A stretch of DNA of 64,000 bases, taken from assembly GCA_030632085.1 (NCBI GenBank), contig DAOVJY010000001.1:2125-66124 (forward strand), written 5' to 3'. The position numbers were made by a program, and so were the translations under genes. Below the pieces are notes generated by a model. That model saw nothing but the letters and a program-made list of their open reading frames with translations, ran no database searches and was not told the origin of the DNA. This document shows, piece after piece, positions 1 to 64,000 of the stretch. Numbering within the stretch: the first letter of the stretch is position 1; every line of letters begins with the position of its first letter. Origin of the DNA: Candidatus Omnitrophota bacterium (GTDB lineage Bacteria; Omnitrophota; Gorgyraeia; JAGLLT01).

Positions 1-613
1 GATCCGAATGTAAGCATAGCGGCTTCCCTGCTCTTAACCATCTTAACGACTCAACTACAGCTCTTCTTCTTGGGCGAGCTGAAATAACATTAATACCGAC
101 ATTACGCATGACCTTTTTCCACATATCGGTCACTCCTTCATCGTCAGCAAACCTCATCACTAAAGTAAAAGGATATCCTTCTAAGCTCAGGCGAGATGTC
201 ATAATAGGAAAACTACCAAAATGAGCGCTAATACATATAAGTCCCTTACCTTTTTTTAACTCACTATCAAGGTGTTCGGCGCCTTCAATCTCAATTAAAT
301 CTTTTAACTTTTGATGTACATTTTTATCTAAAGCTAGCTTTATAATTTCCAGAGCTCCCCAAGTAATCTCACAATAGCTTTCAACGGCTATTTTCCGTAT
401 TTCAGAAAGAGTTTTTTCTTTAAAAGATTCTTTTAAATTATCAAGAGTAATCCTTCTGTATCTTGGCACAACCCAAAAGGCCAAATATCCCATAAATCTT
501 GAAAAGGGATAAAGTAGGCACTCCGGCAGCCATTTAATAATATCCATAGAGAATTTTATAAAATATCTACCGGCAACTCTTTCAAGCCTTCTTATTTTTT
601 CGTTTCGCTTCAT
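1..613 (-). CDS. Lipid A biosynthesis lauroyl/myristoyl acyltransferase (LpxL/HtrB-like), 3' part runs off window
   Basis: Manual minus-strand translation from ATG at 613: MKRNEKIRRLERVAGRYFIKFSMDIIKWLPECLLYPFSRFMGYLAFWVVPRYRRITLDNLKESF... This is the characteristic N-terminal region of LPLAT-superfamily Kdo2-lipid IVA acyltransferases. It is absent from the ORF track because it is truncated by the window edge. Confidence 0.55.
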   Translation of the reverse strand, partial: MKRNEKIRRLERVAGRYFIKFSMDIIKWLPECLLYPFSRFMGYLAFWVVPRYRRITLDNLKESFKEKTLSEIRKIAVESYCEITWGALEIIKLALDKNVHQKLKDLIEIEGAEHLDSELKKGKGLICISAHFGSFPIMTSRLSLEGYPFTLVMRFADDEGVTDMWKKVMRNVGINVISARPRRRAVVESLRWLRAGKPLCLHSD

Positions 614-676
614 TTATAACATCCTTTAAATTATATATAACACTATCAAGATAAATAAGTTAAGTCAATGACTAAA

Positions 677-1333
677 TCAGGCCATGAACCCTTTTTGCCT
701 AAGAAAGTCAATTGTAATCTTCGTATCTTTTTTACCGGGCGCATATGAATTACTTTTAGAAGCATTGATATACTTTGCGAGAATATCAAATTCCAGATTA
801 ACCTTATCTGCCCTTTTCGCGAACCGCAGAGTAGTAGCCATCATGGTTTGAGGCAGGGCGTTGAAAGTAAAAGAGCGATTATCAACGCTTGAAACAGTAA
901 GACTGATGCCATTTACCGCAATACTGCCCTTTTCTACAATAAGCTCCGCGAATTTATCGGGAAAACTTATGTTGAATACTGTCGCGTCATTTTTTTTGTT
1001 AATATTGGTAATTTCACCTAAACAGTCTACATGCCCGGTTACAAAATGTCCGCTAATTTTACTTGCGGCTTTAAGTGAAAATTCAATATTAACCATATCA
1101 AAAGCGCGCAAATTACATATATTTGTATCACTTAAGGTTTGCTTCATAGCATAAAAAGAAACCTGATTATCATTTATCGCGTTTACAGTTTGACAGACTC
1201 CATTTACGGCAATGCTTTCCCCTATTGATACCTCTTCGGATAATTTATCAAGCTTGACCGAAAATATTTTTTTATCAAGCGAATCCTTAACAAACCCTAC
1301 AGGGACAACCTGCTCAATAATGCCGGTAAACAT
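677..1333 (-). CDS. ribE: Riboflavin synthase alpha subunit
   Basis: Starts MFTGIIE, with an internal duplicated lumazine-binding half (GHVDCLG...), the classic riboflavin synthase signature. Last gene of the rib operon. Confidence 0.9.
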   Translation of the reverse strand: MFTGIIEQVVPVGFVKDSLDKKIFSVKLDKLSEEVSIGESIAVNGVCQTVNAINDNQVSFYAMKQTLSDTNICNLRAFDMVNIEFSLKAASKISGHFVTGHVDCLGEITNINKKNDATVFNISFPDKFAELIVEKGSIAVNGISLTVSSVDNRSFTFNALPQTMMATTLRFAKRADKVNLEFDILAKYINASKSNSYAPGKKDTKITIDFLRQKGFMA

Positions 1334-2442
1334 TAGATATAAGCCTCCATCATTATCTCTTTGCCTAAAATACTATAAGATACATTCTTTAATTCTATAG
1401 ACTCTTTCATTTTTTTCTTTAAACCGCAATCAATAGCTAACGCATCCCTATCAGCCAACAATTTTGGAGCTATAAAGAAAATAAATTTATCCGCCAATTT
1501 CCGCTTAATAAAAGAACATAATAGTTTAGGGCCGGCTTCAACAATAATATTCGCGATACCCATTCTACCTAATACTTTTATTATTTCATTAAGGGATAGC
1601 CCTTCCTTCGTTTCCTTAACCTTGATAATTTTCACATGCTTAAACTGAGTTATTTTTTTAAATTTTTTAAGAGCGGGTTTTTCAGATGTAAATATTATAA
1701 CTTCAGGGCAATTATTTTTAAGAATATGCGCCGTTAGGGGGACTTTTAACTTAGAATCCAGTAGAATTCTTCGAGGATTATTTTTTTTTGAATAAAGGCG
1801 GCAAGTCATTTTCGGATTATCACTTAGCACTGTACCGATACCCGTCAAGACAGCTCCTGTTTGATATCGTAATTTGTGCACAATTTTTCTACAGGCAAGA
1901 GAAGTTATCCACTTAGAATCACCTGTTTTCGCGGCCATCTTTCCGTCTAACGTTTGAGCAATTTTCAGTGTAATGAAAGGTATTTTATATTTAATAAATT
2001 TATCAATATCTTCATTTATTTTACTTGCTTCAGTTTCGAGAACTCCAATTTTTACCGCAATATCATTCTCGCTTAATATTTTGACACCTCTATTTCTATT
2101 AACCGGATTGGAATCAAGAGTAGCGATAACTACTTTTTTTATACCTGATTTAATAATTGCTTCAGTACAAGGAGGTGTTTTTCCGAATGTCCCGCATGGC
2201 TCAAGCGTAACATACATACACGCCCCCTGAGCGCGCTTACCGGCCTTATTTAGAGCGTTAACCTCGGCATGAGCTTCGCCGGCTTTTCTATGATAAGCTC
2301 TGGCGATAATTTTATTTGATTTAACTATCACAGCTCCCACGCTGGGATTGGGATATGTGAGCCCCTTAGCTTTTTTAGCCAGTCCTAGAGCTTGCCGCAT
2401 ATAATATTGATCATCAACTTTTTGCTTTGATTTGCCCGGCAT
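1333..2442 (-). CDS. ribD: Bifunctional diaminohydroxyphosphoribosylaminopyrimidine deaminase / 5-amino-6-(5-phosphoribosylamino)uracil reductase
   Basis: N-terminal CMP/dCMP deaminase zinc motifs (HAEVNAL, TLEPC) followed by a RibD C-terminal reductase domain. Confidence 0.9.
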   Translation of the reverse strand: MPGKSKQKVDDQYYMRQALGLAKKAKGLTYPNPSVGAVIVKSNKIIARAYHRKAGEAHAEVNALNKAGKRAQGACMYVTLEPCGTFGKTPPCTEAIIKSGIKKVVIATLDSNPVNRNRGVKILSENDIAVKIGVLETEASKINEDIDKFIKYKIPFITLKIAQTLDGKMAAKTGDSKWITSLACRKIVHKLRYQTGAVLTGIGTVLSDNPKMTCRLYSKKNNPRRILLDSKLKVPLTAHILKNNCPEVIIFTSEKPALKKFKKITQFKHVKIIKVKETKEGLSLNEIIKVLGRMGIANIIVEAGPKLLCSFIKRKLADKFIFFIAPKLLADRDALAIDCGLKKKMKESIELKNVSYSILGKEIMMEAYI

Positions 2443-2887
2443 CTATATCTCTTTTTATCTTATCAAGGATTCCGTTAACAAATTTACCGGATTCTTCATC
2501 CCCATATTTTTTAGCCAAATTAATCGCTTCATTTATGGAAACCTTAGCCGGAACTTCAGACTCATATATCAATTCATAGGCTGCCATGCGCAGAATATTC
2601 CTATCAACCGTTGCCATTCTTTTTAGCTGCCAATTCTGAGCACTTTTTGAGATTATGTCATCCAGAGTAGATATATTTTCAAGAGCACCCTTCATGAGAG
2701 AATTAGCAAAACTAGCAATGTCGTCCTCTACATCTTTTAAAGGCTCAAAGTCAAATATATTATTAGACCAATCATCATTTCTAATATCTTGCTGGTAAAG
2801 AAATTGCAAAGCTATCTCTCTCGCCTTAGTCCTCTTCCTCAATTTATCTCTCCTGGTATAAGTTTCAAGTATAAAGTCATAAGTCAC
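2414..2887 (-). CDS. nusB: Transcription antitermination factor NusB
   Basis: AREIALQFLYQ motif and ~150 aa size. The GTG start in the ORF track is encoded by the AC-rich repeat tract, so the true start is uncertain. Confidence 0.8.
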   Translation of the reverse strand: MTYDFILETYTRRDKLRKRTKAREIALQFLYQQDIRNDDWSNNIFDFEPLKDVEDDIASFANSLMKGALENISTLDDIISKSAQNWQLKRMATVDRNILRMAAYELIYESEVPAKVSINEAINLAKKYGDEESGKFVNGILDKIKRDIDAGQIKAKS

Positions 2888-3090
2888 AAGTCACAAACAA
2901 GAACTAAGAGCAAATAAAAAACAAACACCAATAATCAAATAGTTGTTTCTGTTTTAGTTTGGTTATTTGAATTTGGTCATTGGTTATTATTTGGTTATTG
3001 TATCTTGTATCTTGTATCTTGTGTCTTATGTCTTGCAACTTGTGTCTTATTTCTTGCGTCTTGTGTCCTGTGACTTATGACTTATTTCTT
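2876..3090. repeat. AC-rich arm (2876-2940) abutting a GT-rich arm (2941-3090): an imperfect large inverted repeat of the tract family
   Basis: aaacaccaataatcaaatag | ttgtttctgttttagtttggttatttgaatttggtcattggttattatttggttattgtatcttgtatcttgtgtcttatgtcttgc. Overlaps the annotated nusB start. Confidence 0.6.
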
Positions 3091-3180
3091 GCTTCTAACT
3101 TAATCCTTAGAGCTCACCATCAGTTTACTAACAGTGAGCGCCTTAATCCCTGTCCGCCTATGGCGGGCTTAATCCTGTTT
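3088..3180. repeat. Hairpin element D, copy 1, followed by a ccgcctatggcgg hairpin
   Basis: ttgcttctaacttaatccttagagctcaccatcagtttactaacagtgagcgccttaatccctgtccgcctatggcgggcttaatcctgtttt, between ribH and nusB. Confidence 0.65.
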
Positions 3181-3188
3181 TAGGATGT

Positions 3189-3653
3189 CTATATAAGCTT
3201 CTGTAAGTTTGCGAGTTCTATGGCACTCATAGCAGCTTGAAAACCTTTATTGCCTTCTTTGGCTCCGGCTCGATCAATAGCTTGTTCTAAATTTTCAGCC
3301 GTTATCACACCGAACGTTAAAGGTTTTTTACCTTTAAGCTGCAAAGCGGCAATACCTTTAGATACTTCAGAAGCCACATAATCAAAATGCGGAGTCTGCC
3401 CCTTAATAACCGCTCCCAGGCAAATTATAGCATCTTCATTGCCTTTTTCAACCAGTTTTGCCGCTACAAACGGAATCTCAAAAGAACCGGGCACCCAGAT
3501 AACTTTAATATCAGTTTCTTTAACGCCATGTCTCTTCAGGCAATCAAGCGCTCCATCAATAAGCCTGGATGTAATGAACTCATTAAACCTTGAAGCTACA
3601 ATAGAAAACTTACTTCCTTTGCCGATTAAATCCGCTGAAACTATCTTTACCAT
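3189..3653 (-). CDS. ribH: 6,7-dimethyl-8-ribityllumazine synthase
   Basis: MVKIVSADLIGKGSKFSIVASRFNEFIT... is canonical RibH. GGAGG RBS upstream. Confidence 0.9.
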   Translation of the reverse strand: MVKIVSADLIGKGSKFSIVASRFNEFITSRLIDGALDCLKRHGVKETDIKVIWVPGSFEIPFVAAKLVEKGNEDAIICLGAVIKGQTPHFDYVASEVSKGIAALQLKGKKPLTFGVITAENLEQAIDRAGAKEGNKGFQAAMSAIELANLQKLI

Positions 3654-3667
3654 GTTTTCCTCCTCGC

Positions 3668-3758
3668 GTTTTGTTTTTTTGTTCTTTACTTGTGTCTTAT
3701 TTCTTGTTTCTTATTTGTTTTTTTGCTTGTGACTGGTGACTTATAACTTATTTCTCTG
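3668..3758. repeat. CT/GT-rich degenerate tract forming the ribBA-ribH intercistronic spacer
   Basis: ttgtttttttgttctttacttgtgtcttatttcttgtttcttatttgtttttttgcttgtgactggtgacttataacttatttctc. Confidence 0.6.
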
Positions 3759-3759
3759 C

Positions 3760-4962
3760 TTACAGGTCCAATAAATGTCCTAATTTTTCTTTTTTTACCT
3801 TTAAATATTTATCATTATATGCAGTTGGTTTTATAACCAACGGAATTCTTTTTGTAATCACAAGGCCGTAACCTTCAAGTCCAACAACCTTTTTAGGGTT
3901 ATTAGTGATTAACTGTATTTTTTTAAGGCCTAAGTCGGCTAAAATTTGCGCGCCGGTACCATAATCTCTCAAGTCCGCTTTAAAACCGAGAGCTTCATTA
4001 GCCTCAACAGTATCTAACCCCTTATCTTGCAGGTGATAAGCTTTAAGCTTGTTAGCTAAACCTATTCCCCTTCCTTCCTGGCGCATGTACAAAAGAACAC
4101 CTTTTTTTCTTTTTTTAATCATATTTAATGACTTTTCCAGCTGCTGCCCGCAATCACATCTTCTCGAAAAAAGCACATCTCCGGTAAGGCATTCCGAGTG
4201 CACCCGCACCAGAACTTCACCGTTTAGTTTCCCCGTAGTCAGGGCAATATGCTCAAAATTATCAATAAGTGCCTTATAAAGATACATTTTAAAATTACCA
4301 AATTTAGTAGGTAGCTTTGTTTGAGTAAGGCGTACTACGAGTTTATCGCGCTTCATCCTGTATTTAATTAAATCTTTAATGGTGCAAATTTTTAATTTAT
4401 GTTTCGCGGCAAACTCTTTGAGTTCGGGCAAGCGGGACATTTCACCATTAGAACTCATAATTTCACATATAACACCGGCTGGGTATAATCCGCCAGCCTT
4501 CATTAAATCGATACAAGCTTCAGTATGCCCGGCTCTAAGTAAAACGCCGCCTTTTTTAGCTTTTAAAGGAAACATATGGCCCGGTTTAATTAAATCCTCA
4601 GGTTTGGTCTTAGGATTAATAAGCGCTTTAATGGTTCTTGCTCGATCAGCCGCCGATATTCCGGTAGTAACATTCTTTTTAGCATCAACAGAAATAGCCC
4701 AATCGGTTCTATAGGCATCCATTTCTCCCTGATGCGAAACATGCCTCATAGGAGGTATTTTCAATTCGTCAAGGCGATTAGCTTCCAAGGGCACGCAAAT
4801 AAGCCCCCTCCCGTAAGTTGCCATGAAATTTATATTATCTTTTGTGGCAAATTCGGCAGCTAAAATAAGGTCACCCTCATTTTCTCGGTCTTCATCATCA
4901 ACCACTATCACCATTTTGCCTTTTTTTAGGTCTTTAATGATATCTTCAATTTTATCTGGCAT
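3760..4962 (-). CDS. ribBA: Bifunctional 3,4-dihydroxy-2-butanone-4-phosphate synthase / GTP cyclohydrolase II
   Basis: 400 aa. DHBP synthase N-half and GTP cyclohydrolase II C-half (CxxC...C zinc motif CDCGQQL). First gene downstream of the FMN riboswitch. Confidence 0.9.
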   Translation of the reverse strand: MPDKIEDIIKDLKKGKMVIVVDDEDRENEGDLILAAEFATKDNINFMATYGRGLICVPLEANRLDELKIPPMRHVSHQGEMDAYRTDWAISVDAKKNVTTGISAADRARTIKALINPKTKPEDLIKPGHMFPLKAKKGGVLLRAGHTEACIDLMKAGGLYPAGVICEIMSSNGEMSRLPELKEFAAKHKLKICTIKDLIKYRMKRDKLVVRLTQTKLPTKFGNFKMYLYKALIDNFEHIALTTGKLNGEVLVRVHSECLTGDVLFSRRCDCGQQLEKSLNMIKKRKKGVLLYMRQEGRGIGLANKLKAYHLQDKGLDTVEANEALGFKADLRDYGTGAQILADLGLKKIQLITNNPKKVVGLEGYGLVITKRIPLVIKPTAYNDKYLKVKKEKLGHLLDL

Positions 4963-5015
4963 ATATTAATCCCTTTTATCCCACGAATAAAATTTGGCGC
5001 GCACTGCGCTCAATA

Positions 5016-5046
5016 AAAAAACCCGGAGTGGTCTCCGGGATATAAA
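5016..5046 (-). terminator. Intrinsic terminator hairpin, the expression platform of the FMN riboswitch
   Basis: Minus-strand cccggagaccactccggg stem followed by tttttttat, located between the riboswitch aptamer and the ribBA start. Confidence 0.55.
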
Positions 5047-5061
5047 TCAATACATTCTAAA

Positions 5062-5185
5062 CAAACCTTCTCTCATCTAGACTTTAACTATTGGCAACGG
5101 AATTTAACCGTTTCTGTCCGCATGAGGCGGACTCGTGGGCTTTTACCACCAGTTGGGAATCGCACCCATATCCCGAAGGCTGTAG
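5062..5185 (-). promoter_or_regulatory. FMN riboswitch (RFN element) aptamer
   Basis: Minus-strand sequence GGGTGCGATTCCCAACTGGTGGTAAAAGCCCACGAG...GGTTAAATTCCGTTGCCAATAGTTAAAGTCTAGATGAGAGAAGG matches the conserved RFN cores (GGGTGAAATTCCC / CGGTGGTA.AGCCC.CGAG / GGT.AAATTCC / AGTC..GATG.GAGAAGG). It lies directly upstream of ribBA. Confidence 0.75.
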
Positions 5186-5187
5186 GT

Positions 5188-5216
5188 ATAATATGTTATA
5201 ATCTTCAATCTGTCAA
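5188..5216 (-). promoter_or_regulatory. Putative sigma70-type promoter of the rib operon (TTGACA-17-TATTAT)
   Basis: Minus strand: TTGACA gattgaagattataaca TATTAT, ~8 nt upstream of the riboswitch. Confidence 0.35.
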
Positions 5217-5270
5217 TGGTTTTATTGTTTTTTTGTAGCTTGACTTTTTTGCGCGGCTTGTATACCATCA

Positions 5271-6449
5271 ATGGATATGACCGATAATAAATATAAAAAT
5301 ATAGCTGAGGAATTAAAGCGTGCCAAACACGAGCTTTTTCTTTTTTGTGAAATTAGCAATGCTATGCGCGCGTCATTAAAATTAGATCATATCCTTTACG
5401 CAATTTTAACCGGCGTAACGGCTAAAGAAGGATTAGATTTTGATAGGGCCTTTCTTTTCCTGGTCAGCGAAGACAAAAAAAAGCTTGTTGGTAAAATGGC
5501 TATTGGCCCTAAAAGCGGTCAAAAACCTGATAAAATATGGCATCAAATAAAACAGGAAAAGAAAAATTTAGGCGACCTGGTCCGGTCTTACGACCAGTTT
5601 AGCGGTAAACTTCACAAAGGGTTATCAAGTTTGGTGAGAAAAATCTCTATACCGCTTAATGAAGACGCGGGCATTCCGGTATTAACCGTCCTTGAGAACA
5701 TGCCCCATAAGGTTAAACTCACGACAGCGGCAAAAAAAGTAAATAAAGACTTCTTGGAAACTCTTCAGATATCTGACTTTATAGCCATGCCTCTTAGAGG
5801 TAAAAACGAAGTTCATGGTGTCTTGATAGCTGATAATCCAATTACAAAAAAGGCCATTGACAAAAACGACATAAGAATTCTTGGTTTATTCGCGAACCAA
5901 GCCGGCTTAGCAATTGATAACTCTAAGCATTATGAAGATACTAGAAAACTTACCGAGCTGGATTCGCTGACATTTTTATATAATCATGGAAAATTTCAAC
6001 AGCTCTTAAACGATGAAGTAAAGAAAGCTTTTAGATATAAAGGTAATTTATCACTTTTATTTATTGACATGGATAATTTTAAAAAATTTAATGACACGTA
6101 CGGCCACCAAGCGGGAGACGAGGTACTAAGGCAACTTTCCGGTATACTTAAAAAAAATGCCAGGACATCCGATATGATTGCCAGATACGGCGGTGAAGAA
6201 TTTGGTATAATATGCGTGCGTACAAAAAAAGAACATGCTTTAAAATTAGCGGAAAGAATAAGAAAAGCCGTTGAAGTTCATAATTTCCGCCTAAATAATC
6301 ACAAAACGAAACACAAGCTAACTGTGACTATTGGTATCTCAACCCTGCAACCACCTATCAGTGATAAAAATAGCCTAATCAAAAAAGCTGACCAGGCACT
6401 TTACAAAGGCAAAGATAAAGGAAGAAACACAATTGAAGCTTCAAGCTAG
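5271..6449 (+). CDS. GAF-domain diguanylate cyclase (GGDEF)
   Basis: C-terminal GGDEF domain with an RYGGEEFGI active-site motif; N-terminal GAF-like sensor region. Confidence 0.85.
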   Translation: MDMTDNKYKNIAEELKRAKHELFLFCEISNAMRASLKLDHILYAILTGVTAKEGLDFDRAFLFLVSEDKKKLVGKMAIGPKSGQKPDKIWHQIKQEKKNLGDLVRSYDQFSGKLHKGLSSLVRKISIPLNEDAGIPVLTVLENMPHKVKLTTAAKKVNKDFLETLQISDFIAMPLRGKNEVHGVLIADNPITKKAIDKNDIRILGLFANQAGLAIDNSKHYEDTRKLTELDSLTFLYNHGKFQQLLNDEVKKAFRYKGNLSLLFIDMDNFKKFNDTYGHQAGDEVLRQLSGILKKNARTSDMIARYGGEEFGIICVRTKKEHALKLAERIRKAVEVHNFRLNNHKTKHKLTVTIGISTLQPPISDKNSLIKKADQALYKGKDKGRNTIEASS

Positions 6450-9400
6450 GCAACTACCGCGGGCTCTTTCTCCTCTGACTCAATAAACTTAACTGAAACT
6501 ATTTTAGATATACCGGACTCTTCCATGGTGACCCCATACATAACGTCAGCCATGTCAATCGTCTTCTTGTTGTGCGTTATAATGATAAACTGAGAGCTTT
6601 TAATGAACTCACTCAAGACTCTGGTAAATCTAACCACATTTGCCTCATCCAACGGAGCATCTATTTCATCTAAAACGCAGAATGGACTAGGTTTAACCTT
6701 AAATACCGCAAACAACAAAGCTATAGCACAAAGAGCCTTTTCCCCGCCGGATAATAAACTTATGTTCTGAAGTTTTTTCCCTGGAGGCCTGGCAATAATC
6801 TCAATACCACTTTCTAAAACATTTCTTTCATCAACCAAATATATTTTCGCGCTGCCGCCGCCAAACAATAATTTAAAGAATTCTTCAAAAGTTACCTTAA
6901 TCTGCTCAAAAGTTTCTTTGAACATAGCCGTTGTGGTTTTGTTTATTTTGATAATTGCTTTATGTAATGATTCACGCGCGTCTTCAAGGTCTTGTTTTTG
7001 ATGGCTCAGAAAATCAAATCTATCCCGCAATTCCTGGTGTTCTTCTATAGCCACTAAATTAACAGCTCCCATGCCTTGCAATTTTTTCTTTAAAACATCA
7101 ACTTCTCTTTCAAGCTCATCCCAGTTAATATTATCCTCAAGCTGCAATTCAACCTTAGAAATATTAATCTGATAAGCGTTTTCAACTCTATCGCATAAAT
7201 TTTCTATTTTAAACGAAGATTCGGTATTTTTCACATCGTAAGTGTGTAAATTATTTCTTAAATTATTTAAGTCGTCCTGCTTTTTCCGTAAATTAATATT
7301 ATGCTCCTTAAGCGCGGTAAGTATATTGTTTCTCGCCAAACTCAATGATTGAATTTCGCTTTCAATACCGCTTTTACTTTGATCACATTGTTCATTGTCA
7401 AGCTTTAGCTTTTCAACCTCACATGTAAGTTCCGCTATCTTATGCACTGAAATACTTCTCTCATTGCGGTTATTTTCTAAAACCCCGTTAGACTCTTCAA
7501 TGGAATGCTCAACAACTCCGCACATATCCGCTTTATTGGCATATAACTTATCTATGGATGATAATTCAGTTTTAATCTGAGTAAGACTAACCAGAATATC
7601 CTGGATTTTTTGGTTGCTTTCTTTAATAACAGATTCGTTTTCTGAAATTAAAGCTTGCAGCACGACGCTTCTTTCCTTTGTTTCATGAAGCTTTTGCTCA
7701 TTTTCAATCTGTCTCCGGGAAAGTTTAGACCGCTCTTCTTGCGACTCTTGGGCTTCAGCGTCAATTAACAAAACTTCTTCTTCAAATTTCTTATGCTCAC
7801 CGTTAAGCGCGTTAAGCTTTGATTCAAAATTAGCCTTTTTAATCTCATCTTGATGAATAACATCTTCCAATGCCCTTATTTTGTCTTCCAGTAATTTTAT
7901 CTCTGTTTCTTTTTCAACTGTAAGTTTTTTCTTTTGTTCAACTTCAGTTGACTTAATTTTTAATTCATCCGCGAGTTTATTAATTCTAGCATCCCGCCCG
8001 ATAAGGCTGGTCTCCTCGGAAAGATTACAAGCTCCACCGGATATCCTTGCCAGAGAATAAATCTCACCCGCTTTAGTTATAATTCTTATTTTCGGAGATA
8101 ATTGACTATTCTTAAGTATGCTTTTTGCCTCAGAAGCGCTGTTAACTATATATGTATCTTTGGCAACGTATTTAATAATACCGCTATATCTTTCGTCAAC
8201 ATCAATAAAATCACATAAAGGGCCCAAGGTTTGCGCTTTCAAATTGGCGTCGGGCCGCAATTCAAGATGGTCAATTTTATCAAGTATAAGAAAATTAATA
8301 CGCCCAAGCCCCCCGGCATCAATATGCTCAATAGCTTCTTTTAGCCGCTCAACATTGTCAATAATAATATCCTGAGCATAGCTGCCTATGGCTATTTCAG
8401 CACAAATCTCATAACCATCCTTTACTTTTATCAAATTAGCTAAGGAATCACAAATCCCAACAAAAGGTAATTCTTGCGACTTAGCTTGCATGAGTAATGA
8501 TTTAACGGAATTTGAATAACCCTCGTATCTTTCTTTTAAATCTTTGAGAAAATCAAGTTTCGATTTTAAGGATGTCATTACATGCTGCAGTTCATCAATC
8601 TCGTTTTTTAATTTATTAAAAGCATTTCTGTCACTTTCCAGATTTTCCGATAAAGTTATCTTCTCTCTTTTAAGATCATCCAAATCGGTGTTTATGCGTT
8701 CATACTCCGCGTCTAAATTCTTCTTCCTTTCATCGATAAGCTCTTGCTCTTTTAATGTGTCATCTTTATCAATGTTCAATCTTCTTAGGCGAGAATTAAT
8801 ATTCTGGAGATTAGCCTTAAGCTCCACTAACTCGTTATTAAATTTAGTTTCTTCAGCCGCTAAATTAATTAACTCATCTTTACCTTCTTTAATCTCACGA
8901 GTTTTTTCTTCTACGCCTCGAGATAATTCATTTTGCGTTGTTTCAAACTCAGTTAACTTACTGTTTTTTTCAGTTGTGCTGCTTTCAATTTTCTCGAGTT
9001 CTTCTTTAGCCAGCTTTATTTGTTCATTTAATTTTGAAAGCTTCTCATCTGAAGCGCTGCTTTGCGTATCTAAATAGTTAATCCTGTCATTTAGCTCGGC
9101 GGAACGCTCTTTGTTCAAATCAATTTTTGATAAATTCTTCTCTAAGATTGAACTGACTTCAACTTTTTTTGAATGGAATCCGGATAAGCGTTCCTCAAAG
9201 TTATTAAGTTTTTGCCTGAGACTCTCGACCTGAGCATCCATCTCCTTTGTGCTACTCAAAAGAGCGGATTCTTTATCTTTAAGATCGCTTTTCCGGTTAT
9301 CGCTTGATAATCTTTGCTTTTTTAAATCAATAAATTTTCTATAAGCGGATTTAATTTCTAAACTTTTTAATGTTTCAAATTGCTCCTTATAACGCTCAGC

Positions 9401-10033
9401 TTTTCTGGCTTGGCGTTCAATTGACTTAATTTGCCTATTGACTTCATTAACAACATCATTAACTCTTTGTAAGTTAACTTTGGTATGCTCCAGTTTTCTG
9501 AGAGCTTCTTGTTTCTGAGATTTATATTTTGTAATTCCCGCGGCTTCATCAAAAATAAACCTTCTGTCTTCCGGTTTTGTGCTCAGGATTAAATCCATTT
9601 TTCCTTGTTCAATTAAAGAATAAGCAACCGTACCCACACCGGTTCCGTGAAATAAATCCTGCACATCCTTCAGGCGCACCCTTGTTTTATTTAACAAGTA
9701 TTCACTTTCTCCCGACCTGTGAAGCCGCCTGGTTACGGTAACCTCACTATAATCAATAGGTAATACTTTGTCATCATTACTAAGCGTCAAAGAAACCTCA
9801 GCTATATTAATAGGCTCACGATTATTAGTGCCGTTAAAAATAACATCTCCCATGGCAGCGCCCCTAAGAGCTGTAGGCTTTTGTTCGCCAAGTACCCATT
9901 TAATAGAGTCGGCGATATTAGATTTACCACAACCATTAGGGCCCACAATAGCAGTAACGCCGGGTTCAAAATTAATCTTTGTTTTTTCGGCGAACGATTT
10001 AAAACCGAATATTTCAAGCTTTTTTAAGCGCAT
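6446..10033 (-). CDS. smc: Chromosome segregation protein SMC
   Basis: 1195 aa. N-terminal Walker A FGPNGCGKSN, long coiled coils, hinge, C-terminal LSGGEK signature and Walker B. Confidence 0.9.
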   Translation of the reverse strand: MRLKKLEIFGFKSFAEKTKINFEPGVTAIVGPNGCGKSNIADSIKWVLGEQKPTALRGAAMGDVIFNGTNNREPINIAEVSLTLSNDDKVLPIDYSEVTVTRRLHRSGESEYLLNKTRVRLKDVQDLFHGTGVGTVAYSLIEQGKMDLILSTKPEDRRFIFDEAAGITKYKSQKQEALRKLEHTKVNLQRVNDVVNEVNRQIKSIERQARKAERYKEQFETLKSLEIKSAYRKFIDLKKQRLSSDNRKSDLKDKESALLSSTKEMDAQVESLRQKLNNFEERLSGFHSKKVEVSSILEKNLSKIDLNKERSAELNDRINYLDTQSSASDEKLSKLNEQIKLAKEELEKIESSTTEKNSKLTEFETTQNELSRGVEEKTREIKEGKDELINLAAEETKFNNELVELKANLQNINSRLRRLNIDKDDTLKEQELIDERKKNLDAEYERINTDLDDLKREKITLSENLESDRNAFNKLKNEIDELQHVMTSLKSKLDFLKDLKERYEGYSNSVKSLLMQAKSQELPFVGICDSLANLIKVKDGYEICAEIAIGSYAQDIIIDNVERLKEAIEHIDAGGLGRINFLILDKIDHLELRPDANLKAQTLGPLCDFIDVDERYSGIIKYVAKDTYIVNSASEAKSILKNSQLSPKIRIITKAGEIYSLARISGGACNLSEETSLIGRDARINKLADELKIKSTEVEQKKKLTVEKETEIKLLEDKIRALEDVIHQDEIKKANFESKLNALNGEHKKFEEEVLLIDAEAQESQEERSKLSRRQIENEQKLHETKERSVVLQALISENESVIKESNQKIQDILVSLTQIKTELSSIDKLYANKADMCGVVEHSIEESNGVLENNRNERSISVHKIAELTCEVEKLKLDNEQCDQSKSGIESEIQSLSLARNNILTALKEHNINLRKKQDDLNNLRNNLHTYDVKNTESSFKIENLCDRVENAYQINISKVELQLEDNINWDELEREVDVLKKKLQGMGAVNLVAIEEHQELRDRFDFLSHQKQDLEDARESLHKAIIKINKTTTAMFKETFEQIKVTFEEFFKLLFGGGSAKIYLVDERNVLESGIEIIARPPGKKLQNISLLSGGEKALCAIALLFAVFKVKPSPFCVLDEIDAPLDEANVVRFTRVLSEFIKSSQFIIITHNKKTIDMADVMYGVTMEESGISKIVSVKFIESEEKEPAVVA

Positions 10034-10084
10034 ATTTTAAGAATCCTTCTTGCTTTTAAACATAACGCATTCAACTACAAGACA

Positions 10085-10113
10085 AATATATCATAATTCC
10101 TCGTATCTGTCAA
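10085..10113 (-). promoter_or_regulatory. Putative sigma70 promoter for smc (TTGACA-17-TATATT)
   Basis: Minus strand: cTTGACAgatacgaggaattatgaTATATTtg, ~50 nt upstream of the smc ATG. Confidence 0.35.
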
Positions 10114-10140
10114 GACTGCAAAGAGTTATGTAATTTCTAA

Positions 10141-10180
10141 AAAAATTGTATTAAAATAGACCACAATATATAGTGGTCTA
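10141..10180 (-). terminator. Rho-independent terminator after etfA
   Basis: Minus strand: tagaccac-tatatatt-gtggtcta hairpin followed by ttttaatacaattttttt. Confidence 0.5.
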
Positions 10181-10223
10181 TTAACACAACATATTGTGGC
10201 TTAAGAGATTAGACTAAATAAAA

Positions 10224-11435
10224 TTATTCGCTGGAGGATTGAATACTCTTTATGAGTGCTGGAATTATTTTAAATAAATCTCCAACAACCCCATAATTAG
10301 CAACTTTAAATATGGGAGCATCGGGGTTTTTATTAATCGCGATAATTACATCCGAAGACTGCATTCCGACTAAATGCTGAATCTGGCCCGATATGCCGCA
10401 AGCAATATATAGTTTAGGGCAAACCGTCCGCCCTGTCTGGCCTACTTGATGAGAGTAAGGAACCCAGCCGGCATCAACTATAGACCTTGAAGCCCCCACC
10501 GCCCCGTTTAACGCTTTCGCGAGTTCCTCAATTAATGTTATGTTTTCCCTGGAACCAATACCTCTTCCCGCGGCAACTATAATATCAGCTTCTGTAATGT
10601 TAACTGTCTCTTCAATTTCCTCAATAATATCCTTAAGAATAATGTCGGTATTTAAAAGTTCGCTTGATACTTTTTCTTCAATTATTTCACCCTTGCGGTT
10701 CTCATCTTCCTTTGCCTCAGCAAAAACTTTATGCCTGACTGTTGCCATTTGCGGCCTATGCTTCTGACACATAATCGTCGCCATAATATTACCGCCAAAG
10801 GCGGGCCTTGTCTGAAGTAATAATTTACTTTTTTTATCAATTTCAAGAGCGGTGCAGTCAGCAGTTAAGCCGGTATTAAGTTTTATTGCCAGGCGCGGAA
10901 CCAGAGACCTGCCAATGGTTGTTGCTCCGGCAAGAATTATTTCAGGTTTATATTTTTTTATAATCTCGGTAATTACCGCTGAATAAGGCCCGCTTTGGTA
11001 ATGATTTAATATTGTATTTTCTACGATTATTACTTTATCAGCTCCTCTATGAATTAAACACTGAGCCTCTTGTTTGACGCTAGACCCTAATAAAACTGCC
11101 GTTAAATCAACCTTCAATTCATCGGCTAATTCTCTGCCTTTATTTAACAGTTCATATGACACCGATTGTACTTTATTATTTTTTTGCTCGGCTAATATCC
11201 AGACACCCATGGCTTCTTTGAGAGACACCGCCGATTCAAAACCGGCCTGTTTTTGCATTTCGATAGCTTCAAATTTACATTTTGATATGCACGCTCCGCA
11301 TAAAGTACATTTATCATAATCTATCTTTACTTTTTTACCTTGCATATAAAGAGCATTATACGGGCAAGCATCCAGGCAAGCCCGGCAACCGACGCATTTA
11401 TCTTCAAGTATCCGGATACTCTTTAAAACTTTCAC
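10224..11435 (-). CDS. etfA: Electron transfer flavoprotein alpha subunit with N-terminal 2x[4Fe-4S] ferredoxin domain
   Basis: N-terminus has CVGCRACLDACP and CTLCGACISKC ferredoxin motifs. The rest is ETF-alpha (FAD-binding C-terminal domain). Confidence 0.85.
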   Translation of the reverse strand: MKVLKSIRILEDKCVGCRACLDACPYNALYMQGKKVKIDYDKCTLCGACISKCKFEAIEMQKQAGFESAVSLKEAMGVWILAEQKNNKVQSVSYELLNKGRELADELKVDLTAVLLGSSVKQEAQCLIHRGADKVIIVENTILNHYQSGPYSAVITEIIKKYKPEIILAGATTIGRSLVPRLAIKLNTGLTADCTALEIDKKSKLLLQTRPAFGGNIMATIMCQKHRPQMATVRHKVFAEAKEDENRKGEIIEEKVSSELLNTDIILKDIIEEIEETVNITEADIIVAAGRGIGSRENITLIEELAKALNGAVGASRSIVDAGWVPYSHQVGQTGRTVCPKLYIACGISGQIQHLVGMQSSDVIIAINKNPDAPIFKVANYGVVGDLFKIIPALIKSIQSSSE

Positions 11436-12214
11436 TTTATCTCCTTGATCACATTTGATAACTTCTCAACAATATCAGATACTTCCCCCGTAAACATCTC
11501 ACCCTTTTCACGGGCCGGTGGTGAGAAAATTTTAACTACCTGCGTAGGTGAACCATCTAATCCTAAATATTCCGATTTAACATCCAGGTCATCGGCTCTT
11601 ATAGTTTTGATTTGGGCCTTTTTAGACCTCATCATACCTTTCAATGAAGGAATTCTGGGCTCATTTATTTCCTTAACAACGCTCATCAAACAAGGAAGCG
11701 AAGCTTCAATAATTTCATAACCTTCTTCTATTAATCTTTCCACTGTTATCTTGCCATTTTCTATATTTTCAACTTTCTTGACATATGTAATTTGCGGTAT
11801 ATTTAAATGAACGGCAATACCGGGGCCAACTTGAGCCGTATCTCCGTCCGCCGCCTGTTTTCCGCAGATAATAATATCAAATTGACCTATGGATTGAATA
11901 CCCTTAGCAAGAGTATAACTTGTAGCCCAGGTGTCACTTCCCGCGAAAGCCCTGTCGGACAAAAGAACGCCATCATCAACTCCCATGGAAATCGCTTCTC
12001 TTAAAATACTTTCAGCTTGAGGCGGGCCCATACTTATAACCGTGACTTTACCTTCATGCTTTTCTTTTATGCGCAGAGCTTCTTCCACAGCGTACATATC
12101 AAACGGATTCATAATAGAGTCCACGCCTTCTCTAATTAAAGTGTTAGTTTCCGGATCAATTCTGACATCCGTTGTATCAGGTACCTGTTTTACGCAGACT
12201 ACAATATTAAGCAA
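11432..12214 (-). CDS. etfB: Electron transfer flavoprotein beta subunit
   Basis: MLNIVVCVKQVPDTTDVRID is canonical EtfB. Overlaps etfA by 4 nt. Confidence 0.85.
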   Translation of the reverse strand: MLNIVVCVKQVPDTTDVRIDPETNTLIREGVDSIMNPFDMYAVEEALRIKEKHEGKVTVISMGPPQAESILREAISMGVDDGVLLSDRAFAGSDTWATSYTLAKGIQSIGQFDIIICGKQAADGDTAQVGPGIAVHLNIPQITYVKKVENIENGKITVERLIEEGYEIIEASLPCLMSVVKEINEPRIPSLKGMMRSKKAQIKTIRADDLDVKSEYLGLDGSPTQVVKIFSPPAREKGEMFTGEVSDIVEKLSNVIKEIK

Positions 12215-12232
12215 AGTACACCTCTTCTTATA

Positions 12233-13387
12233 TTATTTTTTTCGAGATTCTTTAATTAGACTAGCAGCGATAATGCTTCGCTGAATCTGGTTGGTGCCTT
12301 CATATATTTGAGTAATCTTGGCATCTCTCATATATTTCTCTATGGGATAATCTTTCATGTAACCATAACCGCCATATATTTGAATACAATCTACGGTTAC
12401 TTTCATGGCAACATCTGAAGCGTACATTTTACTCATAGCGGAAGCGCCGGCTACATTGTTTTTTTTCGCGTCAATCATTCTGGCGGTTGAATAAACCAAA
12501 GCTCTGGCGGCTTCTATTTCCGTCGCCATATCGGCCAACATAAACTGAATTCCTTGAAAATTTGAAATAGATTTACCGAACTGCTTACGTTCGGTAGCAT
12601 ATTTAACCGTAAGATCTAACGCTCCCTGCGCGATACCTAAGGCTTGAGCCGCGACACCGGGCCTGGACGCATCAAAAGTCCTCATAGTCGCAATAAAACC
12701 CATCCCTTCCTTACCGAGAACATTTTCTGCCGGCACCTTGCAATCATTGAAGACCAATTCGGTAGTAGTCGAAGCTCTTATACCCAATTTATCCTCCTTT
12801 TTACCAAAAGTAAAACCCTTAGTACCCTTCTCGATAATAAATGCTGTTGCCCCTCTGGCGCCTTTAGTTTTATTTGTCGTCGCGATAACGACATAGGTAT
12901 CAGCTACACCACCATTAGTAATAAAGTGCTTCATACCGTTAATAACATAATGATCGCCTTCTTTTTTGGCTGTGGTTTGAATAGCGGAAGCGTCACTTCC
13001 GGCCTCCGGTTCGGTAACCGCGAAGGCGGCAATTTTTTTACCACTGGCTAAATCGGGAATGTATTTCTTTTTCTGTTCTTCATTGCCCATAATAAGAATC
13101 GGAATTGTACCTAAGGCACTAGCCGCGTAGCAAACTGCTATACCACCACACGCCTTAGAAAGCTCTTCAGTGATTAAACAAAGCTCAAAAACTCCTCCGC
13201 CAAAACCTCCATACTTTTCAGGAAGATACACACCAAAAAGGTCGCTATCAGCCAAGGCTTTCATAACTTCATAAGGAAACTCACTTTTTTCATCCAGTTC
13301 CTTAGCAACAGGCCTAATTTTCTCGTCGGCAATCTTACGAGCTAAATCCTGCATCATCTTCTGTTCTTCAGTCAAAAGATAATCCAT
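12233..13387 (-). CDS. Short-chain acyl-CoA dehydrogenase (butyryl-CoA dehydrogenase-like)
   Basis: 384 aa ACAD fold with C-terminal catalytic YEGTNQIQR. Adjacent to etfBA. Confidence 0.85.
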   Translation of the reverse strand: MDYLLTEEQKMMQDLARKIADEKIRPVAKELDEKSEFPYEVMKALADSDLFGVYLPEKYGGFGGGVFELCLITEELSKACGGIAVCYAASALGTIPILIMGNEEQKKKYIPDLASGKKIAAFAVTEPEAGSDASAIQTTAKKEGDHYVINGMKHFITNGGVADTYVVIATTNKTKGARGATAFIIEKGTKGFTFGKKEDKLGIRASTTTELVFNDCKVPAENVLGKEGMGFIATMRTFDASRPGVAAQALGIAQGALDLTVKYATERKQFGKSISNFQGIQFMLADMATEIEAARALVYSTARMIDAKKNNVAGASAMSKMYASDVAMKVTVDCIQIYGGYGYMKDYPIEKYMRDAKITQIYEGTNQIQRSIIAASLIKESRKK

Positions 13388-13396
13388 AATTTTCTC

Positions 13397-14644
13397 CTAA
13401 CTTTCATTAAATTTCTTTATAGCGATAGTCGCGTTGTGTCCGCCAAAGCCCAAACTATTACTGAGAGCTATACTAAAATCAACTTTTCTAGCTTCATTGG
13501 GAACATAATCAAGATCGCAATCCGGATCCGGTACACTATAGTTAATTGTTGGAGGAATGATTCCTTCTTTTAAGGCTAGAGCCGTCGCGGATGCTTCAAT
13601 GGCTCCCGCGGCGCCCAACATATGACCGGTCATAGATTTAGTTGAACTTACCATCAATTTCTTAGCGTGTTCTTTAAAGGCTAGCTTAATGGCCTTAGAT
13701 TCTATTTTATCGTTTAAACGAGTTGAGGTTCCATGCGCGTTGATATAATCTACTTTATCAGGAGATATACCGGCATCTTCAAGAGCCAACTCCATTGAAC
13801 GAACAGCGCCTCTTGCTCCAGGATCGGGCGCGGTCATATGATATGCATCGCATGTGGCCCCATATCCCACAATTTCAGCTACTATATCAGCATTCCTTGC
13901 TAAAGCATGTTCTAATGATTCTAAAATAATAATTGCCGCCCCTTCAGCCATAATAAACCCATCTCTTTCTTTGTCAAAAGGACGGCTGGCATGTTCGGGG
14001 TCATCATTTCTTGTGGAAAGAGCTCTAGCGGAACAAAATCCTGCAAGGCCTAAAGGCGTTATCGCGTTTTCGCTGCCGCCAACAACCATCACATCAGCTT
14101 TTGAGTTTTGAATAATACGATAAGCTTCACCTATACCATGATTACTTGAAGCACAAGCGGTCACCACCGCAAGATTAGGGCCTTTTAAGTTATAATTTAT
14201 AGCTATCTGGCCCGATGCCATATTTATAATAAGCATCGGAATAAGAAAAGGAGATATCCTTTTAGGGCCTTTCTCAAGAAGAATTTTATGTTGCTCTTCA
14301 ATGGTTATAAGGCCGCCGATACCCGAAGACACTATACAGCCCATTCTCTCGGGATTTTCATTCTGTAAATCTAATTTGGCATCTTTAATAGCTTCATCGG
14401 CGGCTACAAGCGCGTACTGAACAAAACCATCCATGCGCCTGGCTTCCTTGGAATTAATCAAATGAGATGCGTCAAAATTCTTTACCTCACCAGCTATTTT
14501 ACTGGTATGTTCTGAAACATCAAACTTTGTATTCGGTCCAATTCCACCCTTACCGCCAATAAGCGATGACCAAAAATCTGATTTTGAATTACCTATAGGT
14601 GATATTATACCTATACCGGTAATAACAACTCTTTTAGTATTCAT
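13397..14644 (-). CDS. fabF: 3-oxoacyl-ACP synthase II
   Basis: KAS II with active-site Cys (AVVTACASS) and His/His motifs. Confidence 0.9.
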   Translation of the reverse strand: MNTKRVVITGIGIISPIGNSKSDFWSSLIGGKGGIGPNTKFDVSEHTSKIAGEVKNFDASHLINSKEARRMDGFVQYALVAADEAIKDAKLDLQNENPERMGCIVSSGIGGLITIEEQHKILLEKGPKRISPFLIPMLIINMASGQIAINYNLKGPNLAVVTACASSNHGIGEAYRIIQNSKADVMVVGGSENAITPLGLAGFCSARALSTRNDDPEHASRPFDKERDGFIMAEGAAIIILESLEHALARNADIVAEIVGYGATCDAYHMTAPDPGARGAVRSMELALEDAGISPDKVDYINAHGTSTRLNDKIESKAIKLAFKEHAKKLMVSSTKSMTGHMLGAAGAIEASATALALKEGIIPPTINYSVPDPDCDLDYVPNEARKVDFSIALSNSLGFGGHNATIAIKKFNES

Positions 14645-14667
14645 TAGTTTTAATTAAAATAAACTAT

Positions 14668-14904
14668 TCACTTTTTAGCTTTTTCTTCAATATATTTAAT
14701 GGCCAAATCAACCGTAGTCATCTTTTCCGCGTCTTCATCCGGAATCTCAATTCCAAATTCATCCTCCAAGGCCATTACTAATTCAACTGTATCAAGCGAA
14801 TCCGCGCCTAAGTCATCTATGAAAGAAGACTGAGTTGTAACTTCCTCTTTTTTAACGCCTAATTGCTCCGCGATTATAGATATAACCTTTCCTTCTGTGG
14901 ACAT
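14668..14904 (-). CDS. acpP: Acyl carrier protein
   Basis: 78 aa with an [16 protein letters not shown] phosphopantetheine-attachment motif. Confidence 0.9.
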
Positions 14905-15037
14905 TTCAATGTCCTCCTTTCTTAATGATCCGCCTTAGGCGGAGAATTAATCCCGCACTCATTCAAAGTTTTTATTTGCGGGATAAGTTCAGACATAGAA
15001 CTTGGTCTCGCTTTGCTCGCCTAAGTTCTATCTTTAC

Positions 15038-15778
15038 TTACATAAGCATTCCGCCATCCACCTGAATAACCTGGCCGGTTATATATCTGGATTGCGGTGA
15101 ACATAAAAATAGAACTAAATTTGCAATATCTTCCGTGGTGCCCAACTCACCTAAAGGTATCATTTTAAGCATAGCTTCTTTTACCGAATCACTTAACTCA
15201 TCCGTCATTTTTGTTTTTATATATCCGGGGGCAATAGCATTAGCCCTGACGCCTTTAGATCCAAGCTCTTTGGCTACTGTTTTAGTAAGAGCAATTAATC
15301 CCGCCTTAGAAGCGGCATAATTAGCCTGGCCGGGATTACCCATCAAGCCAATTATTGAAGCTATACTTATAATCACCCCGCCTCTTTGTTTTAACATGGG
15401 CCTGGAAACAGCTTTAATCAGGTTAAATGCCCCTTTTAGATTTATAGCCAAGACGCTATCCCAGTCTTTTTCTTCCATGCGAAGGAGTAATTTATCACGG
15501 GTAATTCCGGCATTATTGATAAGTATATCTATCTTTTGAAATTTGTCAAGGACATTGTTGATAAATTCCGTAACTTGTTGAGATGATGATACATCAACTA
15601 CAACAATCATAACTTCAACGCCTAATTTAGCAATATCCTTTTGAGCATTTTTAAGCTCATCCCGGTCGATATCACAAATTACTATCTTTGAACCTTCGCG
15701 GGCCAGTTTTAAGGCGATTTCCTTACCTATGCCTCTGGCAGCCCCTGTAATAACTGAAACTTTATCCTTTAATATCAT
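15038..15778 (-). CDS. fabG: 3-oxoacyl-ACP reductase
   Basis: SDR with TGAARGIG glycine-rich motif and YAASKAG catalytic motif. Confidence 0.9.
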   Translation of the reverse strand: MILKDKVSVITGAARGIGKEIALKLAREGSKIVICDIDRDELKNAQKDIAKLGVEVMIVVVDVSSSQQVTEFINNVLDKFQKIDILINNAGITRDKLLLRMEEKDWDSVLAINLKGAFNLIKAVSRPMLKQRGGVIISIASIIGLMGNPGQANYAASKAGLIALTKTVAKELGSKGVRANAIAPGYIKTKMTDELSDSVKEAMLKMIPLGELGTTEDIANLVLFLCSPQSRYITGQVIQVDGGMLM

Positions 15779-16704
15779 GTCTTTAATTCCTTTTTTACCT
15801 TTTCGATATCTTCTGATGAGCCAATATTATGAACTGTAAGTTCCGGATTTATCCGCTTTAACAACCCCTTCAAAACCCGCCCGGGCCCAATCTCAAAAAA
15901 TACAGTTACACCATTAGCTACCATACATTCCACGGATTTCTGCCAGTATGTTATTTGGCTGACCTGTTTAAAAAGATTAGTTTTAATACTTTCAGGATTA
16001 TCCTCTGTTTCTCCGGTTACATTAAAAACAATTTCACAGACAGGTTCTTTAATATTTATATCTTCCAGTTCATTCTTAAGCTTTAAACTAGCCTCCCGCA
16101 TAAGAACTGTATGAAAAGGGCCGCCCACCTTCAAAAGAAGGACTCTCTTAGCTCCCTTTTTTTTAGCTAAAACTTCAGCATCTTTTAAATTATTATGTTT
16201 CCCGGAGATTACAATTTGACCGGGACAATTTAAATTAGCTATATATGTCTGTGTTTCGCGGACGATTTCATTAATTTTTTCTAAATCTAAACCAAGTATT
16301 GTTAACATACTTCCCGGATTAGCAGCTGAGGCTTCCTGCATAAACTTACCGCGCTTAGCCACCAAGTTTATAGCATCCACAAAATCTATGCTGCCCGCGG
16401 CTGCCAAAGCACTGTATTCCCCCAAACTAAGGCCCGCTACATAGTCCGGCGTTACATCTAAACCGGATGAGCGCATAGCCGTTAAAGCCGCGATGCTGGC
16501 CGTCAATATAGCCGGTTGAGAAATGTTTGTTAAAGATAACTCCTCAAGAGGGCCGTGAAAACAAACTTTATTAATATCAAAATCAACTATAGCTTGCGCT
16601 TTATCAAAAATATCTTTAGAGGCGGGTATATTATTATATAAGCTTTCGGACATACCCACAAATTGAGCTCCCTGTCCCGGAAAAATAAAAGCCTTTTTTA
16701 CCAT
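15775..16704 (-). CDS. fabD: Malonyl-CoA:ACP transacylase
   Basis: GQGAQ and GLSLGEYSAL active-site serine motif. Confidence 0.9.
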   Translation of the reverse strand: MVKKAFIFPGQGAQFVGMSESLYNNIPASKDIFDKAQAIVDFDINKVCFHGPLEELSLTNISQPAILTASIAALTAMRSSGLDVTPDYVAGLSLGEYSALAAAGSIDFVDAINLVAKRGKFMQEASAANPGSMLTILGLDLEKINEIVRETQTYIANLNCPGQIVISGKHNNLKDAEVLAKKKGAKRVLLLKVGGPFHTVLMREASLKLKNELEDINIKEPVCEIVFNVTGETEDNPESIKTNLFKQVSQITYWQKSVECMVANGVTVFFEIGPGRVLKGLLKRINPELTVHNIGSSEDIEKVKKELKT

Positions 16705-17687
16705 CTGATAACAGCTCCTCCCCAGGTAAGGCCTCCGCCAAAAGTGGAAAGAACTACAATATCATCAGATTTAATAACCTTTTTTAACACCGCTTCATTA
16801 AGAGCCGTTACGGTTGATGCCGCTGACATATTGCCATATTTCTCTAAATTGATAAAAACTTTTTTATCTTCCAGGTTAAGGCGCTTACCAACCGCCTTTA
16901 TAATTCTTATATTTGCTTGATGCGGGACTAACATATCAATATCATCAGTAGTCATCTTACATAATTTTAAAGCTTCGTGAGCGCAATCAACCATCTTCTT
17001 AACAGCTATCTTAAAAAGCTCACTACCGCGCATTTTAATATACTGCATGCGTTCATCGATAATCCTGTAGGAGGCGGGATTCAAAGAACCTCCTCCCGGT
17101 ACATATAACAAGTCAGCTTTCCTGCCATCACTTCCCAAGTAAACTGATAATACGCCTTTATTGGAATTAGTTGGCCTTAAAATGCAAGCTCCGGCGCCAT
17201 CTCCAAATAAAACACAAGTGTTCCTGTCCTTCCAATCAGTTATCGAAGAGAGTTTATCGGCTGCTATTACCAAAATCGTCTTGTATTGAGCTGACTTTAT
17301 AAGAGCTTGAGAAACGCAAAGCGCGTACGGAAAACCGGCACACGCGGCGGATAAATCCATACAAGCGGCATTACTTGCCTTAATTCTTTGCTGAACAAAA
17401 CAGGCCGTTGAGGGAAAATTCATATCCGGAGTTACAGTTACCACTATTATTAAATCTATTTCGGAGGGGAGTATTTGAGCGTTTTTCATTGCTTCTTTAG
17501 CCGCCTTAGCCGCCATATGAGAAGTCGCTTCACCCGGAGCCGCTATTCTACGCTCTTTAACACCTGTTCTGGTTATAATCCATTCATCAGATGTATCAAC
17601 CATCTGCTCAAGGTCATGATTAGTAAGGATTTTTTCGGGGTAATAATTCCCTACTCCTATAATCTTTGCCCGTATTTCTTTATTCAT
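16698..17687 (-). CDS. fabH: 3-oxoacyl-ACP synthase III
   Basis: KAS III with Cys (ACAGF) and His-Asn catalytic residues. Sits between plsX and fabD as in the canonical cluster. Confidence 0.9.
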   Translation of the reverse strand: MNKEIRAKIIGVGNYYPEKILTNHDLEQMVDTSDEWIITRTGVKERRIAAPGEATSHMAAKAAKEAMKNAQILPSEIDLIIVVTVTPDMNFPSTACFVQQRIKASNAACMDLSAACAGFPYALCVSQALIKSAQYKTILVIAADKLSSITDWKDRNTCVLFGDGAGACILRPTNSNKGVLSVYLGSDGRKADLLYVPGGGSLNPASYRIIDERMQYIKMRGSELFKIAVKKMVDCAHEALKLCKMTTDDIDMLVPHQANIRIIKAVGKRLNLEDKKVFINLEKYGNMSAASTVTALNEAVLKKVIKSDDIVVLSTFGGGLTWGGAVIRW

Positions 17688-17745
17688 AATCCCCTTTTAA
17701 TCAACTTATACCCTTATATGGCACAAGCAAGATACAAACAATATT

Positions 17746-17798
17746 CAATCCTTCGATACTGCTCAGGATTGACCCTGAGTAAATTGAAGGGTCAAATA
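17746..17798. repeat. Nested palindromic element B, copy 1 (caatccttcgatactgctcaggattgaccctgagtaaattgaagggtcaaata)
   Basis: Near-identical copies at 45316-45367 and, inverted, at 54433-54485. Contains nested inverted repeats (ccttcRat/attgaagg, ctcagg/cctgag, ttgaccc/gggtcaa). Confidence 0.7.
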
Positions 17799-17802
17799 AC
17801 CA

Positions 17803-17915
17803 TACAAGAATAGCGACTTATGACTTATGACTTTGCACTTGCGTTTTGCATCTTGTCTTTTGTTTTTGTTTTTTTGCTTTTCATTTCTTGTGGCTTATGA
17901 CTTGTGTCTTGTGAC
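17803..17915. repeat. Degenerate CT/GT-rich tandem tract (cttatgacttatgact...cttgtgtcttgtgacttg)
   Basis: Member of a tract family also at 2876-3090, 3668-3758, 36091-36168, 36528-36810, 41575-41652 and 54320-54550. Confidence 0.7.
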
Positions 17916-17943
17916 TTGTTTTTTATACGTTAAACGCTATTTT

Positions 17944-18939
17944 TCAGCTGTGATTATTTTTTATTGAATCAATAATATGTTGATTTATATCATGTATTAC
18001 AGCTTCCGCGGCCACCCTGATGCCATTCTTTATAGCCTTAGCGGAAGAACGGCCGTGCCCTACAATGCAAATACCATCTATGCCTAAAAGCGGCGCGCCT
18101 CCATGTTCGGCGTAATCCACTTTTCTTTTTAACTTTTTAAAAGCCGGCATACTTAAAAGGCCGCCAATCATCGTAAGTAAGTTGCTGCTTAATTGCTGCT
18201 TAAATAAGCCGGCTACAGTTTCAGCTACGCTTTCTAAGACTTTTAAAATAATATTGCCGGTAAATCCGTCGCAAACAATTACATCCGCCTTGCCCGAAAA
18301 TATATCGCGGCCCTCAACATTGCCTACAAAGTTTAAATTGCTGTTACTCAATAAATCATGAGCCAATTTAATAAGTTCATTGCCTTTAGACTTCTCCTCA
18401 CCAATGCTAAGCAAACCTACTTTTACCTCTTTTTTTGCCAAAACATAACGGCAATAAACACTGCCCATAACGGCATATTGAAACATATGTTCCGGCTTGC
18501 AATCAACATTAGCTCCCACATCAATCAATAATGAATTATTGAGAAGCGTTGGCAAGACAACGCTGATCCCGGGCCTATCTATAGCCTCGAGAGTCCTCAG
18601 CTTTAGAGCCGCGCTGCAAACAACGGCCCCTGTATTTCCGGCGGTAAATAACGCGTCCGCCTTTTTTTCTTTTACAAGGTTAACAGCTACATTAATTGAA
18701 GAGTCCTTCTTCTTTCTGATAGTAGCTGCCGGTGATTCATCCATGCCTATAATTTCAGAGGCATGCTTAATAGATATCGTAGAAGGCACTTTCTTATGCC
18801 GAGAAAGCTCTTTTTCAATAGAATACTGTTCCCCTACAAGTATAATTTCATATCCATATTCAGAAGCTGCTAAAATTGAACCGTCTATAGCATTGTGCGG
18901 CGCGAAATCACCACCCATAGCATCTACCGCTATTATCAT
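17944..18939 (-). CDS. plsX: Phosphate:acyl-ACP acyltransferase
   Basis: 331 aa, PlsX family. Conserved rpmF-plsX-fabH context. Confidence 0.9.
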   Translation of the reverse strand: MIIAVDAMGGDFAPHNAIDGSILAASEYGYEIILVGEQYSIEKELSRHKKVPSTISIKHASEIIGMDESPAATIRKKKDSSINVAVNLVKEKKADALFTAGNTGAVVCSAALKLRTLEAIDRPGISVVLPTLLNNSLLIDVGANVDCKPEHMFQYAVMGSVYCRYVLAKKEVKVGLLSIGEEKSKGNELIKLAHDLLSNSNLNFVGNVEGRDIFSGKADVIVCDGFTGNIILKVLESVAETVAGLFKQQLSSNLLTMIGGLLSMPAFKKLKRKVDYAEHGGAPLLGIDGICIVGHGRSSAKAIKNGIRVAAEAVIHDINQHIIDSIKNNHS

Positions 18940-18949
18940 ACGCTTACCT

Positions 18950-19156
18950 TTAGCTTTCTTTCTTTGATTCTTTTTTCTTTTCTTTTATCTCAATCACTTG
19001 CTTGCCTCTATAATATCCGCAATAAGGACAAACCGCGTGCGGCTTTTTCATTCTACCGCAATGCTTACATTTGCTGAGACTGCAAACGCTTAATTTTTTA
19101 TGTGTCTTCTTTTTATCTCTTCTCGCCTTGGAAATCTTTCTTTTTGGTAACGCCAT
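18950..19156 (-). CDS. rpmF: 50S ribosomal protein L32
   Basis: MALPKRKISKARRDKKKTHKKL N-terminus and CxxC...CxxC zinc ribbon. Lys/Glu-rich C-terminal tail. Confidence 0.85.
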   Translation of the reverse strand: MALPKRKISKARRDKKKTHKKLSVCSLSKCKHCGRMKKPHAVCPYCGYYRGKQVIEIKEKKKESKKES

Positions 19157-19256
19157 ATCAACTCCTCCTGAATTATAATACTGATTTATTATTTGTTTTT
19201 AAGTTTACACCTTCACCTACAATAAAACTTAAATCAATGCCCTTTTTACTATTGAC

Positions 19257-19285
19257 TTTATATTCGAATTTAAAAGATTTGTCAA
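19257..19285 (-). promoter_or_regulatory. Putative sigma70 promoter upstream of rpmF (TTGACA-17-TATAAA)
   Basis: Minus strand: TTGACAaatcttttaaattcgaaTATAAAg, ~100 nt upstream of rpmF. Confidence 0.3.
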
Positions 19286-19342
19286 GTTCATAATTGAATT
19301 CTTCGCGGTATCTTAAACATATTGCCCTAAAATTTACTTTTT

Positions 19343-20497
19343 TTACTTCTTTTTAATAATGTTGCGGGTATCTTGCGCGATCATTAATTCTTCATCAGTT
19401 GGTATTACAAGCACTTTTAACGCCGGTTTGATAAAATTATTAAGCCCTTCAACAACTTTATTTCTTATAAAAGCGCAGTTCTCACCGATACCCCCGGTAA
19501 AAATCAGAGCATCCGCCCCGCCCAAAGCGACAATATAAGCTCCAACGTATTTCCTGACTCTATATATAAATAGATCAAGGGCAATTCCCGCCTTCTTATT
19601 TTTCTTTTTCGCCGCGGCTTCGATGTCTCTCATATCACTACTCAACTCCGAAAGGCCCAGTAAGCCGCTCTTCTTATTTAAAATGTTGTCCATCTCACTC
19701 GGGGTAAGATTGTCTACTTTCATAAGATACATGAGAATCGCGGGATCTAAGTCACCGCTTCTTGTACCCATCAACAATCCTTCAAGCGGCGTAAGGCCCA
19801 TAGATGTATCAATGCATTTACCATTCTTAACAGCGGATATACTGCAGCCGTTACCCAGGTGACATGTTATAATTTTTAAATCTTTGCGCGGCTTCTTTAA
19901 TAATCTAGTTGCTTTCATGGAAACATATCTATGGCTTGTACCGTGAAATCCATACCTCCTTATACCGCGTTTCGCGTAATATTTGTACGGAATCCCATAT
20001 AAATAAGCGTGAGCGGGCATTGTCTGCCCAAAGGCGGTATCAAAAACGGCAACCTGTGAAATATTTTTTAATTCCTTCTCACAGGCGATTATACCCTGAA
20101 GATTTACGGGATTATGCAAAGGGCCAAATTTTATATATTCCCTAATAATTTTTTTTACGGTTTTATTTATAATACACGGTTGGGTAAACTTTTCCCCTCC
20201 GTGAAGCACTCTATGGCCTACGGCATCTATCTCATTTCGCGATTTTAAAACCCTATATGTGTCGTGCTCGGCTAAATAAGATACAAGTATCTTTATAGCG
20301 GATTGATGATCCGGCGCCTTCACTTTTTTCTTATTAATGCTTGGTTTATTTACCGGATAATGACTAAAAAGCTGGGTCGCCTGCCCAATTTTTTCAATTA
20401 ATCCTTTGGCCATTATTTTATAAACCAAGCCGCCCTTAACGTCATACAGCCTATATTTAACCGATGAGCTTCCACAGTTTACAACAAGAATCTTCAT
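19343..20497 (-). CDS. ackA: Acetate kinase
   Basis: MKILVVNCGSSSVKYRLYD ASKHA N-terminus; ~385 aa. Confidence 0.9.
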   Translation of the reverse strand: MKILVVNCGSSSVKYRLYDVKGGLVYKIMAKGLIEKIGQATQLFSHYPVNKPSINKKKVKAPDHQSAIKILVSYLAEHDTYRVLKSRNEIDAVGHRVLHGGEKFTQPCIINKTVKKIIREYIKFGPLHNPVNLQGIIACEKELKNISQVAVFDTAFGQTMPAHAYLYGIPYKYYAKRGIRRYGFHGTSHRYVSMKATRLLKKPRKDLKIITCHLGNGCSISAVKNGKCIDTSMGLTPLEGLLMGTRSGDLDPAILMYLMKVDNLTPSEMDNILNKKSGLLGLSELSSDMRDIEAAAKKKNKKAGIALDLFIYRVRKYVGAYIVALGGADALIFTGGIGENCAFIRNKVVEGLNNFIKPALKVLVIPTDEELMIAQDTRNIIKKK

Positions 20498-20511
20498 GAG
20501 TAATATTAACC

Positions 20512-21504
20512 TTATTGATTTCTAATAGCTGTTATAGCTACAGCATCTATTACAGCTTGAACATTGCACCCTCGCGATAAATCACTGCAGGACTTTTTTA
20601 AGCCCTGAAGCAAGGGGCCTATCGCCTTAGCTTTTGAAAGCCTTTGAACGAGCTTATAAGATATATTCCCGGATTCAAGCCCGGGAAAAATCAAAACATT
20701 AGCCTTACCCTTAAGGCAACTGTCAGGTGATTTCTTTTGAGCTACCTCGGGAATAATAGCCGCGTCTACCTGTATTTCTCCATCGAGAATTAACTTTGGA
20801 CGCATTTTTTTGGCAATCTCAACCGCTCTGCGAACCTTATCCACAGGAGCACCTTTGGCGCTTCCTTTAGTGGAATAACTTAAAAAAGCTACCCTGGGAT
20901 CAATACTAAATACTTTTTGGAGCAGTTGGGCGCTGGATATCGCAATCGCGGCTAGTTGTTCTGAAGTAGGCTCCGGTACAATCCCGCAATCAGCAAAGAC
21001 AAAAACTCCATCCTCACCCAAATTACAATCAGGCACTGCCATAATAAAAGAGCTTGAAAGAGTCTTGATTTCATCATCAACTCCAATACAATGCAATGCC
21101 GCTCGAGCTACATTTGCGGATGTAGTTACAGCTCCGGCAACAAACCCGTCCGCCCCGCCTTGCGCCACCAGCATCGCGGAATAAAAAAGAGGATCTTTCA
21201 TAACTTCTCTGGCATCCTCTAAAGTAATCCCTCTATGCTTTCTGTTTTCAAAATAAGAAGCGGCAAACTCTTCAAAATTCGCCGCTTTTTCATTATCTAT
21301 TATTTCAACCTTATCCAAACTTACGGAACAGTCTTTAGCCGCCTTAATAACCTCTTCCTTTATGCCAATCAATACAGGGGCAGCCAAATTTTCCTGAGTT
21401 ATCTTCGCAACCGCCTCAATGATTCTTTTATCATACGACTCCGGTAAAACGATCCTTTTGAGATTAGATTTTGCGTTTGCGTAGATACTATCTAATATAT
21501 TCAT
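20512..21504 (-). CDS. pta: Phosphate acetyltransferase (short form; acetyl/butyryl specificity unresolved)
   Basis: 330-aa PTA_PTB family protein immediately downstream of ackA. Confidence 0.8.
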   Translation of the reverse strand: MNILDSIYANAKSNLKRIVLPESYDKRIIEAVAKITQENLAAPVLIGIKEEVIKAAKDCSVSLDKVEIIDNEKAANFEEFAASYFENRKHRGITLEDAREVMKDPLFYSAMLVAQGGADGFVAGAVTTSANVARAALHCIGVDDEIKTLSSSFIMAVPDCNLGEDGVFVFADCGIVPEPTSEQLAAIAISSAQLLQKVFSIDPRVAFLSYSTKGSAKGAPVDKVRRAVEIAKKMRPKLILDGEIQVDAAIIPEVAQKKSPDSCLKGKANVLIFPGLESGNISYKLVQRLSKAKAIGPLLQGLKKSCSDLSRGCNVQAVIDAVAITAIRNQ

Positions 21505-21993
21505 TTACTCCGGTCTTAATTTCTTAGTTAGCGCTTCGGCAATCTCTTTAGGAACAAATTGCTCAACATTAGCTCCCAATAAAACAGCTTCTTTTATCAA
21601 TTTTGAAGATAAATAGCAATAAGATTCATTGGGCATCATAAAAATGGTTTCTACTTCCGGTTCCAATTGCCTATTGGTTAGCGCCATTTGAAACTCATAT
21701 TCAAAATCGGAAATCATTCGTATTCCTCGAATAATAGTCCTTGCCTCTGCCGCTTTCACATAATTAACAACTAAACTATTAAAGTCATCCACTTTAACAT
21801 TTTCTATGCCCTCAACAGCTTTTTTAACCATAAAAACTCTCTCTTCAATGCTAAATAGAGGCTGTTTATTGACAGAATGAGCCACAGCCACAACTACCTC
21901 ATCGAATATTTTAGCTGCTCTTTTGAGGAGATCAAGGTGGCCGTATGTGATAGGATCAAAGGTTCCTGGATATACCGCTTTTCTTTTAATCAC
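21505..21993 (-). CDS. coaD: Phosphopantetheine adenylyltransferase
   Basis: AVYPGTFDPITYGHLDL nucleotidyltransferase motif; 162 aa. Confidence 0.9.
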   Translation of the reverse strand: MIKRKAVYPGTFDPITYGHLDLLKRAAKIFDEVVVAVAHSVNKQPLFSIEERVFMVKKAVEGIENVKVDDFNSLVVNYVKAAEARTIIRGIRMISDFEYEFQMALTNRQLEPEVETIFMMPNESYCYLSSKLIKEAVLLGANVEQFVPKEIAEALTKKLRPE

Positions 21994-22007
21994 TGTTTTT
22001 GCTTGCG

Positions 22008-22569
22008 TTACGCTTGTTTTTTAAAAAAAGTTACAGATGTTTTGCCGGCTTCAATTTGCTTAAGCTTTATATACTCTATTATATCTAAATCCTTGAGAGC
22101 ATTTTTCTCATATTCAGCTATAATCAAGCCATCGGGCAGCAGTATATCATAGTCCAAAAGTAGATGCAAGCTTTTTTTTATCAAGCCTTTACGATAAGGA
22201 GGGTCTAAAAATATTAAATCAAATTTGAGCTCTTTTTTTTTTCGCCTTTTTGATGAATTCCAGGGCATCCCGCTTTAAAATTTGAGCCTTAGAAGCGTCA
22301 TTTTTGTCAAAAATTCGTACATTTTCAAGCAAGCTGGATATATCAATGTCAACCATATAGGCCTTCTTGGCTCCCCTGGAAATAGCTTCTATGCCAAAAG
22401 CACCGCTGCCGGAATACAAATCAAGCACCAGAGCACCCTCAATTTTTGCCATCAATAGATTAAAAAGACATTCCCGCAGACTATCCTTTGTGGGGCTCAC
22501 TACGCTTGATAAAACTTTCAGCTTCCTTCTACTATATTTACCACCTATTATTCTCATAAAAAAACTCAA
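22008..22569 (-). pseudogene. rsmD: 16S rRNA (guanine966-N2)-methyltransferase RsmD, split by a frameshift in a homopolymer
   Basis: ORF 22219-22569 encodes the N-terminal half (MRIIGGKYSRRKL...DLYSGSGAFGIEAISRGA). ORF 22008-22268 encodes the C-terminal half with the FDLIFLDPPY motif, in another frame. The junction lies in a run of 10 T (plus strand 22233-22242; A10 on the coding strand). Confidence 0.6.
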
Positions 22570-22946
22570 TAATATTTCATAAAGCTGGAAATAATGTCAT
22601 CTCTTGTAATGACTCCAATTACCTTTTTGTGCTTAACAACAGGTAATCTTCTTAGAATTTTTTCACTGAATATCTTGGCAACTTTCTCCAGGGCATCCGA
22701 CTCTTTAACAAAAACAACCTTAGCGGTCATAATATCCCTGGCCTTAAGATGCAAAAAATCAGCTCTGGAAAAACTTTTAATGATATCCTTCTCGGACACA
22801 ATTCCTGACAAGTAACCCTTTTCACTAACTACGGGAATATTGGTAATCTTCTTATCGGTTAGTATTTTACCTATTTTCTTTACCGGGGTGCTGTCCGTAA
22901 CCGTAAAAAATTTCCTTCCCTTAAGCACATCTTTTACAACGGCCAT
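22566..22946 (-). CDS. CBS-domain pair protein
   Basis: Two tandem CBS motifs (ITNIPVVSEKGYLSGIVSEKDI ... RLPVVKHKKVIGVITRDDI). Confidence 0.7.
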   Translation of the reverse strand: MAVVKDVLKGRKFFTVTDSTPVKKIGKILTDKKITNIPVVSEKGYLSGIVSEKDIIKSFSRADFLHLKARDIMTAKVVFVKESDALEKVAKIFSEKILRRLPVVKHKKVIGVITRDDIISSFMKYY

Positions 22947-22951
22947 TTAAA

Positions 22952-25267
22952 TCACCTCACTTTTTTTCGCATAGGTATGACAATCCTTTTACCTGGTTCT
23001 AAATAATAATCCTTCTCTTCATGCCTTAATTTGACTTGCTTACAGTGATTAACTCTACTAAATAAACGCGAAGATACCTCTATCTGCTTTTTATTTATCC
23101 TGAAATTTAAAACAAAATTCCTGTACCTAAATTTAAATTGTAACAATTTCCAGTGACTCGGCAAATTGGGCCTTAATTGAATGCCTAATTCATCAATCAC
23201 GATACCGCCAAAGCCCCTTATAACAACTTGGTATGTTCCCCCCAAAGAAGCTCCATGGACGCCATCGCCGGTATTACCGTGTTTATTTTGAATATCACTT
23301 AAAACAGAATATATAAAGTAAACATATGCCCTTAAATCATCCTCTATCCAGGATGCCACCGTGGCATGAACACTGGGGCTCAAAGAAGATTTGTGCAAAG
23401 TCCTCTCAACATAATAATAGTAATTCCTTTTAGTCTGTTCATGGGTAAAATTCTGCGGGAATAAAAAGAACAACATAACTACATCGGCCTGCTTCACAAA
23501 TTGAGTAGCTCCGATATTCTTTAAAGGTACCGCCTTGGGCGTGGCCGGAATAAAATCTCTTTCCCATTCGGATATAGTTATCGACTTTTTCTTAAAATAA
23601 CCGTCGAATTGTTCAATTAATTTATTCTTTTTTGAAAATTCAAAATAAATCTTCTGGCCGATTTTAAACCATGAGGCTACTTCTTTATCGGTTACCCCTA
23701 ATTTTTTCTTAATTCTTTTGAATCTGGCTTTGGCCTTTTTTCCATAGTAATCATTTAAAGCCACCGCGTACAATAAATTCCACTTAGCCATATAATTGGT
23801 AAAAGCGTTATTATTAACATTTATATGGAACTCATCAGGGCCAATGACTCCATTTATATCATATCTATCTTTGGCCTTATTATATGTAACTCTACTCGCG
23901 TAAAATCGGGCCGATTCAAAAACCATCTCTATGCCATATCTTAAAAGAAAATTTTCATCATTGGTGTGCAGGACATAATTGTAAATACTATAGGCGATAT
24001 CAGCCGAGATATGCTGTTCATAATCCTGGGTATGGATTTCAATAATCGTCCCGTCCAGATCCTTTGAATAACCGGGAGTTGTCTCAATTCCGGTAGCAGC
24101 AGACTCCCAGGGGAAAAGCGCCCCTTTGTAATTAAATTTCAGAGCTCTCCGGCGGGCATTATCAAGCCGGCGGTATCGATACAATAATAACTTCCTGCTG
24201 ACTTCAGGATTAGTCATATTAAAAAAAGGCATAATGAATATTTCAGTATCCCAGAATACATGCCCTCTATAACCTTCGCCGGAAAGTGTCTTGGCGGCAA
24301 CGCTGACATCTTTACTCCAACGCCCGGCCGCGATCAACAAATGATAAATGTTAAACCGTACCGCTTTTTGAATATCCTTATCACCCTGAATTACTACATC
24401 TGATTCTTTCCACAGTTGAGTCCAGACATTTTTATGCTCCCTTAAAAGCTTTTCAAATCCGCTTTTATAGGCATCTTTTACTTCCCGAGAAGAAACGGCC
24501 CTAATTTTTTTTCGGCTGATATGCCTTGAGGTATGAACTGTTATGTACTTAGTTAAAGTAACGCTGGCGCCCTTCTTTAAGAATAAGTTTTGAACTCTGC
24601 TATTAGCCAATTTCCGCTTTTGGCCGGACTTCATTGATAAAAGTGTCGAATACGCGATCCAGGTTTTATATGTATAACTACGCATGCATAGATAATTTAA
24701 TTTTGTTTCGCCATCAGCTTCAACAACTTTCACATGCCTCTTTCGCCCTTCCAATATCCCTCCCTGATTAGCTACCGAATCATCAATGCAATCCTGGATA
24801 ATCAGGTGCATAGGCGCGTTTACAGCCGTCAACTTAACCCTCATTATAATTAAATGGTGATTAGCATAACTTATAAACCTGGTCGATTCATAATTAATCT
24901 TTCTACCCCAGGCATCTTTATATAACGTATTTCTGTATAAGAGGCCGTTTTTCATATCTAAACAACGGCTATGCTTTAAAACCTTCATACTCCTGACATC
25001 TAATTTTTCACCTTCTGAAGCAATTCTCATATCCAATGGGTTAGGGAGATTAATTAACTCCTCAACCTGGGCAACACTCTTATCGAAAACTCCAGCTATA
25101 AAAGTCCCCGGAGTATAACCCTCAGGCGATTCTTCAAAAATTCCCCTAATTCCCATATAACTATTACCCAAGGTGAAAATAGACTCATAAGCTCTTTGGG
25201 TATCCGGGTTAAAATCATGCATTTTTTCTTCAATTATCCAGTCATTGCCGGAAAGTAACTTTTTCAT
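22952..25267 (-). CDS. Glycoside hydrolase family 65 disaccharide phosphorylase (maltose/kojibiose/trehalose phosphorylase-like)
   Basis: 771 aa with GH65 N-terminal beta-sandwich and central (alpha/alpha)6 catalytic domain. Adjacent beta-phosphoglucomutase is the classic partner. Confidence 0.8.
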   Translation of the reverse strand: MKKLLSGNDWIIEEKMHDFNPDTQRAYESIFTLGNSYMGIRGIFEESPEGYTPGTFIAGVFDKSVAQVEELINLPNPLDMRIASEGEKLDVRSMKVLKHSRCLDMKNGLLYRNTLYKDAWGRKINYESTRFISYANHHLIIMRVKLTAVNAPMHLIIQDCIDDSVANQGGILEGRKRHVKVVEADGETKLNYLCMRSYTYKTWIAYSTLLSMKSGQKRKLANSRVQNLFLKKGASVTLTKYITVHTSRHISRKKIRAVSSREVKDAYKSGFEKLLREHKNVWTQLWKESDVVIQGDKDIQKAVRFNIYHLLIAAGRWSKDVSVAAKTLSGEGYRGHVFWDTEIFIMPFFNMTNPEVSRKLLLYRYRRLDNARRRALKFNYKGALFPWESAATGIETTPGYSKDLDGTIIEIHTQDYEQHISADIAYSIYNYVLHTNDENFLLRYGIEMVFESARFYASRVTYNKAKDRYDINGVIGPDEFHINVNNNAFTNYMAKWNLLYAVALNDYYGKKAKARFKRIKKKLGVTDKEVASWFKIGQKIYFEFSKKNKLIEQFDGYFKKKSITISEWERDFIPATPKAVPLKNIGATQFVKQADVVMLFFLFPQNFTHEQTKRNYYYYVERTLHKSSLSPSVHATVASWIEDDLRAYVYFIYSVLSDIQNKHGNTGDGVHGASLGGTYQVVIRGFGGIVIDELGIQLRPNLPSHWKLLQFKFRYRNFVLNFRINKKQIEVSSRLFSRVNHCKQVKLRHEEKDYYLEPGKRIVIPMRKKVR

Positions 25268-25926
25268 ATATTTTTTTTGATTTTCTCCTCTATTAGAGCG
25301 ATATCAAGCTTACTGAAATCATTAATAACAATATCCGCGCCGCGCAAAATCTCAGGTTTATCAACCCGATCAACCCCCACGCACACCATGTTTCCGTTTT
25401 TAGCCGCTTCAACGCCTTTCTTGGCATCTTCAAAGACCACAGCATTTAAAGGATTGACATTTATCATTTTGGCCGCGTTTAAAAATATCTCCGGGTCCGG
25501 TTTTCCATTCTTAAATCCGTATCCGTCAATCACAGCATCAAATATTTTAAATATACCTATCTTATTTAGAATATCTTTGCAGTTTTTACTTGAAGAAGCT
25601 ACGGCAAGCATAAATTTGCCCTTCTCCAGGGAATCAATAAATTTAATTGCATCTTCATAAACATCAACATTATCATTAGTTAGAAGTTCTACAAAATAGT
25701 TTTGTTTTTTCTTTGCCGCCGCCTTTAATTCCTCATCTGTTAAATCTGTTAATATGGCTCCGGCCCCATCCAATCTGGGAATACCGTCAACCCTTTCTTT
25801 ATACATTTCAAACGTAAAATCAATACCATAACCGGCAAACATTTTTTTCCAGGCCTTGAAATGCAAAGGAACCGTATTGGTTATAACACCGTCCATATCA
25901 AAGATTAATCCAATTTTTGAACTCAT
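25264..25926 (-). CDS. pgmB: Beta-phosphoglucomutase (HAD superfamily)
   Basis: GLIFDMDGVITNT HAD motif I. 220 aa. Overlaps the GH65 gene by 4 nt. Confidence 0.8.
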   Translation of the reverse strand: MSSKIGLIFDMDGVITNTVPLHFKAWKKMFAGYGIDFTFEMYKERVDGIPRLDGAGAILTDLTDEELKAAAKKKQNYFVELLTNDNVDVYEDAIKFIDSLEKGKFMLAVASSSKNCKDILNKIGIFKIFDAVIDGYGFKNGKPDPEIFLNAAKMINVNPLNAVVFEDAKKGVEAAKNGNMVCVGVDRVDKPEILRGADIVINDFSKLDIALIEEKIKKNI

Positions 25927-27140
25927 TAGCCGTCTTTCTTTAAAACTTTTTCATAAATTTTCAGAGTGGCATCTGTCATTTTCTCAACAGTAAAATTACT
26001 TACAACCATCTCTCTTCCGTTTTCGCCTAAGCGCCTTCTTAAATCTTCATCCTTAAGAAGCCTGATTATCCTATCGGCCAGCTCAAGATGCCTCTTCACC
26101 CGGACGACATAGCCGTTTAAACCCTCTTTAATAATCTCCGGCATGCCGCCGGTATCCGTAACCACCATAGGAACTCCGCTAGCCAGAGATTCCAGCATGG
26201 TAATTCCGAAAGGCTCAGAAGCTGTTGAGGGATACAGAGAAACAGATGAAATATTATAAAATTTAGGTATTACTTTATGCGGAATCATATTTACAAAAAC
26301 ATTCTTTTCAAGCTTTAATATCTTTACCAGGTGCAACAAGTAAGCAATATCTTTCTCCTGAGTAGAATTCCAATCAATAATATGTTCAGTGCCGCATAAG
26401 ACAAGCATGGCTTCAGGCACCTCCTTAACTACTTCAGTCATAGACTTAATGCTGGTATCACATCCCTTAGCCAAACCCATTCTGGCCGGATGAAATATAA
26501 CCTTACGGCCTTTAAGCTGCGGATACTTTTTGATTATCTCAACTGATGCGGCATCCGGCTTAAAAAGATTAACGTCAACTCCATGATAAACTACGCTGAT
26601 ATCCTTTTCTTTTAAGCCTACTCCGCAAAGCTCATCTTTAATATATTGACTAACGGCAATAATATGGCTCCACTTTACAATTTTAGTCGTTAAATTCAGA
26701 AAAAGGCCGTCATCCCAAACGTTGTGCGCCGTAAGAACGAGGGGTATTTTATTTATCTTGGCATACTCATTTAATAACTCAGCGTGAACGGTGCTAAAAT
26801 AGTGCATATTATGAGCATGGATAATATCAGGTTTAATCTTATCCAAAACACCGTACATATATTCTCTTAAAGCCGGCTCTATGCCCTCAAAGCCTCTTTT
26901 TGCTAACCAGTTGAGATCAAAATAGGAACTACGAATTACCTTCATTCCTTTATAATCTTCCTCTTGCGCCGTATCAGGCGGCATGCCGGTTAATAAATAA
27001 ACCTTATGCTTTCTTCTAACCAAAGCCGGCCCTATAAGAGTTAAATGCGTTTCAACTCCCCCTATTATTGGCGGAAAACCCCAGTGCATTTGAACAATCT
27101 TTAAACTATTTAATTTTTTGGACTTAGCCATAACACTCAA
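25926..27140 (-). CDS. Family 4 glycosyltransferase (GT4, retaining)
   Basis: 404 aa GT-B fold with C-terminal E...E GT4 motif region (EPFGITMLESLASGVPMV). Confidence 0.8.
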   Translation of the reverse strand: MSVMAKSKKLNSLKIVQMHWGFPPIIGGVETHLTLIGPALVRRKHKVYLLTGMPPDTAQEEDYKGMKVIRSSYFDLNWLAKRGFEGIEPALREYMYGVLDKIKPDIIHAHNMHYFSTVHAELLNEYAKINKIPLVLTAHNVWDDGLFLNLTTKIVKWSHIIAVSQYIKDELCGVGLKEKDISVVYHGVDVNLFKPDAASVEIIKKYPQLKGRKVIFHPARMGLAKGCDTSIKSMTEVVKEVPEAMLVLCGTEHIIDWNSTQEKDIAYLLHLVKILKLEKNVFVNMIPHKVIPKFYNISSVSLYPSTASEPFGITMLESLASGVPMVVTDTGGMPEIIKEGLNGYVVRVKRHLELADRIIRLLKDEDLRRRLGENGREMVVSNFTVEKMTDATLKIYEKVLKKDG

Positions 27141-27259
27141 CCCTTCCCGTAGTGACGGTTAGTAATGGTCAATTTATTCATAGTCTTTAAAGATTTAAAC
27201 GAAAGATTACCCTATAATGGTATTTTTGTCAAGACGCGGCAAATTGTTATAAAAATAAA

Positions 27260-27853
27260 TCACATACCATTTTTAAGCGCTTGAAATTCCATGGAAAAAT
27301 CTGATATTTTAACCATAGCTTCCTTCCAGCTTTTTACCCTGTAAATATTTGATTTAGTTGTGAGGTGCTCATTCCACGGATACTCAAACATAATCACTTT
27401 AATTCCGGAATTTGCGATTCTCTCAATATAAATCGGATGATCTTCCAGGAAAACATCCACTTTTTCGTTGTGATTTTCCGATAAAAGGTGTTTATCGGCT
27501 AAGGTAAAATATATCTCTTGATAATTAATATCATGTCTTGCCAACCATTCTATCGTAACCTTCTTGACCTGCCTCGGCCTGGCTGTGACAATGATTATAC
27601 GGTTTTCCTTGGAAAGATTTTTGACACATTCGACCGCGCCTTCAAGAGGCCTCATATCCAACCAAAGCTGCTCATCAAGAAACATTTCATAAAGTCTTTT
27701 TATTTCAGCCTCGGATAAATAGAACGAATTCTCATAATGAAAACTTTTAACTTTATGTTTTGGGAAGGGCATCTTGAATAAACGCCGCATCGCGCTTCTA
27801 AATGTGACATCCGCGTTGGCCAAAATACCATCTATATCTAAAGCTATATTCAT
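27260..27853 (-). CDS. HAD-superfamily phosphatase (NT5C-like 5'(3')-nucleotidase family or sugar-phosphate phosphatase)
   Basis: MNIALDIDGILAN motif I (DxD) and small size. Substrate cannot be inferred from sequence. Confidence 0.5.
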   Translation of the reverse strand: MNIALDIDGILANADVTFRSAMRRLFKMPFPKHKVKSFHYENSFYLSEAEIKRLYEMFLDEQLWLDMRPLEGAVECVKNLSKENRIIIVTARPRQVKKVTIEWLARHDINYQEIYFTLADKHLLSENHNEKVDVFLEDHPIYIERIANSGIKVIMFEYPWNEHLTTKSNIYRVKSWKEAMVKISDFSMEFQALKNGM

Positions 27854-27872
27854 AATTGTCCGCTTTTAATTT

Positions 27873-28040
27873 TACTTACTTTCAAGAATAAAAGTTACCG
27901 GGCCGTCGTTCTCAATCATTACTTTCCATTTATCCCGCGGAATTCTAAAATAATGCACCTCACCTGAAAACATAATAAAAGGCTTCTTATCTATAAAGAG
28001 CTGTTTATCATTTAAACGTATCGTACGCTTATTTGTCATT
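27873..28040 (-). pseudogene. 55-codon remnant of a GH35/GH42-type beta-galactosidase N-terminus
   Basis: Minus-strand translation MTNKRTIRLNDKQLFIDKKPFIMFSGEVHYFRIPRDKWKVMIENDGPVTFILESK*. The F.DGKPF.I.SGE.HYFR.PR pattern is typical of beta-galactosidase N-termini. Too short to be functional. Confidence 0.35.
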
Positions 28041-28067
28041 GTTTTATCTCCATTTAAAGGTTATTAT

Positions 28068-28212
28068 AACAACGATTATTTATTTTGCAACTTAAATAAA
28101 AAAGGCGCTAACTTTTTATCAATCAGCACCTTTAACATTTGTCACATTTTTTGCTTATTTTTTTAGTTGCTTATAAACAAAAGCTTAACCCATTACAACT
28201 TTAACCTTATGC
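28068..28212. repeat. Direct repeat copy A (~145 bp) containing a degenerate terminator hairpin
   Basis: ~93% identical to 33903-34052 (aacgattatttattt..aaataaaaaaggcgctaactttttatcaatcagc.cctttaa..tttgtcacattttttgcttatttttt..ataaacaaaagcttaacccattacaactttaacctta). Confidence 0.7.
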
Positions 28213-28421
28213 GGTAAAAGTAAACCCCTCGCCTCACCTTTGTAAAAGAAATTCTGCAAGGTGGGAGATTGATTTTCTTTATCCGTTGCTTCTGCGAAGA
28301 AATCAAGAATGCGCTCAGATCTTTCTTTTTCTCCTTTTAAAATATATGCTATAGCTACTAAAGAATTATTGAAGGTTTGAAACTGACTTCCTTCCATAGA
28401 AGGGAGCAATTTCTTATCCAT
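28185..28421 (-). CDS. Hypothetical 78-aa ORF, probably a C-terminal remnant of a larger gene
   Basis: Its last ~8 codons and the downstream hairpin fall inside the duplicated 145-bp segment. No recognisable domain. Confidence 0.25.
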   Translation of the reverse strand: MDKKLLPSMEGSQFQTFNNSLVAIAYILKGEKERSERILDFFAEATDKENQSPTLQNFFYKGEARGLLLPHKVKVVMG

Positions 28422-28567
28422 AGAAGAACTATCCTGTATTTACTTAAGCCATTCCAGCACCAAGGGATCTTCAGGTGTCATTTTTTCATGCCGCCATTGC
28501 CTAAAACCAATACCGGCCAACTCTCTATCAGGATCGAGTATCGGGTCTGCCGGCGGAAAAGAAGCTG

Positions 28568-28816
28568 CTAATTCGGAATCTCCCTTATTAAATGCTCGCC
28601 GGCACAAGCATAAACTATAGCAATATACCTAAAGGCCGGCGCGTACATACCACTTTGCCTGGCTTTAATATAGGGAGCATAACCCTCTCTCAAGGCAATT
28701 TTTTCAATCTTGCGTTTAAGAAGAAGGCCTACTCCGCCTCGATTATTGAGAGCTTTTGAGACTGCCGCGGGAGAAGCACCGGCCTCTCTCGCGATATCTT
28801 TAATTGTTACTGACAT
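28568..28816 (-). pseudogene. LacI-family regulator remnant (HTH domain only)
   Basis: MSVTIKDIAREAGASPAAVSKALNNRGGV... is a LacI-type HTH. The ORF stops after 82 aa. The ~300-aa periplasmic-binding-fold effector domain is absent: only ~145 nt remain before the next ORF. Confidence 0.55.
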
Positions 28817-28906
28817 AGATAAATCCTTTTTGTTAAAATTAACCTTTTAACCAACTTTTAATAGAATATTAACATATTCTATTCTCATATTGTAAAAAAA
28901 ATAAAT

Positions 28907-30151
28907 TCACTTCTCTAACTTTTCAAAACATCGAGCCCAGCCATACAAACCTACCTTTTCAACCTCTGATTGCTCTGGAAAAGAATTAGCCAAAACTAAA
29001 TAGCAATAGAGGGCTTTATTTAATGCTGTCTGTCTATTCTTGACTCTTGATTCATACTCTTTTGCGACCTCATAATACCATGAGGCGGAAAGTCTTCTCT
29101 CTTCACCTCTGGTTTCTATTCCTTCAATAAATGCCTCCGCCCATTTTAGCTTGCTTAAAGTAAGTGGAGCTGAGAGTTTACTTTGAAAATTCTCATTTAT
29201 TTTTTTCCTAATTTCCCGCCTAAAAGTCTCTACATCTCCGGACAAATCTCTATCATAAGCGGCAATCTCATAACAATAAAGCGCGATTTGAAAATCTCTC
29301 CAGCGCTCGGCGCCCATATCAGATTCCGCGGTTTCTAAATAGCTATTAGCCATTACTAAGTATCTCGTACAATATTCCTTTAGTCTGCTTTTACTATCAT
29401 CATCTTCACTTTTTATAAGATCTGCTAAATATGAATTAATCGCTTTTACCGTTTCGGCGGTATAGGGCACAAGAAATTCTCTTTTTTTAAGCTTTTCTTT
29501 GATCTCTTTCTCGGTCATCACAGGGGCAAAGATTAGTCTCTCTTTGCTTAATTCAATCATCTCTTGCAACTCTTCAAGCATACTGCTGTCCGGATATGCC
29601 TTAAGAGCTTCCTTAAAGATATTCAATGCTATTTTATATTTACCGTTATTATAATAATATAGGCCTATATCATACGCGCCTTTTACTTTTGCCTTATATA
29701 TCTTTTGAAGTTGAACATCAATTATTGCCGCGCATCTATTATCTAACTTTTTTGCTTTATCAAACTCTACGGCCGCGTAATCAAAGAGGTTTCTTTCCAG
29801 GCAAAAGAGGCCTAACCTATATTGGGCTTCCGCGTCATCCTGATCTATGCGAAGAGTCATCTTTTTATACAGCTCTTCGGGAGGAAGGAGAAGTCCGCCG
29901 CGGGGCTGCCTCTTTTTGATAGATTTGATATCTATTCGCTTAAAGGTATGGATCTTATTTTCCGACTTTACGGTAATACTACTGTCATTGCCGCTAATTA
30001 CCTCGCCCCTTATCTCTGCCCCGTCCTTAAGGACAATTATTTTTTCCGCGTATAGAAAGGTTGAGGTTAATATTATTGTAATCATGAAGATAAAACTACT
30101 TATCAATCCGCGCTTATACATCTTGCCTCTTTTTTTTATAAGTTTCGCCAA
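28907..30151 (-). CDS. Secreted TPR-like repeat protein with small N-terminal beta domain
   Basis: Signal/TM segment (LISSFIFMITIILTSTFLYA), then an IIVLKDG..I.G.VI..D....VK domain, then helical repeats including an internally repeated ~60-aa unit (ALYCYEIAA / ALYCYLVLA). Confidence 0.55.
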   Translation of the reverse strand: MAKLIKKRGKMYKRGLISSFIFMITIILTSTFLYAEKIIVLKDGAEIRGEVISGNDSSITVKSENKIHTFKRIDIKSIKKRQPRGGLLLPPEELYKKMTLRIDQDDAEAQYRLGLFCLERNLFDYAAVEFDKAKKLDNRCAAIIDVQLQKIYKAKVKGAYDIGLYYYNNGKYKIALNIFKEALKAYPDSSMLEELQEMIELSKERLIFAPVMTEKEIKEKLKKREFLVPYTAETVKAINSYLADLIKSEDDDSKSRLKEYCTRYLVMANSYLETAESDMGAERWRDFQIALYCYEIAAYDRDLSGDVETFRREIRKKINENFQSKLSAPLTLSKLKWAEAFIEGIETRGEERRLSASWYYEVAKEYESRVKNRQTALNKALYCYLVLANSFPEQSEVEKVGLYGWARCFEKLEK

Positions 30152-32358
30152 TATAAGACCCTTGTTGGCGGTAAATAGGTTATATACACATCCTCTAAGA
30201 CCGGCGTTTCTCTAAATTGCTGGTCACCCGGGTTATACCAGTACCAGCGATCACCCGGATAACTCTGGTTTGGGTCAATCTCAAAATTGGCTTTATACTG
30301 AATCTGGGTTCCTGTCAGGTTAACTGCTCCCTGTGTCTCTAAGCCGGGTTCAGCCGGACTCCAGTTTAAGCCGCCGTCTGTTGATAGTTGAAAATAAACC
30401 TTTTCAGTAGCCGAACTGGCACTGCTTGGAATAGTCACCGTGCCCCAAACCGCGCCCCACTCTACATCAGAATCAAAAGCGGCTGTTGGTAACTCGGTAG
30501 ATACAAAATGGGCATAATCTCCGTTGCCGTCAGGGCTTTTAGGAATTATCCTTATATTGTCAAAACGCGCCTGCACACCCCAACCCCAAAAACCAACCGC
30601 TCCGCTAATTACGCCCCCCACATTATCAGTTCTAAAGGAGCCCTTTAAACTATGGCTATTGTTTCTAAAATAGTACTTTACAGTTGAACCATCGCAGACA
30701 AACTTTACCCTCATCACCGTCCACCAATAATAATTAGGCCAAATAGTGGCGAAAGAGGAATGCCAAGGATACCATCTCTCGTGAGATGTGAAATGGAGAT
30801 GCCGCCACCAGGTTTCGTCTTTTATGCCTGATGCAAGAGTAGTCCTGTATGCAGGAAATGCTACATACCACGGAGGAGCGCCGCGGGCTCTACAACTACT
30901 CACACTATCTTCCTGTAAACTGTAAGAAAAGTCGGTCCATGTCATGCCGGATGAGGGGCTACTGCTTTCAAGCCAGACCGGACTCCAATAACTACCGGTT
31001 GTAAGCTCCAATTCTTTATCTGCTCCCGGCCTTAAGTCAGCATCTGTTATACTATACAAAGCTCCTCCCCATACATTTCCATCGGCACTTCCGGTGCCGC
31101 GTTTAGCCCAACTCGTATTGTTCATAAAAAAAAGAGCATTTTGCCCGCCTTCATCAAAATCATCCCAAAAACCTATCTTTATAGAGTCCGGGATAGTCTC
31201 AAAAGCGGACGAACCGCTATCATACAAAGTCTGTTGGTCTCCTCTTACCGGGCAATTATTAAGAGCGGTTACTTTCCAGGCAATAGGAAGCACAGCGCCG
31301 TCACTACCCTGAAAATCACTCTTCTTTGTCTGATTCTCGATGCCGTAGATATCTACAACCGCTTCTATCTTCTTCTCGGCAATTATTCTTATCTTCAAAG
31401 AGGTAGCATATAATATTCCTGTGGATGTCAGGGTGTATTTTCCTCCGGAATGAAAACAGAAGTCAGTTGTATAAGGAGAGGGTTTTAGCCTGTTGGGGTT
31501 AGCGTTGCTTTTAATATTATCTCTATCGCTGCTATTTAGAGGGGGAGTGGTTGTGACCATATTAATAAAATTATCAAATTTAGACCAGCTATCAAAAGAA
31601 TTGGTCTGTCTTTCAGCAATAATCTCATCTGCCAAACTATCTGCCCTCGGACCATTAATTACCCCTTCTAAAACCGCCTTTAATACTTCCTTTGAAGCAG
31701 TATTTATATTAATCGGGCATCTTGCCTCAGAACCGCCTGCGCTATTTATGGTGTTTGGATCCCGGTAAGAATAAATAGTAATGTCATTTTTGATGCTCTG
31801 ATAGACTGCGTCATCTATACCCGCGGCCCGCATGATCTGTTCTTTAGTTTCAAACGGACGAGCGCTAATAATCGCGTCCGCTCTTGTATAGTCGCCATCA
31901 CCCAGTAAACTCTTTAATAAATTCCTATTAACTTTATCTATATTTATCTTTCTCTGTTCATCTTCAATATCTACCGAGTAAAAACCGCGATTCACGCAAA
32001 GAGTACCGTCTGAATAATTACTTATGCTGCCCGTATAAATAAAGTTAACCTTGCCGTCAACCTTTAACCGGCTGATGGCATCGTTAATACCCGCCTCAGC
32101 TAAATATGTAGCTTTAGCGCCATTTATATAATTTGATGCAATAGCGTGCCCTAAACGCGCGTTTACAACAACAGCAAGGCAAATAAGCGTAAGAATTCCT
32201 AAAATACCTACGGTTAGTATTAATACATATCCTCTGCTATTATTTGCCTTTGTCATCATATCAACCTCAGTCAGGTCACGGTCAAAATCACTTATTTCTA
32301 AAATTATTCCCTTAACGCTCAAATAAAAAATCAAGACACTCGCTAAAAGAATTAACAA
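30136..32358 (-). CDS. GspK/PilX-like minor pseudopilin fused to a C-terminal beta-jelly-roll (LamG/DUF1080-like) domain
   Basis: Likely true start near 32259 (MMTKANNSRGYVLILTVGILGILTLICLAVVV hydrophobic pilin-like helix, then YLAEAGINDAI as in PilX_N/GspK). INTASKEVLKAVLEGV resembles the GspK helix-hairpin-helix. The ~450-aa Trp-rich C-terminal region ends in a ...ARFDNIRIIP jelly-roll motif. Confidence 0.55.
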   Translation of the reverse strand: MLILLASVLIFYLSVKGIILEISDFDRDLTEVDMMTKANNSRGYVLILTVGILGILTLICLAVVVNARLGHAIASNYINGAKATYLAEAGINDAISRLKVDGKVNFIYTGSISNYSDGTLCVNRGFYSVDIEDEQRKINIDKVNRNLLKSLLGDGDYTRADAIISARPFETKEQIMRAAGIDDAVYQSIKNDITIYSYRDPNTINSAGGSEARCPININTASKEVLKAVLEGVINGPRADSLADEIIAERQTNSFDSWSKFDNFINMVTTTPPLNSSDRDNIKSNANPNRLKPSPYTTDFCFHSGGKYTLTSTGILYATSLKIRIIAEKKIEAVVDIYGIENQTKKSDFQGSDGAVLPIAWKVTALNNCPVRGDQQTLYDSGSSAFETIPDSIKIGFWDDFDEGGQNALFFMNNTSWAKRGTGSADGNVWGGALYSITDADLRPGADKELELTTGSYWSPVWLESSSPSSGMTWTDFSYSLQEDSVSSCRARGAPPWYVAFPAYRTTLASGIKDETWWRHLHFTSHERWYPWHSSFATIWPNYYWWTVMRVKFVCDGSTVKYYFRNNSHSLKGSFRTDNVGGVISGAVGFWGWGVQARFDNIRIIPKSPDGNGDYAHFVSTELPTAAFDSDVEWGAVWGTVTIPSSASSATEKVYFQLSTDGGLNWSPAEPGLETQGAVNLTGTQIQYKANFEIDPNQSYPGDRWYWYNPGDQQFRETPVLEDVYITYLPPTRVLYWRNL

Positions 32359-32625
32359 TTACCGCGTGTCTTCTCATTCTTCACTTCCGCTTTTTGCAAC
32401 CTTAGCGTGATTATCTAAAGTATATCTTATATAATAAAAAAATTCAAGAGCTATCATAACTTATGTCAAGCCAAAGTTAAAATGTTCCCTTTTTAATAAA
32501 CTATAATGAAATCTCAAAAGAGGCATTATCTCAGCGGGAGGCATGATCGTAATGAAGCGAAAAGAGGTTATTTCTATTTTCTTAACTGCAGAAGGCTTTT
32601 ATTTTCTTCACTTGATAATCGCTCT

Positions 32626-32952
32626 TCACACTCGAATCTTTGCTTCAATAAGACCGCTGCCTAAAATACTTCCAATGTAAGCGCTTTTAGCAATTTGATA
32701 ACAGTATAAGGCAACTCTTAAATTTTTTTGTTCTTCTTTTTGAGGCGATTCGCGATCTTTCATCTTAGCGTTAAACTCGTCGCCCATATAATAATATCTG
32801 CCATAACATGAACTTCTCTCAGTTTCACACTCTAATTTTCTAATAAATATGATTATGGCATCCCTGTCTGATTTAGAATAAGGAATCAGGAGATCTCCTA
32901 TTTTATTTTTTTCCGCGTATTTTCTAATACTTACAATCTTCTGTTGAGCCAA
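32626..32952 (-). pseudogene. Truncated paralog of the C-terminal repeat unit of the TPR-like protein at 28907-30151
   Basis: LIPYSKSDRDAIIIFIRKLE...RVALYCYQIAKSAY aligns with LTLSKLKWAEAFIEGIE...KALYCYLVLANSF. Additional out-of-frame repeat-unit fragments lie at 32953-33190. Confidence 0.4.
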
Positions 32953-33193
32953 AGCGTTAGTCTGCGGATATTGGGCGGTTTTATGAGCTATGTTATAGCA
33001 AAAAAGGGCGATATCCGGTTTTTTGTTATTCCTTGCCTGAAGCCTTTTTATCGGCGCCTTTTCTAAATAGCTGCCTAACTCTATGTATCTCTGGGCATAC
33101 TCTTATTTTAATTCATTATTACTTAGGCCATTAATAACCTTTATTATTACCTCCGCGTCTTTACGGCTATAAGGTATATGTAGGTCACCTTTT

Positions 33194-33628
33194 TTAATGT
33201 CTTGAGTTACTCTGATAGGCCGCGTCATCTATACCCGCGACCTGCCTTATCTGCTCCTTAGTCACAAGCGGATAAGCGGCAATAATCGCGTCCGCTCTTG
33301 TATAGTCGCCATCCCCCAACAAACTCCTTAAAAGGTTTCTGTTGGCATCATCTAAATTAACCTTCCTCTGCTCATCTTCAATAACCACGGTATAAGAACT
33401 AACGCCATCTAAAAACTGCTCGACTCCATTAATAGAAATATTGCTATCAGAATAGTCAAATTTAAGTTTAGCATCAGCCCTTAACAGGCTAATGGCATCA
33501 TTAATACCCGCCTCAGCTAAGTATTTAGCTTTAGCTCCATCCATATATACAGCCACCTCATTCTGCTCTAAGCGCGTATTCATAGCAAAAGAGAGGCTGA
33601 TAAGCGTAAGCACAGCTAAGATGCCCAC
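33194..33628 (-). pseudogene. Truncated paralog (N-terminal ~140 aa) of the GspK/PilX-like protein
   Basis: YLAEAGINDAISLLRADAKLKF...VVIEDEQRKVNLDDANRNLLRSLLGDGDYTRADAIIAAYPLVTKEQI matches the 740-aa protein. DNA 33215-33665 is ~75% identical to 31800-32255. Confidence 0.5.
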
Positions 33629-33902
33629 GGTTAATATTAAAGCAATACCGGGCTTATTGTTATTTGTTAAAAGAATATTTTTTATCGTTTTCTCCTGGTA
33701 TAAAGTTCACCCTATACAGATAGAATAATTCGCTCTTATGGCCCGCCCGAAGCGGAAACAATTGAAATGACTTATTATTAAAATAATTTAGGAGCAATTA
33801 AATGTTTTATCAAACAATCAAAAAAAGGGTTTAATAATATCATGATCCTATTCATCTGTCAATAATAAATTATTAACTTTTGATAGTAAATTTTTGCTTC
33901 CT

Positions 33903-34052
33903 AACGATTATTTATTTCGCGACTTAAATAAAAAAGGCGCTAACTTTTTATCAATCAGCGCCTTTAATATTTGTCACATTTTTTGCTTATTTTTTTTAGT
34001 TGTTTATAAACAAAAGCTTAACCCATTACAACTTTAACCTTATACGGTTTTT
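33903..34052. repeat. Direct repeat copy B (~145 bp) with intact terminator hairpin downstream of the 662-aa gene
   Basis: Same sequence as 28068-28212. Minus strand: aggcgct-N15-agcgcct stem followed by TTTTTT. Confidence 0.7.
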
Positions 34053-34096
34053 TGCGCGGCTTTTGCGCCTTAATCACTTTATTATTTTTGCTTGTT

Positions 34097-36085
34097 TTAA
34101 GGCCGGGGCCGCTTAATAGAATCTACCAGCTCTAAGGTACCCAGTTTGCTGCATCCCTGCTGATTTATAAAATACCATGTAAGTTTAGCCGTCGCTGAAC
34201 CATCGCAATCATCTAAGTCATTAACCTTGGGACAAAGCCCCATAATCAAACCAACCCTTGGTTCAACTTTAAGAAACTCCCATTTTATAGCGGCTTCAAT
34301 AATATAACCGTTTTCGGTTTCAAGAAAGGCAAGCTTAATGTTATCTCCTATTTCCTGCCTCTGGAACCATGCCAAGGCCTGGGGTTTTTTATCTTTGCCG
34401 GATATAGTCAGGCCTATCTGGAAATCAAGCGGATTACCCCAAATTAATTTATTATTCTCAGGATCAATAAAAAGTTCAATGGTGTCATTGCGATATATCA
34501 TATTATCCTTATAGAAACTGAGTATCTGATTATCGGTTACTTTAAAAGCCGCGTAAAAATAATCATTATCCCACATAAACATACAATCACTTAATAAATC
34601 CTTATCTCTATCCGTAAGGTTGCCGTACTCCAGGTGTTGTTTTGGCTCTAACGCGATACATTCCGCGTGAGACCATTCGCTAAGTTTGCCGTCAATAAGC
34701 ATGCCTTGCGAGGTTTTAACAGCTAATATTCCGGGAACATCAGGTAACGCAACAACCTTAGAGCCGGGCTTAAAACCTATTTCCATAAGTGACTTTTGGA
34801 TGTCTTCATTTCTCATAAAATAATCCCAGAGCATTCCTGACCTGGCGTTTTCTATTCCTAAGATCATAGCACCTACATCAATTCCAATTACATCCTTCGC
34901 GTACCAATTACGAGTTACATTATAAGCGTCTGAAAAACCATACTTACCCCATATTTTATCCCCATGATTATCATACATAAACCTGAGGGCCGAAATAGAT
35001 TCTTCGGGAGTAAACATCATTGAGCCCGCGGCCGCTGTAGGGGCTACAGTCCCATCATGAACAGCCAGTCTCGTAGCCGGCGGGGCACCATACACCTTAT
35101 AACCTCCCGGGCCGTCACAAGCCGTCAAGCCCCAGGAGTCTTCTCCGTAAGACTTGTAACTTTTAGAATTATTAACGCAAAATTCTCTGTTAGCTAAAGT
35201 AGCTATTGTTGAATTCGCGTAGTAATCCGCGTATTTATCATGAATACCTCTTAAGTCAACCCAGAGCTGAGGAAACTGATGAGTAAATAAAGGTGAACAG
35301 ACAATACAGGTATATCCTTTATAACTTCTTATAGGGCGGTTAATCTCATCCCAGGCCGCGGCCGCGATAGGATAAGTCGGTGATCCAATTGCTAAAATAT
35401 AGCACAATATACCTTCGTTGTAATGATTCCAGCGAGCCATAAGCATTTTACCTCTATGATCCCAACCCATACTTAGGGTCCTGCCGCCAGCCAACATCCA
35501 CTGCCAGTCAGCTCTGTTGTAAAGTTCATTAGCTATCTCTTCAACTTCAGTACCTTTATAATACTCAGCGGCAGTTAAGGCGCCCGCTAAAAATATAGCT
35601 GTATCCATGGAAGATCCTTCTGAATTTGGTAAATGCCGGCCTGTATCCATGTGAACGAAATGGTAATAAAACCCGTGATTGCTTTCCATTTCATCCCGAA
35701 AATATTTAAGGGTACTTAAGACTCTTTCGTAAGCGGCTTTCTTGCTTACCCAGCCCCTTTCCTGAGCCACACAAATGGCACCCAAGCCATAACCTACGGA
35801 GGCCACAGACGCAATTTTCCTATCATCGGAAAAATTAAAATTATCAGCCCTGTCTTTAATTAAACCTGTTTCGGGATTAGCTTCATTCCATATAAAGAGA
35901 AAACACTTTTTTTGGACCATATCCAAAAATTCATCATCGCTCATAACTGAAACATCCGGTTTTGTAATCTCCGTAACCGGCTTAGGACGAGGAGCGGCGC
36001 AACCAAAAATTAGGGATACCGCAAAACATAAAATTGCCAATAACATTAAACCTAATTTATCCCGCTTCATTAAAAATCTCCTCAT
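34097..36085 (-). CDS. Glucoamylase-like (six-hairpin, putative beta-glucan/beta-1,2-glucanase-type) lipoprotein with C-terminal CBM9/DOMON-like domain
   Basis: Lipobox LIFGC. FIWNEANPETGLIKDR...GYGL..A...A..RGW region shared with the 855-aa paralog at 60454-63021. C-terminal IDGKLSEW... sugar-binding-like domain. Family assignment is by motif memory only. Confidence 0.55.
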   Translation of the reverse strand: MRRFLMKRDKLGLMLLAILCFAVSLIFGCAAPRPKPVTEITKPDVSVMSDDEFLDMVQKKCFLFIWNEANPETGLIKDRADNFNFSDDRKIASVASVGYGLGAICVAQERGWVSKKAAYERVLSTLKYFRDEMESNHGFYYHFVHMDTGRHLPNSEGSSMDTAIFLAGALTAAEYYKGTEVEEIANELYNRADWQWMLAGGRTLSMGWDHRGKMLMARWNHYNEGILCYILAIGSPTYPIAAAAWDEINRPIRSYKGYTCIVCSPLFTHQFPQLWVDLRGIHDKYADYYANSTIATLANREFCVNNSKSYKSYGEDSWGLTACDGPGGYKVYGAPPATRLAVHDGTVAPTAAAGSMMFTPEESISALRFMYDNHGDKIWGKYGFSDAYNVTRNWYAKDVIGIDVGAMILGIENARSGMLWDYFMRNEDIQKSLMEIGFKPGSKVVALPDVPGILAVKTSQGMLIDGKLSEWSHAECIALEPKQHLEYGNLTDRDKDLLSDCMFMWDNDYFYAAFKVTDNQILSFYKDNMIYRNDTIELFIDPENNKLIWGNPLDFQIGLTISGKDKKPQALAWFQRQEIGDNIKLAFLETENGYIIEAAIKWEFLKVEPRVGLIMGLCPKVNDLDDCDGSATAKLTWYFINQQGCSKLGTLELVDSIKRPRP

Positions 36086-36090
36086 ATATT

Positions 36091-36168
36091 GTTTATTTCT
36101 TGCTTCTTGCTTGTGCCTTTAAACTTGTGTCTTGTGACTTATTTCTTGTGACTGGTGACTTGTTTATT
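36091..36168. repeat. CT/GT-rich degenerate tandem tract
   Basis: cttgcttcttgcttgtgcc...cttgtgtcttgtgacttatttcttgtgactggtgacttg, directly upstream of the minus-strand gene at 34097-36085. Confidence 0.6.
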
Positions 36169-36488
36169 TATCTCCAAGAGGCCTGGCCTATCCATTCTCT
36201 CTTAAAAAACTTTTTCTTTAATTTAAGCCGCCTTACAATACTTTTAATTAATTTATTTCCGGCGCTTCCGGATATTAATATTTTCACAGATAAACTATTT
36301 ATGGCGGAAAGTTTGGCCTTTATTTCAAGTCCATCAACTTTTTTTCTTAAAAGAATGATTTTATCAAGGGGTATATAGGTGCTGGAGGAAACGCTACTAG
36401 ATTGAATATAAAGACGGCTTTCGTCAAGGATAAGCTCACCCTCTATAAGCCTGCCGCCTTCAATATATTTCGCTTCTCCAAAATTCAT
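36168..36488 (-). CDS. Hypothetical protein (106 aa)
   Basis: ORF only; no recognisable motif. Confidence 0.3.
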   Translation of the reverse strand: MNFGEAKYIEGGRLIEGELILDESRLYIQSSSVSSSTYIPLDKIILLRKKVDGLEIKAKLSAINSLSVKILISGSAGNKLIKSIVRRLKLKKKFFKREWIGQASWR

Positions 36489-36527
36489 AATTTAACTCTA
36501 AGCCTTTTACAGTCTACAATCTATGGT

Positions 36528-36810
36528 CTATGTCTAAAGTCTGTTTTTGTTTTTTTGTTTCTTGTCTCTTGTTTTTTGTTCTTTTTTTTGTTTTTGCTTT
36601 GTGCTTTTACTATGAGCCATCAGCTAAGAGCTACTTGCTTTTTGTTTTTTTGCTTTTTCTATCCGCTATCCGCTCTTCGCTGACAACTGATAACTGATAG
36701 TTGTAAGCTCTATGCTTTTTTGCTTTTTGTTTTTTGTTTTTGCTTGTGCCTTGTGCCTTGTGACTTGTGACTTGTTTCTTGTGACTTGTCTCTTATGACT
36801 TTATACTTGA
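36528..36810. repeat. Long CT/GT-rich degenerate tandem tract with embedded agccatcagcta / atccgctatccgctc motifs
   Basis: ttgtttcttgtctcttgttttttg...cttgtgccttgtgccttgtgacttgtgacttgtttcttgtgacttgtctcttatgactt. Confidence 0.65.
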
Positions 36811-36849
36811 ATATATTACCATAAAAATTAGGCCTAGGTCAAATTTTTG

Positions 36850-39800
36850 TTATCTATTAAAAAAAGTCATAAAACCGCTTGAATTCCGCCCATTTTTTTT
36901 AACTGTAGCATGTCCCGCGATTTTTTCCCAAAAATCATCAATTATAGCATATATACAAGGAAGAACGATTAAAGTGAGAGCCGTAGCGCACATAATACCC
37001 CAAACAATAGTCAAAGCTAGGGGCTTCAAAAAAGGATCACCTCCGCCAATGCCATAAGCAACCGGTATTAATCCGAAAACTGTTGTAACGGTTGTTAAAA
37101 TAACCGGCCTGAGCCTTAATTGCCCGCCTTCAATAATTGACTTCCCGCGCTCTACACCTTGCCGCCTGAGACGATTTATAAATTCAACCAAAACGATAGA
37201 ATCATTAACCACAATTCCGGTTAAACCGATAAAACCAACCATCATAAAAAATCCGAGCGGTAAACCATGAAAAAAGAAGGCCCAGATAACTCCAATGAGC
37301 CCAAAGGGTATAGCCATCATAACAATGAAGGGTTGAATCATTGAATTAAACGTCGCGGCTAAAATCATAAATATCAAAAATAATGCCAAACCAAAAGCTA
37401 AAATAAAATACTTAGCAACGTCTTCATTTTCCTTTTGCTCGCCACCGTAAGTTACATCATAACCGGGATATTTATTCTCTACACCGGTAAACTCTTTAGC
37501 TAGCATTTTATTAGCCGCGACTGATGTAATATTTTTATTATCTACATTGGCTCTAACAGTTATAACACGTTTACCGTCTAAGTGGCTAATTGACGATACC
37601 GCCTTTTTTTCTTTTAGGTGAGCAACTTTCTTTAGCGGTATCAGGTGGCCATATTGGTTAGGAATCATTATTTTATCAAATAAATTCTTATCAGTTCTTA
37701 ATTCCTCCGGAAACCTGACAACAACATCGATTTCTTCTTCAGCCTTAGTAGGTTTAATGGATGTAGCTACTCCTCCTTTAAAGGCAAATCTTACTGATGC
37801 GGCGATATCCTCTATAGTTACATATGAACTGGCAGCCGCCTTTTCATCAACAACCACCTGTATTTCTTTTCGCCCAACTTCGTGTGTATTTTGAACATCG
37901 GAAACACCTTTAATTGTGCCTAGATATTTCATAATTGACTCTGCTATTTCATTTAGAATTTCAAAGCTCTCACCCCTTATCTCAACAGCAATAGCCATAC
38001 CCACCGGAGGGCCTTCCTGCTCTTTTTCAAAATAAAGGTTATTGAACCCTTCTACGCGAGCCATTTGCGGCCTTAAGGCCTCAATTATCTCAGATACACT
38101 TTTAGACCTCTCCGTATAAGGTGTTAAATAAACAGTTACCTGAGCAACATGAGACCCGCTTTTACCATATTCATCAAACATCCAACTCTGGCCCATCATA
38201 CCTACCTGAGTAGTGTAAGACGCAAGTTGAGCTTCAGGCATTTCGGCAATCATTTTCTCAACCTGCTCTATTAATTCATTGGTCTTACTTAGAGGAGTAC
38301 CTACCGGAGCCTCTGCCCTTATATAGAACTGCTCAATACCTTCTTCAGAGCCAAAAAGGACAAAATTCATTAAAAAAGCTAAAACAAAGGTAGCGATTAG
38401 GGCCATAAATACACCGCCAATAACCCAATAACGCTTATTCAGCGCCTTTTTTAACACCCGCGTATAAAACTTAAGCAAATGCCTAAACCAGTGTGACTCT
38501 TTTTTAGAATCCAACTTACCTTTCTTGGGCACTTTTATAAAATCGGTAAAATGTGAAGGCAAAATTATAAGAGCCTCCAATAACGAAGCCACCAAAGCAA
38601 TGATTACTACCGCGGGTATATTTTTTAAGAACTTGCCCATCATGCCCGGAAAGAAAAATAAAGGAAAAAATGTGGCAATAGTGGTTAATACAGCTGTAAT
38701 AACCGGTTTCAAAACTTCATTCGTTCCTTTTATAGCGGCATCTCTGGGGCTATATCCCTTCTCAACATAACGTGAGCAGTTTTCAGCTACAATAATACCG
38801 TCATCAACTACCATACCCAAAACAATAATTAAACCAAACATACTTATGAGATTAATGCTAATTCCCAGGCAAGCCATAATTGTTACGGTAGCGGCAAAAG
38901 CAATTGGTATGCCCAAAGCAGTTAATAACGCGGTTCTGTGGTTTAGGAAAAACATAAGCACACAAATAACTAAAATAAAGCCTACGATTCCGTTATTCTT
39001 TAACACACCGAGGCGCCGCTTGATATAATAAGACAAATCATCAATATATGATACCCGGAGATTTTCATCTTCACGGCTTATAAATTCTTCGGTTCGCCTT
39101 ACAGCCTCATCGACTATCGTGACCGCGTCTCCGCTTGAACGTTTTATAACCGTCAGAGCAATCGACCTGCTGCCGGAGCTTTTATTAATGATATCCTCAT
39201 CCTCAAAAGTAAACTTAACTTTAGCAACATCTTTAATCTTAAGCGCGTTACCCAAATCATTAGCCCTGATGATAACATTTTCTATCTCATCCAAAGTAAA
39301 AAATTCACCCGTTGTTCTAATGGTAATTTCTTCAGCGCCTCTAATTTTACCGGCCGGTATACTGACATTCCTTTTACCTAAGGCATTCATAACCTCCCGC
39401 AAACTTACATGTACTTCCTTTAGTTTAGCGGGATCGATCTCGATCCAGACTTCCCTATCTCGCCAGCCGGTCCTGGAGATTGAAGACACACCCGGAACAT
39501 CCTCTATTTCATCTTCTAAGCGCTCAGCGATGCCCTGTAGTTTTTCTTCACTCATCTGCCCGCTTAAAACGATTTTAACAATGGGAATTACACCTGAAGT
39601 AATTTCTGTAACAATAGGCTCTTCGGCATCATCAGGCAAACCGGTTACTCTATTAATTGCCTGCTCTATATCATCAACTACCTTATCTTTATCTTTTACA
39701 TCCTGGCTAATATCCAGTTGTATTGAAGAAACATTATCAATTGAGCTGGATACCATGGTTTCAATACCATCAACACCTTTAAGCTCTTTCTCCATAGGTA

Positions 39801-39999
39801 CTGTAACTAACTTCTCCACTTCTTGGGGAGCCGCTCCGGGATAAACTGTCTGAACAATAACCATATCAAAAGATACTTCAGGAAAGGCCTCACGCCTGAT
39901 ATGATAAACATAGATAGTAACCAGGCCCGCGATAATTATAAATATTGATATAAGATTAACGAGTAATGAATGCCTGACTGAAAATTCTGATATTTTCAT
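36850..39999 (-). CDS. RND-family efflux transporter (AcrB/HAE1-like)
   Basis: 1049 aa, 12-TM RND architecture with two large periplasmic loops. Adjacent TolC-like gene. Confidence 0.9.
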   Translation of the reverse strand: MKISEFSVRHSLLVNLISIFIIIAGLVTIYVYHIRREAFPEVSFDMVIVQTVYPGAAPQEVEKLVTVPMEKELKGVDGIETMVSSSIDNVSSIQLDISQDVKDKDKVVDDIEQAINRVTGLPDDAEEPIVTEITSGVIPIVKIVLSGQMSEEKLQGIAERLEDEIEDVPGVSSISRTGWRDREVWIEIDPAKLKEVHVSLREVMNALGKRNVSIPAGKIRGAEEITIRTTGEFFTLDEIENVIIRANDLGNALKIKDVAKVKFTFEDEDIINKSSGSRSIALTVIKRSSGDAVTIVDEAVRRTEEFISREDENLRVSYIDDLSYYIKRRLGVLKNNGIVGFILVICVLMFFLNHRTALLTALGIPIAFAATVTIMACLGISINLISMFGLIIVLGMVVDDGIIVAENCSRYVEKGYSPRDAAIKGTNEVLKPVITAVLTTIATFFPLFFFPGMMGKFLKNIPAVVIIALVASLLEALIILPSHFTDFIKVPKKGKLDSKKESHWFRHLLKFYTRVLKKALNKRYWVIGGVFMALIATFVLAFLMNFVLFGSEEGIEQFYIRAEAPVGTPLSKTNELIEQVEKMIAEMPEAQLASYTTQVGMMGQSWMFDEYGKSGSHVAQVTVYLTPYTERSKSVSEIIEALRPQMARVEGFNNLYFEKEQEGPPVGMAIAVEIRGESFEILNEIAESIMKYLGTIKGVSDVQNTHEVGRKEIQVVVDEKAAASSYVTIEDIAASVRFAFKGGVATSIKPTKAEEEIDVVVRFPEELRTDKNLFDKIMIPNQYGHLIPLKKVAHLKEKKAVSSISHLDGKRVITVRANVDNKNITSVAANKMLAKEFTGVENKYPGYDVTYGGEQKENEDVAKYFILAFGLALFLIFMILAATFNSMIQPFIVMMAIPFGLIGVIWAFFFHGLPLGFFMMVGFIGLTGIVVNDSIVLVEFINRLRRQGVERGKSIIEGGQLRLRPVILTTVTTVFGLIPVAYGIGGGDPFLKPLALTIVWGIMCATALTLIVLPCIYAIIDDFWEKIAGHATVKKNGRNSSGFMTFFNR

Positions 40000-40014
40000 G
40001 AGTTTTTCTTAATC

Positions 40015-41493
40015 TTACTCTGTTATTTTTATTAAATCATCCGTATCTAAATTAATTATAATATTATTTTTGGCTAATTCAAGCTCTATCCTGGAAACGC
40101 GGTATTCAAGGTATGACGCGGCCAGTGACATCTGCGCGTTTAGTAAATCATTTTGGTATCTTATTAAGATGTCTGAGTTTGATCTGCCGTATTTAGCTCT
40201 TTTTTCTTCGGCTATAAGTTTCTCGGCCTGCAATCTTACAATCTCTTCCCATCTTCGTATTTTCTCCGCGTCAATATTGACCCGTCGAACTCTAATATTT
40301 AATTCACTCGCAATCTCAACTTCCAGTTTTTTTAAGTTGATAAGCGCCTTTTCCTTCAAAAGAACCGCTTGCTTCTTTTGTGCCGCGGCGCTTCTGTTCT
40401 CTAAGGGCATACTAATACTAACTCCTAGATAATATTCAGAATTGTCTTTATCCGCGATATCTTTCAATGACCCCTTGCCGTCGGTGTCTATACCGTTTCT
40501 CTCGTATGTGGCCACCAGATCAATTTCCGGCCAGAGATTATTCTTCTTTATAACCAAATTTATATCTTGAGCCTCAACATTTTTTAAGGCTGCCCGATAA
40601 TCTCTTCTTTTGGCCACGGCATCTTTTAAGTGCGCAATATAATCAGCATTTGTATATGAAGTTACAAGGCTTTCGCTGGGCTTTATGATTTCGCCGGTAT
40701 CAATATTCAACTTAACCTTCAAGAGATTAGAGGCATTAACTATGTTATTTTGGGCTATTTCATAATGTATATTGCTAATGTTAAGGTTAGCTTCACTGGC
40801 ATAGAGATCCGGCTCCTCAGCAATTCCCCTATCAAATCTATCCTGATATATTTCATAAAGATGCTCGGCTCTCTTGAGCATATTATAATTAATCCCTGCC
40901 GCTTTATAAGTATAAACTAAATTCCAATAAGCAATTTCGCAATTAGCCAATGAAGCTTCTATCTTATTTAAACTATCCAGGCTTGCTTGTTCGTAGTTTA
41001 AAGTAGTTATCTTTACATTTCCCCTGTCTTCTAAACCAAAAAAGTTTTTACCCAAAGACTGCCTAATGGTAACTTTTGCCGATGACTCATATGAAGGGCT
41101 GATTATTACCAACTTCGAATCAGAATAGTCTCTTTGGTGAATAAAGTCGGCTTCAATCTTTGTACCGGTAGGAAGTTTTTTACTAATCCCGAAGTTATAC
41201 TCCGTTTCAGTAGATTTACTGGCTGAAGAACTGCTCACTGAGACTAACTCATCATCAGTATAACCGCCGCCGGCTTCAATTAGAATATCAAAAACCGACT
41301 TAGCGCTTTCTATGCTCGCTTTGGAATACTCGGCATCTATTTTAGCTAATTTAATATCTAAATTATTAGCTATAGCTAATTTTAGAGCGTCATCTCTTGA
41401 TAGCTCTATATTCAGATTTTCTGCTCGCGCAAAAATAGGGCAAGCGCAAAATAAGAATATTATGGATACGTATATATATTTTTTAAGGCTCAT
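40015..41493 (-). CDS. TolC-like outer membrane efflux protein
   Basis: 492 aa with signal peptide and duplicated OEP repeats. Upstream of the RND gene on the same strand. Confidence 0.8.
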   Translation of the reverse strand: MSLKKYIYVSIIFLFCACPIFARAENLNIELSRDDALKLAIANNLDIKLAKIDAEYSKASIESAKSVFDILIEAGGGYTDDELVSVSSSSASKSTETEYNFGISKKLPTGTKIEADFIHQRDYSDSKLVIISPSYESSAKVTIRQSLGKNFFGLEDRGNVKITTLNYEQASLDSLNKIEASLANCEIAYWNLVYTYKAAGINYNMLKRAEHLYEIYQDRFDRGIAEEPDLYASEANLNISNIHYEIAQNNIVNASNLLKVKLNIDTGEIIKPSESLVTSYTNADYIAHLKDAVAKRRDYRAALKNVEAQDINLVIKKNNLWPEIDLVATYERNGIDTDGKGSLKDIADKDNSEYYLGVSISMPLENRSAAAQKKQAVLLKEKALINLKKLEVEIASELNIRVRRVNIDAEKIRRWEEIVRLQAEKLIAEEKRAKYGRSNSDILIRYQNDLLNAQMSLAASYLEYRVSRIELELAKNNIIINLDTDDLIKITE

Positions 41494-41574
41494 TTTATTT
41501 ACCTATGCCGTTATATAAAACATTGTACATAAAGTAACTATATCATTTATTTACTATGAAATCAAATGAAGAGA

Positions 41575-41652
41575 AAGCAAGACACAAGACACAAGACACA
41601 AAACACAAGTCATAAGTCATAAGTCATAAGTCACAAGCAAAAAACAAAAAGC
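41575..41652. repeat. AC-rich degenerate tandem tract (same family, opposite orientation)
   Basis: gcaagacacaagacacaagacacaaaacacaagtcataagtcataagtcataagtcacaagc on the plus strand, upstream of the plus-strand MATE gene. Confidence 0.65.
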
Positions 41653-41768
41653 TTACAGCTCTCAGCTATCAGCCATCAGCTAAACGCTAAAAAAATAGCG
41701 GTAAAAAGGAAAGTCAAAAATATATTCCTTGAAATCTCCTGAGTTATATAAGATAATAAATCCTAATT

Positions 41769-43151
41769 ATGATTAAATTCTTCAAAAGAAATAAAACTAC
41801 TCCCAACCTAACAGAGGGTGATATTCTAAATAGCATTTTCATACTTGCCCTGCCCCTTTTAGTCCGGGCTGTCCTTGGTTCTTTTCAGTCGGTTATAGAT
41901 ATGTTCTGGGTCGGAAAACTTGGCCCAACGGCGCTAGCGGGCGTAGCTATGGGTGGAACTATTGTAATGGTCCTGTTTCCGCTTTTAATAGGTATCGGCA
42001 CCGGTACGACTGTAATGGTGGCTAGAGCCATAGGCGCGAAAAATCAGGAAGCGGCTGATAACGCGGCCACTCAATCAATTATTATAGCTCTCATTACAGC
42101 CGCGATTTTATGTTTAATTGGAATCTTATTTTCACGACAACTTCTAGAGTTACTGCAGGCAAGCCCCGAAGTTACAATTATAGGCCAAGGGTACCTTAAA
42201 GTTATTCTAGCGGGTGGTATTGCTATGACCATGCTTTTTCTGTGCGGTTCCATTTTACAAGGCGCCGGGGATACTATAACTCCTATGAAAATTATGGGGC
42301 TGTCTGTTGTCGTGAATATTATCATTGACCCTTTTTTGATTTTTGGCTGGTGCGGCCTGCCGGCATTAGGAGTCAAAGGCGCGGCCCTGGCTACTATTAT
42401 CGCGGAAGGCGCGGGAGCAATCATTTTACTGTATATATTATTTAAAGGTAAATCACATATACATATCAGGTTTGATAAATACAAAATAAATTTTGCGGCT
42501 ATCTGCCAGATATTTAAAATAGGCATACCTTCTTCTCTTCAAATGTTATTTCGGCACTTGATGAATTTAGTCCTAATGGGCATAGTGGCTACTTACGGAA
42601 CTTATGCCGTAGCCGCCTACGGCATTGGTTTGCGCCTGAGAATGATGTTTTTACTGCCCGCCTTCGCGTTTGGAACCGCGGCCGCGACCCTGGTTGGCCA
42701 AAACCTTGGAGCCCAACAACCTGAAAGAGCGCACAAAACAACCTGGCTGGCTGTACTGATAAATGCGGCTGTTATGGCATTTATAGGTATAGTCTTATTT
42801 ATATTTTCAGATACTATTATTAGCATCTTTAATAAAAATACTGACGTGGTCTTAATCGGGACAAGATACCTAAAAATAACTTCTCTCTTCTTCCCGGCCA
42901 TCGCCTTTGGGGTGGTTTGCGGAAGAGCTATTAACGGCGCCGGGGACACTATCCCGCCTATGATAATATCCTTTGTTTCTCTCTGGCTTATTCAAATACC
43001 CCTGGCTCTTATTTTGCCAAAATATACAATTTTAGGGCTTGACGGCATCTGGTGGGCTATATCAATAGCCACACTCACACAAGGCATATTAGCTTTCTTG
43101 TGGTTTGAAAGAGGAACCTGGAAACTAAAAAAGGTACATTTATATACATAA
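41769..43151 (+). CDS. MATE-family efflux transporter (NorM/DinF-like)
   Basis: 460 aa, 12 TM, MatE duplicated halves. Confidence 0.85.
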   Translation: MIKFFKRNKTTPNLTEGDILNSIFILALPLLVRAVLGSFQSVIDMFWVGKLGPTALAGVAMGGTIVMVLFPLLIGIGTGTTVMVARAIGAKNQEAADNAATQSIIIALITAAILCLIGILFSRQLLELLQASPEVTIIGQGYLKVILAGGIAMTMLFLCGSILQGAGDTITPMKIMGLSVVVNIIIDPFLIFGWCGLPALGVKGAALATIIAEGAGAIILLYILFKGKSHIHIRFDKYKINFAAICQIFKIGIPSSLQMLFRHLMNLVLMGIVATYGTYAVAAYGIGLRLRMMFLLPAFAFGTAAATLVGQNLGAQQPERAHKTTWLAVLINAAVMAFIGIVLFIFSDTIISIFNKNTDVVLIGTRYLKITSLFFPAIAFGVVCGRAINGAGDTIPPMIISFVSLWLIQIPLALILPKYTILGLDGIWWAISIATLTQGILAFLWFERGTWKLKKVHLYT

Positions 43152-45352
43152 TGGAAATCAAAGAGCTGTGCGAAAAGTTTAATTTAACACAAGAAGTAGC
43201 TGATATTCTCGCTAAAAAAGGCTATAAAAAGTTACATCCTCCTCAAGTGACGGCCTTAAAATCAGGCGTCTTAGAAGGTAAAAACTTTGTACTTGCCATG
43301 CCGACAGCCAGCGGCAAAACACTTATCGCTGAATTAGCTATGGTAAAATCAATTTTATCTAAAAACGGTAAGGCCTTATATGTTGTTCCTTTAAGGGCAT
43401 TAGCCAGTGAAAAATACGAAGACCTCAAAGAAAAGTATTCACAGTTGGGGCTTAAAATAGCTTTAGCTACAGGCGACTATGATATACCATCAAAGTCTTT
43501 AGCAAATTATGATATTATTGTATCTACTTCGGAAAAAGTTGACTCACTCTTAAGATTCAGGGCTCGGTGGCTGACTGAAAGTTTAACTATAGCCGTTTTT
43601 GATGAAATTCACCTTATAGATGACAGTTCCAGGGGCCCAACATTAGAAATCCTTATAGCCAGGCTCAAACAAGCTAACTCCTCCATACAGCTTGTTGGCT
43701 TATCGGCTACTATAAAAAACGCGAACCAAATCGCCTCCTGGCTTGAGGCTGAGTGCTTCTTGAGCAGCTGGCGGCCGGTTAAACTCAAAGAAGGTGTCTA
43801 TTATGATAAGGTTATCTATTTTGAAGATGGAGATAAAAGGGAGGTTTCCGGCTCCTCAACCACGGGCATTAACTCTCTCTGCATTGAAACAATCCGGGAA
43901 AACGGCCAGGTCTTAGTTTTTGTAAGCACCAGGCGTTCCACTCAAGCGGAAGCCAGACGCATCGCGACTATCTTAAGTAAAGCCTTAACTGACGAAGAAA
44001 AAATCATCTTGAATCACCTTTCTAAAAAAATAAAAACCTCTTCCTCTGAATCCACTAAAGTAGCGATTGAATTAGCCGAGTGTATAAATAGCGGCGTTGC
44101 CTTCCATCATGCGGGCCTAACTCACAATCTAAGAAAACTCGTTGAAGATAACTTTAAGAAAAATATTATAAAGGTTATTTGCTGCACACCTACCCTGGCC
44201 GCGGGCGTCAACTTACCGGCCAGAAGAGTAATCATCAGAGATTATAAAAGATTTGAATCAAGTATCGGCTCTCATTATATCGCGGTTTTTGAATATAAAC
44301 AAATGCGCGGACGCGCGGGAAGGCCTAAATATGATACCTATGGCGAGTCCATATTAATCGCCAAGTCGCAAGATGAAAAAGATGCTCTTTTTGAAGACTT
44401 TGTCCACGCTGAACCTGAACCTATTATTTCAAAATTAGGACAAGAAAACGTCCTTTGCACGCATATACTTTCATCTATCGCGGCCGGATATGTACATACT
44501 GAAAAAGGCCTTATGGATTTTTTATCAAACACCTTCTTCGCCATCCAGGAAGACCCGCAAGTACTTTGCTATTTGACTGATAAAGTTATTGATTTTTTAT
44601 GCTTTGAGGAACTAATCACCTCCGATAATGGAAAATACAGAGCAACGGCTTTTGGCAACCTGATCTCAAGGCTATATATTAACCCTCAAACAGGGGTTAT
44701 TATCAGAAAAGGCCTTAAGAACTCAATGGAAATACATCCCTCAACTATAGCCTTATTACATTTAATCAGCAGTTGCCCTAATATGCCTAATATAAGATTA
44801 AATAAAAAGAATAAAGATGAAGTAGAAATGTTTTTCGGCCTCAACAGCGATAATCTTTTACTGCCGTTTCAAAGATACTACAGCCATTCGGACTATAATA
44901 TGTATTTACAATCGTTAACCACCGCTTTAATGTTCAATGAATGGGTGGAGGAAACAAAAGAAGACAGTATCTGCGATAAATATCCTGTAGGCCCGGGAGA
45001 CATCAGGCGACTAATCGAAACAGCCAAATGGCTTTTATATTCCAGCGAACAGATAGCCGCTCTTTTTAACATCAATATTGTCGCCTCTAAGCTCCAAGCC
45101 CTTCAAAAAAGAATTCAATATGGCATAAAAGAAGAACTGCTTTCATTGGTCAGCATTAGAAGCGTGGGGCGTGTAAGGGCCAGAAACTTATTTTCCGCCG
45201 GCATAAAAAACCCCTTTGATATTAAGAGAGTTAATCTTGACGCCCTCATAAAAGCGGGCGGAATCGGTAAGACGGTTGCCGCGGGAATTAAGAAACACGT
45301 CGAAAGTGATAAATTCAATCCTTCAATACTGCTCAGGATTGACCCTGAGTAA
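43151..45352 (+). CDS. Ski2-like superfamily-2 DNA helicase of the Hel308/Hjm type
   Basis: Motif I MPTASGKT, motif II FDEIHLIDD, SAT motif LSATIKN, motif VI QMRGRAGR, winged-helix/ratchet region and C-terminal HhH domain (VSIRSVGRVRARNLFSAGIKNPFD). ~730 aa as in archaeal Hel308. Its start ATG overlaps the MATE stop (taATGg). Confidence 0.8.
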   Translation: MEIKELCEKFNLTQEVADILAKKGYKKLHPPQVTALKSGVLEGKNFVLAMPTASGKTLIAELAMVKSILSKNGKALYVVPLRALASEKYEDLKEKYSQLGLKIALATGDYDIPSKSLANYDIIVSTSEKVDSLLRFRARWLTESLTIAVFDEIHLIDDSSRGPTLEILIARLKQANSSIQLVGLSATIKNANQIASWLEAECFLSSWRPVKLKEGVYYDKVIYFEDGDKREVSGSSTTGINSLCIETIRENGQVLVFVSTRRSTQAEARRIATILSKALTDEEKIILNHLSKKIKTSSSESTKVAIELAECINSGVAFHHAGLTHNLRKLVEDNFKKNIIKVICCTPTLAAGVNLPARRVIIRDYKRFESSIGSHYIAVFEYKQMRGRAGRPKYDTYGESILIAKSQDEKDALFEDFVHAEPEPIISKLGQENVLCTHILSSIAAGYVHTEKGLMDFLSNTFFAIQEDPQVLCYLTDKVIDFLCFEELITSDNGKYRATAFGNLISRLYINPQTGVIIRKGLKNSMEIHPSTIALLHLISSCPNMPNIRLNKKNKDEVEMFFGLNSDNLLLPFQRYYSHSDYNMYLQSLTTALMFNEWVEETKEDSICDKYPVGPGDIRRLIETAKWLLYSSEQIAALFNINIVASKLQALQKRIQYGIKEELLSLVSIRSVGRVRARNLFSAGIKNPFDIKRVNLDALIKAGGIGKTVAAGIKKHVESDKFNPSILLRIDPE

Positions 45353-45367
45353 ATTGAAGGGTCAAAA
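45316..45367. repeat. Nested palindromic element B, copy 2
   Basis: caatccttcaatactgctcaggattgaccctgagtaaattgaagggtcaaaaa. It encodes the last ~12 codons (NPSILLRIDPE) and the stop of the helicase ORF. Confidence 0.7.
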
Positions 45368-45417
45368 AAACTAGGCCAAAAAAGAGATAAAAAAACGGTC
45401 GCTGTCCCTATTTTACA

Positions 45418-47556
45418 CTATTTTTTGTGCACTTGCTCCAGCCTACCGTCCTGGCTCCGGGGCGCAGTAGGAGCTCGCCAGTTCCAATCAACATTGGGCT
45501 CCCAGTTACTGTCTTTCATAGGTGAAATAATAATATCAATCGGCTCACTAAAGAGACCGCTGCAGTTAAAGACGGCTTCTAAATTACTTCCATTACTGAG
45601 GCTAAATAAACCAATTGATAACATATCGCGTAAATCATCAAAACCATCAATATCATAGGCGTCAAGGAGGTTATCGAGATCATCAACGCCGTCAGCACCA
45701 CCCGCTTTATTTATAACATAAAATTCAGCTTTTAAAGTACGCTCATCGCCAATCTTAATCTCAAACCCATCGCCTACTTGCTCTACATCCCCATAATAAT
45801 CATTAATATTGCTATATTCAACCATGTCGTTCACCTTAAACTCATAATCTGAAACAGCTTGATACCGGTCCCCGACTCCACCATTTATCCCACCAAAGTA
45901 AACAGTCTCCTTAATAGAGTCATTATTATGGGCTAAATCTATTTCCATTTTTGTCGGATAAGCAAGTTTAGAATTACTCATCTTCACTTGATAATAAGTC
46001 CCGTTATCACTGGTAATTATATAAATATCGTCATCCTCAAACACATTTAAATAATCCTGCCAAGGCAATTCATTTAGCTCATCACCTTCAATATCTCTAT
46101 TAAAGGTAGTTGTGAAACTCAATGTCGATAACCCATGCCTGCCGCCTTGTTCGCTGGCATCAGCCGTACGTAAGTTTATATCCAGAATCTGAACCTGATT
46201 ATCAGCCGGGCGCATGATGTATTGCTCAACCCTTACTCTATTGCCATGCATATCTTTCATGACTTTATGCATTTGAGCATCAGATAATTGAGTCACGCGG
46301 GCATCCATATCGCGCCAATAAATATCTTTCCTATGTTGAGCAATATCATTCCTGATATCGCCTTCTTCAATAAGGTTGTAAAACTCCTGCCTCATTTCAT
46401 ATCGAGAACCATATCTATCTGAATGAATTGCACTATCATCAGCAAACGCGTCTTCATTATTACCCCAACCATCCGAATCAGAATCATACTGATCGTAATA
46501 ATCCCTCGGGAAGGCATCGCCGGAATTAACAACTCCATCACCGTCTATATCACCATCAAACTCATCATCAACTCCATCACCATCTAAATCATTGCCTGAG
46601 GCACGGTTTGGATCGGTAGGATATAAATCGTCTTTATCTAAAACGCCATCGCCATCACTATCCTTATCCGTATCGCCTCTTAAAGCTGAACCCTGAACAT
46701 TCTGTTCATTTTTCTTATTATCTCTGGCGTCTTTAGATTTACTATCTAAATTTTTACTCATATTGGAAGCATCTTTATTAAGATTACTGCCGGCACCTTC
46801 AGGAGGCGCTGTGTATGGGTCGGCGGTTTTACCTGACGGCCTGGAAAGGTTTTCATTGCAGAATTCACCCAAATCTTTCACCCACGAATTCCATCTTCTT
46901 TTCTGCCAGGAACCAATTCTTTTAGTTGGGCCTATAAAGCCTCCGCCTCCCATAGTTTTCTTATGGCCTTCATTTATATTAGACTGATCGCCTCTTGGCC
47001 GTCCCTGATCATCTAAGGGCTGCATGAATATTTTATTTTCAAAACAATAAGCGATGGTTTTAGGATTATGGGTTACTTTCCAGCCGGTACCCTTGGCGCC
47101 GCAAATAGCCACAGGTGTCTTTATTTCAAAATGAGTACCTTTACCGGTTTTTTGTAAAATACAGGAGAGTTCACCTTTATCAAGTAAAATTTGCGTATTA
47201 TCAGGTGATATTCTGGTAAGTTCAATAAAAGAAGCGCGTTCTACGCGTACCACATTTTTCTTAGCTGATTCCTCGGCATAGTTAAGCATAAGCTCAATAT
47301 AAGAAGCGGTTTTACCTGTCTTAATCCTAGTGCCGCTTTTTAACTTCATACCTACCGCGGGTATCATCCAGTCATTATCGTTCTTTTTCTGGATTTTAAC
47401 GTTGCCTTTGTAGCGAATTACCACAGCATCAGTTCCGGTAAATTTAATATCGCTAAGACTACTATCGTCCGCGGAACATATATCCGCCACGATAAACAAT
47501 GTCCCGATAAAGCCAAAGACTATAAATATAAAGAGACAAAAACGAATGAATTTCAT
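45418..47556 (-). CDS. Secreted FecR-like domain protein with Asp-rich thrombospondin-type-3-like calcium-binding repeats
   Basis: Signal peptide; FecR-like beta domain near the N-terminus; DTDKDSDGDGVLDKDD / DLDGDGVDDEFDGDIDGDGVVNSGD repeats. Confidence 0.5.
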   Translation of the reverse strand: MKFIRFCLFIFIVFGFIGTLFIVADICSADDSSLSDIKFTGTDAVVIRYKGNVKIQKKNDNDWMIPAVGMKLKSGTRIKTGKTASYIELMLNYAEESAKKNVVRVERASFIELTRISPDNTQILLDKGELSCILQKTGKGTHFEIKTPVAICGAKGTGWKVTHNPKTIAYCFENKIFMQPLDDQGRPRGDQSNINEGHKKTMGGGGFIGPTKRIGSWQKRRWNSWVKDLGEFCNENLSRPSGKTADPYTAPPEGAGSNLNKDASNMSKNLDSKSKDARDNKKNEQNVQGSALRGDTDKDSDGDGVLDKDDLYPTDPNRASGNDLDGDGVDDEFDGDIDGDGVVNSGDAFPRDYYDQYDSDSDGWGNNEDAFADDSAIHSDRYGSRYEMRQEFYNLIEEGDIRNDIAQHRKDIYWRDMDARVTQLSDAQMHKVMKDMHGNRVRVEQYIMRPADNQVQILDINLRTADASEQGGRHGLSTLSFTTTFNRDIEGDELNELPWQDYLNVFEDDDIYIITSDNGTYYQVKMSNSKLAYPTKMEIDLAHNNDSIKETVYFGGINGGVGDRYQAVSDYEFKVNDMVEYSNINDYYGDVEQVGDGFEIKIGDERTLKAEFYVINKAGGADGVDDLDNLLDAYDIDGFDDLRDMLSIGLFSLSNGSNLEAVFNCSGLFSEPIDIIISPMKDSNWEPNVDWNWRAPTAPRSQDGRLEQVHKK

Positions 47557-47705
47557 AATACACCTCTTGTCCTGAGTTTCGCTTGTAGAATTAAATACAC
47601 GTTATAAAGTCATAAAAAACTATTTATACTATATCAGAGAGGCTTATTCCAGTCAAGTAAAAATTCTTGCTATTCTTCTTCAAAAAATTGCTATTAAATA
47701 ACAAC

Positions 47706-48311
47706 TTAATCTTTAAGATGATAATCAATAAACTGTGAGAGGAGTTCTCTGACAGTTTCCGGCGGACGGACAATAAAGTAGTGGTTTACAATCGCGTGGC
47801 CCAACTCATGCGCCAAAACATTCTCATTAATTCTATCTTCCGTAGTATATATCGTGTTATTTTCATATACGTAAAACGAATAAAGATGTCTACGCTCACC
47901 CATAATTTCTTCATAGGCATCATCGAGCATTTTTGTGGCTTTATAAAAAACCACGTTAACATGAAAATCGGCGGGATACATATCAAGTATCTGCTCCGAC
48001 CTTAAAAGAATTATGTCACATTTCAGGGCAACTCTTTTCGAAACACTGCCCTCGGCTTTAAGAGCGTTTTTTTCTGTCGCGAGGATATTAATAAATTTAA
48101 TGTTCAAACGCTTATCTAATTTATCAAAGTCGATATTGCCCACAAAATAAAGCGTACAATATTCACCTTCAACCTTATAAGCATTGTTCAATTCATCCGC
48201 CGGTACCCCGGATGAAAAAACAGAAATAAGCAAGGCGCTTATAAATAGAACTAACGCGAAAGCACGAGTTCCATTAAAGCTTGAACGTATTGATTTCCCG
48301 GGAGATATCAT
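47706..48311 (-). CDS. Secreted putative zinc metallopeptidase-like protein (HExxH)
   Basis: Signal peptide and a single HELGHAIVNH motif near the C-terminus. No other family assignment possible. Confidence 0.4.
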   Translation of the reverse strand: MISPGKSIRSSFNGTRAFALVLFISALLISVFSSGVPADELNNAYKVEGEYCTLYFVGNIDFDKLDKRLNIKFINILATEKNALKAEGSVSKRVALKCDIILLRSEQILDMYPADFHVNVVFYKATKMLDDAYEEIMGERRHLYSFYVYENNTIYTTEDRINENVLAHELGHAIVNHYFIVRPPETVRELLSQFIDYHLKD

Positions 48312-48831
48312 CTATAAGCTCTTTAGCCTCTTTACTTGTTTGATTTTTATCAGACTGTTTTTCCGCAATCAGAGAAAGAGCGTCTATCTTCTCTCTAAGT
48401 GATGAAATTCGCCTATTTAACGATTTGACCATTATATCTAAACTTTCGGCTACAATTTGCAGCTGATCCGCGGAACGCAGTTTTACTTCAAGGCTCAAGT
48501 TTCCATCTGTCACCTCTCGCGCCACTCTCTCAAATCTATATGCCGGGCCAACTATTTTATGTGATAAAAATAATGTAATTGAAATTACAGCCAAACTAAT
48601 TATAACTGTTGTAATTAGAGCTGTTAAAACCATCGAAGGTAAAAGGTAGTCCGCGGTAGACTTAATCACCAGCCTCGAATTTTCAAAAGCGGTAGTGCAG
48701 CTGGTCATTGAAAACATATACACCAAAGCGCCAAATACCAAACACGCCAAAGCTATAAGAAGGCAAAACTTAATTATAAATTTTGATTGAAAACTCTTGT
48801 TAATGTAATATTTTCTTCTTTTATTTGACAT
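48274..48831 (-). CDS. Membrane protein with HAMP domain
   Basis: Two TM segments flanking a short loop, followed by a HAMP-like amphipathic region (VGPAYRFERVAREVTDGNLSLEV...). Its 3' end overlaps the downstream ORF by ~38 nt, so the start is uncertain. Confidence 0.4.
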   Translation of the reverse strand: MSNKRRKYYINKSFQSKFIIKFCLLIALACLVFGALVYMFSMTSCTTAFENSRLVIKSTADYLLPSMVLTALITTVIISLAVISITLFLSHKIVGPAYRFERVAREVTDGNLSLEVKLRSADQLQIVAESLDIMVKSLNRRISSLREKIDALSLIAEKQSDKNQTSKEAKELIDDISREINTFKL

Positions 48832-48846
48832 TCAAAGCCTCCAATT

Positions 48847-49419
48847 TTATTCTAAGTTAATTTGCTTAAGAACCTCTTCATTAATTTTGATGTAAGATTT
48901 ATCTTTTAATTCTTCAATCCAGCCTCTCATCATGGCAGTCTCTTTTTCACATCTGATGATTCTTTTAATCTCGGGCTTAACTTCCGCCAAAATCTCCACA
49001 TCGGGATTCTTCTCCTTGAGAACTTTGTAATACGCCTGAATCTCATTATCATAAATAAAAACCTGATCAGATATCTCTTTTGCCTTTTTTTCAATTAACA
49101 TAATAAGTAAAGTTTGTTTCCAGTAACTCTCTATTTTTTTTCTGAACCTTTCATCTTTATCTAAGTTGAGGCTCTGAGCCTCCCGCAAAAGTACTTCTTT
49201 CTCTATGACATCATTTAAGGCGTTTAGCCTGCCCGCGTACGTTTTTATGCTCCGCGGCCTATAAAGAGATAGGCTTTTAATATCCTCCTTAAAATCATTA
49301 ACACTCATATAATAGGAATCAATTTGGGCGACCGTTTCAGAACTTTTTGAATTTTCCGAACAATTAATTTGTAAAATGGCTAAAATTGATATGCTAACGC
49401 AAAGTAAAATTTTACGCAT
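48847..49419 (-). CDS. Periplasmic SurA-N-terminal-domain-like chaperone lipoprotein (hypothetical)
   Basis: Signal peptide with ...LQINCSE lipobox-like cysteine; helical domain resembling the SurA N-terminal chaperone domain. Confidence 0.35.
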   Translation of the reverse strand: MRKILLCVSISILAILQINCSENSKSSETVAQIDSYYMSVNDFKEDIKSLSLYRPRSIKTYAGRLNALNDVIEKEVLLREAQSLNLDKDERFRKKIESYWKQTLLIMLIEKKAKEISDQVFIYDNEIQAYYKVLKEKNPDVEILAEVKPEIKRIIRCEKETAMMRGWIEELKDKSYIKINEEVLKQINLE

Positions 49420-49627
49420 TACATCTCTCCCTTGAGTAGTTTAAGTTAACGTCACATGACATAACGTAAATAAAAAACCGCCTTTAAAATCAATATATTA
49501 CGCTTCTTATAAGCCATTTGTCAAGCGCCATTAAATAAGGTAGATTTATCTTTACATAATAAATAGTATATACTATAATTATTAATTAGTGTAAGTAATG
49601 ATTCAATATTTATAAAGGGGCGGGAGG

Positions 49628-50962
49628 ATGAAAAAAATTAAAAAGGAATTATCTTTACTTGCGTTTTTACTGGTTATATGTTTTTTAGCTTGTAATTTAG
49701 TATACGCGGACGACAATATAGCCGGGGCTAAAGATACAAGAGACCTTGAGCTCTCAGATGAGAATAAAGCGAAACAAAGTGATATTAGGTTTTTTGGAAA
49801 AAAAGTAATTCCGATTTTAAATTTAGACCTTTTAGGTACTTATTCCAAAATTCAGGGACACAATGACACTACCGGCGCCATTGTTGACGTACTCGCCTCA
49901 CCCGCGATTAAAATTAATGATAACCATTATGTAATTCCGCTTTATAATTTCAACTATACCAGAGAACAACAAATTATAACTGAAGAAGAAGGCGGTTACT
50001 CCGTCCAACAAACACTTAACCACAACGTTTATTTAACTAATAAACTGAAATTAAATGATAAACTCACTACAAAAATAAGTGGTTTTGGAAGCTGGTCATA
50101 CAATAAAGAAACTAAAGATGAAAATTGGTCAAACGGACTTTATAACTATACCGATGTTGGCGGTATTATGGATTTCGAGTATGAACTGGGCGATATCCGG
50201 GATAACGTCTTTGATGAAGCCGGCTTAGAACTGGAATATTACAAGCGTAAATATCCTAACTTCAAATCTCTAATATCTCTTGCTTCTCCCACAGCTTCTG
50301 AAGAAGATGAAAAAGACTATGACGGCTTCAAGTTAATCTTCGGTTATTTAAGGGATAATCCTCAAGGATTATCTGTCGAAGCTGCATACCAGCCCCTCTG
50401 GAAAAAATATATTGACAAACTGGTTATTGGTTCTGACGGCGTTTTAATTGATGGAGATAAACGCGAGGACAACCGGCACGCCTTTGATCTAAACTTAAAA
50501 TATCCTACAACAAAACGCCTTACCTTATATCTTGAGAATGAACTCACGATTAACAACAGTAATCAAAACTTTTATGATTCTAAAGGTACTACAAGCCTAT
50601 CTGATGATGAATACATTTCCAACTATTATGATTACAACTCTTATATGATTAGGCCGAAAGTATCCTATGCTATCCCAGTTAAGGAAGAAAAAGACCTGAC
50701 TGTTCATCTTGCCTACGCGTATTTAGATAAACAATACAACGATCGCAAGGCTCAAAGTTCAACCGGCCTTTATATGAGTGAGGACGAAGAAGATCAATTC
50801 CACACCTTCAGCTTCGGGCTGTCATATCCTATAACTGAAAAAGTTAAAGCTATAGCTCTATTTGATTACACCATTGCCAAATCAAACATGGAATACGAGA
50901 AGTACTACAGATATAACTATGATTTGATGAGTATAGCTTGCGGTATATCCTGCAGATTTTAA
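49628..50962 (+). CDS. Putative outer-membrane beta-barrel protein
   Basis: Signal peptide; alternating amphipathic beta-strand pattern with Tyr/Asn-rich composition; C-terminal ...GISCRF ending in Phe, as in OMP sorting signals. Confidence 0.45.
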   Translation: MKKIKKELSLLAFLLVICFLACNLVYADDNIAGAKDTRDLELSDENKAKQSDIRFFGKKVIPILNLDLLGTYSKIQGHNDTTGAIVDVLASPAIKINDNHYVIPLYNFNYTREQQIITEEEGGYSVQQTLNHNVYLTNKLKLNDKLTTKISGFGSWSYNKETKDENWSNGLYNYTDVGGIMDFEYELGDIRDNVFDEAGLELEYYKRKYPNFKSLISLASPTASEEDEKDYDGFKLIFGYLRDNPQGLSVEAAYQPLWKKYIDKLVIGSDGVLIDGDKREDNRHAFDLNLKYPTTKRLTLYLENELTINNSNQNFYDSKGTTSLSDDEYISNYYDYNSYMIRPKVSYAIPVKEEKDLTVHLAYAYLDKQYNDRKAQSSTGLYMSEDEEDQFHTFSFGLSYPITEKVKAIALFDYTIAKSNMEYEKYYRYNYDLMSIACGISCRF

Positions 50963-50965
50963 GAG

Positions 50966-51469
50966 TTACTGATCTCCAAATATCTGAAATTCAAATATTG
51001 AATAGCCGTAGTCAGAGTTTGCTTTCTGACTACACTGAATACGCACGTATCTGCCTTTAACTCTGCTGGAAAACTGAATGACTTGCAGCCCTTCATGGCC
51101 ATGATGTTCCGTAAAGACTGTTTTCCAAAGCTCACCATCTTCAGAAACCTGTATATGGTAAACTTTAGCGTACGCCGCCTCCCAAGCGATAATTATAGTT
51201 TTAATATATTTTCTCAGTCCATAGTCAAACTTAATCCAACTCTTGGCCTCACTATGATCCGAATCCCACCGAGTTACAAGACTATTATCAGCGGCCATAA
51301 TTGCCAAGCATTCACTACCGTTATCCGAAGAAGCAATTATCGTCCAGGGTTCATACCTATCTAAGTCCACAGTCATAGCACTGTCTGCCGGGGGCGTAAT
51401 TAAAAATATTGACACCAAAGATAATACCCCTATAAATAAAAACACGGCAATCTTACTTGATTTAATCAT
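50966..51469 (-). CDS. Secreted F5/8-type C (discoidin) domain protein
   Basis: Signal peptide, then a galactose-binding-like domain (VTRWDSD..SWIKFDYG....I..I.I.WE.AYAK.Y.IQVSEDG..W). Confidence 0.55.
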   Translation of the reverse strand: MIKSSKIAVFLFIGVLSLVSIFLITPPADSAMTVDLDRYEPWTIIASSDNGSECLAIMAADNSLVTRWDSDHSEAKSWIKFDYGLRKYIKTIIIAWEAAYAKVYHIQVSEDGELWKTVFTEHHGHEGLQVIQFSSRVKGRYVRIQCSQKANSDYGYSIFEFQIFGDQ

Positions 51470-51502
51470 CTCACATCTCCAATTAAATAACAGTTATTAA
51501 GG

Positions 51503-52069
51503 TCATATCGGCGTTCGGCCAACTTTTATAAAATATATATCTTTGTCTTTTAATTGATGAATAAAAGCTTTTAATTCCGCGTCTCCACGGTAGGGCCAGA
51601 AACCTAAAGCCTTAGCTTCCTGATAAGCCTCTTTAATAGTCCATGAGTCGGCAACAACCCTATACATAGCTATCATCGCGCCGGTAATGTCCCTGCCGTT
51701 TTTACAATGAACAAACACGGGAAAATTATTTTGATTAATCACAATATCTAAAAAAAGTAACACCTGTTCATCGGTCGGAGTCTCTTTCGCGCTCATAGGT
51801 ATATTGTAAAATTCCATACCAAAGGCTTGCGTCATAGCCCTTTCACTATTAACATCATCCGATGACTGCTGAAAGCTAACTATTGTTTTAATGCCCATAT
51901 TTTTAAGCCGGGTAAGCCCATCCATATCAGGCTCTCCGCCTCTATATAAATTTTGATTAACCTTATAGAAAGCGGGAATACTCTTAAAATTATCCGCGGC
52001 ATAATCAGCATGCGCGCAGCCGCAAATCATAAATAAAAAAACTAATAAAACGTTTATATATTTTTTCAT
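51503..52069 (-). CDS. Secreted dual-specificity/tyrosine protein phosphatase (CX5R)
   Basis: Signal peptide and P-loop VHCKNGRDITG (HCx5R) with upstream Asp. Confidence 0.65.
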   Translation of the reverse strand: MKKYINVLLVFLFMICGCAHADYAADNFKSIPAFYKVNQNLYRGGEPDMDGLTRLKNMGIKTIVSFQQSSDDVNSERAMTQAFGMEFYNIPMSAKETPTDEQVLLFLDIVINQNNFPVFVHCKNGRDITGAMIAMYRVVADSWTIKEAYQEAKALGFWPYRGDAELKAFIHQLKDKDIYFIKVGRTPI

Positions 52070-53475
52070 TAAATTAATTCCGCCTCTTCACCTGTTTGAG
52101 GCAGATGAGCGTTATAACCCCGCCTTAGCAGGGAATCATGTAAACTCGTTGACTGATCTTCATCACCATGAACAATATATATATCTTTCAAAGATGTATT
52201 TGACTTTCTTACATAGTTAATCAAATCTTCTTTATCAGCATGGGCGCTAAACGCGTTTATTACCTCAACTTCCGCTTTAAGATTATATTCAACACCGAAG
52301 ATCTTCACTCGCGGATACCTCTCAACAAGGCGCCGTCCTAATGTATTTTTTGCCATATAGCCCACAATTAAAACCATATTCCTTTCATCCTCGATATTAT
52401 TCTTTAAGTGATGCAGTATTCTTCCGGCTTCACACATACCTGAAGCGGAAATAATTATCATGGGCCTTTTATCATCGTTAATCTTCTTTGATTCCTCAAC
52501 GCTCCTCGTAAGATGAAGGTTCTTTATGCCAAAAGGGCTCTCATCATTATAAAACATAGCTCGAGCTTCTTCGTCAAAGCATTCAACGCTCTTTTTAAAA
52601 ACACCGGTCACATTAACAGCCATGGGGCTATCTACATATATCGGCAGCTCGGGAATTCTTTTGCTCTTCATCAGCTCACCCAGATAATAGATTATCTCCT
52701 GCGATCTACCTAAGGCAAACGAAGGAATAATCACCTTGCCTCCGCGCTCCACCGTCCGATTGATATAAAATGTTAAATCATCCTCGGCGTACTTAATATC
52801 TCCACGAAGCCTGCCGCCATAAGTACTCTCAATTATTAAATAATCCAAAAAGCCTTTGGGTAAAAAAACCGGGTCTTTCAATAGAGGCATATTAGCCCTG
52901 CCTAAATCAACGGCATATGCCAGGTTAATCTCTTTTCCGCCCTTTGCCTTAATGTTAAGCACAACTATAGCCGAGCCAAGAATATGCCCGGCATCTATAA
53001 AAGTACAGCTGATATCTTCAGTCACCTGAAACTTACTATTATAAGCCTTGCCTTCAAATAAGTCGAGTGAGAGTTCGGCAATCCGGGTTGTATAAAGCGG
53101 CTTTCGCAAGGGCAGCCCTCTCCTTTTATTTATCTTATTTAAAAATTTAATGTTTTCTTCCTGTATATGGGCTGAATCTAAAAGCATAATTTTACACAAA
53201 TCAGCTGTAGCTTCAGTCGCGTATATCTTATTTTTAAAACCTTGCTTGGTGAAATTAGGGATATTGCCGCAATGGTCTATGTGGGCGTGGGAAACTATCA
53301 AGGCGTCTATCTTGGACGGCTTAAAAGCGAATTCACTGTTTATTCGATAGTAATCAGCTCTTTTACCTTGAAATAAACCGCAATCAATTAGAACCTTGCT
53401 TTTAGGAGTCTCAATCAAATGAGTGGAGCCGGTCACGGTTCTGACCCCTCCGCAAAATTTAACTTTTACTGCCAT
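52069..53475 (-). CDS. MBL-fold beta-CASP family metallo-hydrolase (putative RNA-processing nuclease)
   Basis: HAHIDHCG motif 2, further His/Asp motifs and a C-terminal beta-CASP-like region. 468 aa. Confidence 0.65.
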   Translation of the reverse strand: MAVKVKFCGGVRTVTGSTHLIETPKSKVLIDCGLFQGKRADYYRINSEFAFKPSKIDALIVSHAHIDHCGNIPNFTKQGFKNKIYATEATADLCKIMLLDSAHIQEENIKFLNKINKRRGLPLRKPLYTTRIAELSLDLFEGKAYNSKFQVTEDISCTFIDAGHILGSAIVVLNIKAKGGKEINLAYAVDLGRANMPLLKDPVFLPKGFLDYLIIESTYGGRLRGDIKYAEDDLTFYINRTVERGGKVIIPSFALGRSQEIIYYLGELMKSKRIPELPIYVDSPMAVNVTGVFKKSVECFDEEARAMFYNDESPFGIKNLHLTRSVEESKKINDDKRPMIIISASGMCEAGRILHHLKNNIEDERNMVLIVGYMAKNTLGRRLVERYPRVKIFGVEYNLKAEVEVINAFSAHADKEDLINYVRKSNTSLKDIYIVHGDEDQSTSLHDSLLRRGYNAHLPQTGEEAELI

Positions 53476-53487
53476 ATTACGCCTTTC

Positions 53488-53958
53488 TTATCGAGTTTTT
53501 TTTATATTTTTAAAACGTGGTAATATTTTATAAGCATCAAAATTATACCACATTCTATAGAATAATGAATATGGTAAAAAAGCTTTTCGAAAGGTGCTAT
53601 CAATAATCAGGTGCCCCAACATCCCCAAAGAAAGGGCCATGGAATACTTGCCCCACCCAAAAAAGAGGCCCGTTATATAAATTAATATAATTAATTCCCA
53701 AGAATGAAAATATACATATATTTTTCCTGATTTTAAATAACCGATAAAAACAAACTTTTTTAAATCAAATTTAAATCCGTAATGGCTAAAGTAATCTATG
53801 AAGTGATCTAAATCTATTAAAATACCGCCAATTACCACCAGAACAACCAATATAAAGCTTGAATAAAATTTGTATATCAATAATGATAATATTGATGTTA
53901 CGATTAAATGAGTTGATAAATCAACGGCAAGATGCTTATATTTATTAGTGCTAATCAA
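53488..53958 (-). CDS. Membrane-bound metal-dependent hydrolase, YdjM/DUF457 family
   Basis: 156 aa, 4-5 TM, conserved His residues (HLAVD..., GHLIIDS). Confidence 0.55.
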   Translation of the reverse strand: MISTNKYKHLAVDLSTHLIVTSILSLLIYKFYSSFILVVLVVIGGILIDLDHFIDYFSHYGFKFDLKKFVFIGYLKSGKIYVYFHSWELIILIYITGLFFGWGKYSMALSLGMLGHLIIDSTFRKAFLPYSLFYRMWYNFDAYKILPRFKNIKKTR

Positions 53959-54292
53959 AATTCAAATCTTCCCTTTTGATTACTTTTATACCTGAGTCTT
54001 CATCTTTTTCTTTTAAAACATCTACGATATCAAACTTCTCACCTGTCGCCATACGAGAGTCAAGAGAAGGATAGTCTCTCTGAATTGCTTGAACTTCATT
54101 CTTGTTTAAAACTATTATCATAATGGAGGTTTTAACCGCCATTTTTTCATCATCCTCTTTTATTATCCGGCCTTCATAAATATTACCGTTTTTAAGATGA
54201 ATTATATCGGCCGCCGCCGCGCTCACAAGAAACAAACAAAGAAAACATACCATTAATACAATTCTCTTCATATCTTTCACCTCATATATCAA
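53951..54292 (-). CDS. Small secreted protein sharing an N-terminal beta domain with the TPR-like protein
   Basis: Signal peptide; IIHLKNGNIYEGRIIKEDDEKMAVKT parallels IIVLKDGAEIRGEVISGNDSSITVKS of the 414-aa protein. Confidence 0.35.
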   Translation of the reverse strand: MIYEVKDMKRIVLMVCFLCLFLVSAAAADIIHLKNGNIYEGRIIKEDDEKMAVKTSIMIIVLNKNEVQAIQRDYPSLDSRMATGEKFDIVDVLKEKDEDSGIKVIKREDLNFD

Positions 54293-54319
54293 GACGTTCG
54301 CCTTCGCTCACTCTAAGAA

Positions 54320-54550
54320 TTAAGACACAAAATATAACCAATCATCAATAATCAAGTTACAAGATACAAACAATATTCAAATTCCAACATCCAAGCACCA
54401 AACTGCTATCCTTGCTTTGCTTCGGTTTGATTATTTGACCCTTCAATGTTAATCAGGGTCAATCCTGAGCGCAATCGAAGGATTGAATTTGTTATGGTTA
54501 TTGGTCATTGTTTGGTTATTGTCTCTTGTATCTTGTTTCTTGTTTTTTTT
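54320..54550. repeat. Composite repeat: AC-rich arm, palindromic element B copy 3 (54433-54485, inverted), GT-rich arm
   Basis: Left arm aagacacaaaatataaccaatcatcaataatcaagttacaagatacaaacaatattcaa. Right arm ttgttatggttattggtcattgtttggttattgtctcttgtatcttgtttcttg, which is roughly the reverse complement of the left arm and nearly identical to 2970-3010. Confidence 0.65.
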
Positions 54551-54677
54551 ATCCGCTCTAAAAATTAAGTTTTTTTATTTAATCCCGTGTTCAAATCCTG
54601 CTTTTAACTTAATCCCATTTTTTAGCACTTAGCATATAGTAAGTTTACAAATAATTATCTTTTTAGTTTTTTGTCTT

Positions 54678-54750
54678 TTGCTTCTAACTTAATCCTTAGA
54701 GCTCACCATCAGTTTGTTGGTGGTGAGCGCCTTAATCCCTAATCCTATTT
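54678..54750. repeat. Hairpin element D, copy 2 (cttctaacttaatccttagagctcacca...tggtgagcgccttaatccctaatcc)
   Basis: Copy 1 at 3088-3180. Central 6-8-bp inverted repeat gctcac(ca)/(tg)gtgagc flanked by repeated cttaatcc motifs. Differences between the copies change stem length. Confidence 0.65.
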
Positions 54751-54769
54751 TATTATATCATATAAAGAA

Positions 54770-55309
54770 TTAATCGGAAGCCTTAAAATCCTTGAAATCA
54801 TAAACCTTTAGTAAATTTATAGCTCGCTTATCTTTTCTAATCTCAAAGTGTAAATGCGTTATCATATCAGTTATATTGGCATTGCCGCTCTTGCCCACCT
54901 CGCCAATAACCTGTCCTTGCCTAACCCAACGCTTAGGCTTAATATAGACTTTATTAAGATGCAGATAATATGATTTAGTCCCATCGCGATGGCTAACAAC
55001 CAAATAGCTGCCTGATAAATCATCATACGAAACCTTCTCCACCCATCCGCATTTACAGGCTAAAACGGGCGTTCCAACCTCAGCCGTTAAATCAATCCCT
55101 CGATGCCTGTAGCCTCTCCTGGGCGCCCCAAAGTGCCCATCTCCGTACTTATCCACTCTTATAACTATAGGAATCTCCGCTGGTAGAGGTTTAATGATAT
55201 CGTATTCATCAATAAAATAATAATCATAAAAAAAGCAGGCACCCAAAACCAATGCGGCTATGATTATGACTGCTATGATTGTTTTCTTAAAGTTATATTT
55301 TAATTTCAT
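54770..55309 (-). CDS. M23-family metallopeptidase
   Basis: N-terminal TM anchor; HRGIDL...G.PV ... HLHFEI motifs. Confidence 0.75.
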   Translation of the reverse strand: MKLKYNFKKTIIAVIIIAALVLGACFFYDYYFIDEYDIIKPLPAEIPIVIRVDKYGDGHFGAPRRGYRHRGIDLTAEVGTPVLACKCGWVEKVSYDDLSGSYLVVSHRDGTKSYYLHLNKVYIKPKRWVRQGQVIGEVGKSGNANITDMITHLHFEIRKDKRAINLLKVYDFKDFKASD

Positions 55310-55316
55310 TAGGTAT

Positions 55317-57251
55317 TTATAGCACCTTTAGCGCGATTATGGTTATATCATCATGCTGAGGCGCTTTACCGCAGAATTCGGCAAGATCGGCTCTTAAGGC
55401 CTCCAGAATGCCGGCCGCGCCCTTTTGATGATTGGCCTTCGTAACCTCTTTTATCCTTTGAAATCCATACTCTTCTTTTTTTAGGTTTCTCGCTTCACTA
55501 ACCCCGTCAGTATAAAAAATTAAGGCATCTCCGTGAGCCAGCGTAAACTCTTTCTCGTCAAATTCAACATCAGGCATCAGGCCTAAGGGCATACCTTTAG
55601 TGGGCCTTTCCTCAACAACCTCATTATCAACGGCTTTATAATGCATTAAGGGCAAATGCCCACCATCAGCTAAAATAACTTTTTTACTCTTAGCATCAAT
55701 TATAGGATACGACACCGTAACAAATAATCCCGTTTTAGTTCCTTTTTGAAGCTCATTATTTAGACGCTTTAAGACTTCATCCGGCTTATCAACCTCATTT
55801 GACCAACTCTTAAATTCAGTAACAATCCTTACCATAAATAAAGCTGCCGGAATACCTTTACCAGAAACATCGGCTATCATAATACCAAACTTATCATTAG
55901 GTAACTTTACGAATTGATACAGGTCGCCTCCCACCTGCTTGGCGGCATTCATGTTAGCGGCTACATCAAACCCCTCAATCTTAAGAGGTTCCTGCGGCAG
56001 AAAACTTTCCTGGATGCGGCGGGCCACTTCTAATTCTTTTCCCAGGAACTCCCCTCTGTGCATTTCTAAAATAAGCCCGTAAAAGGTCATCGCCAAATAA
56101 AGAAAAACACTAAATGATACCGGATAAAATAAATCTATCCATATTCCCTTATATATAAACAAAACGAAACTTAATACAATAAAGCCCGCGATAGCGATAA
56201 TATTAAGAAATAAGCCTTTGTAGACAGTATGCCTGCTAAGCGCGATTACAACAAAAGACAACCCCAGAAGAATCAGGATGTTTATCCAGCGCTCTACTCT
56301 TACAACATACTGATTAGTGGTTATTGAATTAAAAAGATTGAGGTGGGCTCCCACGCCCGGATACCTTTCCTCAACGGGAGCCGGATGCATATCAAAAAGG
56401 CCGGTAGCGGTTAAAGCTACATAACAAACCTTATCTTTAAGATCTTTTAAGTCAACAACACTCTTGCCCATAACTTCCGTAGACTCAGAATAACAATGCG
56501 CGTCTAAAATATCTATAAAGGAATAGTGTTTATATATTTTACCCCATTTATCTATATAGTTTATTAAAGCCTCATTTTTATTGTTTATAGGAATAACGGC
56601 CTTATCCGCCAACTTGATATAATCACCTTTATCAAAAATAATTTCATCATCCCTAAGGCCATAATAATCCTTAACGGCTGTTAAGGTCAAATGAGGATAA
56701 TAGTTATCTTCATACTTCACATAAAGGGGTATCTTCCTATACTTTCCGTCAATATCAGGCACTATATTAATGTGCCCGCTTCCGGCAGCCGCTTTATTTA
56801 ATCTTTTAATAATAACATCCTCATAGCATTCAGCCGTAACTTCATCATCTTTTGAATAATCAATGATAAAACTATAAGGGTAATAGGCCTTACCGTAATC
56901 CTTTGTAGCTTTTATCAAATGGTCATCAAAATCGCTCGGCTCGGAAAATAGAATATCAAAAATTGCCATTCTTGCCCCGGCCTGCCTTAAGGCCTCAATA
57001 AGATGGGCATGATATATTCTCTGAAAAGGCCAAGAACCAATTCTCTCAATATCATAAGAAGATATCTCAATAATTACAATATCGGAATTTACTTTCTGTG
57101 ATTTATTAAAGGCGGGCCTTAACTGAAAACGCCGGTCAAGAGTTTGGAGTTCAAATATCTCAAATATCCTAAAATAACTTAATAATAGGATAATTACCGC
57201 GCATAGAGATAAAAGAAAATATTTTATTATCTGTTGTCGATATTTACGCAT
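55317..57251 (-). CDS. CHASE2 sensor domain - PP2C-type (SpoIIE/RsbU-like) serine phosphatase
   Basis: N-terminal TM plus CHASE2-like extracytoplasmic region and several TM helices. C-terminal PP2C motifs (GGDLYQF, IADVSGKGIPAALFM, DGVSEARN). Confidence 0.7.
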   Translation of the reverse strand: MRKYRQQIIKYFLLSLCAVIILLLSYFRIFEIFELQTLDRRFQLRPAFNKSQKVNSDIVIIEISSYDIERIGSWPFQRIYHAHLIEALRQAGARMAIFDILFSEPSDFDDHLIKATKDYGKAYYPYSFIIDYSKDDEVTAECYEDVIIKRLNKAAAGSGHINIVPDIDGKYRKIPLYVKYEDNYYPHLTLTAVKDYYGLRDDEIIFDKGDYIKLADKAVIPINNKNEALINYIDKWGKIYKHYSFIDILDAHCYSESTEVMGKSVVDLKDLKDKVCYVALTATGLFDMHPAPVEERYPGVGAHLNLFNSITTNQYVVRVERWINILILLGLSFVVIALSRHTVYKGLFLNIIAIAGFIVLSFVLFIYKGIWIDLFYPVSFSVFLYLAMTFYGLILEMHRGEFLGKELEVARRIQESFLPQEPLKIEGFDVAANMNAAKQVGGDLYQFVKLPNDKFGIMIADVSGKGIPAALFMVRIVTEFKSWSNEVDKPDEVLKRLNNELQKGTKTGLFVTVSYPIIDAKSKKVILADGGHLPLMHYKAVDNEVVEERPTKGMPLGLMPDVEFDEKEFTLAHGDALIFYTDGVSEARNLKKEEYGFQRIKEVTKANHQKGAAGILEALRADLAEFCGKAPQHDDITIIALKVL

Positions 57252-57263
57252 TAAATAAGTATC

Positions 57264-57977
57264 TTAATTTAAAGTTCCCTTTTGTATATCACTTCCGCTA
57301 TCTTGAGATTTCTTAATCTTTCTATCTTTCTTTTTAGAAGCCTTAGTGTCTGTATCATCAGACTTGATAAGAAGTTTCCAGGGGTGAGCTTTTAAGTCGG
57401 CGCTAAAATCTTTAAAGTTTTCCGTAGTCGCTTCGATATTTTTAAGTGTCATATCAACTTCTTTTCTACTTACCATTTCATTAATATGCCCGGTTAATTT
57501 ATTAACATTTTTTATAGCTTCATCTAAATTCACAGCCATATCATCAGCCTTATCCATAAGAGCTTCCAATCTGAAAGGATCTTCACCTCTGATAGGTTTT
57601 GCGGGATTTCTAAAGGGACTGCCGGTACTGCCGCCGCTTATTTCAATATATTTCTCACCCATTAATCCCAGGGTCGTAATATAAAACTTTGAATCATCTC
57701 TAACTTTAGCCCCATCATTCATAAAGAGATCAACGGCAACATGAGTTTTTTCCTGATCACAAATAATCCGGATATTTTTAACATATCCAACTTCCGCTCC
57801 GCAAAGCCTAACCGGAGAATGAGTTCTGAGGCCGCTGACGTAGTCATAAAAGACACGCAAAGTATACCCATCCTTTTTAAAATGCAGAGCACCGGTTGAA
57901 TAAATAAATGTAAGAACAATAAAAAAGACAACGATAAGCATTAATCCCGTTTTAAATTCATTTGTAACCTTGGGCAT
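57264..57977 (-). CDS. mlaD: MCE-domain protein MlaD
   Basis: N-terminal TM anchor followed by an MCE domain; downstream of mlaE-mlaF. Confidence 0.75.
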   Translation of the reverse strand: MPKVTNEFKTGLMLIVVFFIVLTFIYSTGALHFKKDGYTLRVFYDYVSGLRTHSPVRLCGAEVGYVKNIRIICDQEKTHVAVDLFMNDGAKVRDDSKFYITTLGLMGEKYIEISGGSTGSPFRNPAKPIRGEDPFRLEALMDKADDMAVNLDEAIKNVNKLTGHINEMVSRKEVDMTLKNIEATTENFKDFSADLKAHPWKLLIKSDDTDTKASKKKDRKIKKSQDSGSDIQKGTLN

Positions 57978-57988
57978 AGTTTAACTCC

Positions 57989-58795
57989 TTATTTCTCGGT
58001 TAATTCTTTTAAATAATTATCGCCTTTTTGTAAAAACGAAATCGGGCCTTCCGGCTTACCGTTAATAAACTGCTGAACAAGTTCATCCTTTGAATTTTTT
58101 ATTTCTTCCCGTGTGCCCACGGTGACAATTTCTCCTTTATGAAGCATGGCTATACGGCTGGCTATTCTAAAAACACTCTGCATATCATGGGTTACCACCA
58201 CGGAAGTTACAGCAAGCTTCTTAGAAAAATCAAGTATGAGCTGGTCTATAACACCGGCAACAACCGGGTCTAAACCGGCTGTGGGCTCATCATAAAATAC
58301 AAAGACCGGATCAAGCGCGATAGCTCTGGCTAAGGCGGCCCTCTTGTTCATACCGCCGGAAATTTCACATGGTAAAAGGCTGCCCATACCGCGCATACTT
58401 ACCATACTTAGCTTCAAATTAACTATAATATCTATTACACTTTCATCTAAATTAGTATGCTCTCTCAAGGGCAAGGCAATATTATTCCTAATATTCATAT
58501 AATCAATTAAACCGCCTGACTGAAAAAGCATACCTATTCTGCGCCTTATCTTATCAAGCTCTCTCTGAGGCACAGCATTAATATCCTGGCCTTCAATTAA
58601 CACCTGCCCTTCATCCGGGCGCAATATTCCGATAATATGCCTTAAAAGCGTACTCTTGCCGCAGCCGGAACCTCCCATAATAACCATAACTTCACCTTTA
58701 TAAATCTGAAGGTCGACACCGTTTAAAATACGCCGCCCGGCAAAACTCTTAACTAAATTTTTCACTTCTATAACCGGTTTTTCTTTATCTTCCAT
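57989..58795 (-). CDS. mlaF: ABC transporter ATP-binding protein MlaF
   Basis: Walker A GGSGCGKST, signature ISGGMNKRAALARA, Walker B VFVFYDEPTAGLD. Confidence 0.85.
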   Translation of the reverse strand: MEDKEKPVIEVKNLVKSFAGRRILNGVDLQIYKGEVMVIMGGSGCGKSTLLRHIIGILRPDEGQVLIEGQDINAVPQRELDKIRRRIGMLFQSGGLIDYMNIRNNIALPLREHTNLDESVIDIIVNLKLSMVSMRGMGSLLPCEISGGMNKRAALARAIALDPVFVFYDEPTAGLDPVVAGVIDQLILDFSKKLAVTSVVVTHDMQSVFRIASRIAMLHKGEIVTVGTREEIKNSKDELVQQFINGKPEGPISFLQKGDNYLKELTEK

Positions 58796-58803
58796 AATCT
58801 TCC

Positions 58804-59616
58804 TTACATATTACCAAAGTAAAATATAGCGGTTAATATCGCGTCAGCTAAAATTATCAAAACAAACGAAGTAACTACGCTCTCAGTTGTCGCCCTACCA
58901 ACACCCTCAGCGCCTCCTTCTGTATTTAAACCCTTATAGCAAGCAATAAGGCAGATAATTACACCAAAAACGGCACTTTTAAATAGTCCTGTCATGATAT
59001 CTTTTAAGGCCAGAAACTCCTTTGTCATCTCAATATACAAATGGCCGTTAATATTTAAGTTCGTAACCCCTATAATAAAACCACCTAAAATACCGCTTAA
59101 ATCAGCTATTGCCGTTAATGCCGGCATCATAATCAACAAAGCCAAAAATCTGGGAACAACTAAAAATCTAATCGGATTTATAGCCATGGTTTCCAAAGAC
59201 TCTATCTGCTCGGTCACTTTCATGCTGCCTAATTGAGCGGTAATAGCCGCGCCCACTCGGCCGGCTACAACCAGAGCGGTCAATACCGGCCCCAGTTCTC
59301 TTGTTATAGAAACGGCAACCAATCCGGTTACATAGATAACCGCGCCTAACTGCTGTAGTTGATAGGCGCTCTGCATAGCTAATACAAAACCGGTAAATAT
59401 GGCAATAAAAAAGACAATGATGATTGACTTAACACCAACAAAGACCATTTGCTCAAAAATAGTTTCTCGGTTGGCCGCCTTACCTTTAAAAGGGCCGATA
59501 AAAAGCCAATGCAGCACCTGCATAAAAAGATAAAATATATCCGTGATAGTCCTAAGCAAGGAATTAACTTTTGCTCCTAAAGAACTTATGAAATCAACCG
59601 GTTTTTTATTTTCCAT
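58804..59616 (-). CDS. mlaE: ABC transporter permease MlaE
   Basis: 270 aa, 5-6 TM, MlaE/YrbE family (conserved GPVLTALVVAGRVGAA). Confidence 0.85.
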   Translation of the reverse strand: MENKKPVDFISSLGAKVNSLLRTITDIFYLFMQVLHWLFIGPFKGKAANRETIFEQMVFVGVKSIIIVFFIAIFTGFVLAMQSAYQLQQLGAVIYVTGLVAVSITRELGPVLTALVVAGRVGAAITAQLGSMKVTEQIESLETMAINPIRFLVVPRFLALLIMMPALTAIADLSGILGGFIIGVTNLNINGHLYIEMTKEFLALKDIMTGLFKSAVFGVIICLIACYKGLNTEGGAEGVGRATTESVVTSFVLIILADAILTAIFYFGNM

Positions 59617-59619
59617 ATC

Positions 59620-59952
59620 TTAAAATGAGGTTATCGCTTTTTCTTCGGAATCTTCAAAATCGAAAATATCTTTTAATCTGACCATATCAAGAATTTCTTT
59701 TATCTTCTCAGGCGTCTCGGCCAGCTTTAAATCACCTTCAGCGCTTTTTACTTTTTGTAAAAGCTCTACCAGTGTAGCCATTCCGGAACTATCTATATAT
59801 CCTACATTCTTCAAATTAATAACTACTTTTTTTACTCCCTGATCTACAGCCTCAATAAGTTTTTTTCTCAAATCGGGTGATGTCGAAAATGTAATCTCTC
59901 CGCTAACTCTACAGATAATCATATCATCTTTTTTTTCTATAAGAATATCCAC
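59620..59952 (-). CDS. STAS-domain anti-sigma-factor antagonist (RsbV/SpoIIAA-like), in the MlaB position
   Basis: 110 aa with the phosphorylatable serine motif YIDSSGMATLV. Confidence 0.8.
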   Translation of the reverse strand: MDILIEKKDDMIICRVSGEITFSTSPDLRKKLIEAVDQGVKKVVINLKNVGYIDSSGMATLVELLQKVKSAEGDLKLAETPEKIKEILDMVRLKDIFDFEDSEEKAITSF

Positions 59953-59954
59953 CT

Positions 59955-60404
59955 TTAATCTCCCTTTTTTATTTTTTTTATCATAGTAATTTGATTGCCC
60001 TTATCATTAAAACATACTTCATCCATCAGGCGGCGTATCAAATAAACACCTCTGCCTTTTAACTCCTGACGATTTTCTTCTAATGTCGGATCCGGAAGGT
60101 TTTCATAATCAAAACCCTCACCCGCGTCAGTTATGATGATTTTTAAAATATCGTTATCTACATTATAGGCTATTTCAATAGGTAGGCCGGAATTTAGTTT
60201 ATTGCCGTACTTCATGGCATTTATCAATGCTTCTTCTATACAAAGGCGTATATCCAATAAATCATAGGCGGTTAAATTATATGGTAGGAGAGATTGCAGT
60301 ATTCGCGCGCTTGCTTCTTTAACTTTTTTAAGCTCACTGGGAATTTTCATCGCTTCAGATAGTCTCACATCCGCCCCTTTGTTTAGTTTTTTATTATTAT
60401 ACAT
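59955..60404 (-). CDS. RsbW/SpoIIAB-like anti-sigma regulatory serine kinase (GHKL ATPase)
   Basis: N-box EEALINAMKYG, G1 ITDAGEGF, G2 GRGVYLIRRLMDEV; 149 aa. Confidence 0.75.
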   Translation of the reverse strand: MYNNKKLNKGADVRLSEAMKIPSELKKVKEASARILQSLLPYNLTAYDLLDIRLCIEEALINAMKYGNKLNSGLPIEIAYNVDNDILKIIITDAGEGFDYENLPDPTLEENRQELKGRGVYLIRRLMDEVCFNDKGNQITMIKKIKKGD

Positions 60405-60453
60405 AATTTATGGGTATCTTGTAAACCGTTTTCTTTGCTTTTCTTAAAATATA

Positions 60454-63021
60454 ATGTATAATAATTCTATGAAAAGATATTTATTATTTGTACTTCCTTT
60501 TTTATTAATAGCACTTTTCTCTTGCGATTATCCTAAAGTTAAAAAGAGAGACACGCAAGCACCTCTTATCCCCGCACGGGAAGCTCTCAAGCTTAATGAT
60601 GATCAACTCCTTGATGAAATAGAGTACCGCATTTTTAATTATTTCTGGAATGAAATATATCCTGAGACGGGAATTGCCTATGATCACACCCGGAACAAAA
60701 TAGGCAAGGTGGCGGCAACGGGCTTTGAATTAGTCGCCGTTTGCATCGGGATTGATAGAGGTTGGGTTAGTTATGAAGAGGGTTACAAAAGATGCCTGCT
60801 TATCTTAAATACCTTTTGGGATGACCCGGACGACCCGGATGATATATTCGCTGAGGGAAAATACGGCCTCTACTGGCACTTTATTGACGGCCGCACGGGA
60901 AAGAAAAGTCCCATAGACTGTGTCGCCATGTGTGATAGCGCCGATTTTATCGCGGGCGCTTTAATCGCGGGGGAGTACTTTAAAGGAACTGAAATTGAAG
61001 AACTTTCAAAAAAAATATACGATAACGTTGAGTGGGATAAATTTGCCGCCTACAATGATAACGGACAAGCGGGACTGTTGTCTTACGGCTGGGTGCCGCC
61101 GGAGATATCAGAAAGTTATTATGATATAGACGGACTCATACCTATGAATATGGGGTTCCTAAATGATAACTCCCTACTTATATACGCGATGGCCTTAGGG
61201 TCTAAAACGCACCCTATATCTAAAAATACCTGGCAAGCTTACGTGAATACTTATGCCAAAGGAGAATACGCGGGTTACAACTGCCATATGGCGGGAGCTC
61301 TTTTTGAACGGGAAGTGCCCTTTTCGTTTATTGACCCCAGACGAAAACGAGATTTGAATATAGATTATTATCAAGATACTATAAATGCTATATTAGCCGA
61401 TATGGCCTTCAATCAAAAAGAAAACCGGTATCCCTCCTGGGCCTGGGGCCTAAGCGACTGCTTCGGTAAAAATACATACTCGCATGCCGCTCCCCCGGGA
61501 TATACCGCCAACGACGGCACTATAGCCACCAACGCCTTTGTCTGCTCCCTGCCCTTTGTGCCTGAAATATCTTTGAGGTCTATCAGAAAATCAATAGAGC
61601 GCTACGGTGATAAATATTGGGGAAAATACGGCCTGCCCAGCTCATATAACTTAAAAACGGATTTTATCAGCCCCTATTATGTAGGCATAGAAACCGGCCC
61701 TATGATATGCATGATTGAAAATTACAGAAGCGGCATGGTCTGGGATTTATTCGCGCGAACGGATGTTATGCGTAATTTTATTAAACGAGGTAACTTCTCC
61801 GGAGTAATTGACGACTTTGAACTGCCGCCGGAAGCTCCATCGTATGCCTTATGGAATTCCACTGATGGAAGTTTTGAAATACGCGCGGGCAACAACCCTC
61901 AACACGGAAGCAAATGCCTTTCAATTACATCCACCGCCAACCGTATTATCTTAATCGCGAAACTCTCCGAAAACGATTTATTAAAATATAATTTCAATAA
62001 ATATATTTCTTTATGGAGCCGCAATATCGAAATTAATTCCGTCTCAATTAAAACCGGGCGCTTCTTTTTTAAAAAACTTCAACCCTCGGGTTATGTAGAT
62101 TCGCAAATCTGGCGGCATTATTATTTTAAACTACCTGAAAATATAACCGGCAGACAGCTAAAGTCCATATCACTTGACTGCAAAACAACAGGACGGAGTC
62201 CCGCCATAGATAACATAACCTGTGAATTTAAAAATATAACCCAAGTTCCCGCGAAAGTAAAATTTATCTTAGCCCAAGAGGGCAAAATTGGTAAAACCAT
62301 CAAACTTAACTGGAAAAAATCCGACGACGAAAATATAAAAGAATATATTATTTACGTAAGCAAAAAACCAATAGTAAATAATGAAGATTTTAAAAACGCG
62401 GAAAAAATAGTACTGGCCAATTCTAATAATAATTCCGAGGTAATTGGTAAAACCATCCTCAAAAAAGATAACGGCCTTTACTATTTCAACGTAAGAACAA
62501 AAAATAAATGGGGCCATATAAGCCCGCCTTCGGATTGCCTTTCATCAAAAAGCAATCCCGGCAGCTGCAATCCCATGCTTTATGATTTTAGCTCCCCCTG
62601 CTTATCTAAATGGCAGCCCAGCAACCCCGACTGGAAACTTGAGATAGTTAAAATCATAAATGAGCAAGCCGCGGAAACCGATGCCCTTAAAATTCATTTT
62701 ATTAAAACGGATAACGCCTGGGATTATATTGAGATTGAAGTTGATCCGGAACTGCTGGCTATTCACCGCTATTTAGCTATCAAAGTCAAAGGTAAAGCAA
62801 AAATATTAGCTAAATTGTTTATTAAAAAGAGTGAACAGCAGGATATTGAAATAATCGAAGCTAAAAATGAGGGCTGGAATTTATTAATCTTTGATATGCG
62901 GCTGGCTTCTCAATTAAGAGACCGCCTGGATAAGGTTGTTAAAATACTTCTTTTTATTGAACCCGGTTCAGTAAATGTTGAAGGTGACATTTATATCGAC
63001 GAAATTAAAATGCTGAATTAA
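60454..63021 (+). CDS. Glucoamylase-like (six-hairpin) lipoprotein with C-terminal Ig/FN3-like domains; paralog of 34097-36085
   Basis: Lipobox LFSC. YFWNEIYPETGIAYDH...GFEL.AVCIGIDRGW region parallels the 662-aa paralog. C-terminal beta-rich region (KLNWKKSDDENIKEYIIYVSKK). Confidence 0.55.
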   Translation: MYNNSMKRYLLFVLPFLLIALFSCDYPKVKKRDTQAPLIPAREALKLNDDQLLDEIEYRIFNYFWNEIYPETGIAYDHTRNKIGKVAATGFELVAVCIGIDRGWVSYEEGYKRCLLILNTFWDDPDDPDDIFAEGKYGLYWHFIDGRTGKKSPIDCVAMCDSADFIAGALIAGEYFKGTEIEELSKKIYDNVEWDKFAAYNDNGQAGLLSYGWVPPEISESYYDIDGLIPMNMGFLNDNSLLIYAMALGSKTHPISKNTWQAYVNTYAKGEYAGYNCHMAGALFEREVPFSFIDPRRKRDLNIDYYQDTINAILADMAFNQKENRYPSWAWGLSDCFGKNTYSHAAPPGYTANDGTIATNAFVCSLPFVPEISLRSIRKSIERYGDKYWGKYGLPSSYNLKTDFISPYYVGIETGPMICMIENYRSGMVWDLFARTDVMRNFIKRGNFSGVIDDFELPPEAPSYALWNSTDGSFEIRAGNNPQHGSKCLSITSTANRIILIAKLSENDLLKYNFNKYISLWSRNIEINSVSIKTGRFFFKKLQPSGYVDSQIWRHYYFKLPENITGRQLKSISLDCKTTGRSPAIDNITCEFKNITQVPAKVKFILAQEGKIGKTIKLNWKKSDDENIKEYIIYVSKKPIVNNEDFKNAEKIVLANSNNNSEVIGKTILKKDNGLYYFNVRTKNKWGHISPPSDCLSSKSNPGSCNPMLYDFSSPCLSKWQPSNPDWKLEIVKIINEQAAETDALKIHFIKTDNAWDYIEIEVDPELLAIHRYLAIKVKGKAKILAKLFIKKSEQQDIEIIEAKNEGWNLLIFDMRLASQLRDRLDKVVKILLFIEPGSVNVEGDIYIDEIKMLN

Positions 63022-63031
63022 TTCTAAAAAA

Positions 63032-63841
63032 TTACAAATTATTTTTTTTACCGTTAAAAAAATCCTTAATAATACTTTGCAGGTATTTCTCGCCGGTTAA
63101 ACCCCTCTTTTTAAAAAGCGGAGATAAATCTAAGCCGTAAATAAGCGCCTTTTTTCCGGAAAACTTATGACTCTTATTAAATATAGCGTTAGCTCTTAAT
63201 CTTCCCAAAACAGCCTCATCATAACGATGCCCTTTATAGTATTGTGATTTATAAACAGCTAAAAGCTTCTTTATTAAATCAACTGATGAACTCACGTCAA
63301 AAGCCGCTTTGTACTTCTCCGGCAGCCATTCCAGCGAACCCCAGACTTCCATGCCGTAAATAGCTTTAGGACGTTTATTTAAAGGTAGTTTTTTAATCGA
63401 AGAAATGACAGCTTGGGTTACAGCCACATGGGTAGGATGATTATCAAATAAGCTATGAGTATAAATAGTTTCTATAGACATTTGCTTAATAAGATTAAAT
63501 ATTTTATCTACCACCTCGCGTTTCTTTTGAAAATTCTTTATATCTCTACTTGAAATTCGCAAAAAAGCAACACCGCTATATCTTCCCGCGCGCGCGGCCA
63601 GCTCTTGCTCCTTTTCTCTAATCCCTTGAATTTTATCAGGAGATAAATTCTTATAATCGGGCTTTATGGGCGCTCCTTTATTATCACCTACAACAATCCC
63701 AAAAAAGCCCCCGGGCTTTTGGGCTATGGGCTTAAGGGCTAATATCTCAATGTCATCCGCGTGGGCTACTATGGCCAGATGCTTATTTCTTTTATATACC
63801 GCGCCTAAGGGCTGTTTATCCGGAATATATATCTTAATCAT
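63032..63841 (-). CDS. PIG-L/LmbE-family N-acetylglucosaminyl deacetylase
   Basis: HLAIVAHADDIEI...HPTH motifs typical of LmbE-like zinc deacetylases. Confidence 0.7.
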   Translation of the reverse strand: MIKIYIPDKQPLGAVYKRNKHLAIVAHADDIEILALKPIAQKPGGFFGIVVGDNKGAPIKPDYKNLSPDKIQGIREKEQELAARAGRYSGVAFLRISSRDIKNFQKKREVVDKIFNLIKQMSIETIYTHSLFDNHPTHVAVTQAVISSIKKLPLNKRPKAIYGMEVWGSLEWLPEKYKAAFDVSSSVDLIKKLLAVYKSQYYKGHRYDEAVLGRLRANAIFNKSHKFSGKKALIYGLDLSPLFKKRGLTGEKYLQSIIKDFFNGKKNNL

Positions 63842-64000
63842 TTAAAACCTTATGAAGAAATCGACGTAAGGATTATCCGCTCTCTTTGACATCTTTTTGT
63901 AGTAGTAACTCATCGACATCAGAATGAATCCCGTTACGATAAGCAAAAAGGCTACAATTACTCTTAGAAGCGGTTCAAAGACAACTATTAATATGCCTGA
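63842..64000 (-). CDS. C-terminal end of a membrane protein (5' part outside window)
   Basis: Minus-strand translation ...FEPLLRVIVAFLLIVTGFILMSMSYYYKKMSKRADNPYVDFFIRF* ends 1 nt before the PIG-L start. Confidence 0.3.
   Translation of the reverse strand, partial: SGILIVVFEPLLRVIVAFLLIVTGFILMSMSYYYKKMSKRADNPYVDFFIRF

Follow-up and report, generated by a model that had tools for sequence, protein, structure and literature searches.

A gene for a MATE family efflux transporter runs directly into one for a Hel308/Hjm-type helicase in the bacterial DNA presented here, which raises the questions of how a helicase of archaeal type came to be in a bacterium and why it is paired with a transporter. 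The window, that is, the whole 64,000-nucleotide stretch analyzed, holds RND/OEP genes, an FMN riboswitch, SMC, and fab genes, and its FabF is 88% identical to that of Ca. Kappaea frigidicola; the host belongs to the Omnitrophota and is a relative of Ca. Kappaea. The original prediction called this enzyme type uncommon in bacteria, and the literature goes further, describing Hel308/HELQ as confined to archaea and metazoans and lacking in bacteria (PMC12278908). A literature search for a bacterial or Omnitrophota Hel308 returned nothing, and the supplements of an Omnitrophota survey paper contain no K03726, helS, Hel308, K03724, recG, or recQ. Features of the locus are collected in Table 1, where related loci carry L numbers.

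Table 1. Features of the MATE-Hel308 locus and of the encoded helicase.
Feature	Position	Strand	Details
Divergent RND efflux operon	36850..41493	-	Same neighbors in L001-L005, L007
AcrB-type pump	36850-39999	-	Pfam ACR_tran 7.7e-202
Outer-membrane factor (OEP)	40015-41493	-	Pfam OEP 3e-31
Remnant of deleted TetR regulator gene	41498..41533	-	Last 12 codons; directly upstream of OEP start
Heptamer tandem arrays	41578..41682	.	CAAGACA x8.6 and CAGCTAT x3.9 (TRF)
Sigma-70-like promoter candidate	41729..41757	+	TTGAAA/17-nt spacer/GATAAT; ends 11 nt before MATE ATG
MATE family efflux transporter gene	41769..43151	+	460 aa, ATG start; generic MATE type, not specifically DinF
TAATG junction	43149..43153	+	One base common to MATE stop and Hel308 start (sequence)
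Hel308/Hjm-type SF2 DNA helicase gene	43151..45352	+	733 aa, ATG start
RecA1	helicase aa 1-200		Approximate layout
RecA2	helicase aa 201-397		Approximate layout
Winged helix	helicase aa 398-490		Approximate layout
Ratchet domain 4	helicase aa 534-658		Approximate layout
HhH domain 5	helicase aa 665-715		Approximate layout
Walker A, MPTASGKT	helicase aa 50-57		Translation
Motif II, DEIH	helicase aa 151-154		Translation
Motif III, SAT	helicase aa 185-187		Translation
Motif IVa, AFHHAGL, in RecA2	helicase aa 317-323		Translation
Motif VI, QMRGRAGR	helicase aa 384-391		Translation
Domain-5 RAR motif, GRVRAR	helicase aa 673-678		Alignment

The 733-aa protein is a true ortholog of archaeal Hel308/Hjm in identity, fold, and motifs. 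Its Pfam domains are DEAD, Helicase_C, HTH_61 (winged helix), Helicase_dom4_arc (1.1e-34), and HHH_5, and the five-domain Hel308 architecture was recovered with Pfam, in an AF2 model (pLDDT 87.5, pTM 0.81), and with Foldseek. The top nine Foldseek matches to this model are all Hel308/Hjm, with ~680–726 aligned columns, and are led by Hjm 2zj8 and Hel308 2p6r, 9b15, and 2va8 (TM 0.75–0.84). Translation and Pfam also bore out the full set of Ski2/Hel308 motifs and the C-terminal HhH domain that had been predicted. SF2 motifs I, II, III, and VI are invariant across a 28-sequence alignment, as are F318, H319, H320, A321, G322, and L323 of motif IVa and G673, R674, R676, and R678 of the domain-5 RAR motif, which is the ssDNA "brake" of Hel308. 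Motif IVa, (F/Y)HHAGL, is given as a Hel308/HELQ signature in PMC10484726. The four top-scoring NCBIfam models are the four Hel308-type models, each matched near full length; NF002654 scores 868.1 bits, just under its equivalog cutoff of 887, and NF040935 (Hel308) scores 624.5 bits, which does not reach its cutoff of 1200. The match to Archaeoglobus fulgidus Hel308 (PDB 2p6r) is full length at 541 bits. The protein is predicted to act as a 3'-to-5' SF2 DNA helicase and annealase on stalled forks and recombination intermediates.

Vertical descent and lateral acquisition from archaea had both been left open for this gene. Trees were constructed by neighbor joining (NJ) on corrected p-distances rather than by maximum likelihood, and the genome sample consisted of the best 80 matches of a pattern scan of a genome collection. 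The bacterial Hel308 sequences are monophyletic in 200/200 bootstraps, and in 197/200 with bacterial HamB-like helicases as the outgroup. Once rooted, the tree nests this Omnitrophota clade inside archaeal Hel308, nearest to Hadarchaeota among the archaea sampled and not within the bacterial Ski2-like group, and so supports lateral origin from archaea; a 196-sequence tree has zero archaeal-labelled sequences within the bacterial clade. The grouping of bacteria with Hadarchaeota is found in 179/200 bootstraps, and in 105/200 with the HamB-like outgroup. Hadarchaeota are short-branched (the Hades-Bathy identity of 0.50 equals that between bacteria and Hades), and because of these short branches and the 52% sister support with an outgroup, the donor is uncertain. 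Clade members with a bacterial label, among the matches listed, are Omnitrophota, Ratteibacteria (one sequence), and four MAGs to which depositors gave labels beginning Planctomycet; the clade is perhaps not Omnitrophota alone, and Hel308 may occur in further bacterial phyla missed by the best-80 sample.

Synteny and composition fit a long residence in these genomes. Among the 26 bacterial loci listed, dtd is upstream in 11, tatD is upstream in 10, and recO is downstream in 8. The GC content and codon usage of the helicase gene are host-like (codon distance 0.20 versus a window mean of 0.22 ± 0.07). Because a single nested clade usually has dtd-tatD/recO flanks, we infer that Hel308 crossed from archaea to bacteria in one old transfer and then descended vertically; an early Omnitrophota ancestor would have gained the gene once from an archaeon, Hadarchaeota being the closest donors sampled.

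The main alternative to this transfer is an old bacterial Ski2-like lineage, passed on vertically, to which the helicase would belong and whose likeness to Hel308 would date from the last universal ancestor. A compositionally native gene, syntenic across Omnitrophota, would fit such a history, and full-length Ski2-like helicases occur in Ralstonia, Bradyrhizobium, Hymenobacter, Nostoc, and Manganitrophus plasmids (query coverage 90–97%). These helicases, however, share only 26–29% identity with it, have an N-terminal extension and a length of ~1010 aa, and are recognized by HamB-type models; with them as outgroup the Omnitrophota clade lies deep in archaeal Hel308, and 1/200 bootstraps has a split in which bacteria are basal to every archaeal Hel308. 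Omnitrophota Hel308 is 50% identical to Hadarchaeota proteins versus 27% to the bacterial Ski2-like group, and the narrow set of bacterial labels among the clade members listed also argues against vertical inheritance, which we consider very unlikely. An anti-phage sensor, either Hachiman HamB-like or from another helicase system, or a part of a mobile island, is less probable still. PADLOC HamB models match the RecA core of the helicase (best 193 bits), but these matches are limited to the core (e.g., aa 27–212), whereas the Hel308 model matches full length at 868 bits; a HamA partner was not found, the neighbors match zero PADLOC models, and membership of Hachiman (HamAB) was rejected. Recent transfer and a mobile island were likewise rejected on the host-like composition and on flanks in which no integrase or transposase was found, and the position between housekeeping genes is stable across the phylum.

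The transporter upstream is a MATE protein of generic type. Pfam MatE matches the 460-aa ORF in two stretches (6.8e-71), and TIGR00797 passes its cutoff (306.6 versus 147.4 bits). The earlier label of DinF-like did not survive: DinF model NF007690 reaches 61.4 bits where its cutoff is 409, a lower score than those of the SolL, YeeO, MepA, and NorM models. MATE homologs with a source name at 50–55% identity are mostly Omnitrophota MATE proteins. The promoter candidate that precedes the gene is the best promoter-like site in 41400–45600 (10/12 matches) and is the putative MATE promoter; L090, L001, L004, L005, and L006 have kept CTTGAA...GATAAT at an equal distance, and L007 has CATAAT. Given its short distance from the MATE ATG, a leaderless or near-leaderless MATE-Hel308 transcript is implied.

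At the junction, the ORF list and the sequence agree with the overlap originally described, the MATE TAA (43149–43151) and the helicase ATG (43151–43153) sharing 1 nt. The helicase start position is credible because all 27 aligned homologs start at one column. The same MATE-helicase layout is present in the independent Logan assembly L092, and among relatives the two genes overlap by 1 nt in L001–L004 and L090 and by 4 nt in L006, and are separated by 4 nt in L005 and L007. No promoter-like site was found near 43000–43150, just before the helicase, no consistent Shine-Dalgarno sequence was found before its ATG, and a search around the junction for RNA structure masking the helicase start yielded none that was significant (z = -0.30). 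Of the co-translation first proposed, the tight and conserved junction is thus observed directly; coupled expression itself can reasonably be expected because the junction is conserved and the helicase has no separate promoter or Shine-Dalgarno sequence. The pair has the sequence features of translationally coupled genes, and coupling is predicted from them.

The distribution of the pairing points to how it arose. MATE is adjacent to Hel308 in only 6/26 bacterial loci, which are the sub-clade of the window (helicase identity 61–93%); the arrangement is not unique to this genome, and its conservation ends at that sub-clade. MATE identities of 85%, 75%, 66%, and 63% across relatives parallel helicase identities of 87%, 74%, 62%, and 61%. 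The sister lineage (L008/L093) has a MATE ortholog (54% identity) and Hel308 on the same strand 7.1 kb apart, and for this reason a deletion probably joined the genes. A TTGAC(A/T) -35 element and a -10-like box lie near the Hel308 ATG in eight of the nine non-MATE loci inspected, in six of them in the form TTGACA...TGTTA(G/C/A)AA, ending 7–9 nt before the ATG; this Hel308-proximal signal is missing in the MATE clade. Loss of a ~7-kb block is probably the best explanation of the pairing, and would also have taken the helicase's own promoter.

Sequence has been lost upstream of the MATE gene. In a tblastn search of the window with the TetR protein of L001, only residues 194–205 matched, at 41533..41498; the TetR gene is intact at this position in L001–L005, and independent assembly L092 shares the window layout. 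The heptamer arrays stand where the TetR gene with its promoter and operator used to be, and window positions 41548–41715 have no counterpart in L001, L004, and L005, with both flanks alignable. Palindromes ATGAATATATATTCAT and ATGAATAATAATTCAT adjoin the tetR start in those three loci and have been lost from the window. We considered whether TetR controls the MATE-Hel308 promoter and rejected the idea, as the palindromes sit beside the tetR start, ~60 nt from the MATE -35 box.

The pairing was originally read as a possible SOS or DNA-damage module, and in its fullest form this would be a selected, co-induced unit, by analogy with E. coli lexA-dinF, in which MATE exports genotoxins and Hel308 rescues forks. 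Cationic drugs that bind DNA account for many of the substrates of MATE transporters. In the literature, Hel308/HELQ is described as acting at damaged forks, and the tight junction has been kept over helicase identities of 61–93% while genes on both sides vary, a persistence amid changing flanks that selection for joint function could explain. Against this, no LexA box of ten consensus types (E. coli, Gram-positive, PVC, alpha, cyanobacterial, Leptospira, Fibrobacter, and relaxed forms among them, which may not be Omnitrophota's own) was found in window positions 41494–41790 or upstream in L001, L004, L005, L006, L007, and L090. The sole inverted repeat in 41494–41800 is an AT-rich palindrome spanning the MATE start codon; lexA is not beside the pair, and none of the window's scanned ORFs (150 aa or longer) has a LexA-like (Peptidase_S24) domain. 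The regulators that adjoin the pair in relatives are TetR or MarR of the RND efflux operon, and the operator-like palindromes of TetR lie on the side of the tetR-RND transcript. The MATE promoter is conserved yet carries no recognizable repressor site, the transporter falls short of the DinF cutoff, and the pairing is missing at 20/26 bacterial Hel308 loci. A genotoxin module of this kind is improbable.

The deletion-based explanation accounts for the locus as follows. Ancestral Hel308 would have stood alone, transcribed from a promoter of its own and usually flanked by dtd-tatD and recO, and in the window's lineage a co-oriented MATE gene would have lain ~7 kb upstream. Loss of the intervening block would have left MATE flush with the helicase and removed the helicase promoter, after which Hel308 would be transcribed from the MATE promoter and ribosomes ending at the MATE stop would probably re-initiate at the overlapping ATG. 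The pairing would then have been retained because splitting the genes would silence the helicase, and not as an SOS module. The explanation as a whole, comprising a Hel308 ortholog, a single early transfer, a deletion-made MATE pairing, and an expression dependency, is one we regard as likely.

A monophyletic, syntenic, and compositionally native Hel308 clade, spread through a bacterial phylum that is uncultured, corrects the picture of an enzyme absent from bacteria, and offers a clean case of a genome-maintenance enzyme passed long ago from archaea to bacteria. A question that follows is how Hel308 works without PCNA, RPA, and Hjc. In a further and less probable reading, Hel308, after its single early uptake, was kept as Omnitrophota's own helicase for fork rescue and recombination control; it may stand in for a bacterial enzyme such as RecG, RecQ, or Lhr and work with bacterial partners, as is hinted by its recurrent position next to recO, and the Kappaea-like lineage would additionally depend on an efflux gene for its expression. 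If so, a DNA-repair motor would have been stably replaced between domains in a whole bacterial phylum, against the textbook absence of Hel308. The MATE pairing suggests that a deletion can create an operon which an expression dependency then holds together, and calls for caution in reading function from adjacency.

Comparison with known systems places the locus nearest to archaeal Hel308. In E. coli lexA-dinF, which belongs to the SOS regulon, a MATE gene is likewise co-transcribed with a DNA-damage gene (co-transcription here being deduced), but the partner there is the LexA repressor, whereas here it is a helicase in a deletion-like arrangement for which no LexA box was found. Lhr and Lhr-core are likewise SF2 3'-to-5' helicases, arranged as RecA1-RecA2-WH-domain 4, and are implicated in bacterial DNA repair. 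As the original prediction held, the window helicase is not of this type: PDB 5v9x scores 49.8 bits in a partial match (query aa 32–363) and 7lhl 47.5 bits, the Lhr models are far below their cutoffs (PRK09751/NF007284, 35.7 versus 1496 bits; TIGR04121, 124 versus 850 bits), and, unlike Lhr, it has a domain 4 of the archaeal Hel308 type (PF21280) plus an HhH domain 5. Hachiman HamB, functionally Hel308-like according to the literature, and the ~1000-aa bacterial Ski2-like helicases have the Ski2-like core in common with it. HamB differs in its length (~850–1150 aa), N-terminal extension, defense or plasmid contexts, HamA partner, and 26–29% identity to the window helicase, and HamB-like helicases branch outside the Hel308 ingroup in the rooted NJ tree. 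Unlike archaeal Hel308, the window helicase is found in a bacterial host without the archaeal partners PCNA, RPA, and Hjc, and in its lineage the gene is promoterless and lies behind a MATE gene. With the archaeal Hel308/Hjm proteins (A. fulgidus 2P6R, P. furiosus Hjm 2ZJ2/2ZJ8, S. solfataricus 2VA8) it shares the five domains and SF2 motifs, motif IVa, the ratchet-domain tryptophan W598, and the RAR motif, at 38–41% identity to the solved structures and ~50% to Hadarchaeota proteins.

The MATE and helicase genes both lie where the original prediction had placed them, and its stop/start overlap is present in the sequence, with one base common to the MATE stop codon (TAA, 43149–43151) and the helicase ATG (43151–43153). 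The annotated helicase start is supported by an alignment in which all 27 homologues compared (27/27) begin in the column where the window protein does. Archaeal Hel308-type equivalogs were the top four NCBIfam models for the helicase, and models for Lhr, RecG, RecQ, and ligase-associated helicases scored far lower. NF002654 matched residues 8–719 with 868 bits, 19 bits short of its naming cutoff of 887; every other tested sequence and fold property of Hel308 was found, this curated NCBIfam cutoff being the exception. Among PDB alignments, Archaeoglobus fulgidus Hel308 (2p6r) covered the full length (541 bits, residues 1–714), and Pyrococcus furiosus Hjm and Sulfolobus solfataricus Hel308 were also present. 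An AlphaFold2 model built from a 28-sequence alignment (pLDDT 87.5, pTM 0.81) had Hel308/Hjm structures as its nine top Foldseek matches in the PDB (TM 0.75–0.84, identity 38%–41%), followed by the POLQ helicase domain and Brr2. The helicase motifs are invariant in the alignment, and a passage in PMC10484726 names the F/YHHAGL form of motif IVa as a Hel308/HELQ signature. Because of these NCBIfam, PDB, and Foldseek matches and the invariant motifs, the protein is a Hel308, neither Lhr nor HamB, and the predicted archaeal type and distinctness from bacterial Lhr both hold. Mycobacterial Lhr scored just 50 bits against 541 for 2p6r. PADLOC HamB models matched the RecA core alone, with at most 193 bits, and no neighbor of the helicase matched a PADLOC defense model.

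Positions of features in the window (nucleotides) and of motifs in the helicase (residues)
Feature	Position	Strand	Details
FMN riboswitch	5061–5184	-	95 bits; upstream of ribBA-ribH-nusB-ribD-ribE cluster
tetR remnant	41533–41498	-	last 12 codons; rest of gene deleted
Promoter-like site	41729–41757		TTGAAA-17-GATAAT; ends 11 nt before MATE ATG; conserved
MATE gene	41769–43151	+	460 aa; Pfam MatE 6.8e-71
Helicase gene	43151–45352	+	733 aa; Pfam DEAD, Helicase_C, HTH_61 (winged helix), Helicase_dom4_arc (1.1e-34), HHH_5
Three consecutive small ORFs	47706–49419	-	201, 185, 190 aa
Divergent ORF	49628–50962	+	444 aa
Heptamer tandem arrays	2998–3096, 3670–3755, 17887–17919, 36123–36165, 36743–36801, 41578–41682, 54519–54545		units e.g. 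CTTGTGA, TTGTATC
Walker A	residues 50–57		MPTASGKT; invariant
DEIH	residues 151–154		invariant
SAT	residues 185–187		invariant
Motif IVa	residues 317–323		AFHHAGL; invariant
Motif VI	residues 384–391		QMRGRAGR; invariant
Domain-5 motif	residues 673–678		GRVRAR; invariant

The window helicase ends in ...KFNPSILLRIDPE (45340–45352) after 733 aa, and those of its closest relatives (loci L001–L005) end in ...KFKIL after 725 aa; the additional residues, with pLDDT below 50, are predicted to be disordered. The helicase 3′ end in L001–L005 is overlapped by an opposite-strand ORF of 107–123 aa, for which the window yielded no counterpart.

The window is a piece of ordinary bacterial chromosome. Its bacterial nature is confirmed by the FMN riboswitch and rib cluster, and it carries SMC, plsX-fabHDGF, ack-pta, ETF/acyl-CoA dehydrogenase, and Mla transporter genes, together with genes for an RND pump and the associated outer-membrane factor. 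FabF has 88% identity to its counterpart in Candidatus Kappaea frigidicola, whose genus belongs to Candidatus Omnitrophota. The helicase gene does not stand out from the window in GC, GC3, or codon usage (codon distance 0.20 versus a mean of 0.22 ± 0.07). The three small ORFs downstream yielded no convincing Pfam family, only one sub-threshold HAMP match, and the 444-aa ORF had no Pfam match. Genes of the same sizes as all four lie near the helicase in L004, and L006 has counterparts of the three small ORFs; sequence clustering confirmed this for the 201-aa family.

The closest helicase homologs are on metagenome contigs (93%–74% identity), followed by Omnitrophota- or Omnitrophica-labeled MAGs (66%–50%) and one labeled Ratteibacteria (53%), then by Hadarchaeota, MSBL1, and other archaea (~50%). 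The best 80 loci from a scan of species-representative genomes comprise 24 bacterial and 56 archaeal loci, with MAG labels as given by their depositors. The bacterial members are labeled Omnitrophota, or carry Planctomycet- names in "binchicken" MAGs; the archaeal members include Hadarchaeota at ~50% identity and Bathyarchaeia, Asgard, Thermoplasmata, Methanomethylicia, and others at 42%–47%. All helicase trees were constructed by neighbor joining, with genome loci limited to these 80. An unrooted tree (87 sequences, 714 columns) contained a single bacterial clade in 200/200 bootstraps and a split uniting bacteria and Hadarchaeota in 179/200. When other protein matches were added (196 sequences), every bacterial-labeled sequence fell inside one clade of 72 that had no archaeal-labeled members.

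The original prediction had left open whether the helicase was inherited vertically or acquired laterally. The tree was rooted with ~1,010-aa plasmid-borne Ski2-like helicases from Ralstonia (L095), Bradyrhizobium (L096), Hymenobacter (L097), Nostoc (L098), and Manganitrophus (L100), which have 26%–29% identity over 90%–97% of the query. Genes around these outgroup helicases look defense- or toxin-related: Ralstonia has "antitoxin" and KAP NTPase genes nearby, and Hymenobacter has a caspase-family gene. The rooted tree nests the Omnitrophota clade (197/200 bootstraps) among archaeal Hel308 with Hadarchaeota beside it (105/200), and bacteria were basal to all archaeal Hel308 in just 1/200. The rooted topology is thus in favor of a lateral origin from archaea. 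A Hadarchaeota-like donor is suggested tentatively, since the Hadarchaeota sequences are short-branched and the tree method is simple. Based on the native composition and a recurrent neighborhood, it looks like a single, old transfer. Among 26 bacterial loci, dtd is divergent upstream in 11, tatD occurs in 10, and recO is convergent downstream in eight. The dtd/tatD side was seen in L009, L016, L020, L023, L026, L030, L031, L033, L035, L037, and L040, and the recO side, often accompanied by ybeY, an HD-domain gene, and phoH, in L009, L027, L028, L031, L033, L037, L057, and L071. A PolX-like gene is also near Hel308 in L009.

Conservation of the MATE-helicase pair, which the prediction had proposed as a check, is limited to one clade. 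A tblastn search of 89 loci with the window MATE placed it next to the helicase only at 61%–87% helicase identity (L001–L007 and L010); L090, with 93%, is also linked. The junction is tight throughout this MATE clade (1-nt overlap, 4-nt overlap, or 4-nt gap), whereas the flanks vary: a TetR-OEP-RND (OEP, outer-membrane factor), MarR-OEP-RND, or GH94 gene arrangement upstream and a FecR-like or beta-CASP gene downstream. MATE identities of 85%, 75%, 66%, and 63% parallel helicase identities of 87%, 74%, 62%, and 61%, as expected under joint vertical descent. Outside the clade, in L008 (56% helicase identity) and L009 (53%), the helicase is not adjoined by a MATE gene. The L008 genome has a MATE ortholog (54% identity) that shares contig and strand with Hel308 and lies 7.1 kb upstream of it, with opposite-strand tatC, spermine-synthase-like, radical-SAM, tatA, and YHS genes in between.

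Outside the MATE clade, eight of nine Omnitrophota loci inspected have a −35 box, TTGAC(A/T), and a −10-like box just upstream of the Hel308 ATG, and in six (L009, L016, L023, L026, L031, L033) TTGACA...TGTTA(G/C/A)AA ends 7–9 nt before it. A −10-like TGTTAGAAT lies ~11 nt before the ATG in L057, where a clear TTGACA is absent. Promoter-like signals so close to the ATG suggest that Hel308 in these loci is a stand-alone gene with a leaderless transcript. Within the MATE clade this type of signal is absent upstream of the helicase, the 50 nt there being MATE coding sequence, and no consistent Shine-Dalgarno precedes the ATG.

The pair had been proposed as a DNA-damage module with a DinF-like MATE, a reading that found no backing here. 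The MATE protein scored 306 bits with the generic family model (cutoff 147) but 61 bits with the DinF model (cutoff 409). No match to any of ten LexA-box consensus types precedes the MATE gene, whether in the window or in six relatives; the sole palindrome in 41494–41800 is AT-rich and spans the MATE start codon, and no LexA-like protein occurs among the scanned window ORFs. Regulators adjoining the pair in relatives are instead TetR or MarR, heading the divergent RND operon. It is conceivable that efflux of DNA-binding drugs is functionally tied to fork rescue, but this analysis offers no support for such a tie. The simplest history would be deletion of an intervening block that joined the two genes and removed the helicase's own promoter. 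The helicase would then rely on the promoter-like site before the MATE gene and on ribosomes coming through it, a dependency that by itself would hold the pair together. The MATE-helicase operon is lineage-specific and probably accidental.

Upstream of the pair, L001–L005 have a tetR gene that separates the RND operon from the MATE gene; in the corresponding stretch of the window (41494–41768), just its last 12 codons persist. Two 16-bp palindromes by the tetR start in relatives, with ~60 nt between them and the MATE −35 box, look like a TetR operator. In the window, the tetR body, promoter, and palindromes have given way to about 170 nt of heptamer repeats, and L092, an independent Logan assembly, has the same layout. 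TetR probably no longer controls the RND operon of the window. Similar arrays occupy many intergenic spacers of the window and read as a C/A-rich "ACAAG"-like repeat on the coding strand of adjoining genes; they may serve as unstructured CA-rich spacers or leaders.

No paper on Hel308 in Omnitrophota was found in the literature, and a 2026 review (PMC13623763) states bacterial occurrence solely for Ski2-like helicases as a group. Taken with its Hel308 sequence and fold, this comparison identifies the protein as a helicase of known type in an unexpected host phylum.

Follow-up and report, generated by a model that had tools for sequence, protein, structure and literature searches.

An mlaEFD operon encoding an RsbV-type STAS protein, an RsbW-type kinase and a CHASE2-PP2C phosphatase in Omnitrophota: a candidate phospho-switched lipid transporter

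STAS proteins in Mla transporters and partner switches

In the E. coli MlaFEDB transporter, MlaB is a STAS subunit (Thong 2016, PMC5016091; Kolich 2020, PMC7367683). Its Thr52 is central to the interface with MlaF, a T52E substitution weakens MlaF binding, and without MlaB, MlaF dissociates from MlaE (PMC7367683). As the earlier note on this DNA had also stated, canonical mla operons encode neither a kinase nor a phosphatase (Kolich 2020, PMC7367683; Grasekamp 2023, PMC10665443), and in most phyla MlaEFD functions without any MlaB (PMC10665443).

Other relevant systems are the Bacillus modules RsbU/RsbV/RsbW-σB and SpoIIE/SpoIIAA/SpoIIAB-σF, in which the STAS gene precedes the kinase gene. Partner switches with non-sigma outputs include SiaABCD and HsbR/HsbA of P. 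aeruginosa, SypE/SypA of Vibrio fischeri and BtrUVW of Bordetella; in each, a PP2C phosphatase and a GHKL kinase control a phosphorylatable STAS or STAS-like protein. The Rsb system of Chlamydia comprises the membrane sensor phosphatase RsbU, RsbV1/V2 and RsbW, whose genes are dispersed and unlinked to mla.

We identified a seven-gene operon (54770-60404, minus strand) in the window, that is, the whole analyzed stretch of 64,000 nt from an uncultured Omnitrophota bacterium. It shares with E. coli MlaFEDB the MlaE, MlaF and MlaD proteins, a small operon-encoded STAS protein with a Ser/Thr residue at the Thr52 position (the start of helix α2), and a C-terminal MlaF handshake tail with a Tyr...Leu motif. 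However, the STAS gene is located directly upstream of mlaE, whereas E. coli mlaB is the last gene of its operon; genes for a PP2C phosphatase and a cognate kinase accompany it here, while MlaB has no known kinase; and mlaC and mlaA are absent from both the operon and the window. The same three regulatory families, with intact catalytic motifs and the DSSG motif, occur in the Bacillus modules, but here the kinase precedes the STAS protein, an ABC lipid transporter sits between the STAS protein and the phosphatase, and the phosphatase bears a CHASE2 membrane sensor domain. In contrast to Bacillus, no sigma factor gene was detected in the operon, the window or the profile-scanned neighbor genes of related loci. 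The likeness to Chlamydia involves a PVC-related lineage, a membrane PP2C phosphatase with a periplasmic sensor, RsbV-like and RsbW-like proteins, and the lack of an adjacent alternative sigma factor; the sensor type differs, being CHASE2 with four transmembrane (TM) helices here.

Gene content and layout of the operon

Features of the operon are listed in Table 1 in order of transcription. Profile searches bore out the six ORFs and domain assignments of the earlier note, from the kinase to the CHASE2-PP2C phosphatase. That note ended the operon at the phosphatase and thereby left out the M23 peptidase gene, which begins 7 nt past the phosphatase stop codon, occupies the same place in three related loci (L001, L002 and L161) and is found one gene farther along in a fourth (L003). 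The intergenic gaps are, in turn, 2, 3, 8, 11, 12 and 7 nt; the genes are thus tightly packed and probably translationally coupled.

Table 1. Features of the kinase-STAS-mlaEFD-phosphatase operon and its flanks.
Feature	Position	Strand	Evidence
Promoter-like site TTTACA-18 nt-TATAAT	60396..60425	-	11/12 matches to consensus
RsbW/SpoIIAB-type GHKL serine kinase	59955..60368 (ORF to 60404)	-	HATPase_c_2 1e-25
Single-domain STAS protein, RsbV/SpoIIAA class, 110 aa	59620..59952	-	STAS PF01740, 82 bits
Ser55 codon (predicted phospho-acceptor)	59788-59790	-	D54-S55-S56-G57
MlaE permease	58804..59616	-	PF02405 3e-82; TIGR00056 272 bits, cut-off 212
MlaF ABC ATPase	57989..58795	-	top NCBIfam model MlaF, 246 bits, aligned 1-267 of 270
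MlaF C-terminal extension, ~residues 247-268	57992-58057	-	GPISF...GDNYLKEL
MlaD	57264..57977	-	MCE domain PF02470 1e-14; N-terminal TM anchor (helix 12-30); helical Lys-rich tail
Membrane CHASE2-PP2C sensor phosphatase	55317..57251	-	CHASE2 2e-48; SpoIIE/PP2C 2e-48
Membrane-anchored M23 (LytM-type) peptidase, final operon gene	54770..55309	-	PF01551 5e-26; TM 10-28; HxxxD at 69; HxH at 152
Hairpin, 42 nt past the M23 stop codon	54701..54728	-	inverted repeat, 11-nt arms, 6-nt loop

The promoter-like site is located in a divergent intergenic region of ~50 nt and had the top score within 53000-61500, a region in which the total count of such sites was no higher than in shuffled sequence. At the other end, the hairpin (fold z = -2.95; none of 200 shuffles folded equally well) is likely the transcript end, though it lacks a U-tract.

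For the kinase, the closest named models were RsbW and SpoIIAB, both under their equivalog cut-offs, and the N box (E..N), G1 (DxGxGF-D) and G2 (GRG) were invariant across nine orthologs. The earlier note had identified this protein correctly but began it at ATG 60404 (149 aa). It probably starts at GTG 60368 (137 aa), because the promoter-like site overlaps the annotated ATG, four close orthologs begin at the V13 position, and an independent JGI gene call also gives 137 aa. Hydropathy of the phosphatase revealed TM1 at 12-30, an extracytoplasmic CHASE2 domain at ~31-320 and three TM helices within 325-395, followed by a cytoplasmic PPM/SpoIIE domain at ~400-644. Its catalytic motifs (GGD441, DVSGKG461, DGG529, TDG581 and DDIT634) were retained by 12 orthologs with 35-89% identity.

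The STAS protein scored 78.8 bits against the NCBIfam anti-sigma-antagonist model (cut-off 53), and the phosphoserine motif attributed to it in the earlier note is present as DSSG, which was invariant among the homologs. In the AF2 model (pLDDT 94.5), Ser55, the predicted phospho-acceptor and the counterpart of MlaB Thr52, caps the N-terminus of helix 55-70. The same note had called this protein MlaB-like, and as a family label this is wrong because the protein clusters with RsbV/SpoIIAA antagonists in both sequence and fold. A PDB sequence search retrieved RsbV (6m36, 9e-13) and SpoIIAA (7e-12) but no MlaB chain at E<=0.01, and the score against the MlaB model NF033618 was only 25 bits (cut-off 90). 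Foldseek placed RsbV at an rmsd of 1.1 Å (1.1-1.3 Å for kinase-bound RsbV/SpoIIAA), whereas MlaB appeared only at rank 43 (TM 0.65); a β5 strand and an α4 helix, both missing from MlaB, are present here. Membership in the MlaB family was therefore rejected by HMM, sequence search and fold. The protein nevertheless holds the position of MlaB, and neither the window nor the flanking sequence of related loci contained a separate mlaB.

Matches of the ATPase to PDB MlaF chains (1e-61 to 1e-67) extended as far as residues 262-264. Comparison of its C-terminal extension with the E. coli handshake residues Y261/L265/L266 showed that the handshake tail is retained. Loci with a free STAS protein carried the tail motif [DEN][YF]xxxL in 22 of 32 cases, and among 32 loci with a fused STAS or none it was seen only in L033, which is actually a misclassified free-STAS locus. 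The Tyr motif is missing from the variant MlaF tail of one Omnitrophota subclade that does have kinase and STAS, and a short C-terminal extension is present on Veillonella MlaF, where MlaB is lacking (PMC10665443).

Conservation of the gene order

The search for this gene order in relatives, which the earlier note had proposed, showed conservation among deeply diverged loci as well as in another phylum, contradicting a fortuitous juxtaposition. The kinase-STAS-mlaEFD order was present in 10 of 11 informative Omnitrophota genome loci, with MlaE identity down to 57%, in all 19 Acidoferrales-type Acidobacteriota loci, in seven metagenome loci retrieved with the kinase as query and in five sampled contigs; an independent JGI gene call confirmed it. 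All three sampled Acidobacteriota-type kinases at 55-57% identity also sit in this cassette. In contrast, it was found in none of ~45 loci from Thermodesulfobacteriota, Ignavibacteria, Chlorobi, Nitrospirota, Myxococcota and Proteobacteria. With the same order in 41 other loci of two phyla and in none of these ~45, the linkage is far beyond chance. That an Rsb-type module landed beside an mla operon by accident in one genome has only the prior expectation that neighboring genes may be unrelated in its favor and, given those 41 loci and junctions of 2-12 nt, is scarcely credible.

The cassette occurs in Omnitrophota and, independently, in soil Acidobacteriota, where the kinase belongs to an unrelated clade and the PP2C phosphatase is of a different type. 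A PP2C gene adjoins the cassette in both phyla; it encodes the CHASE2 membrane sensor in Omnitrophota and a soluble SpoIIE protein of 269-272 aa in Acidobacteriota, one locus of which (L164) has a Response_reg-SpoIIE protein in addition. Between the two phyla, mla-linked STAS proteins share 31% identity, compared to 21-25% with STAS proteins of stand-alone STAS-kinase pairs, and of these groups only the mla-linked one keeps DSSG.

Several loci deviated from the common order. A related contig (L090) has a tight kinase-STAS-CHASE2/PP2C trio without mla, and another locus (L152) has kinase and STAS without mla, so the regulatory module can occur without the transporter. In L009, which is nested within the kinase/STAS-linked Omnitrophota clade, a canonical single-domain receiver replaces both kinase and STAS in the same position, suggesting that a phospho-acceptor regulator occupies the slot upstream of mlaE. 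In a Phycisphaerales locus (L042), a DSSG-type STAS gene lies directly upstream of mlaE without a kinase. Finally, STAS-MlaE fusions were detected in at least 23 proteobacterial loci (within L050-L080), Legionellales among them. These tie STAS to the MlaE/F/D core and keep a D-S/T motif, but their STAS domain, of the STAS_2/MlaB-like type, is joined covalently, their MlaF, at 245 aa, is short and lacks the handshake tail, and neither kinase nor phosphatase is present. Together with E. coli MlaB, the fusions show that STAS domains bind Mla transporters.

The main alternative reading is a Chlamydia/PVC-style Rsb module whose output is a sigma factor or other protein encoded elsewhere, with no STAS-MlaF contact and with mla merely co-transcribed, for example as one envelope-stress unit. 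The RsbV/SpoIIAA type of the STAS protein, the modules without mla in L090 and L152, the fact that the kinase has a sister clade of stand-alone STAS-kinase pairs, and the dispensability of MlaB in most phyla all fit this reading. On the other hand, mla is maintained between STAS and PP2C, 3 nt past the STAS stop codon, across Omnitrophota, and Acidobacteriota share the order despite their unrelated kinases and other PP2C type. The lack of a sigma factor in the window and scanned neighbors, together with STAS binding to such transporters, also argues against it, and no second STAS, kinase or PP2C gene turned up in the window. We consider this reading unlikely, though it keeps some weight.

A possible phospho-switch of lipid transport

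We somewhat favor the view that the STAS protein is a phospho-switchable functional analog of MlaB, alternating between MlaF and its kinase. The transporter would be an Mla/MCE lipid ABC transporter (MlaE2F2D6-type) with an RsbV-type STAS protein as cytoplasmic accessory subunit instead of a minimal MlaB, and the same operon would supply the kinase and phosphatase acting on it. Unphosphorylated STAS may dock, via a helical face centered on helix α2 and Ser55, onto the MlaF helical subdomain and the handshake tail of the neighboring MlaF, and so keep MlaF on MlaE and active, like E. coli MlaB. The kinase is proposed to bind the same face and phosphorylate Ser55, and MlaF and kinase would therefore be mutually exclusive partners. 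Phosphorylated STAS would bind neither, turning transport down, until the phosphatase, whose external CHASE2 domain would sense a cue from the envelope or periplasm, removes the phosphate on the cytoplasmic side and transport resumes. Gene content, linkage conservation, intact catalytic motifs, topology and the geometry of the phosphosite are observations; STAS-MlaF binding, the phosphotransfer, the gating and its sign are derived from genomic context, and a plain on/off phosphoregulation may be too simple because MlaB T52A is non-functional yet retains MlaF binding.

The kinase might instead itself bind and inhibit MlaF or MlaFE in place of a sigma factor, with unphosphorylated STAS sequestering the kinase and never sitting on MlaF. 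RsbW/RsbV and SpoIIAB/SpoIIAA operate in this way, and the kinase is linked to mlaEFD as tightly as STAS is. However, the known STAS-Mla ties are direct (MlaB on MlaF; STAS fused to MlaE), the DSSG-type STAS of L042 adjoins mlaE without a kinase, and the handshake tail, which contacts MlaB in E. coli, tracks free STAS; this arrangement thus seems rather improbable.

If the STAS protein does alternate between MlaF and its kinase, unphosphorylated STAS would act directly on a non-sigma effector, as in the non-sigma partner switches, but the effector would be an ABC transporter ATPase, an output for which no description was found in the literature searched; nor was an earlier report of a phospho-switchable STAS subunit of Mla found there. 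Phosphorylation switching has been raised earlier for E. coli MlaB but never linked to a kinase, and this locus would open that explicitly unsolved question to testing. The presence of Mla/MCE genes in one operon with a STAS protein, a kinase and a phosphatase points to phosphorylation as a likely switch of lipid transport.

Gene content of the operon and its surroundings

Profile searches of the window ORFs against Pfam and NCBIfam identified seven co-directional genes separated by 2, 3, 8, 11, 12 and 7 nt, in the order kinase, STAS, mlaE, mlaF, mlaD, CHASE2-PP2C phosphatase and M23 peptidase. The earlier note had listed the first six, which were found in that order, and had omitted the M23 peptidase gene. 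The Mla/MCE core (MlaFED) is complete, with a permease (MlaE; PF02405, 3e-82; TIGR00056, 272 bits, cut-off 212), an ATPase and a membrane-anchored MCE protein (MlaD; PF02470, 1e-14; TM helix 12-30). The top NCBIfam model for the ABC ATPase was MlaF, aligned over 1-267 of 270, although this assignment holds at the family level only (246 bits, below the equivalog cut-off of 441). The protein also matched PDB MlaF chains (1e-61 to 1e-67), and the alignment extended through the C-terminal handshake extension, the tail that contacts MlaB in E. coli. The proteobacterial MlaA-F pathway includes a periplasmic chaperone, MlaC, and an outer-membrane lipoprotein, MlaA; neither had a Pfam match among window ORFs of at least 100 aa; in Acidobacteriota cassettes, the last gene encodes an ABC_trans_aux lipoprotein instead of MlaC/MlaA.

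The kinase is a small GHKL Ser kinase (HATPase_c_2, PF13581, 1e-25), as found in the partner-switching modules RsbW/RsbV/RsbU and SpoIIAB/SpoIIAA/SpoIIE. Its closest named models were RsbW and SpoIIAB, with scores under their equivalog cut-offs. The Bergerat-fold N, G1 and G2 boxes align with those of both proteins, and their residues were invariant in nine Omnitrophota orthologues of only 36-79% identity. The best promoter-like site of the region (TTTACA-18-TATAAT) is situated in the 50 nt between the divergent genes and overlaps the ATG annotated for the kinase; this single 11/12-match site was used as a hint only, overall counts in the promoter and terminator scan being no higher than in shuffled sequence. 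Because the kinase is 137 aa long in close orthologues and in an independent JGI gene call, and because the promoter-like site overlaps the ATG, its start is probably the GTG at 60368, which is preceded by AAAGGGG.

The phosphatase (644 aa) combines CHASE2 with a SpoIIE/PP2C domain (PF07228, 2e-48). Hydropathy-type topology prediction suggested a positively charged cytoplasmic N-terminus, a first TM helix at 12-30, CHASE2 within a loop of ~295 aa outside the membrane, three TM helices at 325-395 and a cytoplasmic PPM domain. The latter carries all five motifs (GGD, DVSGKG, DGG, TDG and DDIT), and the four Asp-containing motifs (GDLY, DVSGKG, TDG and DD) are kept in 12 orthologues of 35-89% identity. 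The operon thereby shares with known partner-switching modules a SpoIIE-family PPM/PP2C phosphatase with metal-binding Asp motifs.

A stable hairpin was located 3' of the M23 gene. An Rfam scan of 53000-61000 gave no match at E≤0.1, including the non-coding stretch past the operon, which contained approximately five copies of GGATTAAG (plus strand TTAATCC), an A/C-rich tract and several long-range inverted repeats. The rest of the window has riboflavin, fatty-acid, ack-pta, SMC, efflux and glycoside-hydrolase functions. A further STAS, kinase or PP2C gene was not found anywhere in the 64 kb. The four successive ORFs without Pfam match adjoin a plus-strand ORF of 444 aa that begins with a signal-peptide-like segment, ends in Phe and resembles an outer-membrane beta-barrel protein. 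The two 'putative glucoamylase' genes are paralogous, and the position of the one next to the operon is kept in the related loci L001, L002 and L161.

Coordinates of the operon, of neighbouring features and of features in two related loci (window positions unless a locus is named)
Feature	Coordinates	Strand	Remark
Operon, seven ORFs	54770-60404	-	
STAS gene	59620-59952	-	110 aa
M23 peptidase gene	end of operon, after CHASE2-PP2C	-	profile search
Non-coding stretch past operon	54293-54769		477 nt
Four successive ORFs	45418-50962	-	712, 201, 185 and 190 aa; no Pfam match
'Putative glucoamylase' gene	34097-36085		PF10091
'Putative glucoamylase' gene	60454-63021		PF10091; divergent from operon
Receiver gene, L009 (OY759724.1, Omnitrophota chromosome)	9534-9923		129 aa
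Kinase-STAS-CHASE2/PP2C trio, L090 (metagenome contig Ga0066640_10017206)	331-3059		gaps 12-17 nt; no mla

Conservation and history of the gene order

Judged by its MlaE relatives, the window belongs to Candidatus Omnitrophota; the closest are CBDUVS010000022, from an uncultured MAG (95% identity), and 'Ca. Kappaea frigidicola' (88%). Exact-sequence look-ups with the window STAS protein and with its cluster representative P0001 matched no record, and the lineage assignment is therefore based on these relatives. The gene order, which the earlier note had described from this DNA only, was sought in relatives and proved to be conserved within Omnitrophota and to recur in Acidobacteriota. Among 80 genome loci retrieved with MlaE and annotated, kinase-STAS-MlaE-MlaF-MlaD was present in 10 of 11 informative Omnitrophota loci, at MlaE identities down to 57%, and in all 19 Acidoferrales-type Acidobacteriota loci; none of the 80 with this order came from Thermodesulfobacteriota, Ignavibacteria, Chlorobi, Nitrospirota/Nitrospinota, Myxococcota, Cloacimonadota or Proteobacteria. 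Seven further loci with the same order, most of which also had CHASE2-PP2C, came from a metagenome scan that used the kinase as query, and the linkage of STAS and mla was conserved in 41 loci overall. A fortuitous juxtaposition of the regulatory module and mla is contradicted by this conserved order, and we consider it excluded.

The CHASE2-PP2C gene directly follows mlaD in five Omnitrophota loci and comes after two inserted genes, FecR-like and porin-like, in two others. A FecR-like gene after mlaD, in most cases with a weakly porin-like (BBP2_2) gene behind it, was observed in Omnitrophota loci L005, L010, L012, L082, L123 and L137, where CHASE2-PP2C, if present, comes after the inserted genes. 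The FecR-like and BBP2_2 products are possible partners of the transporter in the outer membrane.

A search with an Acidobacteriota kinase returned 682 clusters, all labelled generically RsbW or anti-sigma regulatory factor, and the three members sampled (55-57% identity) all lay in kinase-STAS-MlaE-ABC-MlaD-ABC_trans_aux cassettes. In L023, L162, L163 and L164, a soluble SpoIIE-only PP2C gene (269-272 aa), convergent with the cassette, directly follows the ABC_trans_aux gene; in L164 it is adjoined by a gene for a Response_reg-SpoIIE protein. Since SpoIIE phosphatases adjoin Acidobacteriota cassettes, kinase, STAS and PP2C are all mla-linked in both phyla, with different phosphatase architectures.

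In an NJ tree of MlaE+MlaF, Omnitrophota and Acidobacteriota were each monophyletic (100% bootstrap each), and the two were sisters in only 4% of replicates. In the kinase tree, the sister group of the Omnitrophota mla-linked kinases was a large clade from stand-alone STAS-kinase pairs, and the Acidobacteriota mla-linked clade lay far away. A single ancient cassette and convergent assembly are both compatible with these trees, and functional coupling is argued for because either history points to it. Two loci labelled Candidatus Dormiibacterota (L017 and L032) carry cassettes that nest among Acidoferrales in both trees, which suggests mis-binning or recent transfer.

Family and putative phosphosite of the STAS protein

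The STAS protein, 100% identical to cluster representative P0001, matched PF01740 (82 bits) and the NCBIfam anti-sigma-antagonist superfamily TIGR00377 (78.8 bits, cut-off 53), and scored 25 bits against the MlaB model NF033618 (cut-off 90). A PDB sequence search recovered RsbV (9e-13), SpoIIAA and TM1442, and MlaB chains were absent among the matches at E≤0.01. Foldseek with the structural model (pLDDT 94.5) placed kinase-bound RsbV and SpoIIAA on top (rmsd 1.1-1.3 Å) and E. coli MlaB at rank 43 (TM 0.65). MlaB has a minimal STAS fold without beta-5 and alpha-4, whereas the model contains both (strand 98-100 and helix 103-108). The protein had been called MlaB-like in the earlier note; as a family assignment this is not borne out, all three kinds of search favouring the RsbV/SpoIIAA class. 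As judged from profiles and predicted fold, it is by family an anti-sigma-antagonist-type kinase substrate and not MlaB, and the name MlaB was rejected on account of the score below the model cut-off and the non-minimal fold.

In the model, Ser55 of D-S-S-G caps the N-terminus of helix alpha-2 (55-70), the site that is phosphorylated in SpoIIAA and RsbV. A single domain with a conserved Ser at the alpha-2 N-terminus is typical of STAS proteins of partner-switching modules. DSSG was invariant in STAS homologues; in comparison with the stand-alone class, which carries SSAA or SSAV there, it is retained only in mla-linked proteins. The mla-linked STAS proteins of Omnitrophota and Acidobacteriota share 31% identity, and either shares 21-25% with those of stand-alone pairs.

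STAS-kinase relatives in canonical order were also inspected for a sigma-factor target, and the genes downstream of them encode Amidase_2, MutS, rhomboid and amino-acid kinase proteins, not sigma factors. A recurrent order of STAS, kinase, ~225-aa protein, ~160-aa ORF and ~490-aa ORF was observed in related loci L094, L096, L103, L112, L114, L115, L125, L133, L135, L159 and L160. The STAS proteins of this arrangement have SSAA or SSAV instead of DSSG, and the ~225-aa protein was Amidase_2 in both loci scanned (L096 and L160). It may represent another partner-switch with a non-sigma, cell-wall-related output.

A candidate phospho-switchable counterpart of MlaB

STAS domains are known to bind this transporter. 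In E. coli MlaFEDB, the subunit MlaB contacts the helical subdomain of MlaF and the handshake tail of the neighbouring MlaF through its helical face, centred on alpha-2 and Thr52; T52E weakens this binding, and without MlaB, MlaF is not retained on MlaE (PMC7367683). Like MlaB, the STAS protein is encoded with mlaF, mlaE and mlaD; its gene holds the slot directly upstream of mlaE, at a distance of 3 nt, and the operon has no other STAS gene. The Tyr...Leu motif of the MlaF tail (E. coli Y261/L265) was found in 22 of 32 loci with free STAS and, among 32 loci tallied as STAS-fused or STAS-less, in L033 only, itself a free-STAS locus, an association with few independent lineages behind it. For a corresponding docking of the STAS protein on MlaF, this tail motif is indirect evidence. 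A DSSG-type STAS gene overlaps the mlaE start in a Phycisphaerales genome, with no kinase nearby, and STAS is fused to MlaE in Legionellales and other Proteobacteria. In such fusion loci (L050-L080, from Legionellales, Xanthomonadales-like and other Proteobacteria), a STAS_2-like domain occupies the N-terminus of an MlaE of ~370-400 aa, the D-S/T motif is kept, and the partner MlaF, of 245 aa in Legionellaceae, is short and lacks the handshake tail.

One Omnitrophota locus, L009, has a canonical single-domain receiver (D14/D15, D58, T88 and K110) encoded 72 nt upstream of mlaE, in the place of kinase and STAS in sister genomes. As L009 falls within the kinase/STAS-linked Omnitrophota clade of the MlaE+MlaF tree, one phospho-acceptor regulator appears to have replaced another.

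The STAS protein is probably the functional counterpart of MlaB. The face by which MlaB contacts MlaF is the one by which RsbV and SpoIIAA contact their kinases, and a single STAS face would serve for both; because of this shared use, MlaF and the kinase should be mutually exclusive partners. Mutually exclusive partners are the essence of partner switching. The additional beta-5 and alpha-4 lie against the other side of the sheet, where they should leave both contacts undisturbed. Mla would also be the target if the kinase were a direct inhibitor and the STAS protein the antagonist of that kinase, an arrangement that we regard as improbable. For the MlaB-counterpart reading in full, we see about an even chance: an RsbV-type STAS protein would be a natural phospho-switchable counterpart of MlaB, alternating between MlaF and its own kinase under an envelope-sensing CHASE2-PP2C, with the MCE transporter as direct output of the partner switch. 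On this reading, two phyla put together or kept the design using distinct kinase clades and phosphatase types, and one lineage exchanged it for a CheY-like receiver at the same position. The binding and phosphotransfer steps among STAS, MlaF and kinase are proposed from genomic context in uncultured organisms.

Several observations count against a counterpart of MlaB: the STAS protein departs from MlaB in two defining features, the MlaF tail is variant in one Omnitrophota subclade, and MlaEFD works without MlaB in most phyla (PMC10665443). The main caveat is the L090 trio, which lacks mla and whose kinase nevertheless falls within the mla-linked clade of the kinase tree, beside that of L011. 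L152 likewise has kinase and STAS genes without mla, and these two loci indicate that the regulatory module can stand alone and that its target need not be encoded adjacent. The main rival, which we consider rather unlikely, is an Rsb module of the Chlamydia type that acts on a remote target and is merely co-transcribed with mla; there was no Sigma70-family match among window ORFs of at least 100 aa and no sigma factor among the sampled neighbour genes of related loci.

The arrangement can be described as a partner-switching circuit whose likely output is an ABC lipid transporter, or just as well as an Mla system that would carry its own phospho-switch. In the literature searched, which covered a minority of subscription-journal papers, we found no paper that connects Mla/MCE operons with partner-switching, anti-sigma antagonists or Ser kinases. 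A phylum-wide Mla survey assigned MlaB by synteny and mentions no kinase (PMC10665443). The MlaFB structure paper raised phospho-regulation of MlaB at Thr52 and left "if and how" unresolved, its evidence being only a phosphomimetic that weakens MlaF binding, with no MlaB kinase known (PMC7367683). Beside the transporter genes, these operons encode candidates for the kinase, the phosphatase and the substrate, so that five or six recombinant proteins would suffice to test the question.

The phyla concerned, nano-sized Omnitrophota and soil Acidobacteriota, are abundant and poorly studied. The Acidobacteriota-type kinase family of 682 clusters includes hundreds of soil proteins annotated as "RsbW / anti-sigma regulatory factor"; every member whose context was examined lay in an mla cassette, and these proteins may be unrelated to sigma factors. 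If the MlaB-counterpart reading is true, an ABC transporter ATPase would join the short list of non-sigma partner-switching outputs, one STAS face would be seen to serve two partners, and an extracytoplasmic CHASE2 sensor would be tied to outer-membrane lipid homeostasis. Direct phospho-control of the cytoplasmic accessory subunit would then be a general, overlooked mode of MCE regulation outside Proteobacteria.
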